The notes below the pieces were generated by a model. The model saw nothing but the letters and a program-made list of their open reading frames with translations. It ran no database searches and was not told where the DNA came from. From Gammaproteobacteria bacterium (lineage in GTDB: Bacteria; Pseudomonadota; Gammaproteobacteria; UBA6429; Thiohalophilaceae), in assembly GCA_043719675.1 (NCBI GenBank), contig JAYSTO010000016.1, forward strand, positions 1-60,914: a stretch of 60,914 nt of DNA, given 5' to 3'. The translations under genes were made by a program, and so were the position numbers. Below, one piece after another: positions 1 through 60,914 of the stretch; within the stretch, counting starts at the first letter, position 1, and the number at the start of each line of letters is the position of its first letter.

Positions 1-912
1 CGGAATCGGGCGGTGAGTGCTGTGAGAAACTTCCGGGTCCAGATATTCCTTGCCTACCATCTTCTGCAGTTCAGGGAACCACTTGGACTCGTACTCTTCA
101 CCATAGGCGTTCTGGGTATACGTCTTCAGGTGCAGGAAGTATGCGCCGACCGGGCCGTAACCATCTTTGAAGCGAGCCAGTACGATACGGTTTTCCATTT
201 GTGTCATTTTCGCGCCTGCACCGATCATCAGACCGTAAGCAGAACCCGATGACCATGGCGCGTACCAAACACGACCTGCACCTTCACCCACTGAACGCGG
301 TTTAAAGATGTTAGAAGCACCACCAGCACCACAGATAACGGTCTTGGCCTTGAATACGTGGTAGTTACCAGTACGCACGTTGAAACCAACTGCACCGGCA
401 ACTCGGTTTTCTTTGGATTCGTCCATTAATAGATGAGTGACACAGACACGGTTGAATACTTTGTCTGCCGACTTCTTGGCGGCTTCAGCAACAATTGGCT
501 TGTAAGATTCACCGTGAATCATGATCTGCCAGCGACCTTCACGCAGGTATGCGCCGGTCTTGGTGTTGCGCATGATAGGCAGGCCCCACTCTTCGAACTG
601 GTGTACAGCGGAGTCAACGTGACGCGCCATATCGAATGCCAGGTCTTCACGCACCATACCCATCAGGTCGATACGTGCATAGCGCACGTGATCTTCCGGC
701 TTGTTCTCACCGAAACGGGTACCCATGTAGCAGTTAATCGCATACAAACCCTGGGCTACCGCTCCAGAACGATCGATATTGGCTTTTTCTGCAATGACGA
801 TTTTTTTGTTCTTGCCCCAATACCTGGCTTCGAACGCAGCACCAGTACCACCCAGGCCCGCGCCTGCGACCAGAATGTCGATATTGTCTTCAATAATTGT
901 TTTGTAGCCCAT
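1..912 (-). CDS. aprA: adenylylsulfate (APS) reductase alpha subunit, N-terminal ~304 aa; gene continues past the left window edge
   Basis: Absent from the ORF track because it is open at the edge. The reverse complement from the ATG at 912-910 reads MGYKTIIEDNIDILVAGAGLGGTGAAFEARYW... (FAD GxGxxG fold) and appears open to nt 1. The ATG overlaps the aprB stop (TAATG). The + strand ORFs 13-252 and 433-915 are its antisense shadow. Confidence 0.9.
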   Translation of the reverse strand, partial: MGYKTIIEDNIDILVAGAGLGGTGAAFEARYWGKNKKIVIAEKANIDRSGAVAQGLYAINCYMGTRFGENKPEDHVRYARIDLMGMVREDLAFDMARHVDSAVHQFEEWGLPIMRNTKTGAYLREGRWQIMIHGESYKPIVAEAAKKSADKVFNRVCVTHLLMDESKENRVAGAVGFNVRTGNYHVFKAKTVICGAGGASNIFKPRSVGEGAGRVWYAPWSSGSAYGLMIGAGAKMTQMENRIVLARFKDGYGPVGAYFLHLKTYTQNAYGEEYESKWFPELQKMVGKEYLDPEVSHSTHRPIP

Positions 913-1394
913 TAGTAGTACACCCCTGCTTTAAGTTTTAAGCCATTTGATTCCAGCGTATTTAAACCACCTGCATCCATACGGACATATTTAGGTTCGT
1001 TAAATAATAGTTCGCTGTTGACCATGTCTTTGCTTGGCGTTGCTGCTTCAGATAGCTTAGGAATTGCTGTGCCCCAAGGCTTGGTCGTGATTGGCGCTAA
1101 TAACTCCATGTCTTTTTTGCCGTTGCGGAACTTGATGCGCCAGGCAATCGTGCCTTTTTCTTCGTCACGGTGCACGCGCACTGAGTGACCCAGTGGAGCA
1201 AAGTCTGCATAACCGCGCACGTCAATGGCGTGGTGTGGGCAGGCCTTTACGCAGGAATAACATTCCCAACACATGTTGGGTTCAATGTTGTAAGCACGAC
1301 GAAGTGATTTATCGATGTGCATGATGTCAGATGGGCAGATATCAACGCATTGCCCACAACCATCACAACGAGTCATATATACGAAAGTTGGCAT
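912..1394 (-). CDS. aprB: adenylylsulfate reductase beta subunit (2x[4Fe-4S] ferredoxin-like)
   Basis: 160-aa ORF with two ferredoxin-type Cys clusters (CDGCGQCVDICP and CWECYSCVKACP) and a long AprB-type C-terminal tail. Its stop overlaps the aprA start. Confidence 0.92.
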   Translation of the reverse strand: MPTFVYMTRCDGCGQCVDICPSDIMHIDKSLRRAYNIEPNMCWECYSCVKACPHHAIDVRGYADFAPLGHSVRVHRDEEKGTIAWRIKFRNGKKDMELLAPITTKPWGTAIPKLSEAATPSKDMVNSELLFNEPKYVRMDAGGLNTLESNGLKLKAGVYY

Positions 1395-1432
1395 AATATT
1401 CTCTCTTTACTAAAGTAATTGTTAAATGAATG

Positions 1433-2284
1433 TTAGTAGTGGTCTGCTGACTCACGCTTGATACCATGTCCCATATAGGCTGGGTTCTTGCCCATGTATT
1501 CCGGGATATCCGGAAACAATTTCTGTACTTCAGGATCCGTCAAATCATACTCTTTAGGCAAATTCTCTCTTGAGCCATCAGCTCGAGTAACACGCTTCTG
1601 AAATGCGGCGGCTGGCTTAAAGAACATATGCGCGAATTTCGACCACAGTACGCTGCCAAAAAGTGTCGTGCTTGAAGCGATGAACAAAACGAAAAACAGC
1701 GTTGTCCATCCGGCAATACCGTTCGACTGTGTATAGGACCAGAGTAAACCAAAAGTCGAGGTGGTGAGCAGTGAGATAATAAACAGATCCGCTCGTTCGA
1801 AGCGATACCACGAAAGGCCTTCCGCAGACACATCAACCCGGATAAAAAACCAGAACCAATATCCACCAACAGCCAACATCAGTGCGCCGACATGCCACAG
1901 TTGCGGCAGGATGGCAGGTGTCGGTGTCGCTGGTGTTGGATAGCCAAAAATCATAATGGCGGTAGTAGCCACGAATATAACGAAACCATACATGGTCAAA
2001 AGATGGGAAAGTCTGCGTCTTGTATTGCAGAATTCACCAGAGATTAACACTTCTTTCGCTAGTACTTGAATCGCAATCGATGCTTTTTCTCCCGCACCTA
2101 CTGACCGTTTTGCGCTCTTCTTCGCTTTTTTAGCGTTTTCGAAAAAGTACTGCGCACTTTTCTTATGAACCATGTCAAGTACGGTACCGACTATGACCAT
2201 CAGAACCATCAAGATAATGTACCCTTGCATTACGACGGCGGGTATAGACGCCGAAAGTTCGGAAAAGGGATTGCTCGTGAACAT
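1433..2284 (-). CDS. aprM: APS reductase membrane anchor AprM-like polytopic protein
   Basis: 283-aa ORF 38 nt upstream of aprB on the same strand. It has about five hydrophobic helices and a charged C-terminal tail. Position and topology match the aprM-aprB-aprA arrangement of sulfur oxidisers. Confidence 0.7.
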   Translation of the reverse strand: MFTSNPFSELSASIPAVVMQGYIILMVLMVIVGTVLDMVHKKSAQYFFENAKKAKKSAKRSVGAGEKASIAIQVLAKEVLISGEFCNTRRRLSHLLTMYGFVIFVATTAIMIFGYPTPATPTPAILPQLWHVGALMLAVGGYWFWFFIRVDVSAEGLSWYRFERADLFIISLLTTSTFGLLWSYTQSNGIAGWTTLFFVLFIASSTTLFGSVLWSKFAHMFFKPAAAFQKRVTRADGSRENLPKEYDLTDPEVQKLFPDIPEYMGKNPAYMGHGIKRESADHY

Positions 2285-2876
2285 TAGGTTATCCTCAAAT
2301 TGTTATTGGTAAAAATATACTCGTTTGTGCGAACTAAGCTATCGATCGACGGTATGGCACCTCGAGAGTTACCTCTTGAACAGACAGTCGAACGAGACAT
2401 TTCAATTAACGGACATCATGCGATGCTTAGTGTAACACACGCTAGCATATTCATGTTGTGGTGTCCCTTACGAATTGTAGATACTTTTCCCAATCTTCTT
2501 ACAACAGAAAAAAGTTATACCTTTATCAGTAAATACTTTTTTAATGCTTTCTAATATGCATTCATCCCTAGACCAAAATGCATTCGTCGAGGTAAATTCT
2601 GACAAAACGATTTTTTGAAGCAAAAGAACTGTCCAGGCCTTCAATCAAAAGGAATTCCCTTTATACTCAAAAGCCTGCCCCATTTGAGCCTCGTTCAATT
2701 TCATTGGCTCTGTAGTTTTGGTGGCGCTGCCGATCGGCAATGTGGAAATAAAAGTTCTATTAGTTTTTCTTATTTACATATAGCAATTGAGGTGTGCCGC
2801 GCCATTTTTTTGCGTGGGCTGGAGTGATTTGTCAGGTAATCTTTGCGCCAGAACGACTCCCCCATAATAAATATTG

Positions 2877-2913
2877 CAACAAGCCCCCACTGTGTGACTT
2901 CAACCAGCCCCCA
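2877..2913. repeat. 13-nt direct repeat CAACAAGCCCCCA / CAACCAGCCCCCA, start-to-start spacing 24 nt
   Basis: Read directly from the sequence: 2877-2889 and 2901-2913, one mismatch. It lies inside the ~950-nt AT-rich non-coding region upstream of aprM. Confidence 0.6.
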
Positions 2914-3229
2914 TTCAGTTTCATTTTTCGCAGTCATATTCAAATTCGGGAAACCCAAAGGCTTTCCGGAAGCACTCAGATAACATCACAAGCTCCCGTG
3001 GGCTGCGGAGGGTAAGGTGCTCTTGAATTCAGGCAGAATTCTGTCTATATCGAACCTGTTATTGTTGGATTTTGCCATATAAACATAACCTCGACATGGG
3101 TTTTGTATAATAATCGGTTTGTGATGAGTAATTACAACATTTATCCAGCCAGATAGCTGGTCACACTAATAACCACACCGCCGACACACACCTAAAAAAC
3201 ATCATTATTTAAGATATAAATCTTGATTT

Positions 3230-3706
3230 TCATATCCACCGCCGCACACGAGCAACGTATACAAGGTACTCGTCTCCAAATCTTTCCGCGAGGTATCGCT
3301 CTTCGGGAATAATCAGCGCCCGGTGTACTAAGCCAATCACGGGACCTGTGAGTATGATCCACCATGGCATGTTGAATGCGACCCCAAACCCCGCAAGCGT
3401 AATAACCAGTCCGAGATATAGCGGGTTCCGTGTATAGTTGAAGATGCCATGCTGGACCAGGGCCGTGGTGGGTTTGCCAGGGGCAGAAGGTTGTTTAGCT
3501 CTGGCGAATTGAACCTTGGTGAGCACTATGATGAGGATGCCTATCGAAGCAACAAAACCACCGAAAAACACGCGAACATTCGCCAGGACAATGTTTTCAA
3601 GCGACAGTGGAAAAATATAATCAAGCGCAACGCCGATGAGCAACGCGCCGCCGAATACGACATCCGATGTTTTCCAAAAACGGGTATGGGCAACTTCTAT
3701 GTTCAT
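3230..3706 (-). CDS. ICMT/PEMT-family membrane methyltransferase
   Basis: 158 aa and polytopic. The C-terminal segment FNYTRNPLYLGL...IIPEERYLAERFGDEY is typical of isoprenylcysteine carboxyl / phospholipid methyltransferase-type proteins. Confidence 0.7.
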   Translation of the reverse strand: MNIEVAHTRFWKTSDVVFGGALLIGVALDYIFPLSLENIVLANVRVFFGGFVASIGILIIVLTKVQFARAKQPSAPGKPTTALVQHGIFNYTRNPLYLGLVITLAGFGVAFNMPWWIILTGPVIGLVHRALIIPEERYLAERFGDEYLVYVARVRRWI

Positions 3707-3936
3707 GACGCTTATCCACTGCTGTCCCGATGGTGCTGTAGGGAAATCCGCTTTGTAACCTTAGTATCACCGTGCGCATTGGACAAATACAAATTAGCTT
3801 ATCTGTTTATACAAAAGCCAGTAAAAACCGCATTTTTTCCCTGTTCCGTGCGGTAAGGCACTGAGAATTTAGTGTGGAACCGTCATAAAGCTATACTTAA
3901 TAAATTCTACAACATGCCATACACGCAGAGGTAAAT

Positions 3937-4713
3937 ATGACTTTTTATCGCCAACTACGCCTTGGATTAATGGGTTTCCTCGGTCTTGCCGTGCTCGGCG
4001 CATGCAGTACTGCACCGGTTACCGGGCGGCAACAGCTGATGTTAATTTCCGAGTCTCAATCGCAAGAGATGGGTGCCCAAGCCTATAAAGAGGCTATCGC
4101 TAAAGCCAAATTAAGCCACGACCCTAAGTATCTTGATCAGGTACGCCGGGTTGGTACGCGTATTGCGCAGGCGGCGCAGAAATCTGATTACCAATGGGAG
4201 TTTAATGTCATCGACGAACCCAAGACGATTAACGCGTGGGCACTACCGGGCGGAAAAGTGGCGGTCTACACCGGCCTGCTGAATCTGGGTGTGAGCGACG
4301 CTGAACTCGCGGCGGTGATGGGACACGAAGTTGCGCACGCCTTGGCACAACATGGCCGTGAACGGATGTCGCAGGCGTTGGCGCAACAAATTGGTTTAGA
4401 GGCATTGGGCAGCGGTAAGTTGAGTTCGGGCGGACTGCAAGCCGTGAATCTTGCGTTGGGTATTGGCGTGGGTTTGCCGTTTGGACGTAAACAAGAATCG
4501 GAGGCCGATCTTATCGGTCTGGAGCTGATGGCCAAAGCGGGTTACGATCCGCGAGCGGCGGTAAGCTTTTGGCAGAAAATGGAAAATACAGGCGGTGGCA
4601 AACCACCGGAGTTTCTCTCCACGCATCCGTCAAGCGAACACCGCATACGCGATATCGAAGCGGCGCTGCCCAGGTTCATACCGACCTATGAGGCTAACCG
4701 GAACAAGGGTTAA
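3937..4713 (+). CDS. M48-family zinc metalloprotease lipoprotein (YcaL/LoiP-like)
   Basis: 258 aa with signal peptide and lipobox LGAC, the HExxH motif GHEVAHAL, and a downstream ESEAD segment. Confidence 0.85.
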   Translation: MTFYRQLRLGLMGFLGLAVLGACSTAPVTGRQQLMLISESQSQEMGAQAYKEAIAKAKLSHDPKYLDQVRRVGTRIAQAAQKSDYQWEFNVIDEPKTINAWALPGGKVAVYTGLLNLGVSDAELAAVMGHEVAHALAQHGRERMSQALAQQIGLEALGSGKLSSGGLQAVNLALGIGVGLPFGRKQESEADLIGLELMAKAGYDPRAAVSFWQKMENTGGGKPPEFLSTHPSSEHRIRDIEAALPRFIPTYEANRNKG

Positions 4714-4870
4714 CAGAACGACTCAGATTCGCTCACGCTCAAAAGCGGATGACTCCGGTTAATTCCCGGTAACAATTCATGTTACGCGACGGGTCGGCTG
4801 CGTTGCGCTTTAACGCGTCGCATTCGACTAAATATCTGACGCCATAATCATAGAATGTTACGATGCCCGA

Positions 4871-5509
4871 ATGGCCGTGCACGAATATACCGAATACACC
4901 AAATTCCTGATCGGTTTGCTGGCAATCGTCAACCCACTGGGCGCGGTACCGATTTTCGTGGCGTTGACTTCCGGCACGACGGATGCCGAACGCAAAAAGA
5001 TCATCAAGATTGTCGTAATCGCAGTGCTGACGATTTTGTACGTGGCATTGTTATTCGGCGATTGGCTGCTGAGTTTCTTTGGCATCACCATCCATTCCTT
5101 CAGCGTGGGTGGCGGCATTCTGATATTGATCATGGCGATCTCCATGCTGCAAGCGCGCATCAGTCCCGTCACGCAAACGGCGGATGAAGCGCGTGAAGGT
5201 GAAGCAAAAGAATCGGTGGCGGTAGTACCGCTGGCCATGCCGCTGCTTGCGGGGCCGGGTGCGATCAGCACCGTCATCTTATACGCGCACAAAGATCCAG
5301 GGGTGACTCACTACCTGGCCATGGGTTTGGATATTTTAATTTTGGGCGGGATGTTGTGGGTGGTGTTTCAATTGGTGCCGTGGATCTCGCGTCACATCAG
5401 CCAGACCGGTATCAATATTTTCACGCGTATCATGGGGTTGATCCTCGCCGCTATCGCGGTCGAGTTTATCACTACCGGCCTGAAAGGTTTATTTCCTGCG
5501 TTGAGTTAG
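4871..5509 (+). CDS. MarC-family (UPF0056) integral membrane protein
   Basis: 212 aa. N-terminal FLIGLLAIVNPLGAVPIF is the MarC-family signature, and the protein has about six TM helices. Confidence 0.85.
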   Translation: MAVHEYTEYTKFLIGLLAIVNPLGAVPIFVALTSGTTDAERKKIIKIVVIAVLTILYVALLFGDWLLSFFGITIHSFSVGGGILILIMAISMLQARISPVTQTADEAREGEAKESVAVVPLAMPLLAGPGAISTVILYAHKDPGVTHYLAMGLDILILGGMLWVVFQLVPWISRHISQTGINIFTRIMGLILAAIAVEFITTGLKGLFPALS

Positions 5510-5524
5510 AGATCGCACTGAGTT

Positions 5525-6214
5525 CTAAGCAGTCACCCCAAACAAAGCCCCAACGCCCGCTGTCAGGGCCATTGCCAACGCGCCCCAAAAGGTTACGCGT
5601 ACGGCGGCGGTCATCACAGCAGCGCCACCGGCACGTGCCGCCAGCGATCCTAACAACGCAAGAAACAACAGTGCACTACACGAAACAACCCACATGAGCA
5701 CCGACATCGGTACCAAAAACACTATCACGAGCGGCAAGGCAGCACCCACTGCAAATGTGCCCGCTGACGCTAAAGCCGCTTGAACTGGTCGTGCGGTTAA
5801 TGTTTCGGATATTCCCAGCTCATCACGTGCATGTGCGCCGAGTGCATCGTGCGCCATCAGCTGGGTAGCAACCTTAGCCGCCAGGGCTAGATCAAGTCCA
5901 CGTTTAGCATAAATTGCCGTCAGTTCCGCATGTTCGTGCACGGGATCGGCGGCTAACTCCTTACGCTCCCGCTCCAAATCAGCATGCTCGGTATCAGCCT
6001 GTGAACTCACGGAAACATATTCGCCAGCGGCCATCGACATAGCGCCCGCCACAAGACCGGCAACACCTGCGATCAAAATATTCTCTGTACTGGCACCTGC
6101 TGCCGCCACGCCTAAGACGAGGCTGGCCGTGGAAACAATACCGTCATTTGCGCCAAGTACTGCGGCTCGGAGCCATCCGGTGCGGTAAGTTCTGTGTCTT
6201 TCAACGTGTCGCAT
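5525..6214 (-). CDS. VIT1/CCC1-family iron/manganese transporter
   Basis: 229 aa. Has AVLGANDGIVSTASLVLGV near the N-terminus, a central acidic helix region (EHADLERERKELA) and C-terminal TM helices. Confidence 0.8.
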   Translation of the reverse strand: MRHVERHRTYRTGWLRAAVLGANDGIVSTASLVLGVAAAGASTENILIAGVAGLVAGAMSMAAGEYVSVSSQADTEHADLERERKELAADPVHEHAELTAIYAKRGLDLALAAKVATQLMAHDALGAHARDELGISETLTARPVQAALASAGTFAVGAALPLVIVFLVPMSVLMWVVSCSALLFLALLGSLAARAGGAAVMTAAVRVTFWGALAMALTAGVGALFGVTA

Positions 6215-6296
6215 AAGATCTATTCTTGTTTAGGGAAGGCATTGTGAAAATAGTATTTGTGAAGCGACGGCGGAAAGTGCTGTGCTGATATTTCTG

Positions 6297-6854
6297 TTAA
6301 CGTGCAATGGTGCGTTTAACGTGGATATTAACAACAGCGGTGGATTGGATCACTTGGTCGTTTTGATCGACGATACGCGCTTGCAGGGTGTGGCTGCCCC
6401 GTTCCAGATTTTTATAGGTATATTGAGTGTCTTCACTATCCGTCGCTGTACCGTCAAATAAAAATTGCAAGCTATGCCCCGAGTGTAATCCGGGCTGAAT
6501 GGTTAACTGCACGGTAACTTCACTGACATCGACCTGAAGGGTGGTATCGTTGGCGGGCGCAGTGATTTGAAAAGTTGAATAGGAACCCGTGTCCTTCTTT
6601 TTTCGTTCTGGCGTAGCAGGGGTAAATTGCGGCACGGGTTCTGATTGATAGGTTGAACCGGGCGATACGGGGATTTCTTTGGCATCTTTGCTGGGTTGAT
6701 CGGAAAAGATCACTTCGCCGCTGGGGCTGCGGGTCTTATAGACCTTTTTACCGGTATCACCGCTTGTTACGGGTTTTTCCTCTGCCTGCAGGCATAGACT
6801 CAGACATATCAACAACATGACAAGACTGGTGCGAAAAGGAATTTGTCGGTTCAT
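6297..6854 (-). CDS. secreted DUF4124-like protein
   Basis: 185 aa with a signal peptide. The VYKTRSPSGEVIFSDQP segment resembles the DUF4124 N-terminal motif. It lies 95 nt downstream of mshN on the same strand. Confidence 0.5.
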   Translation of the reverse strand: MNRQIPFRTSLVMLLICLSLCLQAEEKPVTSGDTGKKVYKTRSPSGEVIFSDQPSKDAKEIPVSPGSTYQSEPVPQFTPATPERKKKDTGSYSTFQITAPANDTTLQVDVSEVTVQLTIQPGLHSGHSLQFLFDGTATDSEDTQYTYKNLERGSHTLQARIVDQNDQVIQSTAVVNIHVKRTIAR

Positions 6855-6949
6855 CGTTTAATGATTGTGCCTAGAAAACACCAATGAAGTCAATCGAAAG
6901 CGACGGGGACTTTTTGTCCCACCGGTTATACTATTACTCCACGTGCATC

Positions 6950-8053
6950 TTATTCATTGCTCAGGCGCAGATCTTTTAATACTTGAATTCGATTATCCGT
7001 AAACCGTGCGACATCACCGACCAAGCTGCCGGTGGCACGCGCCTGGTTATACGCGGCCTGGGCCTCGGCTTGTTTTCCCAGTGCATCCAGCGAAATGGCC
7101 AGGCCCACCCACCACACCCCGGCATTGGGCTGCACTTTTAATACCTCGGTGTAAGTTTTGACGGCGGCCTGATGGTTGTGTTGCCGTTGATACAATGCCG
7201 CGAGTAAGGCGTGGTGTTCGGGATCACTACTGACCACCGGTGCGAATTTTATCAACACATCCACCGCACGTTGATCCTGATTGAGCTGCATGAGTGTTCG
7301 TGCCTGCAACTTGATGAAGGGCGTGTGATCCGGTGTGACTTGCAAGCCGATGGCCAGTACTTCACTGGCCTCCACCCAGCGGCCACCCTTTATATATAGG
7401 CCAGTCAGCAACTCCCGTAATGTAGTGAGCGTGGGATCACCGATTAAGGCATTACGTAATAGCGTTTCCGCTTCCCGTAACCGGTTTTGACTGACCAAGT
7501 CATAGGCGGATTGATAAGCAATAGCGGCGGATTGTGCAGGCGCAAGTGGCACCGCTTGTTTACTCACGGTGTTGGTTACTGCGGATGTTATCACTTCGTC
7601 ATCAACCACCGGGGCCATGGTTTTTTTCTTTGTCTTGCTGCGGCGTGCTGCCTTGATTGGCTTTTCCTCAACCACAGGTATTGCTGCCGCTTGGGTATTT
7701 TCTGTAATCGGCGTTGAATCAATGATCGGTGTTGTCTGCTGTACCACCGGCGGTGTTACTGAAGATGTAACGGCGGTGATGATCGGTTGCGGTGTGACAA
7801 CGGTTACTGTCGGCGCCGTGGCAATAACGCCTTCTTTTGTTTGATCGCCATGCCGGTACCAGATGAAATAATAACTGGCTGTACTGATAAGCGTCACTGC
7901 CAATACCAGCAGACTAATCATGCCAACAGGTGAACGCTTGCGTACCGCACGCACCGGGACATAACGCACATTTTGCATGATCACCTGTGGTTCGGGTGTA
8001 TCACTTACCTGACGGTGCTCCAGATCTTTTAGCACTTGATTAATTAAGCTCAT
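6950..8053 (-). CDS. mshN: MSHA-type pilus biogenesis TPR protein MshN
   Basis: The ORF 6950-8143 was trimmed to the ATG at 8053 (MSLINQVLKDLEHRQ...). It has one TM helix, a Thr/Pro/Val-rich linker and C-terminal TPR repeats. It follows mshM as in MSHA loci. Confidence 0.75.
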   Translation of the reverse strand: MSLINQVLKDLEHRQVSDTPEPQVIMQNVRYVPVRAVRKRSPVGMISLLVLAVTLISTASYYFIWYRHGDQTKEGVIATAPTVTVVTPQPIITAVTSSVTPPVVQQTTPIIDSTPITENTQAAAIPVVEEKPIKAARRSKTKKKTMAPVVDDEVITSAVTNTVSKQAVPLAPAQSAAIAYQSAYDLVSQNRLREAETLLRNALIGDPTLTTLRELLTGLYIKGGRWVEASEVLAIGLQVTPDHTPFIKLQARTLMQLNQDQRAVDVLIKFAPVVSSDPEHHALLAALYQRQHNHQAAVKTYTEVLKVQPNAGVWWVGLAISLDALGKQAEAQAAYNQARATGSLVGDVARFTDNRIQVLKDLRLSNE

Positions 8054-8061
8054 ACTATTTC

Positions 8062-8970
8062 CTAGTGCCAGCCAAACACACTGAAGCTGGTTACGCCGAC
8101 AACCACGATCACGGTTGCAACCCGGCTGATCCAGCGTCGCCATAACGAATCAGCGGCCGTTGGCAGTTGCGCATCTTCGGTATCTTTAATGGCCATTTGT
8201 AACAAAGGCAACCTGATCTGACGCTGTCCCTGGCCATAGGCAAGCAACATCGACTTGTGACACAAAATATTGATCAAACGGGGAATGCCACGACTGGCCT
8301 TGTAAATCCGATCCAGCGCCTTGTCTTCGAACGGCATGATGCCCTGAAAGCCCGCAATACATAATCGATGAATGATATAGGCATCCATGCCCGCCCGATC
8401 AATCGGCTGCAATTCATAGGAAAAGGTAATGCGTTGTTTTAACTGCCGGACGCTGCGCCGGTTAAGTAACTCATTGAGTTCGGGTTGGCCGAATAACACC
8501 ACGTGTAATAATTTGAATTTCTCTGTTTCCAGATTGGTAAGCAGGCGCAATGATTCAATCGTTTCTTCCGGCATCGCCTGCGCTTCATCAATACACAACA
8601 CCACGCGTTTGCCTTGTTGTGCCAACTCGATCAGGCGATCACTGATGGCCTTTTGCAAACGGTGTACATAGCGACTGACCTTGATCCCCAGTTCTTCCGC
8701 CACCGCCATTTGTAAGCCGTAGGGAGTGAGTTGTGGGTTGTGAATATACACCACCGCAAATTTGTCACCCAGGGTTGCCATTAGCTTGCGGCACAACAGG
8801 GTCTTGCCGGTACCCACTTCACCGCTGACCTTGATAAACCCCTCGCCCGTGCGTAGCGCTATCAATAAGGTATTTAAGGCATCAGTGTAATGTCCATAGG
8901 AAAAAAAATAACTCGTGTCGGGCGACAAGGTAAACGGGATTTCTTTTAGCCCAAAATAATGTTTATACAT
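8062..8970 (-). CDS. mshM: MSHA biogenesis ATPase MshM (ExeA-like AAA+)
   Basis: 302 aa. N-terminus is MYKHYFGLKEIPFTLSPD, the Walker A motif is GEVGTGKT, and the Walker B region is VVLCIDEAQ. Confidence 0.85.
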   Translation of the reverse strand: MYKHYFGLKEIPFTLSPDTSYFFSYGHYTDALNTLLIALRTGEGFIKVSGEVGTGKTLLCRKLMATLGDKFAVVYIHNPQLTPYGLQMAVAEELGIKVSRYVHRLQKAISDRLIELAQQGKRVVLCIDEAQAMPEETIESLRLLTNLETEKFKLLHVVLFGQPELNELLNRRSVRQLKQRITFSYELQPIDRAGMDAYIIHRLCIAGFQGIMPFEDKALDRIYKASRGIPRLINILCHKSMLLAYGQGQRQIRLPLLQMAIKDTEDAQLPTAADSLWRRWISRVATVIVVVGVTSFSVFGWH

Positions 8971-8978
8971 GTTATGGC

Positions 8979-10718
8979 CTATTGCACGACGGTTGTTGTT
9001 TCTTTGCCGACTTGTTTTTTCAGCACCACGTTGTGTAAATGGTCGCGTGTGTTACGTAAACCCTCGGTCCACTGTGCCGCACCCTCGATAACCGTGGGTT
9101 TGAGCAGGATAACTAATTCACTCTTGGTCATCGCCTCTCTGTTATGACGAAACAATGCGCCAATCAGCGGCAGGTCACCCAGAAACGGCACCGAGGCGGT
9201 TTCATTGGATTTTTTGTTTTTCATCAAGCCGCCGATGATCACCACCTGGCCATTTTGCGCACGGATCACGGTATCCGATTCACGTATGGAACTGATCGCC
9301 AGCGGCACGCTGAGCGTGGTGGTTGACGAAACGCTGATAGTCTTAACCTTCTCTGTTACATCTACCACGGTGGGATGGATATGCAAAATAATTTCATTGT
9401 CTTCGCTGATTTGCGGGATGACATCCAATGCGACACCGGAAAAGAAAGGGGTTAATTCGACGTTGTTTTGTGAACTGCTCGTGCCTGTACTGGTATTACT
9501 GCTGGATTCCACGTTCGTGACAAAAAACTCATCGCTGCCGACTTTAATCACCGCCTTTTGATTGTTCATGGTTGAGACTTGCGGGCTGGAAAGTACTTGC
9601 ACATCGCCTTGCGTCTTTAACAGCTCGACAAAGGCGGAAAAGTTTTTATTGATATTTAATGCTGCGGTGAATACCCCGCCAAAGGCAGAGGTAGCGGTCG
9701 AACCAACTTGTGATAAATTGCTGGGATCTAACACGCCGGTGCCACCAACGAGGCTGGTCACACCCGAACCAAACACCGAGCCGCCGCCAACCTGACCGAG
9801 TAGATATTTACTGTTGCCGGTATCTTTTAACGCGCTCCAGTTAATGCCTGCCTGGAATCCATCACTGAGCGTTACTTCCAGTACTTTGGCTTCGAGCAAA
9901 ACCTGTCGTTGCATGACATTTTGCGTACTCTTTAGGTATTCTTCAATCGAACGTAACTCGTCTGGCATGGCGCGCACCACTACAATACCGGATTGCGGAC
10001 TGACCACGACGTTACGCCCCTTATCTTTGCCAATTAACATCGTTAGTGTTGATTGGAGATCCTCCCAGAAATTCGATACGTTATTGGTATTGATGCTGCT
10101 GGCGGCGACGGTATCACGCGGACTGCTGGCACCACTTGAACCTGAGCCTGTGCTACTGCTGCTACCGCCGCGTGCAGTTTGCGTAACCTGACCTGAACTT
10201 ACTGAAATTTTCGAGCTGCCGCTACGCTTGACGTCGATATAATCCACTTTAAAAATCCGCGTGCGCATCACATCGGGATAAACATGGTACGCGGTTTTGG
10301 TTTTTTCAAAATCAAACCCATAGACACTGCGCACGGTTTCCATCACTTCATGTACGGCCACATTTTTTAAATCAAGGGTAATTTTCCCCTTCACCTGTGG
10401 ATGCACCACCATGTTGTACGGCGTACCGTCGACCAGACCCATAAAAAATTGCCGTGCGTCAACTTGGTCAACCTTTAAATCAAAATGCGGTTCGACATTG
10501 ACCTGCGTCGGCAGATTCAAGTTGATCGGTGGCAATAACGCTTCATTGACACTGCTCGGCGGCTTGTTGGTTTGCTGCGCTTGATTACCTTTAATACTGC
10601 TATCCAGCGTTTGTTCAATCAACGCCAGGGTTCGTGTGTCCGGTGGCGCCGGGGTCGAGCACGCTACCAGGACAACGGGTAGCAGTGCGGTGATCCGAAA
10701 TAAATGATGTGTCTGCAT
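8979..10718 (-). CDS. mshL: MSHA-type pilus secretin lipoprotein MshL
   Basis: 579 aa with lipobox LVAC and a Ser/Gly-rich linker. The C-terminal secretin domain reads ...VIKVGSDEFFV... and ...VPFLGDLPLIGALFR. Confidence 0.85.
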   Translation of the reverse strand: MQTHHLFRITALLPVVLVACSTPAPPDTRTLALIEQTLDSSIKGNQAQQTNKPPSSVNEALLPPINLNLPTQVNVEPHFDLKVDQVDARQFFMGLVDGTPYNMVVHPQVKGKITLDLKNVAVHEVMETVRSVYGFDFEKTKTAYHVYPDVMRTRIFKVDYIDVKRSGSSKISVSSGQVTQTARGGSSSSTGSGSSGASSPRDTVAASSINTNNVSNFWEDLQSTLTMLIGKDKGRNVVVSPQSGIVVVRAMPDELRSIEEYLKSTQNVMQRQVLLEAKVLEVTLSDGFQAGINWSALKDTGNSKYLLGQVGGGSVFGSGVTSLVGGTGVLDPSNLSQVGSTATSAFGGVFTAALNINKNFSAFVELLKTQGDVQVLSSPQVSTMNNQKAVIKVGSDEFFVTNVESSSNTSTGTSSSQNNVELTPFFSGVALDVIPQISEDNEIILHIHPTVVDVTEKVKTISVSSTTTLSVPLAISSIRESDTVIRAQNGQVVIIGGLMKNKKSNETASVPFLGDLPLIGALFRHNREAMTKSELVILLKPTVIEGAAQWTEGLRNTRDHLHNVVLKKQVGKETTTVVQ

Positions 10719-11122
10719 TATGGTTGTGTTCCCTTTGCCACCTGTTTAATGTCTCTGGGCGACAGTTCCAGTACCAGTTCTTTGTCACCCTTGCGCAAAC
10801 GCACATAGTCCGGTTCAATTGCAGTGACTTGCGCGCCTGCGACCTGTGTACCAACGGCAACCATGGTGCCATTAATGTTGGCCAACCGCCGATCTGTGGC
10901 GATCAACGTTGAGGTTAATACCCATTGTGGAGCAGTTTTTGTGCCAGTGCGTTTATTTGCCGAGTATCCCTGGCCCGGCGGCGCGGTGGGGTCATGTAAT
11001 ACCTCGGCATGCGCGGTGATCTGACAGAAAGTCGTCAACAACAATACTAAATTACATTTTTTGTTGACGGTTTGCCTGATGACTGACGCCATCCCGTTGT
11101 TTATTCGCCGTTGCCTAAACAC
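10718..11122 (-). CDS. mshK: MshK-like small pilus biogenesis protein
   Basis: 134 aa with a signal/anchor segment. The call rests mainly on its position between mshJ and mshL and on start/stop overlaps with both neighbours. Confidence 0.55.
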   Translation of the reverse strand: MFRQRRINNGMASVIRQTVNKKCNLVLLLTTFCQITAHAEVLHDPTAPPGQGYSANKRTGTKTAPQWVLTSTLIATDRRLANINGTMVAVGTQVAGAQVTAIEPDYVRLRKGDKELVLELSPRDIKQVAKGTQP

Positions 11123-11789
11123 CGATCCATCCTTCGCGTAAGCTTAATGTGTGTACCGTAATCACCACCCGTGCATTTGGATACTTGTCTACTTCCAAAC
11201 GCACGGCGTCCCAGTAAAAATCCCACGGCAAGGCTTGCAGAGCATTGAGGTACGCCAGTGTTGCCAGATAACTGCCGGTAAATTCGATCTCCAGGCTATG
11301 CCGGTAAACCTCAACGGTGGCGGCCGATTTCTCCTCGCCCTCTTCTGCCTCCTCATTGTCAGCTAATAGGGGTTTCACGCCCATGCTCTGCACACGCTGC
11401 AATTGCAGTTGCGCGTTTTGCAGCAACATGGCTTCTAACACACTGGCCATTTGTTGCGGGGCGATCAGTGTGTGCAGTTTTTCCTTGAGTTGCGCATCGA
11501 GTTTGGCGAGTTCCTCTTGTGTACGCTGCAGGCGTTGTTTCTCAGCCTGATTGGGGTCTTGATTGCGTTGCTGTAATAATGTTGCTTGTTGTTGGCGCAA
11601 GGTTGCCACTGTTGTCTGCAAAGTCATAATCTCCGTATTATTGACTGCGGATTTCTGTGCAATTGAATTAAATGCGAGATTAAACCAAACGACTCCCAGC
11701 ACCACGCTAATTCCGCTGACCACGATCACACGTTCGCGTGGTTTGAGCGATTGATAACGTTGCCGTAATTTTTGCAGTTTTTTCCGCAC
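11115..11789 (-). CDS. mshJ: MshJ (PilO-like) pilus assembly protein
   Basis: 224 aa with one N-terminal TM helix, then a Gln-rich coiled coil and a PilO-like C-terminal domain. Supported by operon position. Confidence 0.65.
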   Translation of the reverse strand: MRKKLQKLRQRYQSLKPRERVIVVSGISVVLGVVWFNLAFNSIAQKSAVNNTEIMTLQTTVATLRQQQATLLQQRNQDPNQAEKQRLQRTQEELAKLDAQLKEKLHTLIAPQQMASVLEAMLLQNAQLQLQRVQSMGVKPLLADNEEAEEGEEKSAATVEVYRHSLEIEFTGSYLATLAYLNALQALPWDFYWDAVRLEVDKYPNARVVITVHTLSLREGWIGV

Positions 11790-12391
11790 TATTTGCCTTT
11801 TCCCTCGCCACTCGATCGCAGATCAAAATTCACCTGGCTGTGATCCTTATCGCGTTGCATGATAAAGGTTTTAAATTCAACGCCGTGAAAAACTGGCTCT
11901 TTGGACAGCCGTTGCAAATAACGCGGCAATAATTCCGGCTGCATGGTTGTACCGCGAATATTCAGTTTTTCACCGCCCTCATGAATGTATAGTTCGGTGA
12001 GCCACAAACCCTCAATACGCTGACGGGCCAAGCCGGAAAACTGTGTGGCAAAACCATCTACATTACCAAAACGTTTACCGGACAACAGTTGGAACACCTG
12101 TTGTTTGTTCTGTAGTTCTCGGTCAAGCTCAGTGAGTTGCGCAGCAATTTTTCCATTATCATTTCTTGCAACGATCTCTTGATTGAGCGTTTGTACCGTG
12201 GCGATGATCGCTTGTTGTTCTATACGCAACTCGGCAAGCGTGTTATTGCTGCGATAACCCAACCAGACTTGTATGGCATTGGCCACCCCCAGCAGAACAA
12301 GCACGCCGATCAATAGCTTGCCGACTTGCCGAATCGACAATATTTCTTGTGGTTGCCGCAAGCTGGCTTGATATAAATTAATTTGTTGCAT
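11789..12391 (-). CDS. MshI2 / PilN-like fimbrial assembly protein
   Basis: The ORF 11789-12445 was trimmed to the ATG at 12391 (MQQINLYQASL...). It has one TM helix then a coiled coil, which is PilN-type architecture. Confidence 0.65.
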   Translation of the reverse strand: MQQINLYQASLRQPQEILSIRQVGKLLIGVLVLLGVANAIQVWLGYRSNNTLAELRIEQQAIIATVQTLNQEIVARNDNGKIAAQLTELDRELQNKQQVFQLLSGKRFGNVDGFATQFSGLARQRIEGLWLTELYIHEGGEKLNIRGTTMQPELLPRYLQRLSKEPVFHGVEFKTFIMQRDKDHSQVNFDLRSSGEGKGK

Positions 12392-12413
12392 TGTCACTCC
12401 CGTGACCAAAACG

Positions 12414-13397
12414 TTATGCGGCGATGGGCCAGCGCAGTGCAGCACCGATAGCTGGTAGACACAATGCTTGCAATTGCCGTTCCATCATTACCTGGGGTTC
12501 CAGTAATGGATTGAGATCTAATTCCCTGACCTGGATACCCAGATTACTGGCGATGTAACCCACCATGCCGGGAATGGTCTGCGGTAGAGGGGCGATAACC
12601 AGGCTTTGAATCGGTGGCTGCGCAAAATGACTCTCGTAATAATCCAATGAACGCTGTACTTCGAGAATAATGGTGTCAAATACGCGCTGGTTTGCTGGCG
12701 CATCACCATCCAACGCTAAACCCGGCGCCTGCGTTTGATCTTTTGTCTGTAATTCAAAATGCCCCCAACCCACATCCAGGTCACGAGCTAAATACAGCAC
12801 CCCGTTGCGGCACACGGTAATGAGCCCCTGTGTTTTACCTAAGGCCAACAAGGCAACACCTGACTTATCTTCTGGCAGCAGTTGCGCAACATTGCGTTGC
12901 ACCATCGGAGGAATATCAATGGTATTTAAATGCAGCTGACTTTGTTCAATCGTGGTGACATACGCGCGTAATACATCGGTCGCGGCACACACCGCATAGG
13001 CCATGGGTTGGCGGCCTCGTTCTTTTTGCCCAGGTATAACGAAGGAGTCCACTACGGCATCGGTCAAATCATATTGAATAACATCCTTGATCTTCCAACG
13101 CATTGCCGCTGCCAGCTCCTCGGGTTTGACCTCGGGCGCTTCCGTCAGGATAAAACTAAACATATGCGGGCCAAGCACAAAATTGGTGTGCAGGCCTTTT
13201 AGGTTGAACTCCTTCACCCAATTCGTCACCACCTGCTGTATTGCATCAATAGAACCACACTGCGCATAGGCGTAATGAGTGAGGTGAAATTCCTGGTCGT
13301 TGTCACGCGTCACCGCCGCCAGGGCAACACCATCATCGGCAAGGCATACCCCAACAACCCTGTTTACCGCTTGAGGTTTTTTAAAGAACTTGAACAT
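12414..13397 (-). CDS. mshI: MshI / PilM-like (actin-fold) pilus assembly protein
   Basis: The ORF 12414-13451 was trimmed to the ATG at 13397 (MFKFFKKPQ...). It is ~327 aa with no TM helix and is the first gene of the block. Confidence 0.65.
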   Translation of the reverse strand: MFKFFKKPQAVNRVVGVCLADDGVALAAVTRDNDQEFHLTHYAYAQCGSIDAIQQVVTNWVKEFNLKGLHTNFVLGPHMFSFILTEAPEVKPEELAAAMRWKIKDVIQYDLTDAVVDSFVIPGQKERGRQPMAYAVCAATDVLRAYVTTIEQSQLHLNTIDIPPMVQRNVAQLLPEDKSGVALLALGKTQGLITVCRNGVLYLARDLDVGWGHFELQTKDQTQAPGLALDGDAPANQRVFDTIILEVQRSLDYYESHFAQPPIQSLVIAPLPQTIPGMVGYIASNLGIQVRELDLNPLLEPQVMMERQLQALCLPAIGAALRWPIAA

Positions 13398-13661
13398 GTC
13401 ATACCCCACTGAATATTGGCACACGCGCCAGTCATCTACAGATGAGAGCAAGTTTCAGACCAGATTCCTGCACAGGAGGTGGATAATAGCTATCCTGGGG
13501 ATGGCTTATGCCACAATTACAGTTTATCGTTCCCTATTTAGTCTATTAATCAAATAGTTATGGTATTGGTTGCCCAGGTTTCTCAGCGACGACAGTAAGC
13601 CGTTGCTCTGTGGTTGTGCCGTCTCGGTCGGCCTGGCCCGCCACTGGTTCTGGGTATCGGA

Positions 13662-13690
13662 TTGCACAGTGTGTATTTATGGTGTATATA
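13662..13690 (+). promoter_or_regulatory. sigma70-type promoter: TTGCAC - 17 nt - TATATA
   Basis: The -35 TTGCAC is at 13662-13667 and the -10 TATATA at 13685-13690 (TATAAT is also readable two nt further). It sits ~30 nt upstream of the AGGAG Shine-Dalgarno (SD) sequence of the RHH gene. A near-palindrome GTAT-ATA-ATAC overlaps the -10. Confidence 0.5.
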
Positions 13691-13721
13691 ATACATACTA
13701 TTCACACATCAGGAGATTGCT

Positions 13722-13931
13722 ATGTCCGTTCGCTTCAACGTTGTGTTGTCCGATGACCTCAATAAAGAGATTGATCGGGCTGTTGTAGAGAGTGAAACCA
13801 ATAAAAGTGAGATCCTACGCAAGGCCCTGACCTTGTACCTGGCGGCGCGTGACGGCAAGCGGCGTGGACTCAAGCTGGGCCTTGTCGAACCAAGTACGCA
13901 GAAACTCGAAACTGAAATCGTTGGCCTGTGA
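13722..13931 (+). CDS. ribbon-helix-helix (CopG/Arc/MetJ-type) DNA-binding protein
   Basis: 69 aa. MSVRFNVVLSDDLNKEIDRAVVESETNKSEILRKALTLYL follows the beta-strand/helix/helix RHH pattern. An SD sequence AGGAG precedes the ATG. Confidence 0.75.
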   Translation: MSVRFNVVLSDDLNKEIDRAVVESETNKSEILRKALTLYLAARDGKRRGLKLGLVEPSTQKLETEIVGL

Positions 13932-14194
13932 GCAACATCGACCTTAACAACCCGCCACCGAACCACAAATTCAGTGTTTCGGTTGAGCGTGAGGAAACCG
14001 ATGGCGAGCGGCGCGTGCGGCTGTTCAAGGACATCGCCTTATTTGTCGCTGCCCTTGCCTTTGTGATGTTAATTGCATGGCTGTGTTACAGTACCCTGAC
14101 ATCAGCGACCGCCGGACCCGAAGAAAAGAAGTGGGCCATGTCCATCCTCTCCGCTGCTGCAGGTGGAATTATCGGTTATCTGATCCGTAAATAA
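13928..14194 (+). CDS. small two-TM membrane protein, no family recognised
   Basis: 88 aa. The GTG start overlaps the RHH stop (GTGA). It has an acidic/basic N-terminal segment and two hydrophobic helices (IALFVAALAFVMLIAWLCY and WAMSILSAAAGGIIGYLI). Confidence 0.55.
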   Translation: MSNIDLNNPPPNHKFSVSVEREETDGERRVRLFKDIALFVAALAFVMLIAWLCYSTLTSATAGPEEKKWAMSILSAAAGGIIGYLIRK

Positions 14195-14244
14195 ATTTCC
14201 CCCTGATATAGCCCTATCGGGCCTGGGGCTGACCCGCAAAAAAC

Positions 14245-14925
14245 CTAGCTCAAACGAATGTCACTAAACTGAGTTACCTGCGTATGTTGCGCTTGCGGAT
14301 CGGGGCTGGTATCGCGCACCAACCAACAGGTGTGCAGACCGGCTTGTTTGGCGGCATCTAATTCGGCTTTGATGTCTGACAAAAATAAAATTTCATCGCC
14401 AGGCAAACCCATGGCCTTGGCGATCTGAGTATAGGAATTGCTGTCGATCTTGGCACCGATGTTCGTATCAAAATAATGGCTGAATAACGAGGTGAGATCA
14501 CCGGCCTCGGTGTGGGCAAACAACAGTTTTTGCGCATACACCGAACCGGAGGAATACACCGCGAGTTGAATGCCCTGCGTATGCCAGGCGCGTAACTGTT
14601 CCAGCGCATCGGCATAGATATGGCCATGAAAAGCCCCGTCACGGTAACCTTGTTCCCAGATTAAACCTTGCAGCGCCTTGAGCGGCGTGATTTTTTTATC
14701 CTGATCGATCCAGCTGATCAGTTGCGCGATCACTCCGTTCACAGAGAGCTTGGCATCACCGGCTTCACGGCGGACATCATTGATCAATTGTGCGACCACA
14801 GCTTGTTGCTGGTGTGTCCGCACAAAGTTATCAATGTGGTGACAGGCGTAAGGAAACAATACCTCTTTCACAAACGCTAATGATGAGGTTGTGCCCTCAA
14901 TGTCGGTGATAATCGCGCGGATCAT
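14245..14925 (-). CDS. mtnC: enolase-phosphatase E1 (methionine salvage)
   Basis: 226 aa. The HAD-type N-terminus IITDIEGTTSSLAFVKEVLFPYA is characteristic of MtnC. Its start overlaps the mtnD stop. Confidence 0.88.
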   Translation of the reverse strand: MIRAIITDIEGTTSSLAFVKEVLFPYACHHIDNFVRTHQQQAVVAQLINDVRREAGDAKLSVNGVIAQLISWIDQDKKITPLKALQGLIWEQGYRDGAFHGHIYADALEQLRAWHTQGIQLAVYSSGSVYAQKLLFAHTEAGDLTSLFSHYFDTNIGAKIDSNSYTQIAKAMGLPGDEILFLSDIKAELDAAKQAGLHTCWLVRDTSPDPQAQHTQVTQFSDIRLS

Positions 14926-15482
14926 GCCACGGCAGCAAGGTGTTGATCGAAGCTGGGAAATTGTTTGGCGATGTCATTGCCGGTGAAATTACCGACCCAG
15001 CCCTCGGGCGTGGTGAAAAAACGAATGCATTTGAAATATGGCCTCTCACCCATGTCGAACCAATGTGTGGTATTGGCGGGCACACTGATCAGATCACCTT
15101 TTTCACACACCACCATGTACACCTTGTCGTTGATGTGCAAATAAAACAAACCGCTGCCATCGACAAAGAAGCGTACTTCAAAATCCGCATGGGTGTGTTC
15201 GGCGAGAAACTTCTGGCGGAATTCCTCTTTCTTGGGATTATCCGGCAGCAGGCTCACCACATCCACGGATTTAAAACCGTATTGTTTGTTTAATTTGTCG
15301 ATCGAACTTTGGTACGCCGCCAACACCGCGGCCTGATCCGCCTCTTTCGCCAGTGGTTGTTGCGCCTGCCACTGTTCAAATTGCACACCCACGGCCTTGA
15401 GTTGCCTGGCAATGCTGGCAAAATCCCGGAAGGTCTCGACCTTGCCGCTGCGGTCATCTTTATATATGGTTAACATGCTCAT
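14922..15482 (-). CDS. mtnD: acireductone dioxygenase (ARD)
   Basis: 186 aa with a cupin core EHTHADFEVRFFVDGSGLFYLH... Confidence 0.88.
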   Translation of the reverse strand: MSMLTIYKDDRSGKVETFRDFASIARQLKAVGVQFEQWQAQQPLAKEADQAAVLAAYQSSIDKLNKQYGFKSVDVVSLLPDNPKKEEFRQKFLAEHTHADFEVRFFVDGSGLFYLHINDKVYMVVCEKGDLISVPANTTHWFDMGERPYFKCIRFFTTPEGWVGNFTGNDIAKQFPSFDQHLAAVA

Positions 15483-16087
15483 CGTCCTATCTCCTTTAGT
15501 CGTAACTCACAGTTGAACAAATAATCCAGGGCCTCCACCTGTCGCAGCGCATCCGTTACCGTTGCGCCCCAGGTATAAAAACCATGCCCGCGAATAATAT
15601 ACCCAAAGTTGTTGTCATTCGCATCCATATAGGTATTCACTTGCGCAGCCAGTCGCGGGATATCCTGACTGTTGTCGAAGATCGGCACCTCCATGCTCGT
15701 AGCATGGGTGGTGACCCCGGGAAAGGCCTTGAGCAACTCGTAATTTTCCAATCGCACAAAATCTGTCTGCAACCGCGACAGCAACACCGCGCTCATCGCG
15801 TGTGGATGTAATACCGCACCCACATCGGCAAAACGTTGATAAATCTGCGTATGCAAACCGGTCTCCGCTGAAGGTCGACGCTGATCCACCGCTTTACCGT
15901 TTATATCAACCCGCATGATGTCATCCAGCATCAGCTGACCCTTGTGTCGGCCCGACACTGTGATCGCAATCGTGCCATCGGCCAGCCGCGCTGAAAAATT
16001 ACCGGAGGTCGCCGGGACCAGGCCCATGTTGTACATCGTCTTGCCCGCGGTGATTAGCTCACCGGCGCGTTGTTGGAAGTCGTTCAT
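15479..16087 (-). CDS. mtnB: methylthioribulose-1-phosphate dehydratase (class II aldolase fold)
   Basis: 202 aa with the motifs PATSGNFSAR and LHPH. It is the first gene of the mtnB-D-C operon and has 4-nt overlaps with its neighbour. Confidence 0.85.
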   Translation of the reverse strand: MNDFQQRAGELITAGKTMYNMGLVPATSGNFSARLADGTIAITVSGRHKGQLMLDDIMRVDINGKAVDQRRPSAETGLHTQIYQRFADVGAVLHPHAMSAVLLSRLQTDFVRLENYELLKAFPGVTTHATSMEVPIFDNSQDIPRLAAQVNTYMDANDNNFGYIIRGHGFYTWGATVTDALRQVEALDYLFNCELRLKEIGR

Positions 16088-16311
16088 TTGTTTTGCTGCC
16101 TAATGAAGTTATTAATTTATTATCATCGACCAAAAGGACGACTGCACGCAAGAGCTGTTGCCGAGAAATCGTTCTTTTTGACAACACAATGTTATCACCG
16201 GTCACCATACACTTGCTAACAAGCGGCTTCCGGCGCCTGCCACGAATTTTATACTAAAATTCAGACTAACAGTGGGTTGCGTATATTTGGGCTCCTTGTT
16301 TGTTTTATGGT

Positions 16312-16332
16312 GATGATGATAACATCATCATC
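16312..16332. promoter_or_regulatory. perfect 9-bp hairpin/palindrome GATGATGAT-aac-ATCATCATC
   Basis: Read directly from the sequence. It lies 33 nt upstream of the rhodanese ATG and inside a 17-codon upstream ORF (16307-16360). Confidence 0.4.
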
Positions 16333-16364
16333 CGGTAACAACCTGGCAGGAACCTTCTGAAAAT

Positions 16365-16877
16365 ATGCCCTCGCAACCAATAATAATGTTCCAATTTTTA
16401 ACTATTGTTATCGGAATGACGTGTTCAACGTATTCACTAAGCCAGGAGTTACCTAAGATGAAAAAAAACGAACCGCCTGATATTTTGACAGGCCAAGAGA
16501 TCGCCGATCTCTATAACAAATTTGATTTTAAAGGCCGCGGTCTTTCTACAACAGCATTTATTGAAGCAGCACAGAAGCCAAACACCATTATTTTCGATTT
16601 ACGTGATAGTGACGATTACAAACGGGGACATATCAAAGGTGCCGTGCATTTGGGTGCCGATGTGACGATAGAAAAACTGAATCAGTTGGCCCCCGATTAC
16701 AATTCGACGATTCTTGTTTATTGTACTAATTCGTTGGAGGCGACACGAATGATGTCGTTAACCCATACAATTGCTCCACAGATTTATGGGCTCGGCTATA
16801 AAAATATTTACTTTTTAGATGCGGCTTGGCGCGATAAAAATGTGGTAATCCCGTGGGAGGGGAAAATAAAGAAATGA
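16365..16877 (+). CDS. periplasmic single-domain rhodanese-like protein
   Basis: 170 aa with an N-terminal signal-like segment. The rhodanese fold segments are IIFDLRDSDDYKRGHIKGAVHLG and ILVYCTNS (candidate active-site Cys). The gene is visibly AT-richer than its neighbours. Confidence 0.7.
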   Translation: MPSQPIIMFQFLTIVIGMTCSTYSLSQELPKMKKNEPPDILTGQEIADLYNKFDFKGRGLSTTAFIEAAQKPNTIIFDLRDSDDYKRGHIKGAVHLGADVTIEKLNQLAPDYNSTILVYCTNSLEATRMMSLTHTIAPQIYGLGYKNIYFLDAAWRDKNVVIPWEGKIKK

Positions 16878-17428
16878 TGGCTCCGTTAAACAAGACGCTT
16901 GGCCTATTGACCGCGCTGCTGGTTTTCACCTTACCTGCCTCAGCGGAGCGGCTCGTAATCGACAACGCATGGTTCCGCGTACGGATCAGCACACCCGCAC
17001 CCAGTTCATTGGCAGCTTTTTATGAAGGCCGGGGTTTTCCCAAGTCCATGATCGAAGCGCTAAGCAAGGAATGTTTTATCAATGTCGGTTTACGCAACAA
17101 AAGCAATTCCATTGTCTGGTATGACTTGAGCCGGTGGCAATTTACCACCAAGGAGGGGCCTGTAACGCCCTATCCGCGCCGCTATTGGCAGAGACAATGG
17201 CAACAACTACAGATTGATGCCCGTCATCAAGCGACATTTCGCTGGACGTTATTGCCTGAGCAGCTGGATTTTCAGCCGAGCGAGGCTGAGGCGGGCAACG
17301 TGGTGTTGCCACGCACGACTTTACCGATCACGATCCGCGGCAAGATCGCCGTAGGCGAGAATAAAGACAAGAATATCGACATACTATTTGAGGAGGTGAC
17401 ATGCGCTGTCGATTCCACCGAACCGTAA
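16874..17428 (+). CDS. secreted hypothetical protein (no family recognised)
   Basis: The ORF 16853-17428 was trimmed to the ATG at 16874, which overlaps the rhodanese stop (ATGA) and follows GGGAGGGG. The signal peptide is ...LLVFTLPASA/ERL. Confidence 0.6.
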   Translation: MMAPLNKTLGLLTALLVFTLPASAERLVIDNAWFRVRISTPAPSSLAAFYEGRGFPKSMIEALSKECFINVGLRNKSNSIVWYDLSRWQFTTKEGPVTPYPRRYWQRQWQQLQIDARHQATFRWTLLPEQLDFQPSEAEAGNVVLPRTTLPITIRGKIAVGENKDKNIDILFEEVTCAVDSTEP

Positions 17429-17958
17429 TGGGTTTACTCTTGTTGCTGTCCCTGCCTTTGTCCTTGTTGGCCAAAGACACGATTATCTTGCCTCAAGGCA
17501 TTATTAAAGTCACACCACCTCGACCCGCGCCCGCGCTACATTTGAAAGATGATACCGGTCAGGCCTTTGACTTGACTACGCAACGTGGTAAATGGGTGTT
17601 TGTGCATTTCTGGGCGAGCTGGTGTGGACCCTGCGCACACGAGATGCCGCTGATTCAAGCCCTCAGCAACCAACTCAAACATCCTGATTTTCACATTGTG
17701 TTAATTAATACAGCGGAAACCGAAGATACCATCTTCAGTTTCCTAAGCGCCACCGCCCCGCGATTACATACATTGCTGGATGAAAATGGTCAAGTCAGTG
17801 AGTCCTGGGCACCACGCGGCTTGCCATCGACCTACTTTGTTGATCCGCAGGGTGTGATTCGTTACCTGGCCTTGGGCGGTCGCCCCTGGGACACAGCGGA
17901 GTATCAAAACTTTATCAAGTCCCTACTTAAACAGTCTCCACCAAAAATTAAGCGCTGA
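17401..17958 (+). CDS. TlpA/ResA-like periplasmic thiol:disulfide oxidoreductase
   Basis: 185 aa with a signal peptide and the thioredoxin motif WASWCGPC. A strong SD sequence GAGGAGG precedes the ATG at 17401. An alternative ATG at 17428 overlaps the upstream stop (TAATG). Confidence 0.85.
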   Translation: MRCRFHRTVMGLLLLLSLPLSLLAKDTIILPQGIIKVTPPRPAPALHLKDDTGQAFDLTTQRGKWVFVHFWASWCGPCAHEMPLIQALSNQLKHPDFHIVLINTAETEDTIFSFLSATAPRLHTLLDENGQVSESWAPRGLPSTYFVDPQGVIRYLALGGRPWDTAEYQNFIKSLLKQSPPKIKR

Positions 17959-18709
17959 TGTGACTGATGCGGTATCTCTGCCGTTGCGCATGAAATTCTT
18001 TGGCAAGTATTGGATGTTGTTGCAAGTGCGTATGCCATCGCTGTAAATCAGTGGGCCGTCGCAAAAACACCCCAATGTTATTTTCGTAAACCGGTGTGGT
18101 CAACCGGTACGCTGCGACAAACTGCTGTTGTAATTTGGGATTATGCAGATAGGCGCAGCGGCGTAACTCACTTGCACTGAGAAAATTAAACACCAACATG
18201 CCCTGCGCCGTCGTGTGCCGCTGTAAAGCGCTAAACCATGGCAACGCCGCTGCCACTACTCGCACTGGCTCACCCTCTTGCTCCGTGAACATATCATCAA
18301 TGATCAGGTCAAATTTAGGGCCATGATATGTCTTAATCCAGGCCAAGGCATCTGCATGAATTAATTTGATGCGCTTGCTGCGCGGCAAAAAAAACCGTTT
18401 CGCCACGTGCAAGTGTATGTGATCCAATTCCACCCCCACCAAGATCGCCTTGGGAAACAGTTGCGCTAATTGCTGCAATACAGTGCCGCCGCCGACGCCC
18501 AATACTAACACCCGCCGACACTGCGCAGAGGTAAGAAACAAACCAGGCAAACTCAACAAGTCCCAGACATTGCCGGTGAGAAACCGCCGTGGGTTATATT
18601 GGGTGTGAAACACACCATCGGTATACAAGCGCCGCGTTTGACCCGCCGTGCGCACCTCGTAGACCTTACCGTTGTGCTGCTTATGCCAGAGGATCGCCAT
18701 GATCGCCAC
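17948..18709 (-). CDS. spermidine-synthase-like class I SAM-dependent methyltransferase-fold protein
   Basis: 253 aa with nucleotide-binding motif VLVLGVGGGTVLQQL and an acidic loop LIIDDMF. It resembles spermine/spermidine synthase-like proteins. Confidence 0.6.
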   Translation of the reverse strand: MAIMAILWHKQHNGKVYEVRTAGQTRRLYTDGVFHTQYNPRRFLTGNVWDLLSLPGLFLTSAQCRRVLVLGVGGGTVLQQLAQLFPKAILVGVELDHIHLHVAKRFFLPRSKRIKLIHADALAWIKTYHGPKFDLIIDDMFTEQEGEPVRVVAAALPWFSALQRHTTAQGMLVFNFLSASELRRCAYLHNPKLQQQFVAAYRLTTPVYENNIGVFLRRPTDLQRWHTHLQQHPILAKEFHAQRQRYRISHISA

Positions 18710-19248
18710 TCGCCGCGCACTGAATGCGCGGCATTACAGCCATTCCATTAAATAGTAAATATACACACCCTCAGAGGATTTTGATGGCCCCAACACGCGC
18801 GCAGCAAACTGCTTACCGGCAACAACACCTGCCTGTGCGCTCTGCGCATCGGCAACAATCTCGACACAGGCCGCCGGATAACGTGTCCGTGTGTTACGCG
18901 GTGTCGTGACAATGGCGTATTGAACGGTGGATACATTCGTCTGTGGATCGGGGGGGACAAAACCGCGCATTATAAGCCTTGTTTATCGACAGTGTCGGCA
19001 AATTGTACCCCGTGTCACCTGCTGTTGATACGTTCGTACGAAGATTTGCCGCTAATCGCTACTGCAATTTGTCATCGTGTACGCCGGTTAATGAGCCGCA
19101 ACCAATACTCAGGTTCGCAGCGCCCGCTTCGCCTCCAGAGTTCAGACACCATTCAGAAAAATCCACCCCCTTATTCAGTTTTGATTCAGCCCTCGGCGGT
19201 AAGCTGGGCACCGTGAACCCACGCATGCCGTACCAAAGGAGAACAACC

Positions 19249-19794
19249 ATGCATACCCAGACACTGAAAATAACCACCTTGGCCTTGAGCCTGTGCTCGG
19301 CAACCGCATTTGCAGCACACGAAAACCGTGCTGAGGGATTTTATGATGAAGCCAATGTGATTAATGTAGAACCCCTCACCCGGACGGTACGCGTCACTGT
19401 ACCGCAACGTGAGTGTTATCAGCAGGAAGTCCGCACCCCGGTGTATCAGGGTGGGCGCAGCAGTGAAGGTGCCACCGTTGTTGGTGGTGTCGTCGGTGGT
19501 ATCCTCGGGCATAAACTCAGCCGTGGCCGTGGCGCTGGCACCGTTGCTGGCACCCTGATCGGCGCGGCAATCGGTAATCAAGTCGGCCAGGCCAATGCGC
19601 AACCGCCGAGTTACCATGAAGAAGTCAGCTACCAGAACCGCTGCGATGTCAGCGAGGTGTCGCATACCGAAGAGCGGATCGATGGATACCGTGTTACTTA
19701 TCGTTACAAAGGCGAAACCTTTACCACACAAATGCCCTATGACCCCGGTAAACACCTGCGCGTACGGGTCAGCGTAGCCCCCGTTAATAATTAA
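19249..19794 (+). CDS. glycine-zipper 2TM outer-membrane/periplasmic protein (YcfJ-like)
   Basis: The ORF 18979-19794 was trimmed to the ATG at 19249, preceded by AAAGGAGAA. It has a signal peptide, the glycine zipper GGVVGGILGH...GAGTVAGTLIGAAIGNQ, and a C-terminal YRVTYRYKGETFTTQMPYDPG segment. Confidence 0.75.
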   Translation: MHTQTLKITTLALSLCSATAFAAHENRAEGFYDEANVINVEPLTRTVRVTVPQRECYQQEVRTPVYQGGRSSEGATVVGGVVGGILGHKLSRGRGAGTVAGTLIGAAIGNQVGQANAQPPSYHEEVSYQNRCDVSEVSHTEERIDGYRVTYRYKGETFTTQMPYDPGKHLRVRVSVAPVNN

Positions 19795-19813
19795 TTGTTA
19801 TCCTTGTCCCGCC

Positions 19814-19857
19814 AGCCAGGCCAGGTAAATTGCCTGACCTGGCTTTTCTGTTTTGTG
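19814..19857 (+). terminator. rho-independent terminator
   Basis: A 12-bp stem with one mismatch (AGCCAGGCCAGG / CCTGACCTGGCT), loop TAAATTG, followed by TTTCTGTTTTGTG. It sits 20 nt after the stop. Confidence 0.7.
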
Positions 19858-20034
19858 CTTATGACCTTCAGCGTGATACCAGCTGCAAACGCCGCCTTTC
19901 CGTAATTTCGCGTGCATTTGACGCATAAAAGAAAAATTTCAATTCGTCACTTTGTTAGGGATTTATTTTATTCTAAATAGTACGCACCGAAGATTGCCTG
20001 GCCATTCAAGTCCTTGCCATGCAATAATCCGCCG

Positions 20035-20850
20035 ATGGGGCAACGCAACAGTATTTACTATTACTTAGTTCGCTATTTCAACTCACTTGGCCGGTTAGAC
20101 GGTAAGGTGGTGGTGGATATTCCTGCGGGCCATGGGCAGATGAGCAGCCCGTTGCAGCAGCAAGGGGCAATCATCAAGGCCCTGGATTTATACCCGGAAA
20201 AGATCCAGGGTGAGGGCATCGAAAAAATCTACGCGGACATGAATCACCGCCTGCCATTGGCGGATGAGTCAGTGGATTTTGTTTTGTGCCTGGAGGGTAT
20301 AGAACATATCCACAATCAATACGGCCTGCTCATGGAACTCAATCGTATCCTCAAAACCGGTGGTAGCCTGATCTTAACCGCACCGAGCCTGTCACATATC
20401 CGCGCGCGGCTATCGACCTTTTTAGTGGAAAGCGAATATTGGAAACGCATGCCGGCCTCGGAAGTCGACAGTGTCTGGTTTTCTGAAACAGAGTCGTCAC
20501 GTATCTACTTTGGTCATATTTATTTAATCAACGCCAGTCATTTGCGTACCTTAACCGCGTTGAGCGGTTTTTCCATCCAGCAACGCTTATGGACCAATCT
20601 CAGCACAAGCTCCATCGTACTATCCGTGTTGTTTTATCCGCTGATTGTGTTGGTGTCGTTTTTCGCTTTGTTCGATTCCTGGCGCAAACACCGAACTGAT
20701 ATGAATGCAGCAAAACGCCGCATTTATTGGGAACAACTGCGTATTAATATTTCACCCGTGACGTTGTTCTGCAAAGATATCTTCTGGGTATTAACCAAAC
20801 AACGCAGCATTCATGAAACCATCGATTATTTACGGCAAATGCAGCGCTAA
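20035..20850 (+). CDS. class I SAM-dependent methyltransferase with C-terminal hydrophobic helix
   Basis: The ORF starting at TTG 20014 was trimmed to the first ATG at 20035. Motif I is VVVDIPAGHGQMS, the post-I acidic residue is in IKALDL, and a TM-like segment IVLSVLFYPLIVLVSFFALF lies near the C-terminus. Confidence 0.65.
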   Translation: MGQRNSIYYYLVRYFNSLGRLDGKVVVDIPAGHGQMSSPLQQQGAIIKALDLYPEKIQGEGIEKIYADMNHRLPLADESVDFVLCLEGIEHIHNQYGLLMELNRILKTGGSLILTAPSLSHIRARLSTFLVESEYWKRMPASEVDSVWFSETESSRIYFGHIYLINASHLRTLTALSGFSIQQRLWTNLSTSSIVLSVLFYPLIVLVSFFALFDSWRKHRTDMNAAKRRIYWEQLRINISPVTLFCKDIFWVLTKQRSIHETIDYLRQMQR

Positions 20851-20869
20851 TCGTACGCAGAGTCCAGAA

Positions 20870-21391
20870 TTATTCGTTAATTGCCGGACCTTGTTTCAGG
20901 CTGTACTTTCCCAAGGCGATGGGTATCTGTAGTTTTTTGTCGGATTTATCCTCACCGTTTTCCACAACCAGAATAATATTGACGTAATACTTATTTTCTT
21001 CTTCCGGGACAACAACAATCCGGTGATTGATTAGTTGATGCTGTTTAATCTCCTGGTACAGAAGAGGTGAGCCCTTTGTTTGCAGGACCAGCCCGTCGCT
21101 GGTGGTATAGCCAAGTTTCAATACATTGATATCTTTTAACGCCAGGTACTCAATTTCGATCTCCAGCTCGTGACCCGCCAATATCTTGGACCTGATCGAG
21201 TAATTCAGTCGCACCGGAAACTCTGCTGCGGGTGACAGGACCGTGGTGGAAGGATCACTATCTCTGGCTTCTTGCAGGCGCTTGTGGATGGCAATGGCAT
21301 CGTCGCCCTGCTTGGCTGAAAAAAACGAGAAATAACTACAGGCACTTAACAGACTCGCCAAACCAAGCAGTAGCATTCGTCGTATTAACAT
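20870..21391 (-). CDS. hypothetical lipoprotein
   Basis: The ORF 20870-21571 was trimmed to the ATG at 21391 (MLIRRMLLLGLASLLSAC, lipobox LSAC). The gene is AT-rich and no family was recognised. Confidence 0.55.
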   Translation of the reverse strand: MLIRRMLLLGLASLLSACSYFSFFSAKQGDDAIAIHKRLQEARDSDPSTTVLSPAAEFPVRLNYSIRSKILAGHELEIEIEYLALKDINVLKLGYTTSDGLVLQTKGSPLLYQEIKQHQLINHRIVVVPEEENKYYVNIILVVENGEDKSDKKLQIPIALGKYSLKQGPAINE

Positions 21392-21763
21392 GCGTAACTC
21401 CGATTGATACAAATTCTTAACCATGGGGTTATTATGCCAAACTCCTGGAAGAAAAAGGTGAACTACGTTAGCAATGCCCCCTGTGAGTCGCAACCACATG
21501 TCAAAATCATGGAAGAACACCATTAATGACCACATTGCACCGACTACTGGGAATCGGGTAGTTATACACAAAATTTACCCAGTGGGGCCCTATTTATCAG
21601 CTACCAGCATTTGTGGCACCCATCACAGTATTGACAGATACGATTAACTTCTAATAATGGAGATACTTAAGGCAGTAACGGGGAGCCCCGCTTCGCCATA
21701 GGTTAAGTAAAATACCCATTACAAGAAACGATATCCCGCCCACAACCAGCAGTGGAAAATACC

Positions 21764-22732
21764 ATGGCCATCTTGAATGATACGGTTTCACATAAAAAAA
21801 GGTTTCTTGCCAGCCTAATCAAGGCCCCCTTTGATCAATTAGCGCAGACCTGCGGTAGCGTCTGGTCATCCGCCGATGAGGTAACCCAGAGCCTACAGCA
21901 TCAGCTCTGCAAGCTCCCGCATTGCCAGCTCCTCTATGCCATTGATAAGACCGGCAAACAACTCAGCGCCAATATCACACGTAATCAGGTTGACAACAGC
22001 TGGCGGGGCCAAGACCTGTCAGCGCGTCCCTACCTCAAAGGTAATCTACCCTACCAGGGCCTGATCCTGTCCCCGGCCTATTTGAGCCAACGCAGCATGC
22101 AACCGTGTATCACCGCCATGCAGGCGGTGCGTCATGCAGATCAGCTCGTGGGATTTATCGCTGCCGATTTTCACCTCAAAGACCTGCCTGTGATGAGCTC
22201 ACCCGCCTTGCGGCGGGCACAGCTACTATCCAATGGGCCTGCTGGCCATGGCAGACCCGGCCGGATCATTAGCAGTGTTGACGATAATATAGATTATTTG
22301 ACCTACGTCTTAATTACCTTGATGCAAGAACACGGGGTTTTTCAGGCACAGATTCATTTCACTAGTGCCCGCTGTGTTTTGTGGTCGATCGATAACCCGT
22401 TTCACTACCAGCTGCACACCGTTGAAGAGTTGATGATGCCTGAATTGTTCATACAGTACCCTGAACAGACCTATATTCAGCAAGCCAACACCGGCCAGGA
22501 AAACATTCCCTTGGTCATGGCGCAGATCAAGGCCTTACGCGAAGGCAATGATACAAATTACCTACGATCCGCCTCCTTGAATATTATTAATAACCTCGTC
22601 AGCCTGACCTTTGTCAGTGACGGCACACAATACATCGCCGCCGGGGAATTTCTCAATCGCGAATTACCTTATTGGCTTGGCAAGCCCGTTCACGCTAACA
22701 TAGAACCTACCGCTTCTCTGCACAAAAACTAA
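21764..22732 (+). CDS. stand-alone PDC/Cache-like sensor-fold protein, no output domain
   Basis: ~322 aa from ATG 21764 (GTG 21752 is also possible). The segment ARPYLKG...LILSPAYLSQRSMQPCITAMQAVRHADQLVGFIAADFHLKDL follows the Cache/PDC pattern (Y-x-S..T.....T...PV....G.L.GV...D..L..L). No signal peptide, TM helix or transmitter domain is visible. Confidence 0.5.
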   Translation: MAILNDTVSHKKRFLASLIKAPFDQLAQTCGSVWSSADEVTQSLQHQLCKLPHCQLLYAIDKTGKQLSANITRNQVDNSWRGQDLSARPYLKGNLPYQGLILSPAYLSQRSMQPCITAMQAVRHADQLVGFIAADFHLKDLPVMSSPALRRAQLLSNGPAGHGRPGRIISSVDDNIDYLTYVLITLMQEHGVFQAQIHFTSARCVLWSIDNPFHYQLHTVEELMMPELFIQYPEQTYIQQANTGQENIPLVMAQIKALREGNDTNYLRSASLNIINNLVSLTFVSDGTQYIAAGEFLNRELPYWLGKPVHANIEPTASLHKN

Positions 22733-22752
22733 ACCACTGAAGGCAATTAATT

Positions 22753-23958
22753 ATGTTGTTTGAATCACAACCTGCAAATATTTCATTGATCAAGATTTTT
22801 TTCTCCGTTACTGCATTGTTGTTATGCCAGCCACTGCTGGCAGCAAACCCGTCCGCAACTACGACGCCACCACCCAAACAAACCCCCGTAACCACATTGC
22901 CCGTTACACCGGTAAATCCTGCGGCTGCACCGGCAAAACCACTCAATACCAATCAGGAGTTGGCAAAAAAAATATGGTTACTGACCAATGGCGACATGAC
23001 CATCACTCATATTAAAGCAGGACTTGGTGGCGGTGAAAGCCAGATGTCGCTATCCATCGACAAGAGCATGGCAGAGAAAATTATCGCTGTGCTCAACCAG
23101 GCCTTTGATCCGGTACCCGAACAAATTCAGGGCTACGTTGCGGAGAAAGGCAACACGGAACAACTTACCGCCATCATCAAATGGCTGGAATCCTTTTATG
23201 GCAAGAAGGTGCGCGAGGCCGAAGCCAAGATGCAAATCCAATACAACGAGCTGGAGCGTACCGTCCCCTTGAAGGAACCAAAATTTTCCAAGGAACGCGA
23301 AGCCCTTTATAAACGCTATGAGCGGATTGCCCTGGAAGCCAACACTAAATTCATTGCCGAGACCGTTGAGTTTTATACGGTGATCAATAACAGCACCAAA
23401 CCACCCACGGAACGTATCGCCCCCAAACAATTAGAGCAAACACTTAAGCTCAACCAGGTTAAAATGCAGAGCCTGACGCAACAATTGTTGCCGCATTTAT
23501 TTGCCTCCACCTATCGCGACCTGATCGTCGACGAGTTAAAAGTGTATATCGATTTTCTGGAGACCCCTGCCGGACAAAGTTATCTGCAACTCACCACGGA
23601 TGCCTACGTCCACGCCTTGCGCAAGACCCGGCCCGAAGTATTGCTCAAACTGGCCGGTATCTTTGAGGATGAGCTTGCCATTTTATCACCCTATTCCAAA
23701 GAAGCGCTGTCTGAAGCAAAACAACAGCAGCTGCTAGTCACGATGATGAAACGTTTTGGGAAACACGCATTGATCGGCGCCATTCTGGAGGTGCGCGGCG
23801 GGCAGATCACCATCTTGCGCAATAACCAGGAGCAAGAGGTCTTCGGTCGCCCCAATCAGGACTTCATCACGGTAAATACCTTGATGAAAGACATGCATAA
23901 AGCGAAGCTTGATATCCGGCGTTATTACCAGCTGGTGCAAAAGCATGCCCGCCAGTAA
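22753..23958 (+). CDS. secreted hypothetical protein with Pro/Thr-rich linker and helical C-terminal region
   Basis: 401 aa with a signal peptide (..LLCQPLLAA), then NPSATTTPPPKQTPVTTLPVTPVNPAAAPAKP, then helical domains. It starts 21 nt after the preceding gene. Confidence 0.6.
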   Translation: MLFESQPANISLIKIFFSVTALLLCQPLLAANPSATTTPPPKQTPVTTLPVTPVNPAAAPAKPLNTNQELAKKIWLLTNGDMTITHIKAGLGGGESQMSLSIDKSMAEKIIAVLNQAFDPVPEQIQGYVAEKGNTEQLTAIIKWLESFYGKKVREAEAKMQIQYNELERTVPLKEPKFSKEREALYKRYERIALEANTKFIAETVEFYTVINNSTKPPTERIAPKQLEQTLKLNQVKMQSLTQQLLPHLFASTYRDLIVDELKVYIDFLETPAGQSYLQLTTDAYVHALRKTRPEVLLKLAGIFEDELAILSPYSKEALSEAKQQQLLVTMMKRFGKHALIGAILEVRGGQITILRNNQEQEVFGRPNQDFITVNTLMKDMHKAKLDIRRYYQLVQKHARQ

Positions 23959-24071
23959 TAAAAACAGGCCCGGTTTTAGGGTATGCTGTGGCACTGAGGC
24001 GGTGCCTCAATAACATATAAAGAATTAAAACGGTTTTAACCGCTATTTATAAAAACGAAAGGGGAACGTTT

Positions 24072-24170
24072 ATGCGCTATTTGTTGCTTGCGTGTTTTTT
24101 ACTAACAGGGGCCTTTGCCTTCGCAATGAAAGAGCGGGGGCATGCGACTCATCATCATAAAACAAGCTGA
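24072..24170 (+). CDS. candidate 32-aa small ORF (signal-peptide-like, His-rich tail)
   Basis: Below the ORF-track size cut-off. The sequence AAAGGGGAACGTTT-ATG is followed by MRYLLLACFLLTGAFAFAMKERGHATHHHKTS*. The stop lies 8 nt before the start of the next gene. Confidence 0.3.
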   Translation: MRYLLLACFLLTGAFAFAMKERGHATHHHKTS

Positions 24171-24178
24171 CCACACCC

Positions 24179-24787
24179 ATGCCCAGCATTTACCAGATTA
24201 AGCCTGCTTTCCAAAATCTGTTGCGCCCACTCACGCGCAAATTGGCAGCGATGGGCGTCACGGCAAATCAAATTACTAATCTTGCGTTGCTGTTATCCAT
24301 CTTGACCGGACTGGCTGTCGCATATTGGTCAACAACCATCACGATATTTTTTCTGGTGCCCGTAGTTATGCTTGTACGCATGGGGCTCAATGCTATTGAT
24401 GGTATGCTGGCGCGTGAACATAACATGAAGACCGCGTTGGGTGCCTTCCTTAACGAGTTGAGTGACGTCATCTCAGATGCGGCGCTGTATCTGCCGTTTG
24501 CGTTGGTTATCCAGATTAATCCGGCATTAGTGGTGGCCGTGGTGATCGCCGCGATTATCAGTGAAATGGCCGGTGTCGTGGCCGTGCAGGTGGGTGCATC
24601 ACGTCGTTATGACGGCCCCATGGGCAAAAGTGATCGGGCCTTCGTGTTTGGCGCAATTGCATTGGCCCTTGGTCTGGAGCTGCCATTGGGAGATGGATTG
24701 AATATCTTGTTGATCGGCATACTGCTATTACTGGTGTTGACCACGATCAACCGTGTGTTATCTGCATTGCAAGAGGTGAAACCATGA
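24179..24787 (+). CDS. CDP-alcohol phosphatidyltransferase-family protein with variant catalytic motif
   Basis: 202 aa and polytopic. The motif region NAIDGMLAR-EHNMKTAL-GAFLNELSD aligns to the canonical DxxDGxxAR-x8-GxxxDxxxD, but the first and third Asp positions are Asn. Confidence 0.8.
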   Translation: MPSIYQIKPAFQNLLRPLTRKLAAMGVTANQITNLALLLSILTGLAVAYWSTTITIFFLVPVVMLVRMGLNAIDGMLAREHNMKTALGAFLNELSDVISDAALYLPFALVIQINPALVVAVVIAAIISEMAGVVAVQVGASRRYDGPMGKSDRAFVFGAIALALGLELPLGDGLNILLIGILLLLVLTTINRVLSALQEVKP

Positions 24788-25725
24788 TCGCGCTACATTT
24801 GCCCGCCAGTGTTCAGATAGCGTTACTCGGGATGTTTGGGTTGTTATTAGTTGCAACGCTCTTTGTCGGTGGCCTGGCTCACTTGCGCCCCGAACGCAAC
24901 TACACCGAACTCACCTTGCGGGTCAAAACCTGGTGGTTGATCGTCGGCGTATTTACCGCCGCCATTGTCGTTAACCACACCGTATCAGTCATCGTCTTGG
25001 CCTTTGTCAGCTTCCTCGCCTTCAAGGAATATTTATCGTTAATCCCCACTCGGCGCACAGATCACCGGGTGCTGCTCTGGGCCTATATCGCCATTCCCTT
25101 TCAATATTATTGGGTGGCGATCGGCTGGTATGGCCTGTTCATTATTTTCATCCCGGTGTATGCCTTTTTATTTCTGCCGATGCGCATGGTGATGATTGGC
25201 GAGACGCAAGGATTTTTACGTGCGGCAGGCACCCTGCACTGGGGATTAATGACCACGGTATTCAGCCTGAGCCACATGGCTTATTTATTGGCCTTGCCGG
25301 ATGCAAAAAATCCAGCCGGCGGTAGTGTCGGCCTGCTGTTATTCCTGGTGTTTCTGACGGAGATCAACGATGTCGCGCAATACATCTGGGGTAAATCCTT
25401 CGGCAAACATAAAGTAACGCCGACCGTCAGCCCGAACAAAACCATGGAAGGACTCCTCGGCGGCGTGCTGACGACAACAGCACTGGCGGTGTTATTAGCC
25501 CCTTGGCTCACCCCTTTAACACCATGGCAATCCGTTGCGGCCGGTGCATTAATCGGTATTGCGGGCTTTGTCGGCGATGTCACCATCTCGGCGGTGAAAC
25601 GTGACATCGGCGTGAAAGACAGCGGCAGTATTTTGCCTGGGCATGGTGGTATCCTGGATCGATTAGACAGTCTTACCTACACCGCACCGTTGTTTTTCCA
25701 CTTTATCTATTTCCTGCATTATTAA
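24784..25725 (+). CDS. phosphatidate cytidylyltransferase (CdsA family)
   Basis: 313 aa and polytopic. It carries the CdsA signature SAVKRDIGVKDSGSILPGHGGILDRLDS. An ATGA overlap links it to the upstream gene. Confidence 0.85.
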   Translation: MIALHLPASVQIALLGMFGLLLVATLFVGGLAHLRPERNYTELTLRVKTWWLIVGVFTAAIVVNHTVSVIVLAFVSFLAFKEYLSLIPTRRTDHRVLLWAYIAIPFQYYWVAIGWYGLFIIFIPVYAFLFLPMRMVMIGETQGFLRAAGTLHWGLMTTVFSLSHMAYLLALPDAKNPAGGSVGLLLFLVFLTEINDVAQYIWGKSFGKHKVTPTVSPNKTMEGLLGGVLTTTALAVLLAPWLTPLTPWQSVAAGALIGIAGFVGDVTISAVKRDIGVKDSGSILPGHGGILDRLDSLTYTAPLFFHFIYFLHY

Positions 25726-25728
25726 CCC

Positions 25729-26400
25729 ATGTTACGCCTGCTGTTTTTTCTTATCATTATTAAACCGCTGGCGATACTGGTGCTGGGCCTGAACATCCGC
25801 CGACACGAGTTGTTACCGGCCAGCGGTCCGGCTATTGTGGTGGCAAACCACAATAGCCACCTGGATACACTGGTATTAATGTCGCTATTTCCGTTACAGT
25901 TGATCGCCAAGGTACACCCGGTGGCAGCGGCGGATTATTTTCTGCGAAACCGCTGGCTGAGTTGGTTTGCCCGCAACGTGATCGGTATCATTCCCTTGGA
26001 GCGTAAACCCAGCGCAAAAGGCGCACAGGTGTTAGCCCCCGTTACTGAGGCGCTTGCCCGCGGGGATATACTGATTTTATTTCCTGAAGGTTCCCGTGGT
26101 GAGCCGGAAAAAATGAGCAAATTCAAGAACGGCATTGCGCATCTGCTCAGCGAACAAACTACGGTCGCGGTAACGCCGGTGTTTTTTTACGGTTTGGGAA
26201 AATCCCTGCCCAAGGGGGAATTATTCTTGGTGCCATTTTTTGTTGACGTGTTTGTCGGCGAGCCTTTAGCTTGGAACGGCGCACGCCAGGCATTCATGGA
26301 GGCGTTAGAATCCAGCATGCAACAGTTACAGCACCAAGCGCAGATCGCCACACGGCATGCGCAAGAATCACCCCCTCAGGCACAACCGAATAAGGAATGA
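25729..26400 (+). CDS. lysophospholipid acyltransferase (PlsC/AGPAT family)
   Basis: 223 aa with the HX4D motif NHNSHLD and block III FPEGSRG. It starts 3 nt after the upstream stop. Confidence 0.85.
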   Translation: MLRLLFFLIIIKPLAILVLGLNIRRHELLPASGPAIVVANHNSHLDTLVLMSLFPLQLIAKVHPVAAADYFLRNRWLSWFARNVIGIIPLERKPSAKGAQVLAPVTEALARGDILILFPEGSRGEPEKMSKFKNGIAHLLSEQTTVAVTPVFFYGLGKSLPKGELFLVPFFVDVFVGEPLAWNGARQAFMEALESSMQQLQHQAQIATRHAQESPPQAQPNKE

Positions 26401-28157
26401 CACCCATGAGAACCACAAAAGAATGCACATTTTCCAGCTGGGATGGCACCGCGTTGTTTTACCGCGCCTGGCTCGCTGATAAGCCGACTGATAAAGCCAT
26501 CATTTTGTTTCATCGCGGCCATGAACATTCCGGGCGTTGGCAGGACGTGGTAGATAAACTTAATTTGCCGGACTTTTCACTGTTTGCCTGGGATGCACGC
26601 GGTCATGGCCTTTCCCCTGGTGAACGTGGTTATGCGGAGAACTTCGGCGTGTTGTTGCAGGACGTCGATGCCTTCGTTCATTTCATCTCAGTCGAATACA
26701 AGATACCTATGGAAAATATTGTTGTGCTGGCACACAGCGTTGGTAGTGTATTAGCCAGCACCTGGGTGCATGACTACGCGCCACCGATCCGTGCGCTGGT
26801 GCTTGGCAGTCCTGCGTTGCGCGTGCGTTTGTATTTACCGTTCGCAATTCCGCTATTGCGCCTGTTGCTGAAAGTAAAACCGGTGTCCTTCGTACAGAGT
26901 TATGTGAAGGCTAAATTGTTGACGCATGATCCTGTTAAGATTGCCTCCTACACAGCTGATAAACTGATTACCCGCGCCATCGCGGTGAATATCCTGATCG
27001 GCCTGTATGATGCAGGCACGCGCCTGATGCGGGATGCCGGGGCGATTCAAACGCCAACCCTGATGTTGGTCTCCGGCGCGGATTGGGTCGTGAAACAATC
27101 AGCGCAACGACAATTCTTTAAGGGCCTATCTTCACCGCGCAAAGAAATGCATGTGTTCCCGGGGTTTTTCCACGACACCTTCAACGAAAAAGACAATCAT
27201 TTACCGATTGGCAAGGCCCGGGAATTTATCCTGCGTGAGTTTGTGCAGCCGACCGCAATACCCTTTCTCCTCAACGCACACCAGGTTGGCTACACAAAAA
27301 ACGAGTATGATTGCTTGCTTAAACCGCTTAGCTTGTTTTCACCCAGCGGACTGGTCTTTGCCCTATCCCGATTGATGTTAAAGACCGTGGGTAAACTCAG
27401 TCATGGTATACGCATCGGTCATGCCACCGGCTTCGACTCCGGCACGATGTTGGATTACGTGTATCGTAACCAGGCAGAAGGGTGGGCGCTGCTCGGTAAG
27501 ATGATTGATCGGAATTACCTCGACAGCATTGGCTGGAAGGGCATTCGTCTGCGTAAACAAAACCTGCAAAAAATGCTCAAACAGACCATCGAACAGGTAC
27601 ATGCTGAGGGCAAACCATTGCAGTTACTCGATATTGCCACCGGCCACGGACGTTATGTATTGGATACGTTACGTCAGATGCCTGCTTACCCGGTGTGCGC
27701 GTTATTGCGGGATTATAGCCCGCTGAATATCGAATCGGGTATGGCATTGGCGACACAAATGGGCTTGACCAATGTCACTTATGAACAAGGCGATGCCTTT
27801 GATAAAAAATCATTGGCACAGATCAAACCAACGCCCTCCATTGTCATTGTCTCAGGCTTGTATGAATTGTTCCCGGGCAACGAAATGATAAGTACATCCC
27901 TGCAAGGACTTGCCGCTGGCATGGCCGATGACGGCTATCTCATTTATACCAATCAACCGTGGCATCCGCAGGTAGTATTGATTGCGCGGACGCTGACCAG
28001 TCACCGTAATGGACAGCCATGGGTCATGCGTCGCCGTACCCAAGCGGAGATGGATCAATTAGTTGCCGCCGCCGGATTTGAAAAAATGGCAATGGCGATT
28101 GACGAGTACGGTATTTTTTCTGTGTCCATTGCCCGTAAGACCGCACACCGGCACTGA
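26397..28157 (+). CDS. fusion protein: N-terminal alpha/beta-hydrolase (lysophospholipase/monoacylglycerol-lipase-like) + C-terminal class I SAM methyltransferase
   Basis: 586 aa. The N-terminal half has HRGHEHSGRW and the nucleophile elbow AHSVGS. The C-terminal half has motif I LLDIATGHGRYVLD and motif II VIVSGLYELF. An ATGA overlap links it to the upstream gene. Confidence 0.8.
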   Translation: MTPMRTTKECTFSSWDGTALFYRAWLADKPTDKAIILFHRGHEHSGRWQDVVDKLNLPDFSLFAWDARGHGLSPGERGYAENFGVLLQDVDAFVHFISVEYKIPMENIVVLAHSVGSVLASTWVHDYAPPIRALVLGSPALRVRLYLPFAIPLLRLLLKVKPVSFVQSYVKAKLLTHDPVKIASYTADKLITRAIAVNILIGLYDAGTRLMRDAGAIQTPTLMLVSGADWVVKQSAQRQFFKGLSSPRKEMHVFPGFFHDTFNEKDNHLPIGKAREFILREFVQPTAIPFLLNAHQVGYTKNEYDCLLKPLSLFSPSGLVFALSRLMLKTVGKLSHGIRIGHATGFDSGTMLDYVYRNQAEGWALLGKMIDRNYLDSIGWKGIRLRKQNLQKMLKQTIEQVHAEGKPLQLLDIATGHGRYVLDTLRQMPAYPVCALLRDYSPLNIESGMALATQMGLTNVTYEQGDAFDKKSLAQIKPTPSIVIVSGLYELFPGNEMISTSLQGLAAGMADDGYLIYTNQPWHPQVVLIARTLTSHRNGQPWVMRRRTQAEMDQLVAAAGFEKMAMAIDEYGIFSVSIARKTAHRH

Positions 28158-28316
28158 GCCCGGCAGCGGCATCCGCGGCAGATGAAGACCGCCTTCATCA
28201 TCCCAGCTGCGTCCATTTCCCGTTATATTTGCCATTAAATTGCAAACTGCTCACATGACAACCAATTCAAAAAGGCCTAACATTGCCCCATAATTGCTAC
28301 ATGAAGGAATAAACCC

Positions 28317-28847
28317 ATGTTAATCAAATCTCCACTGCCTGTTATCCTGGCTACAGTATCCGCCCTGTGCATCACTGTATTCATCAGCGGTTGCTCGGAT
28401 TCCGCATCGGCCGATGCAAAACACGCGGAATACAGACTGCCTAACAGTGATATTCGCCTTACCATTACAATCCAGTCTGGTGAAAAGGAACGAATCGTCC
28501 GCGCTACCGACGGTGATCAAGAACTATTTAAAACTAAGCTCGACAAAAACCCAGAGGGCAAAACCCGCGCACGATTATACAAAAATAAAGAAAGTTATAC
28601 CCTGGTTGACGGCAATGGCGAACGCTATTTATTAAATATGCGCGAAAAACGTTTTGAGAAAAGTGCGGACGACAAAAACGCGGCAGGCGCCACCTATGTT
28701 GGAAAATTTGATTTTGATAAAAAACACAACTGGCGTTTTATCCCCAGCAAACAAATTGCGAAGGCTGATGACACGCCACCTACTGCCACCTCCAGTTCGT
28801 CTTCAGAAAAGGGGCGGTTTGGCCCGCCATCAAAACAATTTCGATAG
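28317..28847 (+). CDS. hypothetical lipoprotein
   Basis: 176 aa with lipobox ISGC and a Lys-rich mature part. No family was recognised. Confidence 0.55.
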   Translation: MLIKSPLPVILATVSALCITVFISGCSDSASADAKHAEYRLPNSDIRLTITIQSGEKERIVRATDGDQELFKTKLDKNPEGKTRARLYKNKESYTLVDGNGERYLLNMREKRFEKSADDKNAAGATYVGKFDFDKKHNWRFIPSKQIAKADDTPPTATSSSSSEKGRFGPPSKQFR

Positions 28848-28912
28848 TTTCTTATAGCACCGTTGACGTCGCGCACCGAGTACGCGACGTCGATATGTGT
28901 TAACTGTTACGC

Positions 28913-29119
28913 TTATTTTATTTCGTCGATTTTTTTCTGCTGTTGTTCTAACGTCTGCTGCAATGCCTTGGCACTGTCCTGAGCCTGCTGAATCGACTGT
29001 TGTGCCTGTATAGGCGTGGCACCGGGCGAGCCACTGACCGGATCGTTATTTGCTTTTAGATACCACATCAGTAAGCCGCCGATTATCACCAAACTGAACA
29101 GCAAAGAAAGATATCGCAT
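28913..29119 (-). CDS. small membrane-anchored Gln-rich coiled-coil protein
   Basis: 68 aa with one N-terminal TM helix then QAQQSIQQAQDSAKALQQTLEQQQKKIDEIK. It lies 40 nt downstream of the diguanylate cyclase on the same strand. Confidence 0.45.
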   Translation of the reverse strand: MRYLSLLFSLVIIGGLLMWYLKANNDPVSGSPGATPIQAQQSIQQAQDSAKALQQTLEQQQKKIDEIK

Positions 29120-29159
29120 GGCGCAAGCTCCGTTAGATAGTTATAAGGGTAAAACTGTT

Positions 29160-31151
29160 TTATTCTGCAATCTCGATTCGATTTCGCCCATTTTCCTTTG
29201 CCTTATATAGACTCTGATCGGCGCGTTCAAACAGAGTCTCGATCGCTTCTTCATCACGATAATATGTCAAACCGGCAGATACGGTAATAACTACGCGTTT
29301 ATCCTGAAAATGAAATGGCGTTTGTTCTATTATGCCACGCAGTTTTTCTGCCACTGTTTTACCAACAGCGATATCCGCTTCCGGCAGTAATAACACAAAT
29401 TCTTCGCCGCCATATCGTGCCACAAAATCAGTTTGTCGAATATGTTCACTGAGTACCTCACCTATAACCTTCAGTACTCGATCACCTGCAGCATGACCAT
29501 AGGTGTCATTAATTGTTTTGAATTTGTCGACATCAAATACAGCCAACCCCAACGTTGATTTGTAGCGTCGGCAACGGGCAATTTCCATGGCAATCCGTTC
29601 TTCGTACGCCTTGCGATTCGGCAATCCCGTCAAAGTATCTTGCATGGCTTCTTGTTGCGTCTGCTCCAGCCGTTGCTGCAACTGCGCACCACCCTTTTCA
29701 AGCGCATGCACTTTTTCAGTTAACTGCACAATCAACGCCTGGGCCTGCTCATGCCGTTGTTGCTCGGTGTCACGAAACGTTTTGACGCGGTTATCAATCA
29801 TATCCAGGCGTGTCACTATCGTCTGCTTTACCTGTATCAGCTCGGTCATGTCTTGCATCGATTTTTTGATGTAATCAATCTCACCATGCACATCAGACTC
29901 CATAGCAACCACATGCTGCTGCGTTTCTTCGTGCCGCCTGCCAGTCTGCCGCAAATCTGCATCGATCTCCTCCAATCGTAAATTGAGTTGTGAAAAAAAA
30001 CTCTCCAACTCATTGCGCTGCACGGTAAGACGACTACAAATCTCTGCAACCACATCCGCCAAAGCGTGCAAACAGTGCACGAGGCCATCGACTTTTCCTG
30101 ATTGTTCAGAAAACAGTTTTTCAATCTGGCTGACACTGGCTTGTAAATCCTTGGGTGGACTGAGGTGTGTGATAAATGCCTTAACCGCTTCGACAATCTC
30201 ATTCAGTGAGTTTGCATCCAGCATCACCGGCAAAGGTTCTGTTGAATTATAGGCTGACTCGATATTCTGGGCGATAACTTCGATTATCGGTAATAAATCC
30301 TTGCGACGTCGCGCCTTATTGATGTGACTTTTCAGTGTACGGAAATTAATGCGCCGTTTGACATTATCGGGCAAGCGCAACGCAAGCTGTAATAACAGAT
30401 CACCCACGGCAGGGGCAATGGTTTTGGGAGAATCGTTAAGATTGCTATCGGCACCCTCAACCGCTGGCATCCTCGATACCGGCGGTACAATAAGTTCGGC
30501 AGATTTTTTCTCTTCCACTATAGGTGGCTCAGTCTTTACGCCCAGCAATTCCTTGTCTTGCGACTGTTGTTCGCGTTTTGCAAAAATCCGTTCAAGAAAT
30601 TTGCTGCGCCGTTCGCCCTTGGCCTCAGCGGTGGGATTTAATGGCGGCTCAGCCTGGGGTGATGTTTGCTTCTGCTCGAATTCAATCACTTGCTTAAACA
30701 AATTGGCAACTTGCTCAATTACCCCGTTCACCTCAGCAAACTCTTCCAATTCATTCAGTTGTTTGTCGATATCTTTGGCATTACGGCTAAGCGCGGCTGG
30801 AATGCTTACTTGTTTCAACAACGCCTGTAGGATGCGCGCCGGACTTTTTAATGCCTGGCGATTACTGCGGATTTGATCTAATTCGCCGATTTGCACGCTA
30901 ATGGTTTCAATCAGTGTGCGCAGCTTAACGATATCTTTGCCGTCGCGAACTGCATTGCGTAATTCGGCGAGTGACTGGCTTAATGGCGGATGACGTGCAT
31001 CCGCTGCTAAGGTAAGGCGTGCGACAAGATGACGCAATAGTCGTTCGATCTCACGCCAGGATTTTTCCTTGAGCTCCAGCTCGCCAAGCGTTTCGAAATA
31101 ACGCGTCTTCCAGCGTGCCTGTGGATCGAGGCTATCTTTGTCTGTTGCCAT
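29160..31151 (-). CDS. diguanylate cyclase with long coiled-coil N-terminal region (DgcP-like architecture)
   Basis: 663 aa. The C-terminal GGDEF domain has RYGGEEF and an RxxD I-site-like motif upstream. About 480 aa of helical/coiled-coil sequence precede it, with no TM helix or recognisable sensor. Confidence 0.85.
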   Translation of the reverse strand: MATDKDSLDPQARWKTRYFETLGELELKEKSWREIERLLRHLVARLTLAADARHPPLSQSLAELRNAVRDGKDIVKLRTLIETISVQIGELDQIRSNRQALKSPARILQALLKQVSIPAALSRNAKDIDKQLNELEEFAEVNGVIEQVANLFKQVIEFEQKQTSPQAEPPLNPTAEAKGERRSKFLERIFAKREQQSQDKELLGVKTEPPIVEEKKSAELIVPPVSRMPAVEGADSNLNDSPKTIAPAVGDLLLQLALRLPDNVKRRINFRTLKSHINKARRRKDLLPIIEVIAQNIESAYNSTEPLPVMLDANSLNEIVEAVKAFITHLSPPKDLQASVSQIEKLFSEQSGKVDGLVHCLHALADVVAEICSRLTVQRNELESFFSQLNLRLEEIDADLRQTGRRHEETQQHVVAMESDVHGEIDYIKKSMQDMTELIQVKQTIVTRLDMIDNRVKTFRDTEQQRHEQAQALIVQLTEKVHALEKGGAQLQQRLEQTQQEAMQDTLTGLPNRKAYEERIAMEIARCRRYKSTLGLAVFDVDKFKTINDTYGHAAGDRVLKVIGEVLSEHIRQTDFVARYGGEEFVLLLPEADIAVGKTVAEKLRGIIEQTPFHFQDKRVVITVSAGLTYYRDEEAIETLFERADQSLYKAKENGRNRIEIAE

Positions 31152-31176
31152 ACGGTGTGTACGCCAAAATGTATCG

Positions 31177-31950
31177 TCACGCGGCCAGGCGCGACATGTT
31201 CAATCCCTCTGGCAAACCCAGCTCCATCATGATCGGCAGATGATCCGAATAAGCATGATTCAGCGCCGTTACATTTAACACTTTAAATTCGGGCGTAACA
31301 AGGATATGGTCGATATTGTGCGTAGGACGCCAACTGGGGAAGGTCAGCGTTTCTTCTAATGGCTCATGTAAGCGGGTTCGATTAAATAGCATGCACATTT
31401 CTTTACTATCCGGCTTGCAATTCAGGTCCCCCATCAAAATAACATGCCGGTAGTCACTAATGCGCTCACCGATATACGCTAGTTGACGCATACGCGCCCG
31501 CGTACTCAGCGATAAATGCACGATAACCAGGGCAAGTGCGTGCTCGCCGCCGCCATACACCGACAATATCGCATTGCGTCCCGGAATCAATGTTGGCAAC
31601 GATAAATCTTCGACGTGGTTGGGGTGATAGCGGCTCAACAAACCGTTACTGTGTTTCGCAATCCGGCCGAAGTTACGGTTGACCTGGTGGTACCAATAGG
31701 GAAACTCCGCCTTTAATGCCAGGTATTCCACCAGATTAATGTTATTACTGCGAATACTGCCCGCGTCCACTTCCTGCAAGCCGACAAAATCGCACATGGC
31801 CAATACCTTCGCCACCTTGTCCAGATTGGTAAGGCGTTGCGGATGCGGCAACAGATGTTTCCAACTGTGAATGACATACTGGTGGGGACTGCGGGTATGA
31901 ATCCCGACCTGGATGTTATAACTCATGACCCGTAAATGTTGTCCGCTCAT
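31177..31950 (-). CDS. endonuclease/exonuclease/phosphatase (EEP) family protein
   Basis: 257 aa. Has LRVMSYNIQ at the N-terminus, LQEVD, and C-terminal SDHLP, which are EEP-fold catalytic motifs. Confidence 0.8.
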   Translation of the reverse strand: MSGQHLRVMSYNIQVGIHTRSPHQYVIHSWKHLLPHPQRLTNLDKVAKVLAMCDFVGLQEVDAGSIRSNNINLVEYLALKAEFPYWYHQVNRNFGRIAKHSNGLLSRYHPNHVEDLSLPTLIPGRNAILSVYGGGEHALALVIVHLSLSTRARMRQLAYIGERISDYRHVILMGDLNCKPDSKEMCMLFNRTRLHEPLEETLTFPSWRPTHNIDHILVTPEFKVLNVTALNHAYSDHLPIMMELGLPEGLNMSRLAA

Positions 31951-32015
31951 TGCGTGTGAAAATTACCCAGTTAATAGGGAATAGTAACGTATCCCTCGTT
32001 GCCACACCCTTGCTA

Positions 32016-33647
32016 CTAGATTGGGCAAACCATTTCGCCCAGCTTTGCGGTCAGCTTGAGATTCTCGCTGTAATCCACGGGACAATCAATGATGCTCACC
32101 GCCTTATCGGCTAACGCCTTGGTCAATGTCGGCAACAGCTCCTCGCCTTTCTTGATGCGATAACCTTTAGCTCCAAAGGCTTCGGCCAACTTCACAAAAT
32201 CCGGGTTGGTGAAATCCACGTTTGACTTACGGCCGAACTGGTTCATTTGCTTCCACTCGATCAGGCCATAAGCACTGTCGTTCCATATTAAAATAACAAT
32301 GGCGGTTTTCAAGCGTACAGCAGTCTCAATTTCCTGAACATTCATCAAAAATCCCGCATCGCCGGTCACCGCGACGATCTGTCGTTCGGGGTAGGCCAGC
32401 TTCGCTGCAACGGCGCCGGGTACCGCGATACCCATACTGGCGAAACCGTTGGAGATAATGCAGGTATTGGGGTATTCACAACGGAACATACGTGACATCC
32501 ACATCTTGTGTGCGCCTACATCACAAATGGCGATGCCCTCCATATCCATCGCCGTGCGCAGATCCCAAATGATCTTTTGCGGCTTCATCGGCACGGAATT
32601 ATCATCTTTATGCTGGTTCATGTCCTCGATCAAGGCTGTGCGTAACCCGCGCATGGCGGTACCGGTATGCGGGCTGGCAACTTGCATAATGCGCAGCAAG
32701 GAAAGCTTGATATCGCCAATCACACCTGTATCGACGTTGTAATACGCATCGACCTCCGCCGGTGCGTTATCAATGTGGATAATGATGCGATCCTTAGTGG
32801 GGTGCCACAAATACGGATGGTACTCAACCAAGTCATAACCGATACAGATAATCACATCGGCGCGATCAAAGCCGCAACTGACATAATCTTTTGCCTGCAA
32901 CCCGGCACTACCCAACGCCATCGGATGCTTGAAGGGGATCACCCCTTTGGCCATGAAAGTGTTGGCCACTGGAATGCGTAATTCCTGGGCAAATTCCGCT
33001 AACTGCTTCCACGCCTTGCTGCGGATCACACCGTTACCGGCGAGAATGATCGGGTTCTTGGCCTTGGAAATCAGCTCGGCGGCATGGTTCACTTTTTCAG
33101 ACGGCGGTTCCGGTGCGTGCGCTTGTTTGGCGGGTAATGGCGTATCGTCAATTTCCATTTCGGCGATGTTCTCTGGAAACTCAATAAAGGTCGCGCCTGT
33201 TTTCTCGGTTTGCGCAACTTTAAACGCCTTGCGTACCACCTCGGTGATGATATCCGGACTCAACAGCCGACTGGAGTATTTGGTGATGGCGCGAAACATC
33301 TCTTCGAGATCCAGCACCTGATGGGATTCTTTGTGTAACCGATGTGTACTGGCCTGACCAGCGATAGCAACCACCGGGGCATGATCCATGTTGGCATCCG
33401 CCACCCCCGTAATCAGGTTGGTCGCGCCCGGACCCAGTGTTGCCAGACAGACGCCGGCCTTGCCGGTCAGGCGGCCATAAACATCTGCCATGAAGGCGGC
33501 GCCTTGCTCGTGCCGTACGGTAATAAACTTGATCTTGGAGTCGAGCAGGGCATCCATGACGTCCAGATTTTCTTCACCCGGAATACCAAAAATGTATTCC
33601 ACACCTTCATTTTCCAAACACCGGACAAACAGTTCTGCAGCCTTCAT
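32016..33647 (-). CDS. thiamine-diphosphate-dependent acetolactate synthase, AlsS (catabolic) type
   Basis: 543 aa. Motifs include GIPGEENLDVMDAL, RHEQGAAFMADVYGRLTGK, HQVLD and the ThDP motif GDAGFLMN...N. No small regulatory subunit gene lies adjacent. Confidence 0.75.
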   Translation of the reverse strand: MKAAELFVRCLENEGVEYIFGIPGEENLDVMDALLDSKIKFITVRHEQGAAFMADVYGRLTGKAGVCLATLGPGATNLITGVADANMDHAPVVAIAGQASTHRLHKESHQVLDLEEMFRAITKYSSRLLSPDIITEVVRKAFKVAQTEKTGATFIEFPENIAEMEIDDTPLPAKQAHAPEPPSEKVNHAAELISKAKNPIILAGNGVIRSKAWKQLAEFAQELRIPVANTFMAKGVIPFKHPMALGSAGLQAKDYVSCGFDRADVIICIGYDLVEYHPYLWHPTKDRIIIHIDNAPAEVDAYYNVDTGVIGDIKLSLLRIMQVASPHTGTAMRGLRTALIEDMNQHKDDNSVPMKPQKIIWDLRTAMDMEGIAICDVGAHKMWMSRMFRCEYPNTCIISNGFASMGIAVPGAVAAKLAYPERQIVAVTGDAGFLMNVQEIETAVRLKTAIVILIWNDSAYGLIEWKQMNQFGRKSNVDFTNPDFVKLAEAFGAKGYRIKKGEELLPTLTKALADKAVSIIDCPVDYSENLKLTAKLGEMVCPI

Positions 33648-33756
33648 TGTTGTTCTCCTTAACGTTTCCTTAGTGGACTAACTATCGGCGCTACCCGCCC
33701 TTTCCTTAAGCGTGATCCGGCGTCACGACCTGTCGGGAATATTCGCAGCGGCCGAC

Positions 33757-34395
33757 TTATTTGACTGACACTTTCTTGATGAGGTGATCCACCACTTTCA
33801 ACGTGCCTTCATTCGTAGCGGCATATTTTGAGCTGGTGCGGTACTTACCGTTAACAATCATCGTGGGTACCCCTTCCACTTGATAGCTGTTGGTCAACTC
33901 CTGCGCACGCTTCATTTTTGAATCAACAGAAAAAGAACGAAAGGTATCCAAAAAATCTTTTTTACTGACGCCATGCTCGGAAAAAAACGCCGCCATCTTT
34001 TGATCGCTATAAATATCACGTTTCTGGTTGTGAATCGCCTCAAACAACGGTACATGGATCTTCTCCAGAACCCCCAGGGCTTCCGCCGTGTAAAAAGCGC
34101 GGGCTAAGGGTTCCGTCTCAGGCCAACGGGGAAAAATCACAGGAAAGCGCACTAACTCGACATTGCTAGGCAACTGTTTTTTCCATGCAGTCACTAGCGG
34201 CTCAAACTGAAAGCAGTGTGGGCAAGCATAAGTAAATGCCTCAACCACTTCTGTTTTGTTGACCGTGCTGGTTAAAACAGGGGGCTTAATATCCACATAT
34301 TCAATGCCTTCATCTATCCCGGCAACAACCAAACTGCTGGTGACTGAACTTCCCAGCAATACCCAGAGCGCTAACCTACGTTGTAATTTCGACAT
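33757..34395 (-). CDS. dsbA: periplasmic thiol:disulfide oxidoreductase DsbA
   Basis: 212 aa with a signal peptide and the active site CPHC within FTYACPHCFQFEP. Confidence 0.88.
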   Translation of the reverse strand: MSKLQRRLALWVLLGSSVTSSLVVAGIDEGIEYVDIKPPVLTSTVNKTEVVEAFTYACPHCFQFEPLVTAWKKQLPSNVELVRFPVIFPRWPETEPLARAFYTAEALGVLEKIHVPLFEAIHNQKRDIYSDQKMAAFFSEHGVSKKDFLDTFRSFSVDSKMKRAQELTNSYQVEGVPTMIVNGKYRTSSKYAATNEGTLKVVDHLIKKVSVK

Positions 34396-34581
34396 TTTCC
34401 TCTCCTAAAACGATTTCTGATTTTTTAATCCCATTGCCGCCACAGACATTGTCATGTAGGACTCATGCCCAGGAAACAAGTTTCCAACCCACAAAGCCGT
34501 ACTAATTTAGTTTGGCCCTCTGTCAGGGCTTCGTTACAATAGCTGCCATTTTATCCTGCTGCTAATCATAACTGAATGTAG

Positions 34582-35223
34582 ATGACGCTAACGTTAACAG
34601 ATTCTCTCTTGCTTGAGGCACACCAGCTCCGCTGTGAACGCGGGGAGCGCCTGTTATTTGAGTCCCTCTCGTTTCGAATCGCCTCCGGTCAGTTATTGCA
34701 GATCGAAGGCGCCAACGGTAGTGGCAAAACCACCCTCTTGCGTACTTTATGTGGCTTATCGCCTCCGGCCGAGGGTAAAATCACCTGGTGCAATGAAAAC
34801 ATACAGGATAGCAGCCAGGAATACCTCACGCAGCTAACCTATGTTGGCCACCACCCCGGTATCAAACTCGACCTGACAGCACTGGAAAATCTGCGTTTTG
34901 CCCAGGACATGTCGCGCAGCACGGTCACCGATCCAGCCCTGCTTCACGCCCTGGAACGCATCGGTTTATTCGGCTTCGAGTACGTACCTTGTCGTCACCT
35001 GTCAGCCGGTCAACGCCGTCGGGTTGCCTTGGCGCGACTGCTGGTTGCCGACACCCGCCTATGGATCCTGGATGAACCGTTCACGGCTATTGACCGCGCT
35101 GGCACGCAATTGCTGACTCAATTGCTGACCCAGCACTTGCACAATAAGGGCTTGGTAGTACTGACTTCGCATCAGCCCATTGAATTAACAGACGGTGATA
35201 TTACCCGTCTGGTATTGCATTAG
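34582..35223 (+). CDS. ccmA: cytochrome c maturation ABC ATPase CcmA
   Basis: 213 aa with Walker A GANGSGKT, signature LSAGQRRR and Walker B LWILDEP. It is the first gene of the ccm operon. Confidence 0.9.
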   Translation: MTLTLTDSLLLEAHQLRCERGERLLFESLSFRIASGQLLQIEGANGSGKTTLLRTLCGLSPPAEGKITWCNENIQDSSQEYLTQLTYVGHHPGIKLDLTALENLRFAQDMSRSTVTDPALLHALERIGLFGFEYVPCRHLSAGQRRRVALARLLVADTRLWILDEPFTAIDRAGTQLLTQLLTQHLHNKGLVVLTSHQPIELTDGDITRLVLH

Positions 35224-35241
35224 ATCGTCGAGACAACAGCC

Positions 35242-35910
35242 ATGTATTCCGCCTTATTCTCCCTGCTCAAGCGCGACTTGATGCTGGCCTTTCGACACCG
35301 CTCCGAGCTGATGAATCCATTGGTTTTTTTTCTCATTGTCGTCAGTTTATTTCCGATGGGACTCAACCCCCAAAGCCAGGTACTGCCAATGATGGGCGCC
35401 GCCGTCATCTGGGTGGCAGCATTGCTTGCCGCGATGTTGTCGCTGGATAATATGTTTCGTAGCGATTTTGACGATGGCACCCTGGAACAAATTGTGCTGT
35501 CGCCCTGGCCCTTGCCGGCCATGGTATTGATGAAAGTCCTGGCGCACTGGTTGGTAAGCGGTATTCCGCTGGTATTGCTCTCTCCGCTGCTGGGTGTGAT
35601 GTTCAACCTACCTGCGGAGAGTATTGGCGCACTGGTTCTCACGTTATTAATTGGTACGCCTGTGCTCAGCTTAATCGGCGCCATTGGTGTAGCATTAACT
35701 GTAGGATTGCGCCGGGGTGGTGTGCTGTTGTCACTATTAGTGTTACCTTTGTACATCCCGATATTAATCTTTGGTGCGGGTTCTGTCTGGGACGCCTCAT
35801 TGGGTGCCTCCATATACGGGCCGCTCCTGTTTATGGGCGCGATTCTGGTGCTGACCTTGACCTTAGCGCCTTTTGCGATTGCCAGCGCAGTCAGAATTAG
35901 CTTGGAGTAA
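35242..35910 (+). CDS. ccmB: haem exporter membrane protein CcmB
   Basis: 222 aa and polytopic, with the FxxDxxDGSL-like motif FRSDFDDGTLEQI. Confidence 0.9.
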   Translation: MYSALFSLLKRDLMLAFRHRSELMNPLVFFLIVVSLFPMGLNPQSQVLPMMGAAVIWVAALLAAMLSLDNMFRSDFDDGTLEQIVLSPWPLPAMVLMKVLAHWLVSGIPLVLLSPLLGVMFNLPAESIGALVLTLLIGTPVLSLIGAIGVALTVGLRRGGVLLSLLVLPLYIPILIFGAGSVWDASLGASIYGPLLFMGAILVLTLTLAPFAIASAVRISLE

Positions 35911-35916
35911 TTTATC

Positions 35917-36672
35917 ATGTGGGTGTGGTTTCATAAACTCGGCTCACCGCCGTATTTTTACCGCTTTTCAGGCGTGATATTGCCCTATCTCGCGGTGGCG
36001 TGCCTGCTGAGCATGAGTATCGGTGTGTTCTGGGGTTTATTTAAGGCTCCACCGGATTATCAACAATCCGAAACCGTACGCATTATCTATGTTCACGTCC
36101 CGGCAGCGATGTTTTCCATGTCGATCTATGTCGTCATGGCCATCGCCGGTGCAGTGACTTTGATTTGGCGGATCAAACTGGCTGAGCTGATCGCGGCGGC
36201 CTCGGCACCGATTGGCGCATCGTATACTTTTATTGCGTTAGCTACCGGCTCCTTGTGGGGGCGCACGACCTGGGGTAACACCTATTGGGAATGGAGCGAT
36301 CCGCGATTAATGTCCGAGTTAGTCCTGTTTTTTCTTTATCTGGGGTACATTGCCTTGTACTATGCTTCAGAAGATCGGCGCGGTGCCGCGCGCGCCGCCG
36401 CTGTGCTGGCCTTGGTAGGTCTGGTCAATATCCCCGTTATTCATTATTCCGTAGAATGGTGGACCAGCTTGCATCAAGGGTCAACCAGCCGCGGCGCGCA
36501 ATTTGCCGCGACAATCCACCCGAGCATGCGTTACCCCCTGTACATCATGATGTTGGGATTTGCGCTATTTTATGCCGTCACCTTATTGAAAAACACCCGC
36601 AGTATGTTGCTCGCCAGCGAACGCAATAATGCGTGGGTAAAAGAGGTAGTAAACCAACATGAGTCTGCCTGA
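35917..36672 (+). CDS. ccmC: haem exporter / haem lyase component CcmC
   Basis: 251 aa with the WWD-type region WGNTYWEWSDPRL and conserved His residues. Confidence 0.9.
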   Translation: MWVWFHKLGSPPYFYRFSGVILPYLAVACLLSMSIGVFWGLFKAPPDYQQSETVRIIYVHVPAAMFSMSIYVVMAIAGAVTLIWRIKLAELIAAASAPIGASYTFIALATGSLWGRTTWGNTYWEWSDPRLMSELVLFFLYLGYIALYYASEDRRGAARAAAVLALVGLVNIPVIHYSVEWWTSLHQGSTSRGAQFAATIHPSMRYPLYIMMLGFALFYAVTLLKNTRSMLLASERNNAWVKEVVNQHESA

Positions 36673-36832
36673 ATGGCTTGATTTTGGTAAATGGACGCCG
36701 TTTATTTTAGCGAGTTATGTGATCACCGCCATTGTGCTGTTGGCCAATATCGTGGTGTCATACCGCTCCGAAAAACGCCAGCTGCGCGATATTGCACGGA
36801 AATTACGTAACGAACCCCGAGGTAAACCATGA
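36659..36832 (+). CDS. ccmD: CcmD small membrane protein
   Basis: Below the ORF-track size cut-off. Manual translation gives MSLPEWLDFGKWTPFILASYVITAIVLLANIVVSYRSEKRQLRDIARKLRNEPRGKP* (57 aa). It overlaps the ccmC end, and its stop overlaps the ccmE ATG (ATGA). Confidence 0.8.
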   Translation: MSLPEWLDFGKWTPFILASYVITAIVLLANIVVSYRSEKRQLRDIARKLRNEPRGKP

Positions 36833-37293
36833 AACCCGCACGTCGTCGCCGTTTAATTCTGGTGCTGATCCTACTTGTCGGTGTCGGTAGCGCTGTAGCT
36901 TTAAGTCTGTTGGCTCTCCAGGAAAATCTCATGTATTACCATCCACCTTCGGATGTCTTTGAAGGTAAGGCACCCACTAATCGTGCCTTCCGTACCGGCG
37001 GCTTGGTGAAACAAGGCAGTGTCGAACGCGATAAAGACGGCACCACCGTACGTTTTACCATTACCGATTTGAAAAAAGAGATCATCGTCATTTACAAAGG
37101 CATTTTGCCGGATATGTTCCGTGAGGGTCAGGGCATTATTGCCAACGGTCGCATGGGCAAAGAAGGCATGTTCAGCGCCGATGAAGTCCTGGCGAAACAC
37201 GACGAAAACTACATGCCACCCGAGGTGGCTGATAGCCTGAAAAAATCCGGTGCCATGCCTAAACATGAAATGGAGCGAATGAAACTCAAATGA
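36829..37293 (+). CDS. ccmE: haem chaperone CcmE
   Basis: 154 aa with an N-terminal anchor, an OB-fold region, and the haem-binding His context VLAKHDENYMPPE. Confidence 0.9.
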   Translation: MKPARRRRLILVLILLVGVGSAVALSLLALQENLMYYHPPSDVFEGKAPTNRAFRTGGLVKQGSVERDKDGTTVRFTITDLKKEIIVIYKGILPDMFREGQGIIANGRMGKEGMFSADEVLAKHDENYMPPEVADSLKKSGAMPKHEMERMKLK

Positions 37294-39323
37294 TCGTCAC
37301 TCAAATTGGGCATTTTGCCTTGGTCTTGGCCCTGTGTTTAGCATTATTACAATCAATCGTGCCCTTGGTTGGCGCCCACAAAGGTAATATTACCTGGATG
37401 AATGTGGCGCGCCCGGCCGCGCAACTGCAATTCGTTTTTGTCGCGCTGGCCTTTGGTTGTCTCACCTACGCCTTTTTGACCGATAACTTCTCCCTGCTTT
37501 ATGTCGCGCAAAACTCCAATACCGCCATGCCAACCGCTTTTAAATACAGTGCCGTATGGGGTGCACACGAAGGTTCGTTACTACTATGGGCGTTAGTTCT
37601 CACCATTTGGACCGTGGCGGTTTCCTTATTTTCGCGTAGCCTGCCTTTAGAGTACGTGGCACGCGTGCTGGGTGTCATGGGGCTGGTCAGCATTGGCTTC
37701 CTGAGCTTCATGTTACTGACCTCCAATCCGTTTCGTGAAATTTTCCCCATACCCACTCAAGGCAAAGAACTGAATCCCTTGCTGCAAGACTTTGGACTGG
37801 TCATTCACCCGCCCATGTTGTACATCGGCTATGTCGGCTTCTGTGTGGCCTTCGCCTTTGCGATTGCCGCACTATTGGGTGGACGTTTGGATGCCACTTG
37901 GGCGCGCTGGTCAAGGCCTTGGACAACCGTCGCCTGGATGTTTCTAACCCTCGGGATTGGCTTGGGCAGCTGGTGGGCATACTACGAACTGGGCTGGGGC
38001 GGCTGGTGGTTCTGGGACCCTGTGGAGAATGCCTCCTTCATGCCGTGGCTGGTAGGCACTGCGCTAATCCATTCCCTGGCCGTAACGGAAAAACGTGGTG
38101 CCTTTAAGGCCTGGACGGTGTTATTGGCCATCATGGCTTTTTCGCTGAGTTTGTTGGGTACCTTCCTGGTTCGCTCCGGTGTTCTGACGTCCGTTCATGC
38201 CTTTGCTACCGATCCGGTGCGAGGGATTTATATACTGTTATTTTTGTTTATCGTCATTGGTGGCTCACTGGCTTTATACGCTTGGCGCGGCAGCCAGATA
38301 CGCTCCTTCGGCCGCTTTGCATTGCTCTCACGCGAAAGCCTGATGTTGGTTAATAACGTATTACTCGTTGTAGTTACTATCTCCGTACTGTTTGGCACCT
38401 TGTATCCGTTATTCCTGGACGCCGTCGTTGGCAAGAAGATTTCAGTTGGCCCGCCCTATTTCAACGTGGTGTTTATTGCCATCATGATCCCGCTGATCAT
38501 TGCCGTGGGTTTTGGGCCGTTAACCCGCTGGAAAACACATAACCTGCGTGAGCTCTTGCTCACCCTGCGTGTACCGTTGTTTGTCACCGCCGCCAGCTTG
38601 ATTGCCGGGCTGGCGTTACTGCAGGCTGATAGCAAGGGCCATGTAGCCATGACCGCAATTGGCCTCATGCTGGCGATGTGGGTTATTAGTACGTCAGTAT
38701 TGGGTCTGATCGAAAAATTTAAGCATAAACAATTTAATTGGGTACAAATCAAGTCACTCGGCAGCAGTTACTTTGGTATGTGGTTTGCTCACATGGGTCT
38801 GGCGGTGTTCATTGTTGGTGTCACCCTCGTCAGCGCCTACCAGCTTGAGGATGACCTGCGTGTCGCCCCCGGCGCACAAGTCGAAAAAGGGGGTTATCTT
38901 TTTCAATTCGAAGGTGTCGCGAGAAGCCAGGGGCCCAATTACATGGCGCAACGTGGTACCGTTATCGTTACGCGCGATGGTAAACACCTCGTAACCCTCT
39001 ACCCGGAAAAGCGCATTTACCAGTCACAATCCTCAATGCCGATGACCGAAGCGGCCATTGACGCCGGTATATTCCGTGATTTATATGTCTCGCTGGGTGA
39101 GCCGGTCGGCACTCCCGACAAAGGCGAATGGATCATGCGCATTTATTACAAACCCTTTCAGCGCTGGATCTGGTTGGCCACCTTGTTCATGGCGTTTGGT
39201 GGATTACTGGCGGTCTCGGATCGCCGTTATCGCCGTCTGCAACCACAAAAATCCCAGAGCAGTGAGCAAATTGCCAAAGAACTATCGGATGAGCTGCTGG
39301 GTGCTTCATCGCAGAACAGGTAG
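37290..39323 (+). CDS. ccmF: cytochrome c haem lyase subunit CcmF
   Basis: 677 aa and polytopic, with the WWD motif WGGWWFWDPVENASFMPW. Confidence 0.92.
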   Translation: MIVTQIGHFALVLALCLALLQSIVPLVGAHKGNITWMNVARPAAQLQFVFVALAFGCLTYAFLTDNFSLLYVAQNSNTAMPTAFKYSAVWGAHEGSLLLWALVLTIWTVAVSLFSRSLPLEYVARVLGVMGLVSIGFLSFMLLTSNPFREIFPIPTQGKELNPLLQDFGLVIHPPMLYIGYVGFCVAFAFAIAALLGGRLDATWARWSRPWTTVAWMFLTLGIGLGSWWAYYELGWGGWWFWDPVENASFMPWLVGTALIHSLAVTEKRGAFKAWTVLLAIMAFSLSLLGTFLVRSGVLTSVHAFATDPVRGIYILLFLFIVIGGSLALYAWRGSQIRSFGRFALLSRESLMLVNNVLLVVVTISVLFGTLYPLFLDAVVGKKISVGPPYFNVVFIAIMIPLIIAVGFGPLTRWKTHNLRELLLTLRVPLFVTAASLIAGLALLQADSKGHVAMTAIGLMLAMWVISTSVLGLIEKFKHKQFNWVQIKSLGSSYFGMWFAHMGLAVFIVGVTLVSAYQLEDDLRVAPGAQVEKGGYLFQFEGVARSQGPNYMAQRGTVIVTRDGKHLVTLYPEKRIYQSQSSMPMTEAAIDAGIFRDLYVSLGEPVGTPDKGEWIMRIYYKPFQRWIWLATLFMAFGGLLAVSDRRYRRLQPQKSQSSEQIAKELSDELLGASSQNR

Positions 39324-39329
39324 CCCGTT

Positions 39330-39872
39330 ATGAAACGTATTCTAATCCTGCTCATCCCGCTGTTGGTTTTTTTCACCTTAGTCGTTTTCTTGTGGCTGGG
39401 ACTGTCTCTTAAACCACGTGATCTCCCCTCACCGCTGGTAGGTAAGGCCATTCCACAATTCCAATTAACTCAGTTGAAAAATACCGAGGCCAGCTTTTCC
39501 AACTCCGATCTCGCTGGCAAGGTGACGCTGGTGAATGCTTGGGCTTCCTGGTGTATTACTTGCCGTCAAGAACATGAGTTGCTGATGACAGTGATCAAAA
39601 AAAATGAGGTACCGATCTATGGCATTAATTACAAAGATGAACGGGCTGATGCCATGGCCTACCTGCAACAACTTGGTGATCCGTATGTCATGAATGGTCA
39701 CGACCTGAACGGTCGCGTCGGCATTGAGTGGGGCATCATTGCCACGCCAGAATCGTTTGTCGTTGATAAACGCGGCATTATCCGTTACAAAGTAAACGGT
39801 GCGATTACGATTGAATCGTGGACAAAAACCATCGAGCCTTTAATCGCTCAACTTAATAAGGAGCCCGGCTGA
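39330..39872 (+). CDS. ccmG: thiol:disulfide oxidoreductase CcmG/DsbE
   Basis: 180 aa with an N-terminal anchor and the active site WASWCITC. Confidence 0.9.
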   Translation: MKRILILLIPLLVFFTLVVFLWLGLSLKPRDLPSPLVGKAIPQFQLTQLKNTEASFSNSDLAGKVTLVNAWASWCITCRQEHELLMTVIKKNEVPIYGINYKDERADAMAYLQQLGDPYVMNGHDLNGRVGIEWGIIATPESFVVDKRGIIRYKVNGAITIESWTKTIEPLIAQLNKEPG

Positions 39873-40366
39873 TGCGTTTGCTGCCTGTCACGTTGCTGTT
39901 GCTGTGGTTGCCGATCGCGCATGCTGTTGTCGAAAACAAGGACATCATGCCCGGCGATTTTACCAGCACTGAACAAAAACTACGTTTTAAGGAATTGATC
40001 AAAGACCTGCGTTGCACTGTTTGTCAAAACCAGAATCTGGCCGATTCACACGCTTCGCTCGCCATCGATCTGCGTCATCAGATCCTGGAGATGATGCAAA
40101 AGGGCAAGAGTGATCAGGAAATCATGGATTTCCTGGTTGCCCGCTATGGTGATTTTGTCCTGTATAACCCGCCGTTTAAACAGTCAACGTATCTGCTGTG
40201 GGCAATACCATTCGTCGCACTATTTTTTGCTCTTTGGTTGCTGATTCGCTTGATCATGAAGCGCCAACAGCAACAACCCTCGCCAGCTGGCGCAAATAAT
40301 CAAGCCTTGGCTGATGCGCTACGTAACGCTGGTCAGTCTGCCCCTGAAGATAAACACAAAAAGTAG
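39872..40366 (+). CDS. ccmH: cytochrome c maturation protein CcmH (CXXC subunit)
   Basis: 164 aa with a signal peptide, the LRCTVCQNQ motif and a C-terminal TM helix. Confidence 0.88.
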   Translation: MRLLPVTLLLLWLPIAHAVVENKDIMPGDFTSTEQKLRFKELIKDLRCTVCQNQNLADSHASLAIDLRHQILEMMQKGKSDQEIMDFLVARYGDFVLYNPPFKQSTYLLWAIPFVALFFALWLLIRLIMKRQQQQPSPAGANNQALADALRNAGQSAPEDKHKK

Positions 40367-40372
40367 GTTCCC

Positions 40373-41602
40373 ATGTTCTGGTTTTATGCCGCATTGTTGA
40401 TTATTGCCGCCGTTGCCTGGCTTTTTATTCGTTTAAACCGTAAAGACCAAACCCTGATCCACTCTGCCAGTACGTCCAATTTAGTCATTTATCGTGAACG
40501 CTTGAATGAAATCAAACGTGATTTAAATACAGGTACGTTGTCACAAACCGAATTTACGGAGGCCAAGGAAGAGCTGGCCGCATCACTGCTCAACGATCTC
40601 AATGCCCAGCAATCCACCCCGCACAACTCGCCTAAAGCAAAGTTGGTTTGGTTGCTTGGAGGAAGCCTGATAATAATGCCCCTGATTGCATTCCCGTTGC
40701 ATTATTTCCTACAGGCGCAACTCTATTTCCAGGAAATTCCGCCCGGCAGCTCGCTTGAATTACAAAAATACTTTATGGAAAGCGACCAAAATGGGCTCTC
40801 CCTCATTCTGGCCAAGGCGACGCGCGACAGCCGCTTTTGGGAAAACTCTGCACAAGTGTATTTACAATCACAACGCCCTGACGCAGCCATTCAGGCATAT
40901 CAGCGCGCTATTTCTCTCTCCGGCGACACAACGGCGAGTCTGCTAGGACAGGCCCACGCAGCCGCCATGCTGCAACGGGGCTCTCTTGAAGGTGAGCCAG
41001 CTGTATTAATTCAACGGGCATTGGCTGCGGAACCAAATAATCCGCAGGTACAAATATGGTCTGGTTTACTGAGTTTGCAACGTGGTGAGTATGATCGGGC
41101 AATTAATTATTGGGAACGTGTAATGCAAACCATGCCCGCTGATGCACCGCAAAGAACGGATATCGTCGCCATGATCGAACAGGCAAAACAACAAAAATCC
41201 GGTAACCTAGCTGCCACAACCGAGACCCCTTCGCCTGCGACAGCCGCAACACAAAATACGCAATTGCGTGTACGTGTGGAATTATCAAAGACTCTCGCCG
41301 CGCAGACACAACCCGGTGACACGGTATTTATCCTGGCGCGGGCCGTGAGCGGGCCACGCATGCCTCTGGCAATTATCCAAAAGCAGGTAAAGGAATTGCC
41401 CGTCACGATTACACTTGATGATTCGACGGCAATGAGTCCGGAGTTACGTTTGTCCGCATTCAAAGAAGTGAAAGTCGTGGCACGCATCTCACGCAGCGGA
41501 CAAGCGATGCCACAAACCGGTGATCTTTTTGGTGAAGCTGGACCAGTCAGCACTAAATTAGGCACCACGACAAAAATAGAGATCAACCAACAAGTCAAAT
41601 AA
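40373..41602 (+). CDS. ccmI: cytochrome c maturation TPR protein CcmI (CycH-like)
   Basis: 409 aa with two N-terminal TM helices, then TPR repeats. It is the last gene of the operon. Confidence 0.8.
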   Translation: MFWFYAALLIIAAVAWLFIRLNRKDQTLIHSASTSNLVIYRERLNEIKRDLNTGTLSQTEFTEAKEELAASLLNDLNAQQSTPHNSPKAKLVWLLGGSLIIMPLIAFPLHYFLQAQLYFQEIPPGSSLELQKYFMESDQNGLSLILAKATRDSRFWENSAQVYLQSQRPDAAIQAYQRAISLSGDTTASLLGQAHAAAMLQRGSLEGEPAVLIQRALAAEPNNPQVQIWSGLLSLQRGEYDRAINYWERVMQTMPADAPQRTDIVAMIEQAKQQKSGNLAATTETPSPATAATQNTQLRVRVELSKTLAAQTQPGDTVFILARAVSGPRMPLAIIQKQVKELPVTITLDDSTAMSPELRLSAFKEVKVVARISRSGQAMPQTGDLFGEAGPVSTKLGTTTKIEINQQVK

Positions 41603-41635
41603 CAACAATATTACTCAGCGGAAATTTTGCGTAAT

Positions 41636-41664
41636 AAAAAAGGCGGCCATTGGCCGCCTTTTTT
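41636..41664. terminator. bidirectional rho-independent terminator
   Basis: AAAAA-AGGCGGCC-att-GGCCGCCT-TTTTT. The stem is a perfect 8-bp GC-rich helix flanked by A and T runs. It lies between the convergent genes ccmI (+) and cytochrome c4 (-). Confidence 0.9.
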
Positions 41665-41712
41665 ATACATACACTACGATAACAAAGGTGTCACATAGAA
41701 AGTTGAGAAGGC

Positions 41713-42324
41713 TCAGTGCAGCCCAGACACGTAGGAAGCCACTGCGGCGATTTCTGTATCGCTCATACGCTCAGCAATCTTGCGCATGATTTTGCCGCTG
41801 TCATCCTTATCATCAAAGCCACGCCGACCTTCGCGAAATGCCTTCATGGTGGTCTCAATATAACTGGCATGCTGGCCGCTCAAGGCAGGATATTTTGCCG
41901 GTAAATTGCCCGTACCGTTGGGGCCGTGGCAGGCCATGCAGGCTGGCACACCTTTGTTCTCAACGCCACCACGATAGACGCGTTCACCCAACTCTTTCTT
42001 GGCTGGCTCAACACCACCCAGGCTCACCTTTTGTGAGGCGTAATACGCGGCAATATCCTCCATATCCTTAACGTCCAGATTGGCTACCTGGGTCGTCATG
42101 ATTGGGTCCTTGCGTTTACCCGCTTTGAAATTACGCAACTGCGCTACCAGATAATCTTGATGCTGTCCCGCTAATTTCGGAAATGTGCCCACCAATGAAT
42201 TACCGTCCGCACCATGGCAACCCACACACGCCTGTGATTTACCCTTGCCCGCAGTGGCGTCCGCTGCCACTGCGGTACAAGCAAAACCCAAGGCCCAAAT
42301 ACCCATGACCAGTTGTTTTATCAT
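41713..42324 (-). CDS. dihaem cytochrome c4
   Basis: 203 aa with a signal peptide and two CxxCH motifs (CVGCHG, CMACHG), each with a downstream Met ligand region. Confidence 0.88.
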   Translation of the reverse strand: MIKQLVMGIWALGFACTAVAADATAGKGKSQACVGCHGADGNSLVGTFPKLAGQHQDYLVAQLRNFKAGKRKDPIMTTQVANLDVKDMEDIAAYYASQKVSLGGVEPAKKELGERVYRGGVENKGVPACMACHGPNGTGNLPAKYPALSGQHASYIETTMKAFREGRRGFDDKDDSGKIMRKIAERMSDTEIAAVASYVSGLH

Positions 42325-42635
42325 TTGGCTTTTAACACCATGTAATCAACACTTGCTTTAACATCATCGTCACTCAGATCTGCGCGGCCGCCCTTGGCAG
42401 GCATGAAACCGGCTTTACCTTGATAACCTTTAAGCGCGTGCTCGTATAACTTATCGTTGCCTTGCGCAATACGATCCTTCCATGCCGCCTTATCGCCCAA
42501 CTTGGGGGCCCCGGCCACGCCAGCACCATGGCAGGCGACGCACGCTTGGCCATATACCTTGTCACCCGCCTGAGCGGCGACCACAGAACCAGAGACAAAA
42601 GCCAGAGCAACAGCCGTCAGTACAATCTTCTTCAT
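42321..42635 (-). CDS. monohaem class I cytochrome c (c5-type)
   Basis: 104 aa with a signal peptide, CVACHG and a downstream MPAKGG motif. It overlaps the cytochrome c4 gene by 4 nt. Confidence 0.8.
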   Translation of the reverse strand: MKKIVLTAVALAFVSGSVVAAQAGDKVYGQACVACHGAGVAGAPKLGDKAAWKDRIAQGNDKLYEHALKGYQGKAGFMPAKGGRADLSDDDVKASVDYMVLKAK

Positions 42636-42764
42636 GATAAAACTCCTCGTATATTAATAATTCATTGAATATCTGGTTCTTGGTACTTGCCTTTACGGCG
42701 CAAACTCGCCACTCTAGCAAATCAGAACCCCCCAAATTTGGGGCACTTATATACCAACTACCGC

Positions 42765-43403
42765 ATGCCCGGTCAAGCAAAACACACAAACAGCCATAAT
42801 CCACGCAATCCGTTGCAAAGCGCCCAGTTTGTCTTGCTCGCGCCCGACATGGCGCATGTACTGCCGGACAATGGGTATGAGGTCGCGTTTGCAGGCCGCT
42901 CCAATGCCGGAAAATCCAGTGCAATCAATGCGCTAACCGGCCAAAAGAGCTTAGCACGCACCAGCAAAACCCCTGGTCGCACCCAGGCCCTGGTATTTTT
43001 TGCGCTGGACGACCAACGCCGCCTTGTCGACCTGCCGGGTTATGGCTATGCCAAGGTCGCCGCGAGCGTTAAACAGCGCTGGCATCATACCCTTGACGCC
43101 TTTCTCAATCAGCGCCAGGCGCTGCGCGGGATTGTCCTGCTAATGGATATCCGTCACCCCTTGACGGAATTCGACCAGCAAATGATCGAATGGTGCCATG
43201 CCCAATCCCTGCCCTTATTGATCCTGCTCTCCAAGGCCGACAAACTCAGCAGGGGTGCGGCTCACGCTACTCTGCAACAAGTGAATCAGGCCTTAACAAG
43301 CCACAATAAAACCACAACCCAGCTGTTCTCGGTCAAAGACGCCCCTGGCATTGAACAAGCCCGACTCCACATCGCTACTTGGTTACAGATTGAAGGTATT
43401 TGA
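42765..43403 (+). CDS. engB: ribosome-biogenesis GTPase YihA/EngB
   Basis: G1 motif GRSNAGKSS, G3 motif DLPGYG and G4 motif SKADK. The ORF track starts at TTG 42687. I prefer the ATG at 42765 (212 aa), which leaves room for the divergent promoter. The start is uncertain. Confidence 0.85.
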   Translation: MPGQAKHTNSHNPRNPLQSAQFVLLAPDMAHVLPDNGYEVAFAGRSNAGKSSAINALTGQKSLARTSKTPGRTQALVFFALDDQRRLVDLPGYGYAKVAASVKQRWHHTLDAFLNQRQALRGIVLLMDIRHPLTEFDQQMIEWCHAQSLPLLILLSKADKLSRGAAHATLQQVNQALTSHNKTTTQLFSVKDAPGIEQARLHIATWLQIEGI

Positions 43404-43477
43404 AAACTTGATTCCACCTTGAGAAGGTTGTGTCTAATCGCCCCTATGAAGCAGGGAACGAAAAAATTTGGTATTTT

Positions 43478-43870
43478 CTACCCTTTACGCAATGCTTCAC
43501 GCACAGATAACAATTTGTTACGCACTTCATTGGCCAGTGCGGTGATGTCTGGCCGGTTCACCAGCGTGAGCACCGCCTGCGGATCCATAAAACCGACATT
43601 AATGCTGCCGTTTTCTTCTTCGCGCACCACTACATTGCAGGGCAACAACAATCCAATATCAGGCTCTGCGGTTAAGGCTTGGTTCGCTAACACGGGATTG
43701 CAGGCGCCGAGAATTTTATATGGCCGTTTGTCGAGATTGAGTTTTTTCTTCATTACAGCCTTGACGTCGATCTCGGTCAACACGCCGAAACCTTCCTTCT
43801 GTAATTCTTCCGTAACACGCGTAAGCGCCTGTTCATAGGTTCCGGGAAAGGTGACTGAAAATCCGTACAT
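43478..43870 (-). CDS. DUF302-domain protein
   Basis: The ORF was trimmed to the ATG at 43870, preceded by AGGAG. The protein reads MYGFSVTFPGTYEQALTRVTEELQKEGFGVLTEIDV...PYKILGACNP, which is typical DUF302. Confidence 0.8.
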   Translation of the reverse strand: MYGFSVTFPGTYEQALTRVTEELQKEGFGVLTEIDVKAVMKKKLNLDKRPYKILGACNPVLANQALTAEPDIGLLLPCNVVVREEENGSINVGFMDPQAVLTLVNRPDITALANEVRNKLLSVREALRKG

Positions 43871-43940
43871 GGCAAACTCCTGATTGATAATGAACAAGGT
43901 AAGAATAACTAAATTGTACCGTGTTAAACCGGCAATACAA

Positions 43941-43974
43941 AATAAAAACGCCCGCTTGCGCGGGCGTTTTATTT
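43941..43974 (-). terminator. rho-independent terminator of glnA
   Basis: CGCCCGC-ttgc-GCGGGCG is a perfect GC stem extended by A:T pairs. On the minus strand it is followed by TTTTTATT. It lies 23 nt after the glnA stop. Confidence 0.88.
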
Positions 43975-43996
43975 ACACGGTCATCTACGCTGACAA

Positions 43997-45403
43997 TTAC
44001 AAACTGTAATACATGTCGAATTCCACCGGATGCGTGGTCATACGAATACGTGTGACATCACCCATCTTCAATTCCATGTAGGCATCGATCAGGTCATTGG
44101 TGAACACGCCGCCTTGTAACAAGTAATCACGGTCTTTATCCAGTGCATCCAGCGCTTGATCCAACGAATGGCAAACCGTAGGTACTTTTGCCAGCTCTTC
44201 CGGTGGGAGATCGTACAAGTTCTTATCCATGGCTTCGCCTGGATGAGTCTTGTTCTTAATACCATCCAGACCGGCCATCATCATGGCCGCAAATGCCATA
44301 TACGGGTTGGCGGAAGGATCCGGGAAACGCACCTCTATACGGCGACCTTTTGGGTTTGCGACCCAGGGAATACGGATCGATGCCGAACGGTTACGCGCCG
44401 AATAGGCCAGTAAGACCGGGGCTTCGAACCCAGGCACTAAGCGTTTGTAACTGTTAGTGCCGGGGTTACAAAAAGCATTCAAGGACTTGGCGTGCTTGAT
44501 GATACCGCCGATGTAGTACAGCGCCATGTCCGAAAGGCCGGCATACTTATCGCCAGCAAACAGATTTTTGCCGCCTTTGGCTAAAGACTGATGTACGTGC
44601 ATACCTGAACCGTTATCACCAACAATGGGTTTGGGCATAAACGTGGCCGTCTTGCCATAGGCATGGGCGACGTTATGAATGACATATTTTTGCCGTTGAT
44701 TCCAGTCCGCTCGCGCCACCAGCGTATTAAAGCGGGTCCCGATTTCACACTGACCCGCAGTCGCCACCTCATGGTGATGCACCTCGACCTTTACGCCCAT
44801 TTCTTCCAGGGCCAGGCACATCGCAGAACGAATATCCTGTAACGAGTCGACCGGTGGCACGGGGAAATAGCCACCCTTCACGCCGGGACGGTGACCGATA
44901 TTACCATCGGCAAATACCTTTTCCGAGTTCCAGCCCGCTTCTTCAGAGTCAATCTTGCAGAAAGAACCGCTAATACTGGTGCCCCAACGCACATCGTCAA
45001 AAATGAAAAATTCAGGTTCTGGACCGAAGTAGGCAACATCCGCTATGCCAGTTGACTTGAGATAAGCCTCGGCACGTTTACCCAGGGAACGCGGATCACG
45101 TTCATAACCCTGGCCAGTGGAAGGTTCCAGCACGTCGCAGGTTAAAATCAGTGTGGGCTCTTCCATAAAGGGGTCGAGCACGGCACTATCCGGGTCCGGC
45201 ATTAGAATCATGTCGGAAGCCTCGATACCCTTCCAGCCCGCGATTGACGAACCATCAAACATTTTGCCGTCTTTAAAGACCTCGTCATCCATGGTTTCGG
45301 CCGGAACAGAAACGTGGTGTTCTTTGCCGATGGTATCGGTAAAGCGGAAGTCAACAAACTTCACACCTTTGTCCTTTATCATTTTCATCACTTTATCTGA
45401 CAT
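43997..45403 (-). CDS. glnA: glutamine synthetase type I
   Basis: The ORF was trimmed from TTG 45415 to the ATG at 45403, preceded by GGAGGA. It is 468 aa, and the GSI motifs include [15 protein letters not shown] and [16 protein letters not shown]. An adenylylation-type NLYDLP loop is present. Confidence 0.93.
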
Positions 45404-45480
45404 TTGCTCCTCCAAAAGTTACTTACTATTAAAATTATGCCCCAGGCAACGCCATGGAAAACTTCATGCCTGTTTTAAGG

Positions 45481-45495
45481 GCACGAACCATGCCA
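45481..45495 (-). promoter_or_regulatory. sigma54 (-24/-12) promoter candidate for glnA
   Basis: The minus strand reads TGGCATGGTTCGTGC. The GG and GC spacing is identical to the consensus TGGCACG-N4-TTGC. It lies ~78 nt upstream of the glnA ATG. Confidence 0.6.
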
Positions 45496-45546
45496 CTTGG
45501 TACTATCATGAATTATATGGAAAAATACTTTTGTTTTTCGGCTAAT

Positions 45547-45563
45547 TGCACTTTACTGGTGCG
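45547..45563. promoter_or_regulatory. NtrC-type enhancer site
   Basis: TGCACT-TTACT-GGTGCG compares with the consensus TGCACC-N5-GGTGCA. It lies ~55 nt upstream of the sigma54 element. Confidence 0.55.
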
Positions 45564-45594
45564 AGAAAACGCGCAAAAGCACCTGTTTAGTTCA

Positions 45595-46776
45595 TTAGTG
45601 GAAATACAAGTTAATCTGTTCGATTTGGTCAAACTGCGCCGCAATTTGTGTGAACTGCCGCGCGATCTTTACCTGTGTCGCACACGGCTCATTCTCTAAC
45701 AGCTGCAGCGGTAATACCAGATCTACACGTATCTTTCCGGCCAAATAATGCAGGGTAATCTGATCCTCGCGGATGTCCCTGGCTACCACCAGCCCTGCCC
45801 AGGCCTGTTTGAGTCGAGGCAGGATATCGTGGCGTAAGGGCAGCTTGGCGCTGGGGGCCTCCAGCTCGTCATTTTCCGGGTCGATGTGTACCATGACATC
45901 CGCCACCTCGTCGATCTCGTCGATCACATGCTGGCGCACGGTTTCACTGATGTGGTGACCCTCTGAGACACTGATACGGGAATCGACCTGGATATGGACA
46001 TCCACCAACGCCTTGCCGCCCATACAGCGGGTACGCAGCACGTGCAGCGCCTTGACGTCCGGCACATCGGTAATCGCCTTTTTGATTCGGCCTATTTGCT
46101 CTGTGTGTAACCCGGTATCCACTAACTCACGCAGCGATACCCAGGCCAGCTCCACACCTACCTTAGTTATCATCAAACCGACAATGATGGCCGCCACCGA
46201 ATCCAGGTACATCACACCCAGCAGGGTACCGCCAATACCTGCCGCAACAACCAGGGAAGAAAGTGCATCAGAACGGTGATGCCAGGCATTACCGCGCAGC
46301 ATGTTTGAGTTGTATTTGTCGGCAGTACTCATTGTGTAACGATACAGCCACTCTTTCACTGCGAGGGTCAATATTGCAGTTACTAATGTCAGCACCGACG
46401 GCACCACAAACGCCTCGCCACTGTACAATTTAATGACCGCACGAATCGCAATACCCACGCCCACGGCCAACAGCATGATTCCCAGGATCATGCTGACTGC
46501 GGTTTCTATCCGTTCGTGACCATAGGGATGTTCAGCATCAGCGTCCTTATGGCCGTGTTGCAGGGCAAACAACACCATAAAATCGGTGAGCAAATCCGAC
46601 AGTGTATGTAACCCGTCGGCGACCAGGGCTTGTGAGTGGCCAATAATCCCAATGCTCACCTGAGCAAGGGTTAACAACAAATTTAAAATGATACTCACCA
46701 CCGTTACCCGTCGGCTCGCGCGCAGGCGATCCGGGGAGGAGTGATCAAAATAGGTATGGTTGTGTTCGTTGCTCAT
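45595..46776 (-). CDS. cation diffusion facilitator (CDF) transporter with extended C-terminus
   Basis: 393 aa with six TM helices and the HxxxD-type sites (ADGLHTLSD, HHRSDALSS). A CDF cytoplasmic domain is followed by ~90 extra residues. Confidence 0.8.
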   Translation of the reverse strand: MSNEHNHTYFDHSSPDRLRASRRVTVVSIILNLLLTLAQVSIGIIGHSQALVADGLHTLSDLLTDFMVLFALQHGHKDADAEHPYGHERIETAVSMILGIMLLAVGVGIAIRAVIKLYSGEAFVVPSVLTLVTAILTLAVKEWLYRYTMSTADKYNSNMLRGNAWHHRSDALSSLVVAAGIGGTLLGVMYLDSVAAIIVGLMITKVGVELAWVSLRELVDTGLHTEQIGRIKKAITDVPDVKALHVLRTRCMGGKALVDVHIQVDSRISVSEGHHISETVRQHVIDEIDEVADVMVHIDPENDELEAPSAKLPLRHDILPRLKQAWAGLVVARDIREDQITLHYLAGKIRVDLVLPLQLLENEPCATQVKIARQFTQIAAQFDQIEQINLYFH

Positions 46777-46833
46777 TCAATGCAGTACCGGATGGCTAGT
46801 TGCGAGGAAAATCAAAATAGGCCGAAGTATAGC

Positions 46834-47076
46834 CTAACTCACCGGTCCCAACTCAATCACAATCCAGACTTCACCCTGGTCTTGCGCAGTACTCATTACC
46901 TTGTGACCGTTGATGCGGCACCAGGCAGGAATGTCATAAAGTGCGCCTGGATCAGTACAAATGACCTCCAACTGATCACCAGGCTGCATTTGTTTTGCCT
47001 TATCCTGGGTACGAATCACGGGCATCGGGCACAGTAACCGCCGCGCATCCAACTGTTGTCGGTTCAAATATACCAT
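46834..47076 (-). CDS. TusA-family sulfur carrier protein
   Basis: 80 aa carrying LDARRLLCPMPVIRT, the TusA/SirA Cys-Pro-x-Pro motif. It overlaps the upstream PP-loop gene by 13 nt. Confidence 0.85.
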   Translation of the reverse strand: MVYLNRQQLDARRLLCPMPVIRTQDKAKQMQPGDQLEVICTDPGALYDIPAWCRINGHKVMSTAQDQGEVWIVIELGPVS

Positions 47077-48107
47077 TCCTGGGGAATCTGTTCCGCCATC
47101 ATGGGTGCAACCTGTAATTGGGTGAGACTACCATCTCGCCGCACCGCATCAATGTTGACCATGGGTGCATCACGCCCCTGACCAAAACGCGCGGCAATCT
47201 GTGCTGCAAGCCTAAGGTCGCCCTCATCAAGAACCCCATCAATTAACACCAGCGGACCCATATGGCTCATCGTGCGTAAATGTATAAACTGTTTGCGATA
47301 ACCTTCAAGAAAATTGTTTTCCCCTTCTTCACGGCCAATGATCATCTTGAAGTGTGGCCGTGGTCGCACGTGCCGACCGATCTTGAGTAACATAATGTCA
47401 TCCAGCTCGTAGGTTCGATCACCACGTGACTGCCACATATCTTTAAGTTTTCTGGAATACGACTCATCCGTGAGAAAGCAGCAACCCCCGGCAGGCGTGG
47501 CATAATCACTGAACCCGTATTGCGCCGCCAGCGCCTTCTGTGGTTTGCGGGATCGACCGCTAAAATTCAGTAATTTCTCACGATCCACCCAGCCTTCGCG
47601 TTCTGGTTTGGTCGGCGGTAAGTGTTTGGCGCATAACGGCCGCAATAATAAATCACCGGCGCCGGATTCTTTTTGCACAACCGGCATGGTGTCGGCGCGT
47701 TGTGACATCGGCCGCTGACCAATCACCTCGCCGGTGATGATGAAATCAAACTGATGTTCGCGCATCCAGTCCAATGCACGATTCACCATGAAACACTTAC
47801 AATCCAGGCAGGGATTCATGTTTGCGCCATAACCGTGTTTGGGGTTGAGCACGACCGCCTTGTACGGCTCAATCACATCAATGATGTGTAACTTGATCCC
47901 AAGCTGTTCGGCAACCCAGAGTGCATTATTACGTTTGGGCTTATCCTGCGATCGCTTACGGATTGCGTGGGTATGGCCTTCGACACAAAAACCGGTAAAA
48001 AAATTGATCCCCTCGACATGGACGCCCTGATCGAGTACCGCCTTAACGGCCAGCATTGAATCCAGCCCACCGGAGATTAAAGCGACGGCTTTTCGTTGTG
48101 TTTGCAT
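47064..48107 (-). CDS. PP-loop ATP pyrophosphatase of the ThiI/MnmA-like thiolation superfamily, no THUMP or obvious RNA-binding domain
   Basis: 347 aa with the PP-loop ALISGGLDSMLA and Cys clusters (FTGFCVEGH, CLDCKC, GGCCFLTDE). The ~150-aa C-terminal region was not recognised. Confidence 0.65.
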   Translation of the reverse strand: MQTQRKAVALISGGLDSMLAVKAVLDQGVHVEGINFFTGFCVEGHTHAIRKRSQDKPKRNNALWVAEQLGIKLHIIDVIEPYKAVVLNPKHGYGANMNPCLDCKCFMVNRALDWMREHQFDFIITGEVIGQRPMSQRADTMPVVQKESGAGDLLLRPLCAKHLPPTKPEREGWVDREKLLNFSGRSRKPQKALAAQYGFSDYATPAGGCCFLTDESYSRKLKDMWQSRGDRTYELDDIMLLKIGRHVRPRPHFKMIIGREEGENNFLEGYRKQFIHLRTMSHMGPLVLIDGVLDEGDLRLAAQIAARFGQGRDAPMVNIDAVRRDGSLTQLQVAPMMAEQIPQEWYI

Positions 48108-48286
48108 AGGATCTTCGTCACAGATTAAAGATGAATAAGTATTCGCTCATGGCTTTGAAACTTACCACAAACGGGTTATATTAAACCGAATGTTAAACAC
48201 TATAGCCATATACAATAAGAGTATAGATTGTAAACACTTGCGAATGCGCCATAATTATCGCGCCACAAAAAATACAGAGCTATCTT

Positions 48287-49369
48287 GTGACTTCGATTCC
48301 ACCACTAAACCCTGATTTAACCCTGCCATTACTCCAAAAATACGGCTTTGATCAGGCCGCGCGCCAGCAACTTCTGCTTAACATGGGGCTCACCGACGCC
48401 GATCTGGCCAGCACCCGGCACCTGCAAGAACAAGTGATTGCACCGAATGTTGCGCGGATTATTGATGAGTTTTATGTTTACTTGATGCAATTACCCAGCA
48501 TGCGGCATTTTTTACCCGAACACCTCTCGCGACTCAAACGTACCCAAGCGGAATACCTGCTCACCTTTGGTATCGACTTTAACACGCCCGATTATTTTGA
48601 ATATCGATTGCGGATTGGCATTGCACATGAACGAGTCGGCTTGACACTGGATCTCTATCAAGCGGCTTACCGGTATATGACCTCACTGATCATCCGCTGC
48701 ATCCCGGATATCGTCCGCACCAATGCACATATCTGTGAACCTCTCGTTAACCTCATTCTTAAGGTCGCCGCACTGGATATGTCATTAGCAATTCACACTT
48801 ACTACTTTGCCAGCATCAATAGCCTGAAGGAATCGATTCAACAGTTGACCGATCAGCAAGAGGAATTAACTGTCGAGATTCAATACGACGTCCTGACCAG
48901 CATTTATAGTCGGCGTTATTTGCTGGATCAGCTCACGCACATGGTAGACACAAAAAATCGGCGGGGTGATCAACAGTTTTGTATCGCGATGATCGACCTG
49001 GATCATTTTAAAAAGGTGAACGATACCTACGGCCATCTGGTCGGTGACCAGGTTTTACAACAGACGAGTGCAATAATGAGAAAGGCCATTCGCGGCATGG
49101 ATATGCTTGGCCGTTATGGTGGCGAAGAATTCATGGTTATTTTTGCGGGTGCAACGATGGACGTCGCCCAACAGGTAGCGGAGCGTATGCGCAGCCAGAT
49201 TGCCAACTCTGAGCTAAAAGTAACGAATCATAAAGTTCATGTCACCATCAGCATTGGCATTACCGAGTATCGCGTGGGCGATGGCACCGCATCCCTGATT
49301 CAACGTGCCGATACTGCACTTTACGAGGCAAAACGATCCGGCCGCAATAAAATCAAAGTCCACGACTAA
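48287..49369 (+). CDS. globin-coupled-sensor diguanylate cyclase
   Basis: 360 aa with a GTG start. The N-terminal sensor-globin (protoglobin) pattern includes ...ARIIDEFYVYL... and RLRIGIAHERVGL (proximal His context). The C-terminal GGDEF domain has RYGGEEF. Confidence 0.75.
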   Translation: MTSIPPLNPDLTLPLLQKYGFDQAARQQLLLNMGLTDADLASTRHLQEQVIAPNVARIIDEFYVYLMQLPSMRHFLPEHLSRLKRTQAEYLLTFGIDFNTPDYFEYRLRIGIAHERVGLTLDLYQAAYRYMTSLIIRCIPDIVRTNAHICEPLVNLILKVAALDMSLAIHTYYFASINSLKESIQQLTDQQEELTVEIQYDVLTSIYSRRYLLDQLTHMVDTKNRRGDQQFCIAMIDLDHFKKVNDTYGHLVGDQVLQQTSAIMRKAIRGMDMLGRYGGEEFMVIFAGATMDVAQQVAERMRSQIANSELKVTNHKVHVTISIGITEYRVGDGTASLIQRADTALYEAKRSGRNKIKVHD

Positions 49370-49389
49370 CCCATTTATAACCCCCTTTG

Positions 49390-49659
49390 TCAAAGGGCAG
49401 GTAGCATGTGCAGCGCAGCGTCAGCGTTACCCGGTGGCAACTGCAAATAATAGCCCTGCGCGATTAATTGTTGCATCACCACAATCACATCCGCGCCAAT
49501 CAGCTTGCGCCGTGGGGATAACTCCAGCTGTAGGACCGGCTTAAGCGAGCCCAGTCTATCCAGCAAGGTTGTCGGCACGCGATCAAAATTATCCGCCTGT
49601 TCGATGTATAAATACGTATCCGCCTTGCGTTCTGATTTGTATATCACGCATTGCATCAT
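49390..49659 (-). CDS. ycgL: YcgL-domain protein
   Basis: Trimmed to [29 protein letters not shown]...QGYYLQLPP, which is close to the E. coli YcgL pattern. Confidence 0.8.
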
Positions 49660-49754
49660 CGGGTTCCTTGCGATTACCAAACAAATTAATATATTTATAT
49701 GCGGATTTAGTACAAAATATTCGCACTCATTTCCAACGGAATCCCATCACTACT

Positions 49755-51263
49755 ATGTCAATCAATACCATTTTTCTGGGCAAGGGCGAAGACTCCATTG
49801 AATTACAGGCACGTTACGCCAACCGCCACGGCCTGATCGCGGGTGCCACTGGCAGCGGCAAGACCGTCACCTTGCAGGTGTTGGCCGAAGGCTTTTCCCG
49901 TATCGGTGTGCCGGTGTTCATGGCCGATGTCAAAGGCGACCTCAGTGGTATCGCCCAACCCGGCACTGCCAACCCGAAATTACTGCAACGTGCCCAAGAA
50001 ATTGGCCTGGCGAATTACGGCGCCGAAACCTTCCCTGTCACGTTTTGGGATGTATTCGGTCAGCAGGGTCACCCGGTACGCGCAACGCTTTCCGACATGG
50101 GGCCAGTGTTATTATCGCGCATGTTGCAGTTAACCGATACCCAGGAAGGCGTACTCAACATCGCCTTCAAGGTTGCCGATGATCAAGGCTGGCTGTTGTT
50201 GGACTTCAAAGACCTGCGTGCGATGATGAGTTATCTGGGCGACAACGCCGCGACACTGAAAACAGACTACGGCAACATCTCCAGCAGTACGATCGGCACG
50301 ATTCAGCGTAACCTGCTAGTACTGGAACAGCAAGGTGCGGAAAAATTCTTTGGTGAACCGGCATTGCAGTTGTCCGATCTGATGCGCACCGACGCCACCG
50401 GCCGCGGCATGATCAATGTGCTCGCGGCCGATCAATTAATGCAATTCCCCAAACTCTACACCACCTTCTTATTGTGGTTGTTGTCAGAGTTATTTGAAGA
50501 GTTGCCCGAAGTCGGCGATCAAGATAAACCACGTCTGGTATTTTTCTTTGATGAGGCACACCTGCTGTTTAGTGACGCGCCCAAGGCGTTAATGGAAAAG
50601 GTCGAACAGGTCGTGCGGCTAATCCGCTCCAAAGGGATTGGTATCTATTTTATTTCGCAAAACCCCTTGGATATTCCCGAGACGATCTTAGGTCAATTGG
50701 GCAATCGAGTGCAGCACGTGTTACGCGCCTTTACGCCACGCGATCAGAAAGCCGTGCGCACTGCGGCCGACACCTTTCGTCCAAATCCCAAACTCAACAC
50801 AGCGGAGGCTATTACTGCGTTGGGTATCGGCGAGGCATTGGTGTCGCTACTGGATGACAAAGGCGTACCCACCCCGGTGCAGCGTGTAAAGATCCGTCCA
50901 CCCGGCTCACGCCTTGGCCCGGTAACCAAGGAGGAACGTCAAGCCCAGATCAGCAATAGCTCGGTCGGCGCTTATTATTCACAAATCATCGACCGTGAAT
51001 CGGCGTATGAAAAGATACGTGGTCGCACAGAACCGACACCCACACCTCGCGATAACAGCACCCATCGTGAAGACTCGCGCCGGAACTCGTTACCCGCCGA
51101 TAACTACACAGCACCCACGCGTAGCAAACCCGCGGGCCGCCAACCCCAAACCCTCATGGAAACCATGACCAAGACCATGGTCCGCAGTGTCAGCAGCAGC
51201 ATCGGCAGCGCCATCGGTCGCAAGATCGTCCGTGGCATTCTTGGCTCGATATTAAAAGGTTAA
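49755..51263 (+). CDS. HerA-like P-loop ATPase of the YjgR/DUF853 family
   Basis: The ORF 49569-51263 was trimmed to the ATG at 49755 ([14 protein letters not shown]...). It has Walker A GATGSGKT, Walker [10 protein letters not shown], a disordered basic tail and a C-terminal amphipathic end. Confidence 0.8.
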
Positions 51264-51279
51264 GCACATCGCCGGCACT

Positions 51280-53511
51280 TTACGGACACATGCTGATACT
51301 GTTAATCCAGTCCGCGATCAGGGTTGTGGCAACGGTGTCTTCTATTATTGAACCCAACGGTGGCATGCGTGACACACCTGTGTCGTGCATGCGCTGGTAC
51401 AAGATCGAATCTACAACATTACCGGGTGTTAACAAATGCGTCGCGCCCAGCACATTACCCGCCGTGGGTAATGTATTACAGACATTTGTTTCGGCAAATG
51501 TACGGCTATAACGGACATCCATCGGCCCACGTCCCGGGCCATTGGGTTGATGACAGTTACTGCAATTGGCATGTAAATACGCGCGTGCACGATCCGTCAC
51601 ATTCAATGCGGTATCTTCATAATTAACCAGCTTAGGCAAGGTCGCGACATTCGGCAGAGGGGCGCTAAAAACATTGTTGCCTTGTAAATAGGTCAGTTGA
51701 TTGATGTTGCCGCCGTTAACGGGATCAGTGATGTCGCGATTCAATTGCGCGGTTTCCGGACCCAAGACGTGACCTGCCGCTATCGTATGACACCCCAAAC
51801 ATTGCGACGGACTCGGATATAACCAGGTTTGGTTATTGATCGTGACTTGTTTATTGGTGTCGAGCAAGGTTGCGTCGGTCTGATTGGCATTCCACTCGTA
51901 ACTGTAACCTGCCCATTCCCCATCGGTATGTCGCGCAAACAAACGGGTTTCAACAATCTGTGTTCCCAGATAAAAATCCTTGCGCAAGACACTGCCGATG
52001 GGAAAGGTCCAGTCATGATTGGCTTCGACCTGAATCCGGCTGGTACTCGGTATCGCAAACCAACGCTTTTTTATGGCACCGTCCGACCACAGCGCGGTGT
52101 TGAGTTCATAGGCATTCATGCCAGTCACCGGCAACTTAGGATCCGCAGCACTGGCGCAACCGGTTTGTGATAACGCGCGCGGGAAGGCCGGTGTGGGCGG
52201 TGTATTACTGCCGGGAATTAGTTTATCAATTCTTCCGGTACCAATATTGATCAGATACAACTCCCCCGCTGCATCTTCAGCAAGCGAGACGATGCCCGGT
52301 GATCCACTTAACAGCGTTCGCCGAACGGGACTTGTATAGGGTGTACTGACCGCCCAGGTCGCCCCCGATCCATAATCACTAAAAATATATTGTCCGGTTA
52401 ACGCAGGCATCGCCGTGCCACGATAGATATAACCGCCGGTAATGGTGGTACCTTCATTCCGATCGTATTGTAAAACCGGCGCGATATGCACCAAGTTCGC
52501 TGGGCATGATGCAATGCCGGGATAGTCGACATTACGCCGCGTCCCTTCATAACAACCCCAGCCGTAATTTTTGCCTGAAGTAATAATATCTACTTCTTCA
52601 AAGGCACCCTGACCGACATCGCCCGCCCACAGTGCGCCGGTTTGTCGATCAAAACTTAACCGCCACGGATTGCGCATGCCCCAGGCAAAAATTTCAGGGC
52701 AACCTGCTCCCGCACAGCGCGAGGTAGTAGCAAAGGGACTGCCTAACGAGACGCTAGCGACGAAAGGATTCGATGCAGGAATACTGTATTTCGGATTGCG
52801 GGTAGGCACGATGTTGGACACATCAATCCGCAAAATCTTGCCCAATAACACTGCGGTGTTTTGTCCATTTTGTTCGCCGTCATTCGAGCCACCGCCATCA
52901 CCAAAGGCGATATACAGAAAACCGTCGTTACCGAAAGCAATCGGTCCACCATTATGATTATTATGCGGCTGATCCACTTCTAAAAGGATCAATGCAGAGC
53001 TGGGTTCCAACGCCGTGCCCGCAGCATTGACTTTATAGCGCGCTATCGTCGATACCAATTTCGCACCGGTACGCGCAAGCCCGGTATACGACAAGTAAAC
53101 AAAACCATTGCTGGTATATTGCGGATCAAACGCCATCCCTAGCAGGCCACCTTCACCATCCATCGACACCATTGTAGTGATATCAATAAAAGTTGTTGTG
53201 GTGGTTGTGCTTGTTGAATTCTCGACGGCCTTCACTACCCCCGGCAGTTCAACTACATAAACACGATTACCGGTAGGCGCCGGGATCATCGCCACCGGTA
53301 AATTGAATGTCAAACTGGGGAAGGCATTCATTAACGCCACCGATCCACTGTTGGTGCGCGCACCGGCGACACAATTGGTTGGTATGGGGGTTGGACCTGG
53401 TGTGGGCGTTGGCGTCGGTGTTGCGCCGCCGCTGGGTGGCGCTTCGGATCCACCACACGCCGTCAGAACCAGACTAAAAATAAGAACCCACGCATTGATT
53501 ACACGCATCAC
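51280..53511 (-). CDS. lipoprotein: PQQ-dependent sugar dehydrogenase-like beta-propeller fused to a C-terminal domain with two CxxCH haem-binding motifs
   Basis: 743 aa with lipobox LTAC and a (PT)n linker. The propeller segments are ...DQPHNNHNGGPIAFGNDGFLY... and GMRNPWRLSFD. The C-terminal part has QCLGCH and NCSNCH. Confidence 0.7.
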   Translation of the reverse strand: MMRVINAWVLIFSLVLTACGGSEAPPSGGATPTPTPTPGPTPIPTNCVAGARTNSGSVALMNAFPSLTFNLPVAMIPAPTGNRVYVVELPGVVKAVENSTSTTTTTTFIDITTMVSMDGEGGLLGMAFDPQYTSNGFVYLSYTGLARTGAKLVSTIARYKVNAAGTALEPSSALILLEVDQPHNNHNGGPIAFGNDGFLYIAFGDGGGSNDGEQNGQNTAVLLGKILRIDVSNIVPTRNPKYSIPASNPFVASVSLGSPFATTSRCAGAGCPEIFAWGMRNPWRLSFDRQTGALWAGDVGQGAFEEVDIITSGKNYGWGCYEGTRRNVDYPGIASCPANLVHIAPVLQYDRNEGTTITGGYIYRGTAMPALTGQYIFSDYGSGATWAVSTPYTSPVRRTLLSGSPGIVSLAEDAAGELYLINIGTGRIDKLIPGSNTPPTPAFPRALSQTGCASAADPKLPVTGMNAYELNTALWSDGAIKKRWFAIPSTSRIQVEANHDWTFPIGSVLRKDFYLGTQIVETRLFARHTDGEWAGYSYEWNANQTDATLLDTNKQVTINNQTWLYPSPSQCLGCHTIAAGHVLGPETAQLNRDITDPVNGGNINQLTYLQGNNVFSAPLPNVATLPKLVNYEDTALNVTDRARAYLHANCSNCHQPNGPGRGPMDVRYSRTFAETNVCNTLPTAGNVLGATHLLTPGNVVDSILYQRMHDTGVSRMPPLGSIIEDTVATTLIADWINSISMCP

Positions 53512-53663
53512 ACACCCCTGTATAACTTTATAAAAATATGGTATTGATTATAAGCCTGATACTCACTCCAGACCATCGATTGCGTCTATCTACGCAGATC
53601 TATCGATTAAAACAAAATTATGCCTAATATGGTTACATCATCAGGACAGAAGCACGATCACAA

Positions 53664-54833
53664 CTAACTACGCCGTAATTTCGGGTTGATTGCAATCGGG
53701 GTTGGATAACACAGTACGATCCAATACGTCGAGAAGACAAAGCTCAGCAGCGTCGTTACCTGGATTAAATACGATGTCTGCTGACCAATCACCCCCATTT
53801 GCACCGCCAATACCGCAATCAAAAACGCAAACTCACTGCCTTGCCCCAACCGTACGCCAACTTCACCGGCGCGTTCGCGTGTCTCACCAGAATGGGTCAA
53901 CAGCCGACGGAACACAATAGGCTTAACGACAAGAATGATCACCGCTAACACGATAGCTGGTACGATGACATCACCCAATAAGGCGACGTCCAGACTTGCG
54001 CCCATCGCAAAAAAGAAAATAATCAAGAAAAAATCCCGCAGTGGCTTGAGGCTCTCGGCAATAAACAAGGCTATGCTGTTGGTGGCGATCGCAATGCCTG
54101 CGATGAACGCACCAATCTCATGTGATAGGCCGACATACTTGGCCAGTTCCGCCACACCCAGGCACCAGCCTATGGCCAGCAAAAAAATGTATTCTTGGAT
54201 CTTATCAAAACGCCGAATCAATTTAATCAGGATGAATCGCTCCACGGCATAGGCAAAGATACTTACACCGATGAATGCGGCTGCCAGCAAGGCAATTTCA
54301 ATCAGTAATGTATGCTCACCACCTTTGGCTTGGAGGCCAACCAGTAAAAAAATCGCAATCACATCTTGCAATAACAAGATACTGATCATGATCTCACCCG
54401 TACGTTGATGATGTAGCACCGTGGTCGGCAATAATTTTAAGCCAATGATGGTGCTGGAAAACATCAAGGTTGCGCCGACCACGCCTGCCTCAAGCCAGCC
54501 AAAACCAAATAGTCGCAGCACCGTGATACCTATCACGGCAAAGCAAATAGAACTGGCGATCGTGACCAGGGTTACTTCGCGTAACAGTTTCCAAAGTTTC
54601 TGCGGATGCATATTCAAACCGAGCAAAAATAACAAGAACATGATGCCTACATCCGCGACATTCTGGACAAGCCGCGCATCATCCACCCAGCCGAGGAACG
54701 ACGGTCCAAATAATACACCTAATAATATATATGCCACGATCAAGGCTTGTCGGGCATACAACGCAATGGTTGCCGCCACCGCCGCGCCGGCAAAGATTAA
54801 AAAGATCGTGAACAGTAGTGGTTGACCGGACAT
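53664..54833 (-). CDS. cation:proton antiporter (CPA2/Kef-type membrane domain only)
   Basis: 389 aa with ~12 TM helices and Na+/H+ exchanger family segments (GPSFLG, HEIGAFIAG). No KTN/RCK domain is present. Confidence 0.8.
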   Translation of the reverse strand: MSGQPLLFTIFLIFAGAAVAATIALYARQALIVAYILLGVLFGPSFLGWVDDARLVQNVADVGIMFLLFLLGLNMHPQKLWKLLREVTLVTIASSICFAVIGITVLRLFGFGWLEAGVVGATLMFSSTIIGLKLLPTTVLHHQRTGEIMISILLLQDVIAIFLLVGLQAKGGEHTLLIEIALLAAAFIGVSIFAYAVERFILIKLIRRFDKIQEYIFLLAIGWCLGVAELAKYVGLSHEIGAFIAGIAIATNSIALFIAESLKPLRDFFLIIFFFAMGASLDVALLGDVIVPAIVLAVIILVVKPIVFRRLLTHSGETRERAGEVGVRLGQGSEFAFLIAVLAVQMGVIGQQTSYLIQVTTLLSFVFSTYWIVLCYPTPIAINPKLRRS

Positions 54834-54910
54834 GACGACTCCCGTAAGTAATTGTTAATGCCCCGCTCCTCGGTAACCATACCGCATGGACTGCGTGCGG
54901 CCCGTAATAC

Positions 54911-55435
54911 TTATGGATTCGGATACAGCCGCAATGTGAGCGTATCGCCACGCTGGGTAAATTCAAGCTGTTTTAAAAAACTCATGCCAAGCAATATTTC
55001 GTCGTGATCAACGTTCGGATTGATCGACGCACGAATATCCCGGATGACAATCTCACCGACACGCACTTCCGCCAGACGTGTCGCATACCCCGTTGCATAA
55101 CCGTTGGCAGTACTGAAGGTAATTTCTTCGCCCTGTTGCAAACCGATTTTCCGGGCGATATGCGCAGGCACCGACACGTCGGTCGCACCGGTATCAATCA
55201 TAAACTGCACCGCGTGCTGGTTAATTTCCCCTGTCACAACATAATGACCGTAACGATTGCGTTCCAGCGCAACCTCGGTTTCGCCATTTTTGCCGACCTG
55301 GGTATTCACACGCTGATTGGGATTCTGCGCACGATCAAACCAATGACCAAATACCATGGACAATAACGCGATCAGCACTACCCACATGAGTACGAACATG
55401 GTCATGCCATAGCGTTTATTTTGTTGTTCTGACAT
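54911..55435 (-). CDS. membrane-anchored retropepsin-like (clan AA) aspartic protease
   Basis: Trimmed to the ATG at 55435. It has one TM helix, then the catalytic-motif segment FMIDTGATDVSV and a C-terminal LLGMSFL. Confidence 0.8.
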   Translation of the reverse strand: MSEQQNKRYGMTMFVLMWVVLIALLSMVFGHWFDRAQNPNQRVNTQVGKNGETEVALERNRYGHYVVTGEINQHAVQFMIDTGATDVSVPAHIARKIGLQQGEEITFSTANGYATGYATRLAEVRVGEIVIRDIRASINPNVDHDEILLGMSFLKQLEFTQRGDTLTLRLYPNP

Positions 55436-55810
55436 GGACACCCCTTTGGATAATGGTTCTGGGTAATTCACAGCAAACAGCCTGTTACGTTACACTAACA
55501 TGTGGGTAGGTATATTGGAACACGGAAGGTATTTTCTGGAAAAAGGCCGTGAAATTCCCTATACAGCGATAGCCTGTGTACGTATGCTTCGTTGTACAAT
55601 ACGCATTATTTATGCAGCCAGACGAACAAACTTTCTCAAGCGTGGTTCACGCGATGGTTTTTTTGCTTTGAACCCGTTACGCAACAGCTTCATATTAACG
55701 GCACTGTGCTGGCTTGCCCCACTGAAATCAGTGTGGCCAAGGGGGTCGCGGGTGTTGTTACTTATCGTTTTGCCACAAGACCGGGCATTTACAATTAATA
55801 ACAGCGGTTT

Positions 55811-56848
55811 ATGCTAACTACATTCAGTATCCTCATCATTGGCTTCTCCATCTTCAGTGCCGTGCTGTTATTTATTGCTTATGCCTTTTTTCTGAAAAAT
55901 GTGAATAAGTCCTGGTTTGCAGTTAGCTCTTGCGCCGGTCTGTTGATTTGCCTGAGCTTTTTGCAATGGTGGCATTTAGACTATCTACACAACGGCACCG
56001 ATATCTTGCAGGCAGCAGGCTATCGATTTTGGCTGTTTTTGGCACCGTCATTATTCTTCTATTTCAGTCGTGCCACCTTGTTACCGGAGGCGCAGGTACA
56101 TCCGTTACTGCTGCTGCACTTGAGCCCGCAGCTGCTGAATTACACCCTCCGCTCCGAAATTGCGATTCCTTTGGTTTTTCTGGTGGGCATGGGTTACAGC
56201 TTCTGGCTGGCGAACCTGATTTATGGCATGCGTGCGCAACGCAAACGATTCAAGATCGAGATGTTTTTCTTTGCCTTGTTTTCTGTCATAGCATTATTCG
56301 TTTTAATACTTGGCGTTTCCGTGCCGTATATCGACCATGGCTACTTCTATCTGTTTTATGCCAACAGTATCGGCCTGTCGTTTGTACTGATTGTTGCCGC
56401 CCTGGTTGTCTTTCCCGATCTGCTGGCAGAACTGGCCGAGGTGGCCAAGCTCAGTTATGCCGCATCGACATTAAAAGGTGTGGATGTCGCCTCCAGCCTG
56501 CAAAAACTTGAACAACTGATGACCCAGTCCCGGTTATATCAAAATGATAATCTGAATCTGGCTCTGGTGGCGGAGGCCATGGGTTTGAGCGGTCATCAAT
56601 TATCTGAATTGGTGAATGGGCAATTTGGCATGAATTTCTCACGCTATATCCGCGAGCAACGCGTGAATGCAGCCAAAAAGATCCTGGTCAATGAACCGAA
56701 TTCTTCCGTGTTGGCCATTGGCCTGGAAACCGGATTCAAAACCCAATCTAATTTTTACACGGCCTTTAAAGAAATCACCGGCATGTCCCCTGGTGCCTAT
56801 CGCAAATCCCTGCAACTCAACGACGCCACCGTACCCGGTTCTTCCTGA
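55811..56848 (+). CDS. AraC-family transcriptional regulator with polytopic N-terminal membrane domain
   Basis: 345 aa. About 200 aa with ~6 TM helices are followed by an AraC-type double HTH (LALVAEAMGLSGHQLSELV... and GFKTQSNFYTAFKEITGMSPGAYR). Confidence 0.8.
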   Translation: MLTTFSILIIGFSIFSAVLLFIAYAFFLKNVNKSWFAVSSCAGLLICLSFLQWWHLDYLHNGTDILQAAGYRFWLFLAPSLFFYFSRATLLPEAQVHPLLLLHLSPQLLNYTLRSEIAIPLVFLVGMGYSFWLANLIYGMRAQRKRFKIEMFFFALFSVIALFVLILGVSVPYIDHGYFYLFYANSIGLSFVLIVAALVVFPDLLAELAEVAKLSYAASTLKGVDVASSLQKLEQLMTQSRLYQNDNLNLALVAEAMGLSGHQLSELVNGQFGMNFSRYIREQRVNAAKKILVNEPNSSVLAIGLETGFKTQSNFYTAFKEITGMSPGAYRKSLQLNDATVPGSS

Positions 56849-57053
56849 TTTATCATTCTGTAATCGCCTAACTTATTGAAAAGATGGCGCTTGGTATTTT
56901 TCTGTTAGCCCATTATCAACCAGGAAGCCGCCGCTGTTCTGGCGCACTAATCTAACTCTCACCGTATGCAGCACGGTTAATCACGCCTTGCGGCAGCGGT
57001 ATTTAACTTTGAAAAAGAAACTGATTTTATTTTCAAAAAGGAAGGTAACTATT

Positions 57054-57533
57054 ATGCATGAAATTGGCAACATGAAACGATTTTTGCGCCTCACCCTGCT
57101 TGCCCCTCTCGTTGTGCCATTTTTGCTGTGGATGGTTGCACCACCGCAAATCAATGGCGCGGCGCCAGGCGTATTATTATCGTTCGCTTGGATCATGATT
57201 TTATCACTGCCGTTTGGTGGTATTCCGTATGCGATTTTTTATGTTGTGATCTGGCGTGTGATGAATAAATTAAATCGACGCAACATTATTATTCTGCTGT
57301 GGTTATTGCCCCTATTGTTCTATGTATGGTGTCTTGTGCTCGGCGCCGTGATCAGTAGTGTTGCTGCGCTACTGGGGCTTTGGGGATTTGTTGCAGAAAT
57401 GACGGCAGTGGTGTTGATCTATTTGTATATTTTCCCCGTCGGTTACCTCTATGTGTTTTTGACAATGGTTTTAATGTATTCGGCTCAATGTAGTCTGCGA
57501 TTTTTTCACCCACCCACCAGGAGTAACGTATGA
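57054..57533 (+). CDS. polytopic membrane protein, no family recognised
   Basis: The ORF 56988-57533 was trimmed to the ATG at 57054, preceded by AAGGAAGG. It is 159 aa with ~4-5 TM helices, and the gene is AT-rich. Confidence 0.55.
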   Translation: MHEIGNMKRFLRLTLLAPLVVPFLLWMVAPPQINGAAPGVLLSFAWIMILSLPFGGIPYAIFYVVIWRVMNKLNRRNIIILLWLLPLLFYVWCLVLGAVISSVAALLGLWGFVAEMTAVVLIYLYIFPVGYLYVFLTMVLMYSAQCSLRFFHPPTRSNV

Positions 57534-57913
57534 TAGAAATTACCTATTTAGTGTATTTAGTTATCAGTATTGGTATGACAATATGGGTGGCACGCACCCT
57601 GCACAAAAATGGACGGGTGTTTCTGGTCGACTGTTTTAATGCGAACGAGGCCCTCGCCGATTCGGTGAATCATTTGTTGGTGGTGGGCTTTTATTTAATT
57701 AATTTCGGTTATATCACCTTGACCCTTAAATACGGCACCAAGCCGGTTATTCTGCAAGAGGCAATGGAGTTCTTAAGTACCAAGGTGGGGCTGGTGATGT
57801 TAGTGCTCGGGGTGATGCATTTTTTTAATGTCTATGTCATTTCGCGCATGCGGCGACGGGCACTTAACCAACAGCTTCCTCTGCAGCCCGATCAAAAGCT
57901 TGTTTACCGTTAA
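57530..57913 (+). CDS. small polytopic membrane protein, no family recognised
   Basis: 127 aa with three TM helices and a basic C-terminal tail. An ATGA overlap links it to the upstream gene. Confidence 0.55.
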   Translation: MIEITYLVYLVISIGMTIWVARTLHKNGRVFLVDCFNANEALADSVNHLLVVGFYLINFGYITLTLKYGTKPVILQEAMEFLSTKVGLVMLVLGVMHFFNVYVISRMRRRALNQQLPLQPDQKLVYR

Positions 57914-58236
57914 CCTAAATATCGCATAGCGGCCTGGCTATTGATGAAGTCGAAGGCTTCTTTTCCATAAGTCACGCGGCAGGCCGGGCTTGATGTACAC
58001 GACGCCAAGGATGGCGAAAGGTACGAATCCAGGGAGGGATTCGGTAGGGTCGCGTCAGGAACGAGGACCGAGCAATTGCCAAGGATGCCGTGAGCCACTG
58101 CCGGGGAACGGCAGCCCAACAGATCAGCCTGAGGCCACGCCATAAACAAACTCCCCTCGTCGCTGTCAACCTGGGCTGCCGCGCTGCGTTATTACCGTCA
58201 GACCCACTCACACATCATTGCTACAAGGAGATTTAA
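57914..58236 (+). promoter_or_regulatory. structured GGA-rich 5' leader or small RNA candidate (CsrA/RsmA-site-like motifs)
   Basis: A 323-nt non-coding gap. It has three perfect hairpins (58003-58016 with an AGGA loop, 58024-58043, 58098-58114). GCCAAGGATG is repeated at 58004-58013 and 58078-58087, and ACAAGGAG overlaps the SD sequence at 58223-58230. Confidence 0.35.
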
Positions 58237-58596
58237 ATGAAATTGTTATCCGCACTGAGCCTGTCGGCGGCACTGGTTCTCGGCCAGACCCTGATCGACA
58301 ACACCGCTGTTGCCAACGAACAACGTCCCAAAGCACAGAAGCAGAGCCGCGACCCCGGCGTCAATGCCCGGCAACACAATCAGCAACATCGCGTTAAAGA
58401 CGGCGTGAAATCCGGTGAATTGACCAAAGACGAAGCCCAGGCGTTACGTGAAGAACGCAAAGCCATTCGCGAAAAAGAGCAGGCCTATAAGGCCGATGGC
58501 AAGTTAACGAAAGACGAACGCAAGGACCTGCACCAGGACCTCAACGATTCCAGCAAGCATATCTATGAAGAAAAGCACGACGCTGAAAAACGTTAA
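58237..58596 (+). CDS. secreted Lys/Glu/Asp/Gln-rich protein with two G-x-LTKDE repeats
   Basis: 119 aa. The signal peptide ends ...NTAVA/NEQ, and the repeats are SGELTKDEAQALREE and DGKLTKDERKDLHQD. A good SD sequence AAGGAG is present. Confidence 0.65.
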   Translation: MKLLSALSLSAALVLGQTLIDNTAVANEQRPKAQKQSRDPGVNARQHNQQHRVKDGVKSGELTKDEAQALREERKAIREKEQAYKADGKLTKDERKDLHQDLNDSSKHIYEEKHDAEKR

Positions 58597-58616
58597 GTAG
58601 CATTACTAAGCCACAA

Positions 58617-58653
58617 CCATCACGCCGCCGGGCTGTTGACAGCGGCGTGATGG
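58617..58653 (+). terminator. perfect 12-bp stem-loop after the stop (terminator-like, no clear U tract)
   Basis: CCATCACGCCGC - 13-nt loop - GCGGCGTGATGG, 21 nt after the stop codon. The downstream sequence is only weakly T-rich. Confidence 0.45.
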
Positions 58654-59005
58654 CGTGTCTGTCAAATGCAGCGGGGTCGCAAACACCATTTATCCGCTTT
58701 TGCCGCAGCCTGGAGTTACCGCTCATAAAATTTATGCCTCCCTAACATCATACAACTTATTTATCCTACATATCGCCCAGTTTATAAGCCATTTTTTCAG
58801 CGAAAAATTTTGTGGTCACGCCATTTACCTGCGCATAAAACACAGCGACAATCTTGACGCGCTCGTGATACTGTACTCGGCGCATAGTGAAGGCTTCTTC
58901 AGTCTGGCAGATTATCGCTGTTGTTAATTTTTTAGAAAAAAACGCGTGTGTATGATCATTTGCGTGATCCTCACACACAAAATAAATCGAATATTGGGAG
59001 GGTGT

Positions 59006-60914
59006 ATGCATAGTGGTCTTAGTTTTGCTTTGATCAGTGCTATTGTCGCATTGGTCGTTGGTGTTTTACTCATTGTTAAGGTGATGGCGTTACCGCAAGG
59101 TAATGAAACGATGCAACGTATTGCGCTTGCAATACAACAAGGTGCATCGGCCTATTTAAAACGTCAATATGTCACCATTGCCGTCGTTGGAATTATCTTG
59201 TGCGTCATTATCGCCGTGTTCCTGAATGTGCTTACCGCCGTCGGTTTTATAATCGGCGCGGTGTTGTCAGGTGTCGCGGGCTTCATTGGCATGCACATCT
59301 CTGTGCGCACCAACCTGCGTACCACGGAAGCAGCACGTAAGGGTTTGAATGCGGCCCTGCAAGTGGCCTTTCGCGGCGGCACCATTACCGGCCTGTTGGT
59401 CGTTGGTTTGGGCATGCTGGGTGTCGCGGGTTATTACGCGATACTGTTACAAATAGGTGCCCCCGCTGGTACAAATCTCCTAGCCCCGTTAATTGGTTTA
59501 GCTTTTGGTGGCTCGTTGATCTCCATCTTCGCTCGTTTGGGCGGCGGCATTTTCACTAAAGGCGCGGATGTGGGCGCGGACTTAGTGGGCAAAGTTGAAG
59601 TCGGCATTCCCGAAGATGATCCACGTAACCCAGCGGTGATTGCCGACAACGTCGGTGACAACGTCGGTGATTGCGCCGGTATGGCTGCGGATTTGTTTGA
59701 AACCTTTGCGGTCACCTTGATTGCAACCATGTTACTGGGTTTTTATACCTTCGGCGCAGGTAACCAGGCAGCGGTTATTTATCCGATGGTATTGGGTGGG
59801 GTCGGTATCATCGCCTCCATCGTCGGCACCTTTTTTGTGCGCGTCAAGGAAGGTGGTAAGGTCATGAATGCCTTGTACCGCGGTTTGATTGTCGCAGGCG
59901 TAATTGCGGCAGCAGCCTTTTACCCGGTGACAGACTGGTTAATGAAAGATCTTGGCCCTCAATATACGGTGTGGAATTTGTATTACTCCGCCCTGGTCGG
60001 CCTGGCAGTGACGGCGTTATTAGTAATGATCACGGAATATTACACCGCGACCAATTTCTCACCGGTACAAAAACTCGCGGCTTCTTCACAAACCGGTCAT
60101 GGTACTAACATGATCGCCGGCTTGGCCTTGTCGATGCGCGCCACGGCAGCACCGGTGTTAGTGGTTTGCGGCGGTATTTTTGTTGCGTATCAGTTCGCCG
60201 GTTTATACGGTATTGCGATTGCCGCCACCGCCATGTTATCGATGACCGGTATCATTGTCGCCCTGGATGCGTATGGCCCGATTACCGATAACGCCGGTGG
60301 TATTGCCGAAATGTCCCACCTGGATGCCAGCGTACGCGTGATCACTGATGACCTGGATGCAGTGGGTAACACCACTAAAGCCGTCACCAAAGGTTATGCA
60401 ATTGGTTCTGCAGGTTTGGCCGCACTGGTGCTGTTTGCAGATTACACCCGCGAGCTCAACGTGCATTTCCAAGTTGCCTATCTGTTTGATCTTTCCGACT
60501 ATCGCGTGATTATCGGTTTGTTCATCGGCGGTATGGTGCCGTATTTATTCGGCGCGATGGGTATGGAAGCAGTGGGTCGTGCGGCACAAGCTGTGGTGAT
60601 CGAAGTGCGCCGTCAGTTCAAAGAGATGCCCGGCATCATGACCGGCAAACAACTACCGGATTATTCGCGCGCGGTAGACATGCTGACCTTATCCGCCATT
60701 CGCGAAATGATCATTCCATCGCTGTTACCGGTGTTAGTACCGGTCTTGGTCGGTTTGTTGTTAGGACCACAAGCACTGGGCGGTGTCCTGATGGGCTCAA
60801 TCGTCACCGGTTTGTTCGTTGCGATCTCCATGACCACCGGTGGCGGTGCATGGGATAACGCGAAGAAATACATTGAGCTGGGTAACTTCGGTGGTAAAGG
60901 TTCCGACGCACATA
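59006..60914 (+). CDS. hppA: membrane H+-translocating pyrophosphatase, K+-independent type; gene runs off the right edge
   Basis: Absent from the ORF track because it is open at the edge. Manual translation from ATG 59006 (SD sequence GGGAGG) gives [19 protein letters not shown]... Motifs include [20 protein letters not shown] and [19 protein letters not shown], with GNTTKA at 60365-60382. Confidence 0.92.

Follow-up and report, generated by a model that had tools for sequence, protein, structure and literature searches.

What might be made by four tightly packed genes whose products resemble a CDP-alcohol phosphatidyltransferase, a CDP-diacylglycerol synthase, an acyltransferase and a lysophospholipase fused to a methyltransferase, and does this gene set stand alone? 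The genes lie on the + strand of the 60,914-nucleotide stretch of gammaproteobacterial DNA analysed here (the window). The initial annotation took them for an ‘orphan’ module without a characterised counterpart. Its description of their content agrees with the ORF coordinates, Pfam domains and motifs. In order, they encode a YnbA / PA2541-family CDP-alcohol phosphatidyltransferase-like membrane protein of 202 aa (24179..24787, +; PF01066, 34.8 bits, cut-off 22), a YnbB-type CDP-diacylglycerol synthase paralogue of 313 aa (24784..25725, +; PF01148, 229 bits), a PlsC/LPLAT-family acyltransferase of 223 aa (25729..26400, +; PF01553, 80 bits) and a YnbC / PA2540-type fusion of 586 aa (26397..28157, +; PF12146, 223 bits; PF12147, 446 bits). 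It is the orphan status that falls. Judged by homology the locus is an A-B-PlsC-C copy of the known and widespread ynbA-ynbB-(plsC)-ynbC cluster, equivalent to arc1 of Pseudomonas aeruginosa. What is new here is a further copy; the gene set already has a name, published genetics and partial biochemistry.

Known relatives of the cluster

The E. coli K-12 operon ynbA-ynbB-ynbC-ynbD (b1408-b1411) encodes full-length homologues of the window's YnbA-, YnbB- and YnbC-type proteins at 48-50% identity, its A and B genes have the same order and overlapping stop and start, and E. coli YnbA has the same Asn/Asn-Glu motif as the window transferase. In the window, unlike K-12, a PlsC-type gene separates B from C, and ynbD is absent from the whole 60 kb. 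A copy on an E. coli IncF plasmid has exactly the A-B-PlsC-C order of the window, and the plsC-like gene is in the identical position there and in a Pseudanabaena copy.

For comparison with arc1 (antagonism resistance cluster 1, PA2541-PA2536), we used the loci with exact matches to the published PAO1 PA2541 deletion primers. These encode, in order, a 211-aa protein, a fusion and a YnbD-like phosphatase; the first, PA2541-type, has the Asn/Asn motif of the window transferase, and the PA2540-type fusion is, at 586 aa, equal in length to that in the window. Arc1 also has an acyltransferase, PA2537, and a CDP-diacylglycerol synthase, PA2536, which we liken to the window genes by description. Its six genes are arranged A-C-D-small protein-PlsC-B, in contrast to the four here, which are without the phosphatase and the small protein. 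Gac/Rsm controls and induces arc1, for which a defence phenotype has been shown; BglJ-RcsB activates the promoter of E. coli ynbA.

Linkage of YnbA, YnbB, PlsC and YnbC recurs, with gene order shuffled, in Alpha-, Beta- and Gammaproteobacteria and in Cyanobacteria, on metagenome contigs and on plasmids; 29 of 30 plasmid-collection records with full-length YnbC also have YnbA. In Fusobacterium and Moraxella replicons the YnbA and YnbC matches adjoin each other, and fusions of YnbA to YnbC, to YnbB and to PlsC exist among family representatives.

Could the window genes nevertheless be housekeeping genes, the sole plsC, cdsA and pgsA of this organism? No paralogue of any of the three is present within the 60-kb window, as that reading would have it. 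Against it, the PlsC-, CdsA- and PgsA-like proteins all score far under their NCBIfam equivalog cut-offs, the cluster occurs on plasmids, its E. coli and P. aeruginosa orthologues are non-essential and coexist with core plsC, cdsA and pgsA genes, and YnbB-type enzymes do not replace CdsA. We regard the housekeeping reading as extremely improbable, and the separation from housekeeping genes that had been presumed at the outset holds.

The synthase and the acyltransferase

The product of the second gene is 48% identical to K-12 YnbB over 304 aa (263 bits), with the YnbB-specific N-terminal half also matched, and 34% identical to K-12 CdsA over the C-terminal 198 aa only (101 bits). Its score on the CdsA equivalog is 109 bits (NCBIfam cut-off 385). 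The CdsA-like signature is intact (S269-x-V-K-R...PGHGGILDRLD), and by these comparisons the protein is YnbB-type, not CdsA. YnbB is the sole cluster member with published biochemistry: the E. coli enzyme makes CDP-diacylglycerol in vitro, does not complement a cdsA knockout, and when overproduced raises the level of the glycolipid MPIase, for which, and not for phospholipids, it is described as dedicated.

Might the cluster, then, build a glycolipid anchor linked through diacylglycerol pyrophosphate, as in compound I of MPIase (GlcNAc-PP-DAG)? The second gene is of the type involved in the CdsA/YnbB step of MPIase synthesis, and on this reading YnbA would move the phosphatidyl group from YnbB-made CDP-diacylglycerol to the phosphate of a sugar-1-phosphate, with carboxylate loss at its Asn/Asn site suiting it to a phosphate nucleophile, which is anionic. 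Besides the published YnbB-MPIase connection, the translational coupling of ynbA with ynbB in both the window and E. coli is in keeping with it, as is a GT2 glycosyltransferase gene that abuts ynbA in Caballeronia, and a basic loop invariant across the YnbA family, R142...K150-S-D-R153, could bind a phosphorylated acceptor. However, most clusters are without a glycosyltransferase neighbour, compound I formation has been assigned to CdsA/YnbB themselves, and the MPIase literature reports no link to YnbA, YnbC, YnbD or a PlsC-type gene nor, in the part covered, MPIase outside E. coli. Moreover, MPIase is essential but ynbB is dispensable, its deletion leaving the MPIase level the same, and the YnbD phosphatase, lipase-like hydrolase and methyltransferase would be left unexplained. 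We think such an anchor an unlikely product.

The acyltransferase has the motifs H41-x4-D46 and FPEGSRG. Its best NCBIfam matches, both under cut-off, are the Aas-type acyl-ACP:lysophospholipid acyltransferase domain and AGP_acyltrn.

The transferase and its altered active site

The active-site motif of the first gene product (24389..24478, +), read from the sequence, is N71-x2-D74-G-x2-A-R-x8-G88-x3-N92-E93-x2-D96-x3-D100, or with more residues given N71-A-I-D74-G-M-L-A-R-x8-G88-A-F-L-N92-E93-L-S-D96. The claim that Asn takes the place of motif Asp one and three is correct: when aligned by HMMER, without gaps, to four CDP-alcohol phosphotransferases of solved structure, the protein has N71 on D1 and N92 on D3, and since the spacing DG-x2-AR-x8-G-x3-N-x3-D is fixed there is no other alignment register for them. 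The protein is 49% identical to E. coli YnbA (E 7e-51) and 56% to the PA2541-type protein (E 4e-61).

Is the variant peculiar to this locus? It is a hallmark of the entire YnbA family. Among 151 family representatives, 139 have the complete N-D-N-E-D-D signature; N71 and N92 are each kept in 145 and E93 in 149, and D2, D4 and the DG..AR..G framework are just as conserved. Asn at both positions defines the family as a whole and is not tied to the fusion gene (see below).

In M. tuberculosis PgsA1, Mg-1 is bound by D68, D71 and D89, and Mg-2 by D89 and D93. With both of the Mg-1 ligands D1 and D3 replaced by Asn, YnbA could be a catalytically dead pseudo-enzyme serving as scaffold or as regulator of YnbB. 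We hold this to be very improbable: the counts for N71, N92 and E93 are those of a constrained, not a decayed, site, and PA2541 gave the strongest arc1 hit in the transposon screen. Asn can, in addition, still ligate Mg via its carbonyl oxygen. Because the signature is so widely kept the altered site is probably constrained and working, and its family-wide conservation argues for altered, rather than lost, catalysis. Any effect of the Asn pair on metal binding, and any acceptor, are putative.

The solved folds closest to the predicted YnbA model (AF2, pLDDT 89) are phosphatidylinositol-phosphate (PIP) synthases, namely M. tuberculosis PgsA1, Renibacterium PIPS and the archaeal AIP synthase (TM 0.72-0.78, as against 0.51 for PgsA). 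Like them, YnbA has the six helices of the CDP-alcohol phosphotransferase architecture and the same spacing within the motif. It differs in having Asn at D1 and D3, in the residue after D3, which is an invariant Glu and not Ala, and in that after D4. The latter, in M. tuberculosis PgsA1, is R94, which is needed for inositol-phosphate binding, and in the YnbA family it is hydrophobic (Val/Ile). On its best NCBIfam families, of PIP-synthase type, YnbA scores 78 and 49 bits (cut-offs 180 and 170).

The hydrolase-methyltransferase fusion

The fourth gene product is 48% identical to E. coli YnbC over 581 aa and 52% to the PA2540-type protein over 585 aa. Its N-terminal alpha/beta hydrolase domain (26484..27194, +; PF12146, 223 bits) is monoacylglycerol-lipase / lysophospholipase-like. 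Around 240 residues align with monoacylglycerol lipases and lysophospholipase L2 (PldB), and the YnbC hydrolase domain matches monoacylglycerol lipase 6qe2 at E 2e-22. S114 (AHSVG), D229 and H259 are at the aligned positions of the nucleophile motif, Asp and His, which we take to be the lipases' catalytic triad. It departs from these lipases in having a nucleophile motif A-H-S-V-G, not G-x-S-x-G, and in being fused to a PF12147 methyltransferase that is without a characterised relative. This C-terminal class I SAM methyltransferase domain (27219..28139, +; 446 bits) has the SAM motif D412-I-A-T-G-H-G with D439 and D466, and its AF2 model has pLDDT 93. A search among solved structures gave no sequence relative of PF12147, and the structural neighbours of the model are small-molecule O-/C-methyltransferases with TM <=0.6. 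Any substrates named for either domain are putative.

The Asn/Asn variant had been suggested always to accompany the fusion. It does not. The fusion gene is kept in the nearest relative and deleted in the next, whose syntenic transferase is 88% identical, and there is none adjoining the cluster in Methylovulum or in a Caballeronia replicon: it is an optional cluster member.

What the cluster may do

Arc1 helps P. aeruginosa survive phospholipase attack from rival bacteria. Mutants in it are vulnerable to type VI secretion attack, notably by the lipases TseL and Tle1, and mutation of arc1A sensitises cells to lipase effectors. Ting et al. assigned four of the arc1 products to the phosphatidylglycerol pathway. 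Is the cluster, essentially as its discoverers had it, a stress-induced second phosphatidylglycerol route, with PlsC, CdsA, a PgsA-like YnbA and a PgpB/PTPMT1-like YnbD refilling the membrane after phospholipase damage? The lipase-effector sensitivity fits, as do the similarity of the PlsC-like protein to Aas-type acyltransferases and the lysophospholipase / monoacylglycerol-lipase character of the hydrolase. Yet YnbA scores 21.6 bits on the PgsA equivalog (cut-off 109) and has a fold much nearer to PIP synthases than to PgsA, bulk phospholipid synthesis is beyond YnbB, and plain phosphatidylglycerol as the product sits poorly with an altered site so strictly conserved and with a methyltransferase that is also conserved. 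We consider this route improbable.

The reading we prefer, and consider probable if by no wide measure, is of a specialised, non-housekeeping accessory glycerolipid pathway of the ynbABCD/arc1 kind that uses CDP-diacylglycerol. From its motifs, the PlsC-like enzyme would acylate a lyso-lipid to phosphatidate, which with CTP the YnbB-type enzyme, given its full-length likeness to YnbB, would convert to a private CDP-diacylglycerol pool. The YnbA-type enzyme would then transfer the phosphatidyl group to an acceptor, at a site that would have lost two of three metal-1 carboxylates and gained the invariant Glu beside an acceptor pocket that is without the inositol-phosphate Arg of PIP synthases. 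In fuller clusters YnbD, a PAP2/dual-specificity phosphatase, would next take off a phosphate. The optional YnbC fusion may trim or methylate the product, or clear lyso-lipids. Since neither ynbD nor the small PA2538-type gene is present in the window, the pathway here may be cut short, or may depend on genes elsewhere to complete it. The literature reports no lipid product for any ynb/arc1 member, in line with the initial annotation. By orthology, the cluster likely helps to maintain or defend the membrane when the envelope is damaged, as by phospholipases, rather than to make bulk phospholipid, though a phenotype from a distant gammaproteobacterium and a six-gene cluster may not transfer to a methanotroph-like host, and in E. 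coli the loss of ynbB alone has little phenotype.

Gene junctions and a possible leader

Junctions of ATGA, 3-nt gap and ATGA had been described. The first two are so: an ATGA overlap at 24784-24787 between the ynbA- and ynbB-type genes, and TAA-ccc-ATG before the plsC-like gene. The third, as called, is an ATGA overlap at 26397-26400. A further ATG of the ynbC-type gene, in frame at 26406, has an AAGGA box ~9 nt ahead of it, and in the nearest relative the corresponding protein is annotated 3 residues shorter, at 583 aa; for these reasons the last junction may instead be a 5-nt gap.

Upstream is a possible leader ORF of 32 aa, MRYLLLACFLLTGAFAFAMKERGHATHHHKTS (24073..24171, +), whose membership of the cluster is uncertain. 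Among four relatives compared it is conserved in L022, which is 94% identical, but in none of L017, L023 and L020. Its ATG is preceded by a strong GGGGA box and 7 nt separate its stop from the ynbA ATG, the latter being without a Shine-Dalgarno sequence.

A cluster of the ynb/arc1 type

Joined in order by an ATGA overlap (ynbA/ynbB), TAA-ccc-ATG and a second ATGA, the genes of the module, all on the plus strand, are those for a YnbA-type transferase (24179-24787, 202 aa; Pfam CDP-OH_P_transf, 34.8 bits, above threshold), a YnbB-type protein (24784-25725, 313 aa; CTP_transf_1, 229 bits), a PlsC-type acyltransferase (25729-26400, 223 aa; Acyltransferase, 80 bits) and a YnbC-type fusion (26397-28157, 586 aa; Hydrolase_4/PF12146 at 223 bits and Methyltransf_20/PF12147 at 446 bits). 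The initial annotation had read the sequence accurately, its open reading frames, junctions and quoted motifs all being found. The third junction, plsC/ynbC, is the less certain one in view of an in-frame ATG at 26406, about 9 nt past an AAGGA box, and the nearest relative's ynbC is called three codons shorter.

What did not survive is the description of the module as an orphan. It is almost certainly a cluster of the ynb/arc1 type, with full-length homologues in E. coli and of the P. aeruginosa type, and the locus is one more member of a known, named cluster and not a new kind of system. On the K-12 chromosome ynbA-ynbB-ynbC-ynbD are b1408-b1411. To their K-12 counterparts the window YnbA is 49% identical (196 aa, E 7e-51) and the window YnbB 48% identical (304 aa, 263 bits); YnbC is 48% identical over 581 aa to E. 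coli YnbC, the ynbC copy used for that comparison being the one in record NZ_CP141085.1 and not that of K-12. A tblastn search of annotated plasmid records with the fusion protein gave full-length matches of 48-54% identity, annotated as 'bifunctional alpha/beta hydrolase/class I SAM-dependent methyltransferase' and, in E. coli, named ynbC. Common to the window and to E. coli ynbABCD are ynbA followed by a YnbB-type gene, and the YnbC fusion; unlike E. coli, the 60-kb window has no YnbD, the PAP2/dual-specificity phosphatase, tblastn with the E. coli, Shinella and Burkholderia proteins yielding nothing there (best E 0.06); a ynbD may be present in another part of the genome.

Plasmids carry such modules too. 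The E. coli IncFIA/IncFIC conjugative plasmid pFHI_NMBU_11_02 (L012) has ynbA-ynbB-plsC-ynbC at 3839-7761, exactly the window's order, and similar modules are on Enterobacter and Citrobacter plasmids and another E. coli plasmid (matches H20-H23), extra to the chromosomal ynbABCD. The reading frame of the L012 ynbA departs past about residue 160 and may be frameshifted.

For P. aeruginosa, Ting et al. (eLife 2022, PMC8926400) gave PA2541-PA2536 the name 'antagonism resistance cluster 1' (arc1): Gac/Rsm induces the cluster, five of the six genes resemble phospholipid metabolism genes, the core phospholipid genes being elsewhere in the genome, and mutation of the cluster makes P. aeruginosa sensitive when Burkholderia thailandensis attacks by type VI secretion. 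In 2025 a CRISPRi study came upon arc1 again, and in it arc1A mutants showed heightened sensitivity to TseL and Tle1, which are lipase effectors (PMC12663445). The cluster is not expressed unless Gac/Rsm is active, and it gives protection from lipase effectors; both traits are known from P. aeruginosa genetics only.

Is arc1 then ynb under another name? Its homology was tested by searching sequence collections with the published PAO1 deletion primers. In species-representative genomes an 18-mer within PA2540 gave just ten chance matches in unrelated taxa, and a 23-mer over the PA2536 deletion junction, which probably overshot the junction, gave no match. The PA2541_F1 20-mer located three metagenome loci of 68% G+C, in which other PA2541 primers are also present. 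Downstream of this primer the loci have a gene for a 211-aa protein with MIS at its start and GQA at its end, both expected from the primers; the protein has the motif LNAVDGMLARE...LGAYLNELTD and is 56% identical to the window transferase (203 aa, E 4e-61). It is followed by a 586-aa fusion, 52% identical to the window's fourth protein, and a YnbD-like phosphatase. Since these primer-matched loci encode YnbA and YnbC homologues and a YnbD-like phosphatase, arc1 is a ynb-type cluster and the window module is orthologous to it, the direct comparison having covered the PA2541-type, the PA2540-type and part of the PA2539-type protein. In Shinella the six-gene order YnbA, YnbC, YnbD, small protein, PlsC, CdsA is that of PA2541 to PA2536. 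Four of the six arc1 families are in the window, the two missing being YnbD and the small PA2538-type protein, no gene for which was found in the 60-kb window. The view of ynb and arc1 as one kind of cluster now has evidence at the sequence level.

An altered but constrained transferase site

The window YnbA reads N71-A-I-D74-G-M-L-A-R-x8-G-A-F-L-N92-E93-L-S-D96, with D100 also there, and does not satisfy the canonical signature of CDP-alcohol phosphatidyltransferases, D-G-x2-A-R-x8-G-x3-D-x3-D together with D1; of the four motif Asp residues (D1-D4), D1 and D3 are Asn while D2 and D4 are kept. The earlier reading of Asn for the first and third Asp is borne out, as HMMER alignments to solved enzymes (M. 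tuberculosis PgsA1, 6h5a; AF2299, 4o6m; the Renibacterium PIP synthase fusion, 5d92; S. aureus PgsA, 7drj) are gap-free over the motif and place N71 on D1 and N92 on D3, and the DG..AR..G..D spacing is fixed, so that neither residue has an alternative register.

The idea that the Asn/Asn variant is special to this locus has to be given up. Of 1.84 billion cluster representatives searched exhaustively with phmmer, 232 matched at E ≤ 1e-30, and in an alignment of the best 150 of these plus the query all six residues of the signature N-x2-D-G-x2-A-R-x8-G-x3-N-E-x2-D-x3-D, complete in the window protein (N71, D74, N92, E93, D96, D100), are present in 139 of the 151 sequences. Residue by residue the counts are 145 for N71, 146 for D74, 145 for N92, 149 for E93 and 147 each for D96 and D100, and R67, E129, R142, G146-P147, K150 and R153 are near-invariant too. 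E. coli YnbA shares the motif (LNALDGMLARE...LGAILNETGD).

In M. tuberculosis PgsA1, D68, D71 and D89 hold Mg-1, D89 and D93 hold Mg-2, D93 has been proposed as catalytic base, A90 is part of the lining of the acceptor pocket and R94 is required for inositol-phosphate binding (PMC6506517). By alignment the YnbA family differs from it in that Asn replaces D68 and D89, an invariant Glu replaces A90 and a hydrophobic residue, V97 in the window protein, replaces R94. Such a site would have two fewer negative charges at metal 1 and an extra carboxylate near the acceptor, and would be without the phosphate clamp of PIP synthases. The solved folds nearest to the AlphaFold model of the window YnbA (pLDDT 89) are PIP synthases, with TM-scores of 0.72-0.78, followed by AF2299, with PgsA at just 0.51; the PIP synthase and archaetidylinositol-phosphate synthase equivalogs are missed (78 bits against a cut-off of 180, and 49 against 170). 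Could a transferase with Asn at two metal positions be a pseudo-enzyme? That is unlikely, the conservation across the family being the pattern of a constrained yet re-engineered active site, and we infer from it that the site is catalytically competent. Literature searches on the function of ynbA returned transcriptome mentions only, and in the ynbA literature searched no description was found of the Asn-Asn-Glu signature or of the absent inositol-phosphate Arg.

The partner enzymes

Are these simply housekeeping genes? No paralogue of any of the four was found within the 60-kb window. Nevertheless that is an unlikely explanation, as the scores all fall under the curated equivalog cut-offs, with 21.6 bits against 109 for PgsA, 109 against 385 for CdsA and 65 against 103 for AGP acyltransferase. 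Directly 3′ of ynbA, and overlapping it by ATGA, is a YnbB-type and not a CdsA-type paralogue: to the 263 bits for K-12 YnbB compare the 101 bits for K-12 CdsA, with which alignment extends over the C-terminal 198 residues only, at 34% identity. E. coli YnbB makes CDP-diacylglycerol in vitro, cannot stand in for a knocked-out cdsA even on over-production, increases the amount of MPIase, a glycolipid, and is cold-induced along with cdsA; the E. coli ynbA promoter is activated by BglJ-RcsB. The window acyltransferase fits the Aas-type lysophospholipid acyltransferase and the AGP acyltransferase domains equally, both under cut-offs.

The hydrolase domain of YnbC can be aligned with monoacylglycerol lipases from bacteria and from humans (6qe2, E 2e-22) and gives a weak match to lysophospholipase L2. 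Its S114 (in A-H-S-V-G), D229 and H259 occupy the positions that align with the nucleophile motif, the Asp and the His of 6qe2 and 9rhw, which we take to be the catalytic triad of those lipases. The methyltransferase domain keeps its SAM-binding motifs and has a confidently predicted fold (pLDDT 93). Sequence and profile searches of structures matched the lipase-like part only, leaving this domain with no solved sequence relative, and its neighbours by fold search are generic small-molecule O- and C-methyltransferases with TM-scores of at most 0.6. A literature search for PF12147 (Methyltransf_20) found no papers.

Core and accessory genes

In the plasmid collection YnbA is present in 29 of the 30 records that have a full-length YnbC, the genes adjoining, and with methyltransferase-domain homologues as the start, CDP-OH_P_transf, Acyltransferase and CTP_transf_1 adjoin in all three long contigs examined, one of which has a DSPc phosphatase as well. 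Arrangements vary. In Shinella YnbA is divergent from YnbC-YnbD-small-PlsC-CdsA; in Burkholderia ambifaria CdsA-PlsC is divergent from YnbA-YnbC-YnbD-small; Caballeronia has CdsA-PlsC divergent from YnbA, plus a GT2 gene; and Pseudanabaena has YnbA-CdsA-PlsC-methyltransferase only. YnbA and YnbC genes are also on Fusobacterium and Moraxella replicons.

The initial annotation had proposed to see whether the variant transferase always accompanies the hydrolase-methyltransferase fusion, a tie that the relatives undo. The nearest (GCA_046717105.1, YnbA 96% identical) has all four genes. The next, the JGI metagenome contig L017, has an 88% identical YnbA and the same flanking genes, and has ynbA-ynbB-plsC only, as has the Methylovulum cluster. 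L017 10217-10330 is syntenic with window 26400-28230, and blastn within this gap picks out two short ynbC remnants, the 'KEMHVFPGFFHD' region and the gene's 3′ end, the former corresponding to window 27138-27183 at 87% identity. As two remnants persist in the gap, ynbC has been deleted in L017, which is thereby a natural YnbC-minus strain for comparison within close relatives. The stable core is YnbA, YnbB and PlsC, and the accessories are YnbC, YnbD and the small protein. Just past the L017 remnants is a GC-rich inverted repeat, GGGCGGGTT...AACCCGCCC.

In some representatives YnbA is apparently fused to a partner in a single polypeptide (YnbA-YnbC of 807 aa, YnbA-YnbB and YnbA-PlsC; P0134, 807 aa, P0199, 452 aa, and P0201, 436 aa). 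The three may be genuine, in which case they support a physical cooperation of the enzymes, or they may be artefacts of gene calling. On an ENA contig (L029, contig_19715) the cluster acyltransferase, at 8254-10302, is called as 682 aa, about three times the usual length, and may be fused to another domain, perhaps the phosphatase; the YnbC hydrolase domain there is split over two genes.

What might be made

The reading that we lean towards is that the module is a dedicated CDP-diacylglycerol-dependent route to a specialised lipid that maintains or defends the membrane. The PlsC-type enzyme would form phosphatidate, YnbB would turn it into a dedicated CDP-diacylglycerol pool, YnbA, with its modified metal site, would move the phosphatidyl group to some acceptor, and YnbC would cut an ester and methylate, acting on the product or on lyso-lipid debris. 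The product may be ordinary phosphatidylglycerol for repair, or an MPIase-like glycolipid anchor with a pyrophosphate link, or it may have a new head group.

A bolder proposal, and one that we rate as rather improbable, is that the YnbA family performs a chemistry unlike that of any characterised CDP-alcohol phosphotransferase, with the Asn-Asn-Glu site as the enabling adaptation and the methyltransferase and phosphatase of the cluster tailoring the product. The phosphatidyl group might then be moved onto a phosphate or some other unusual nucleophile, so that the head group would be pyrophosphate-linked or new in another way. If so, there would be a previously undescribed class of bacterial membrane lipid, made on demand for envelope defence and spanning enterobacteria to methanotrophs and cyanobacteria. 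The ynb/arc1 cluster itself ranges over E. coli, P. aeruginosa, Burkholderia, rhizobia, cyanobacteria and relatives of methanotrophs, and has a clear fitness phenotype in P. aeruginosa. The question of its lipid is no more testable from the window than from E. coli or P. aeruginosa. What is added here is the family-wide Asn-Asn-Glu signature with its missing Arg, the link of ynb to arc1 and the definition of core and accessory genes; the conserved motif, the absent inositol-phosphate Arg and the YnbA/YnbB/PlsC core are handles on the product that suggest which proteins to reconstitute, residues to mutate and acceptors to exclude.

Signals and surroundings

No obvious GGA-type RsmA box is present 5′ of the ynbA start codon in the window, promoter-like sites are rarer than in shuffled sequence, and a terminator scan gave none convincing 3′ of the fourth gene. 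A 32-aa ORF, MRYLLLACFLLTGAFAFAMKERGHATHHHKTS, at 24073-24171 on the plus strand, has a strong GGGGA ribosome-binding box and a stop 7 nt upstream of the ATG of ynbA, which is without a Shine-Dalgarno sequence. It may serve in coupling or as a leader; a conserved leader peptide is not supported past the nearest relative, the ORF being kept only in the 94%-identical relative L022.

The neighbours of the module are ordinary chromosomal genes (secretin, ccmF/ccmH, glnA, diguanylate cyclases), and the closest named homologues are from Methylococcaceae. Four plus-strand genes, all syntenic in relatives, gave no informative domain match: upstream, at 20014-20850, 21752-22732 and 22753-23958, these are for a hydrophobic-tailed class I methyltransferase, a protein of 326 aa and one of 401 aa with a Pro/Thr-rich N-terminus, and downstream, at 28317-28847, for a 176-aa lipoprotein-like protein. 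Just downstream on the minus strand is a gene for a 663-aa diguanylate cyclase (29160-31151; GGDEF and DGCcoil, with a long coiled-coil N-terminus), and then one for a 257-aa endonuclease/exonuclease/phosphatase-family protein (31177-31950, also minus), both syntenic in relatives with or without ynbC. The B. ambifaria cluster, too, has bcsB and a fragment of a diguanylate cyclase beside it. The scan of window ORFs gave a second diguanylate cyclase, a globin-coupled one (Protoglobin and GGDEF), at 48287-49369 on the plus strand.
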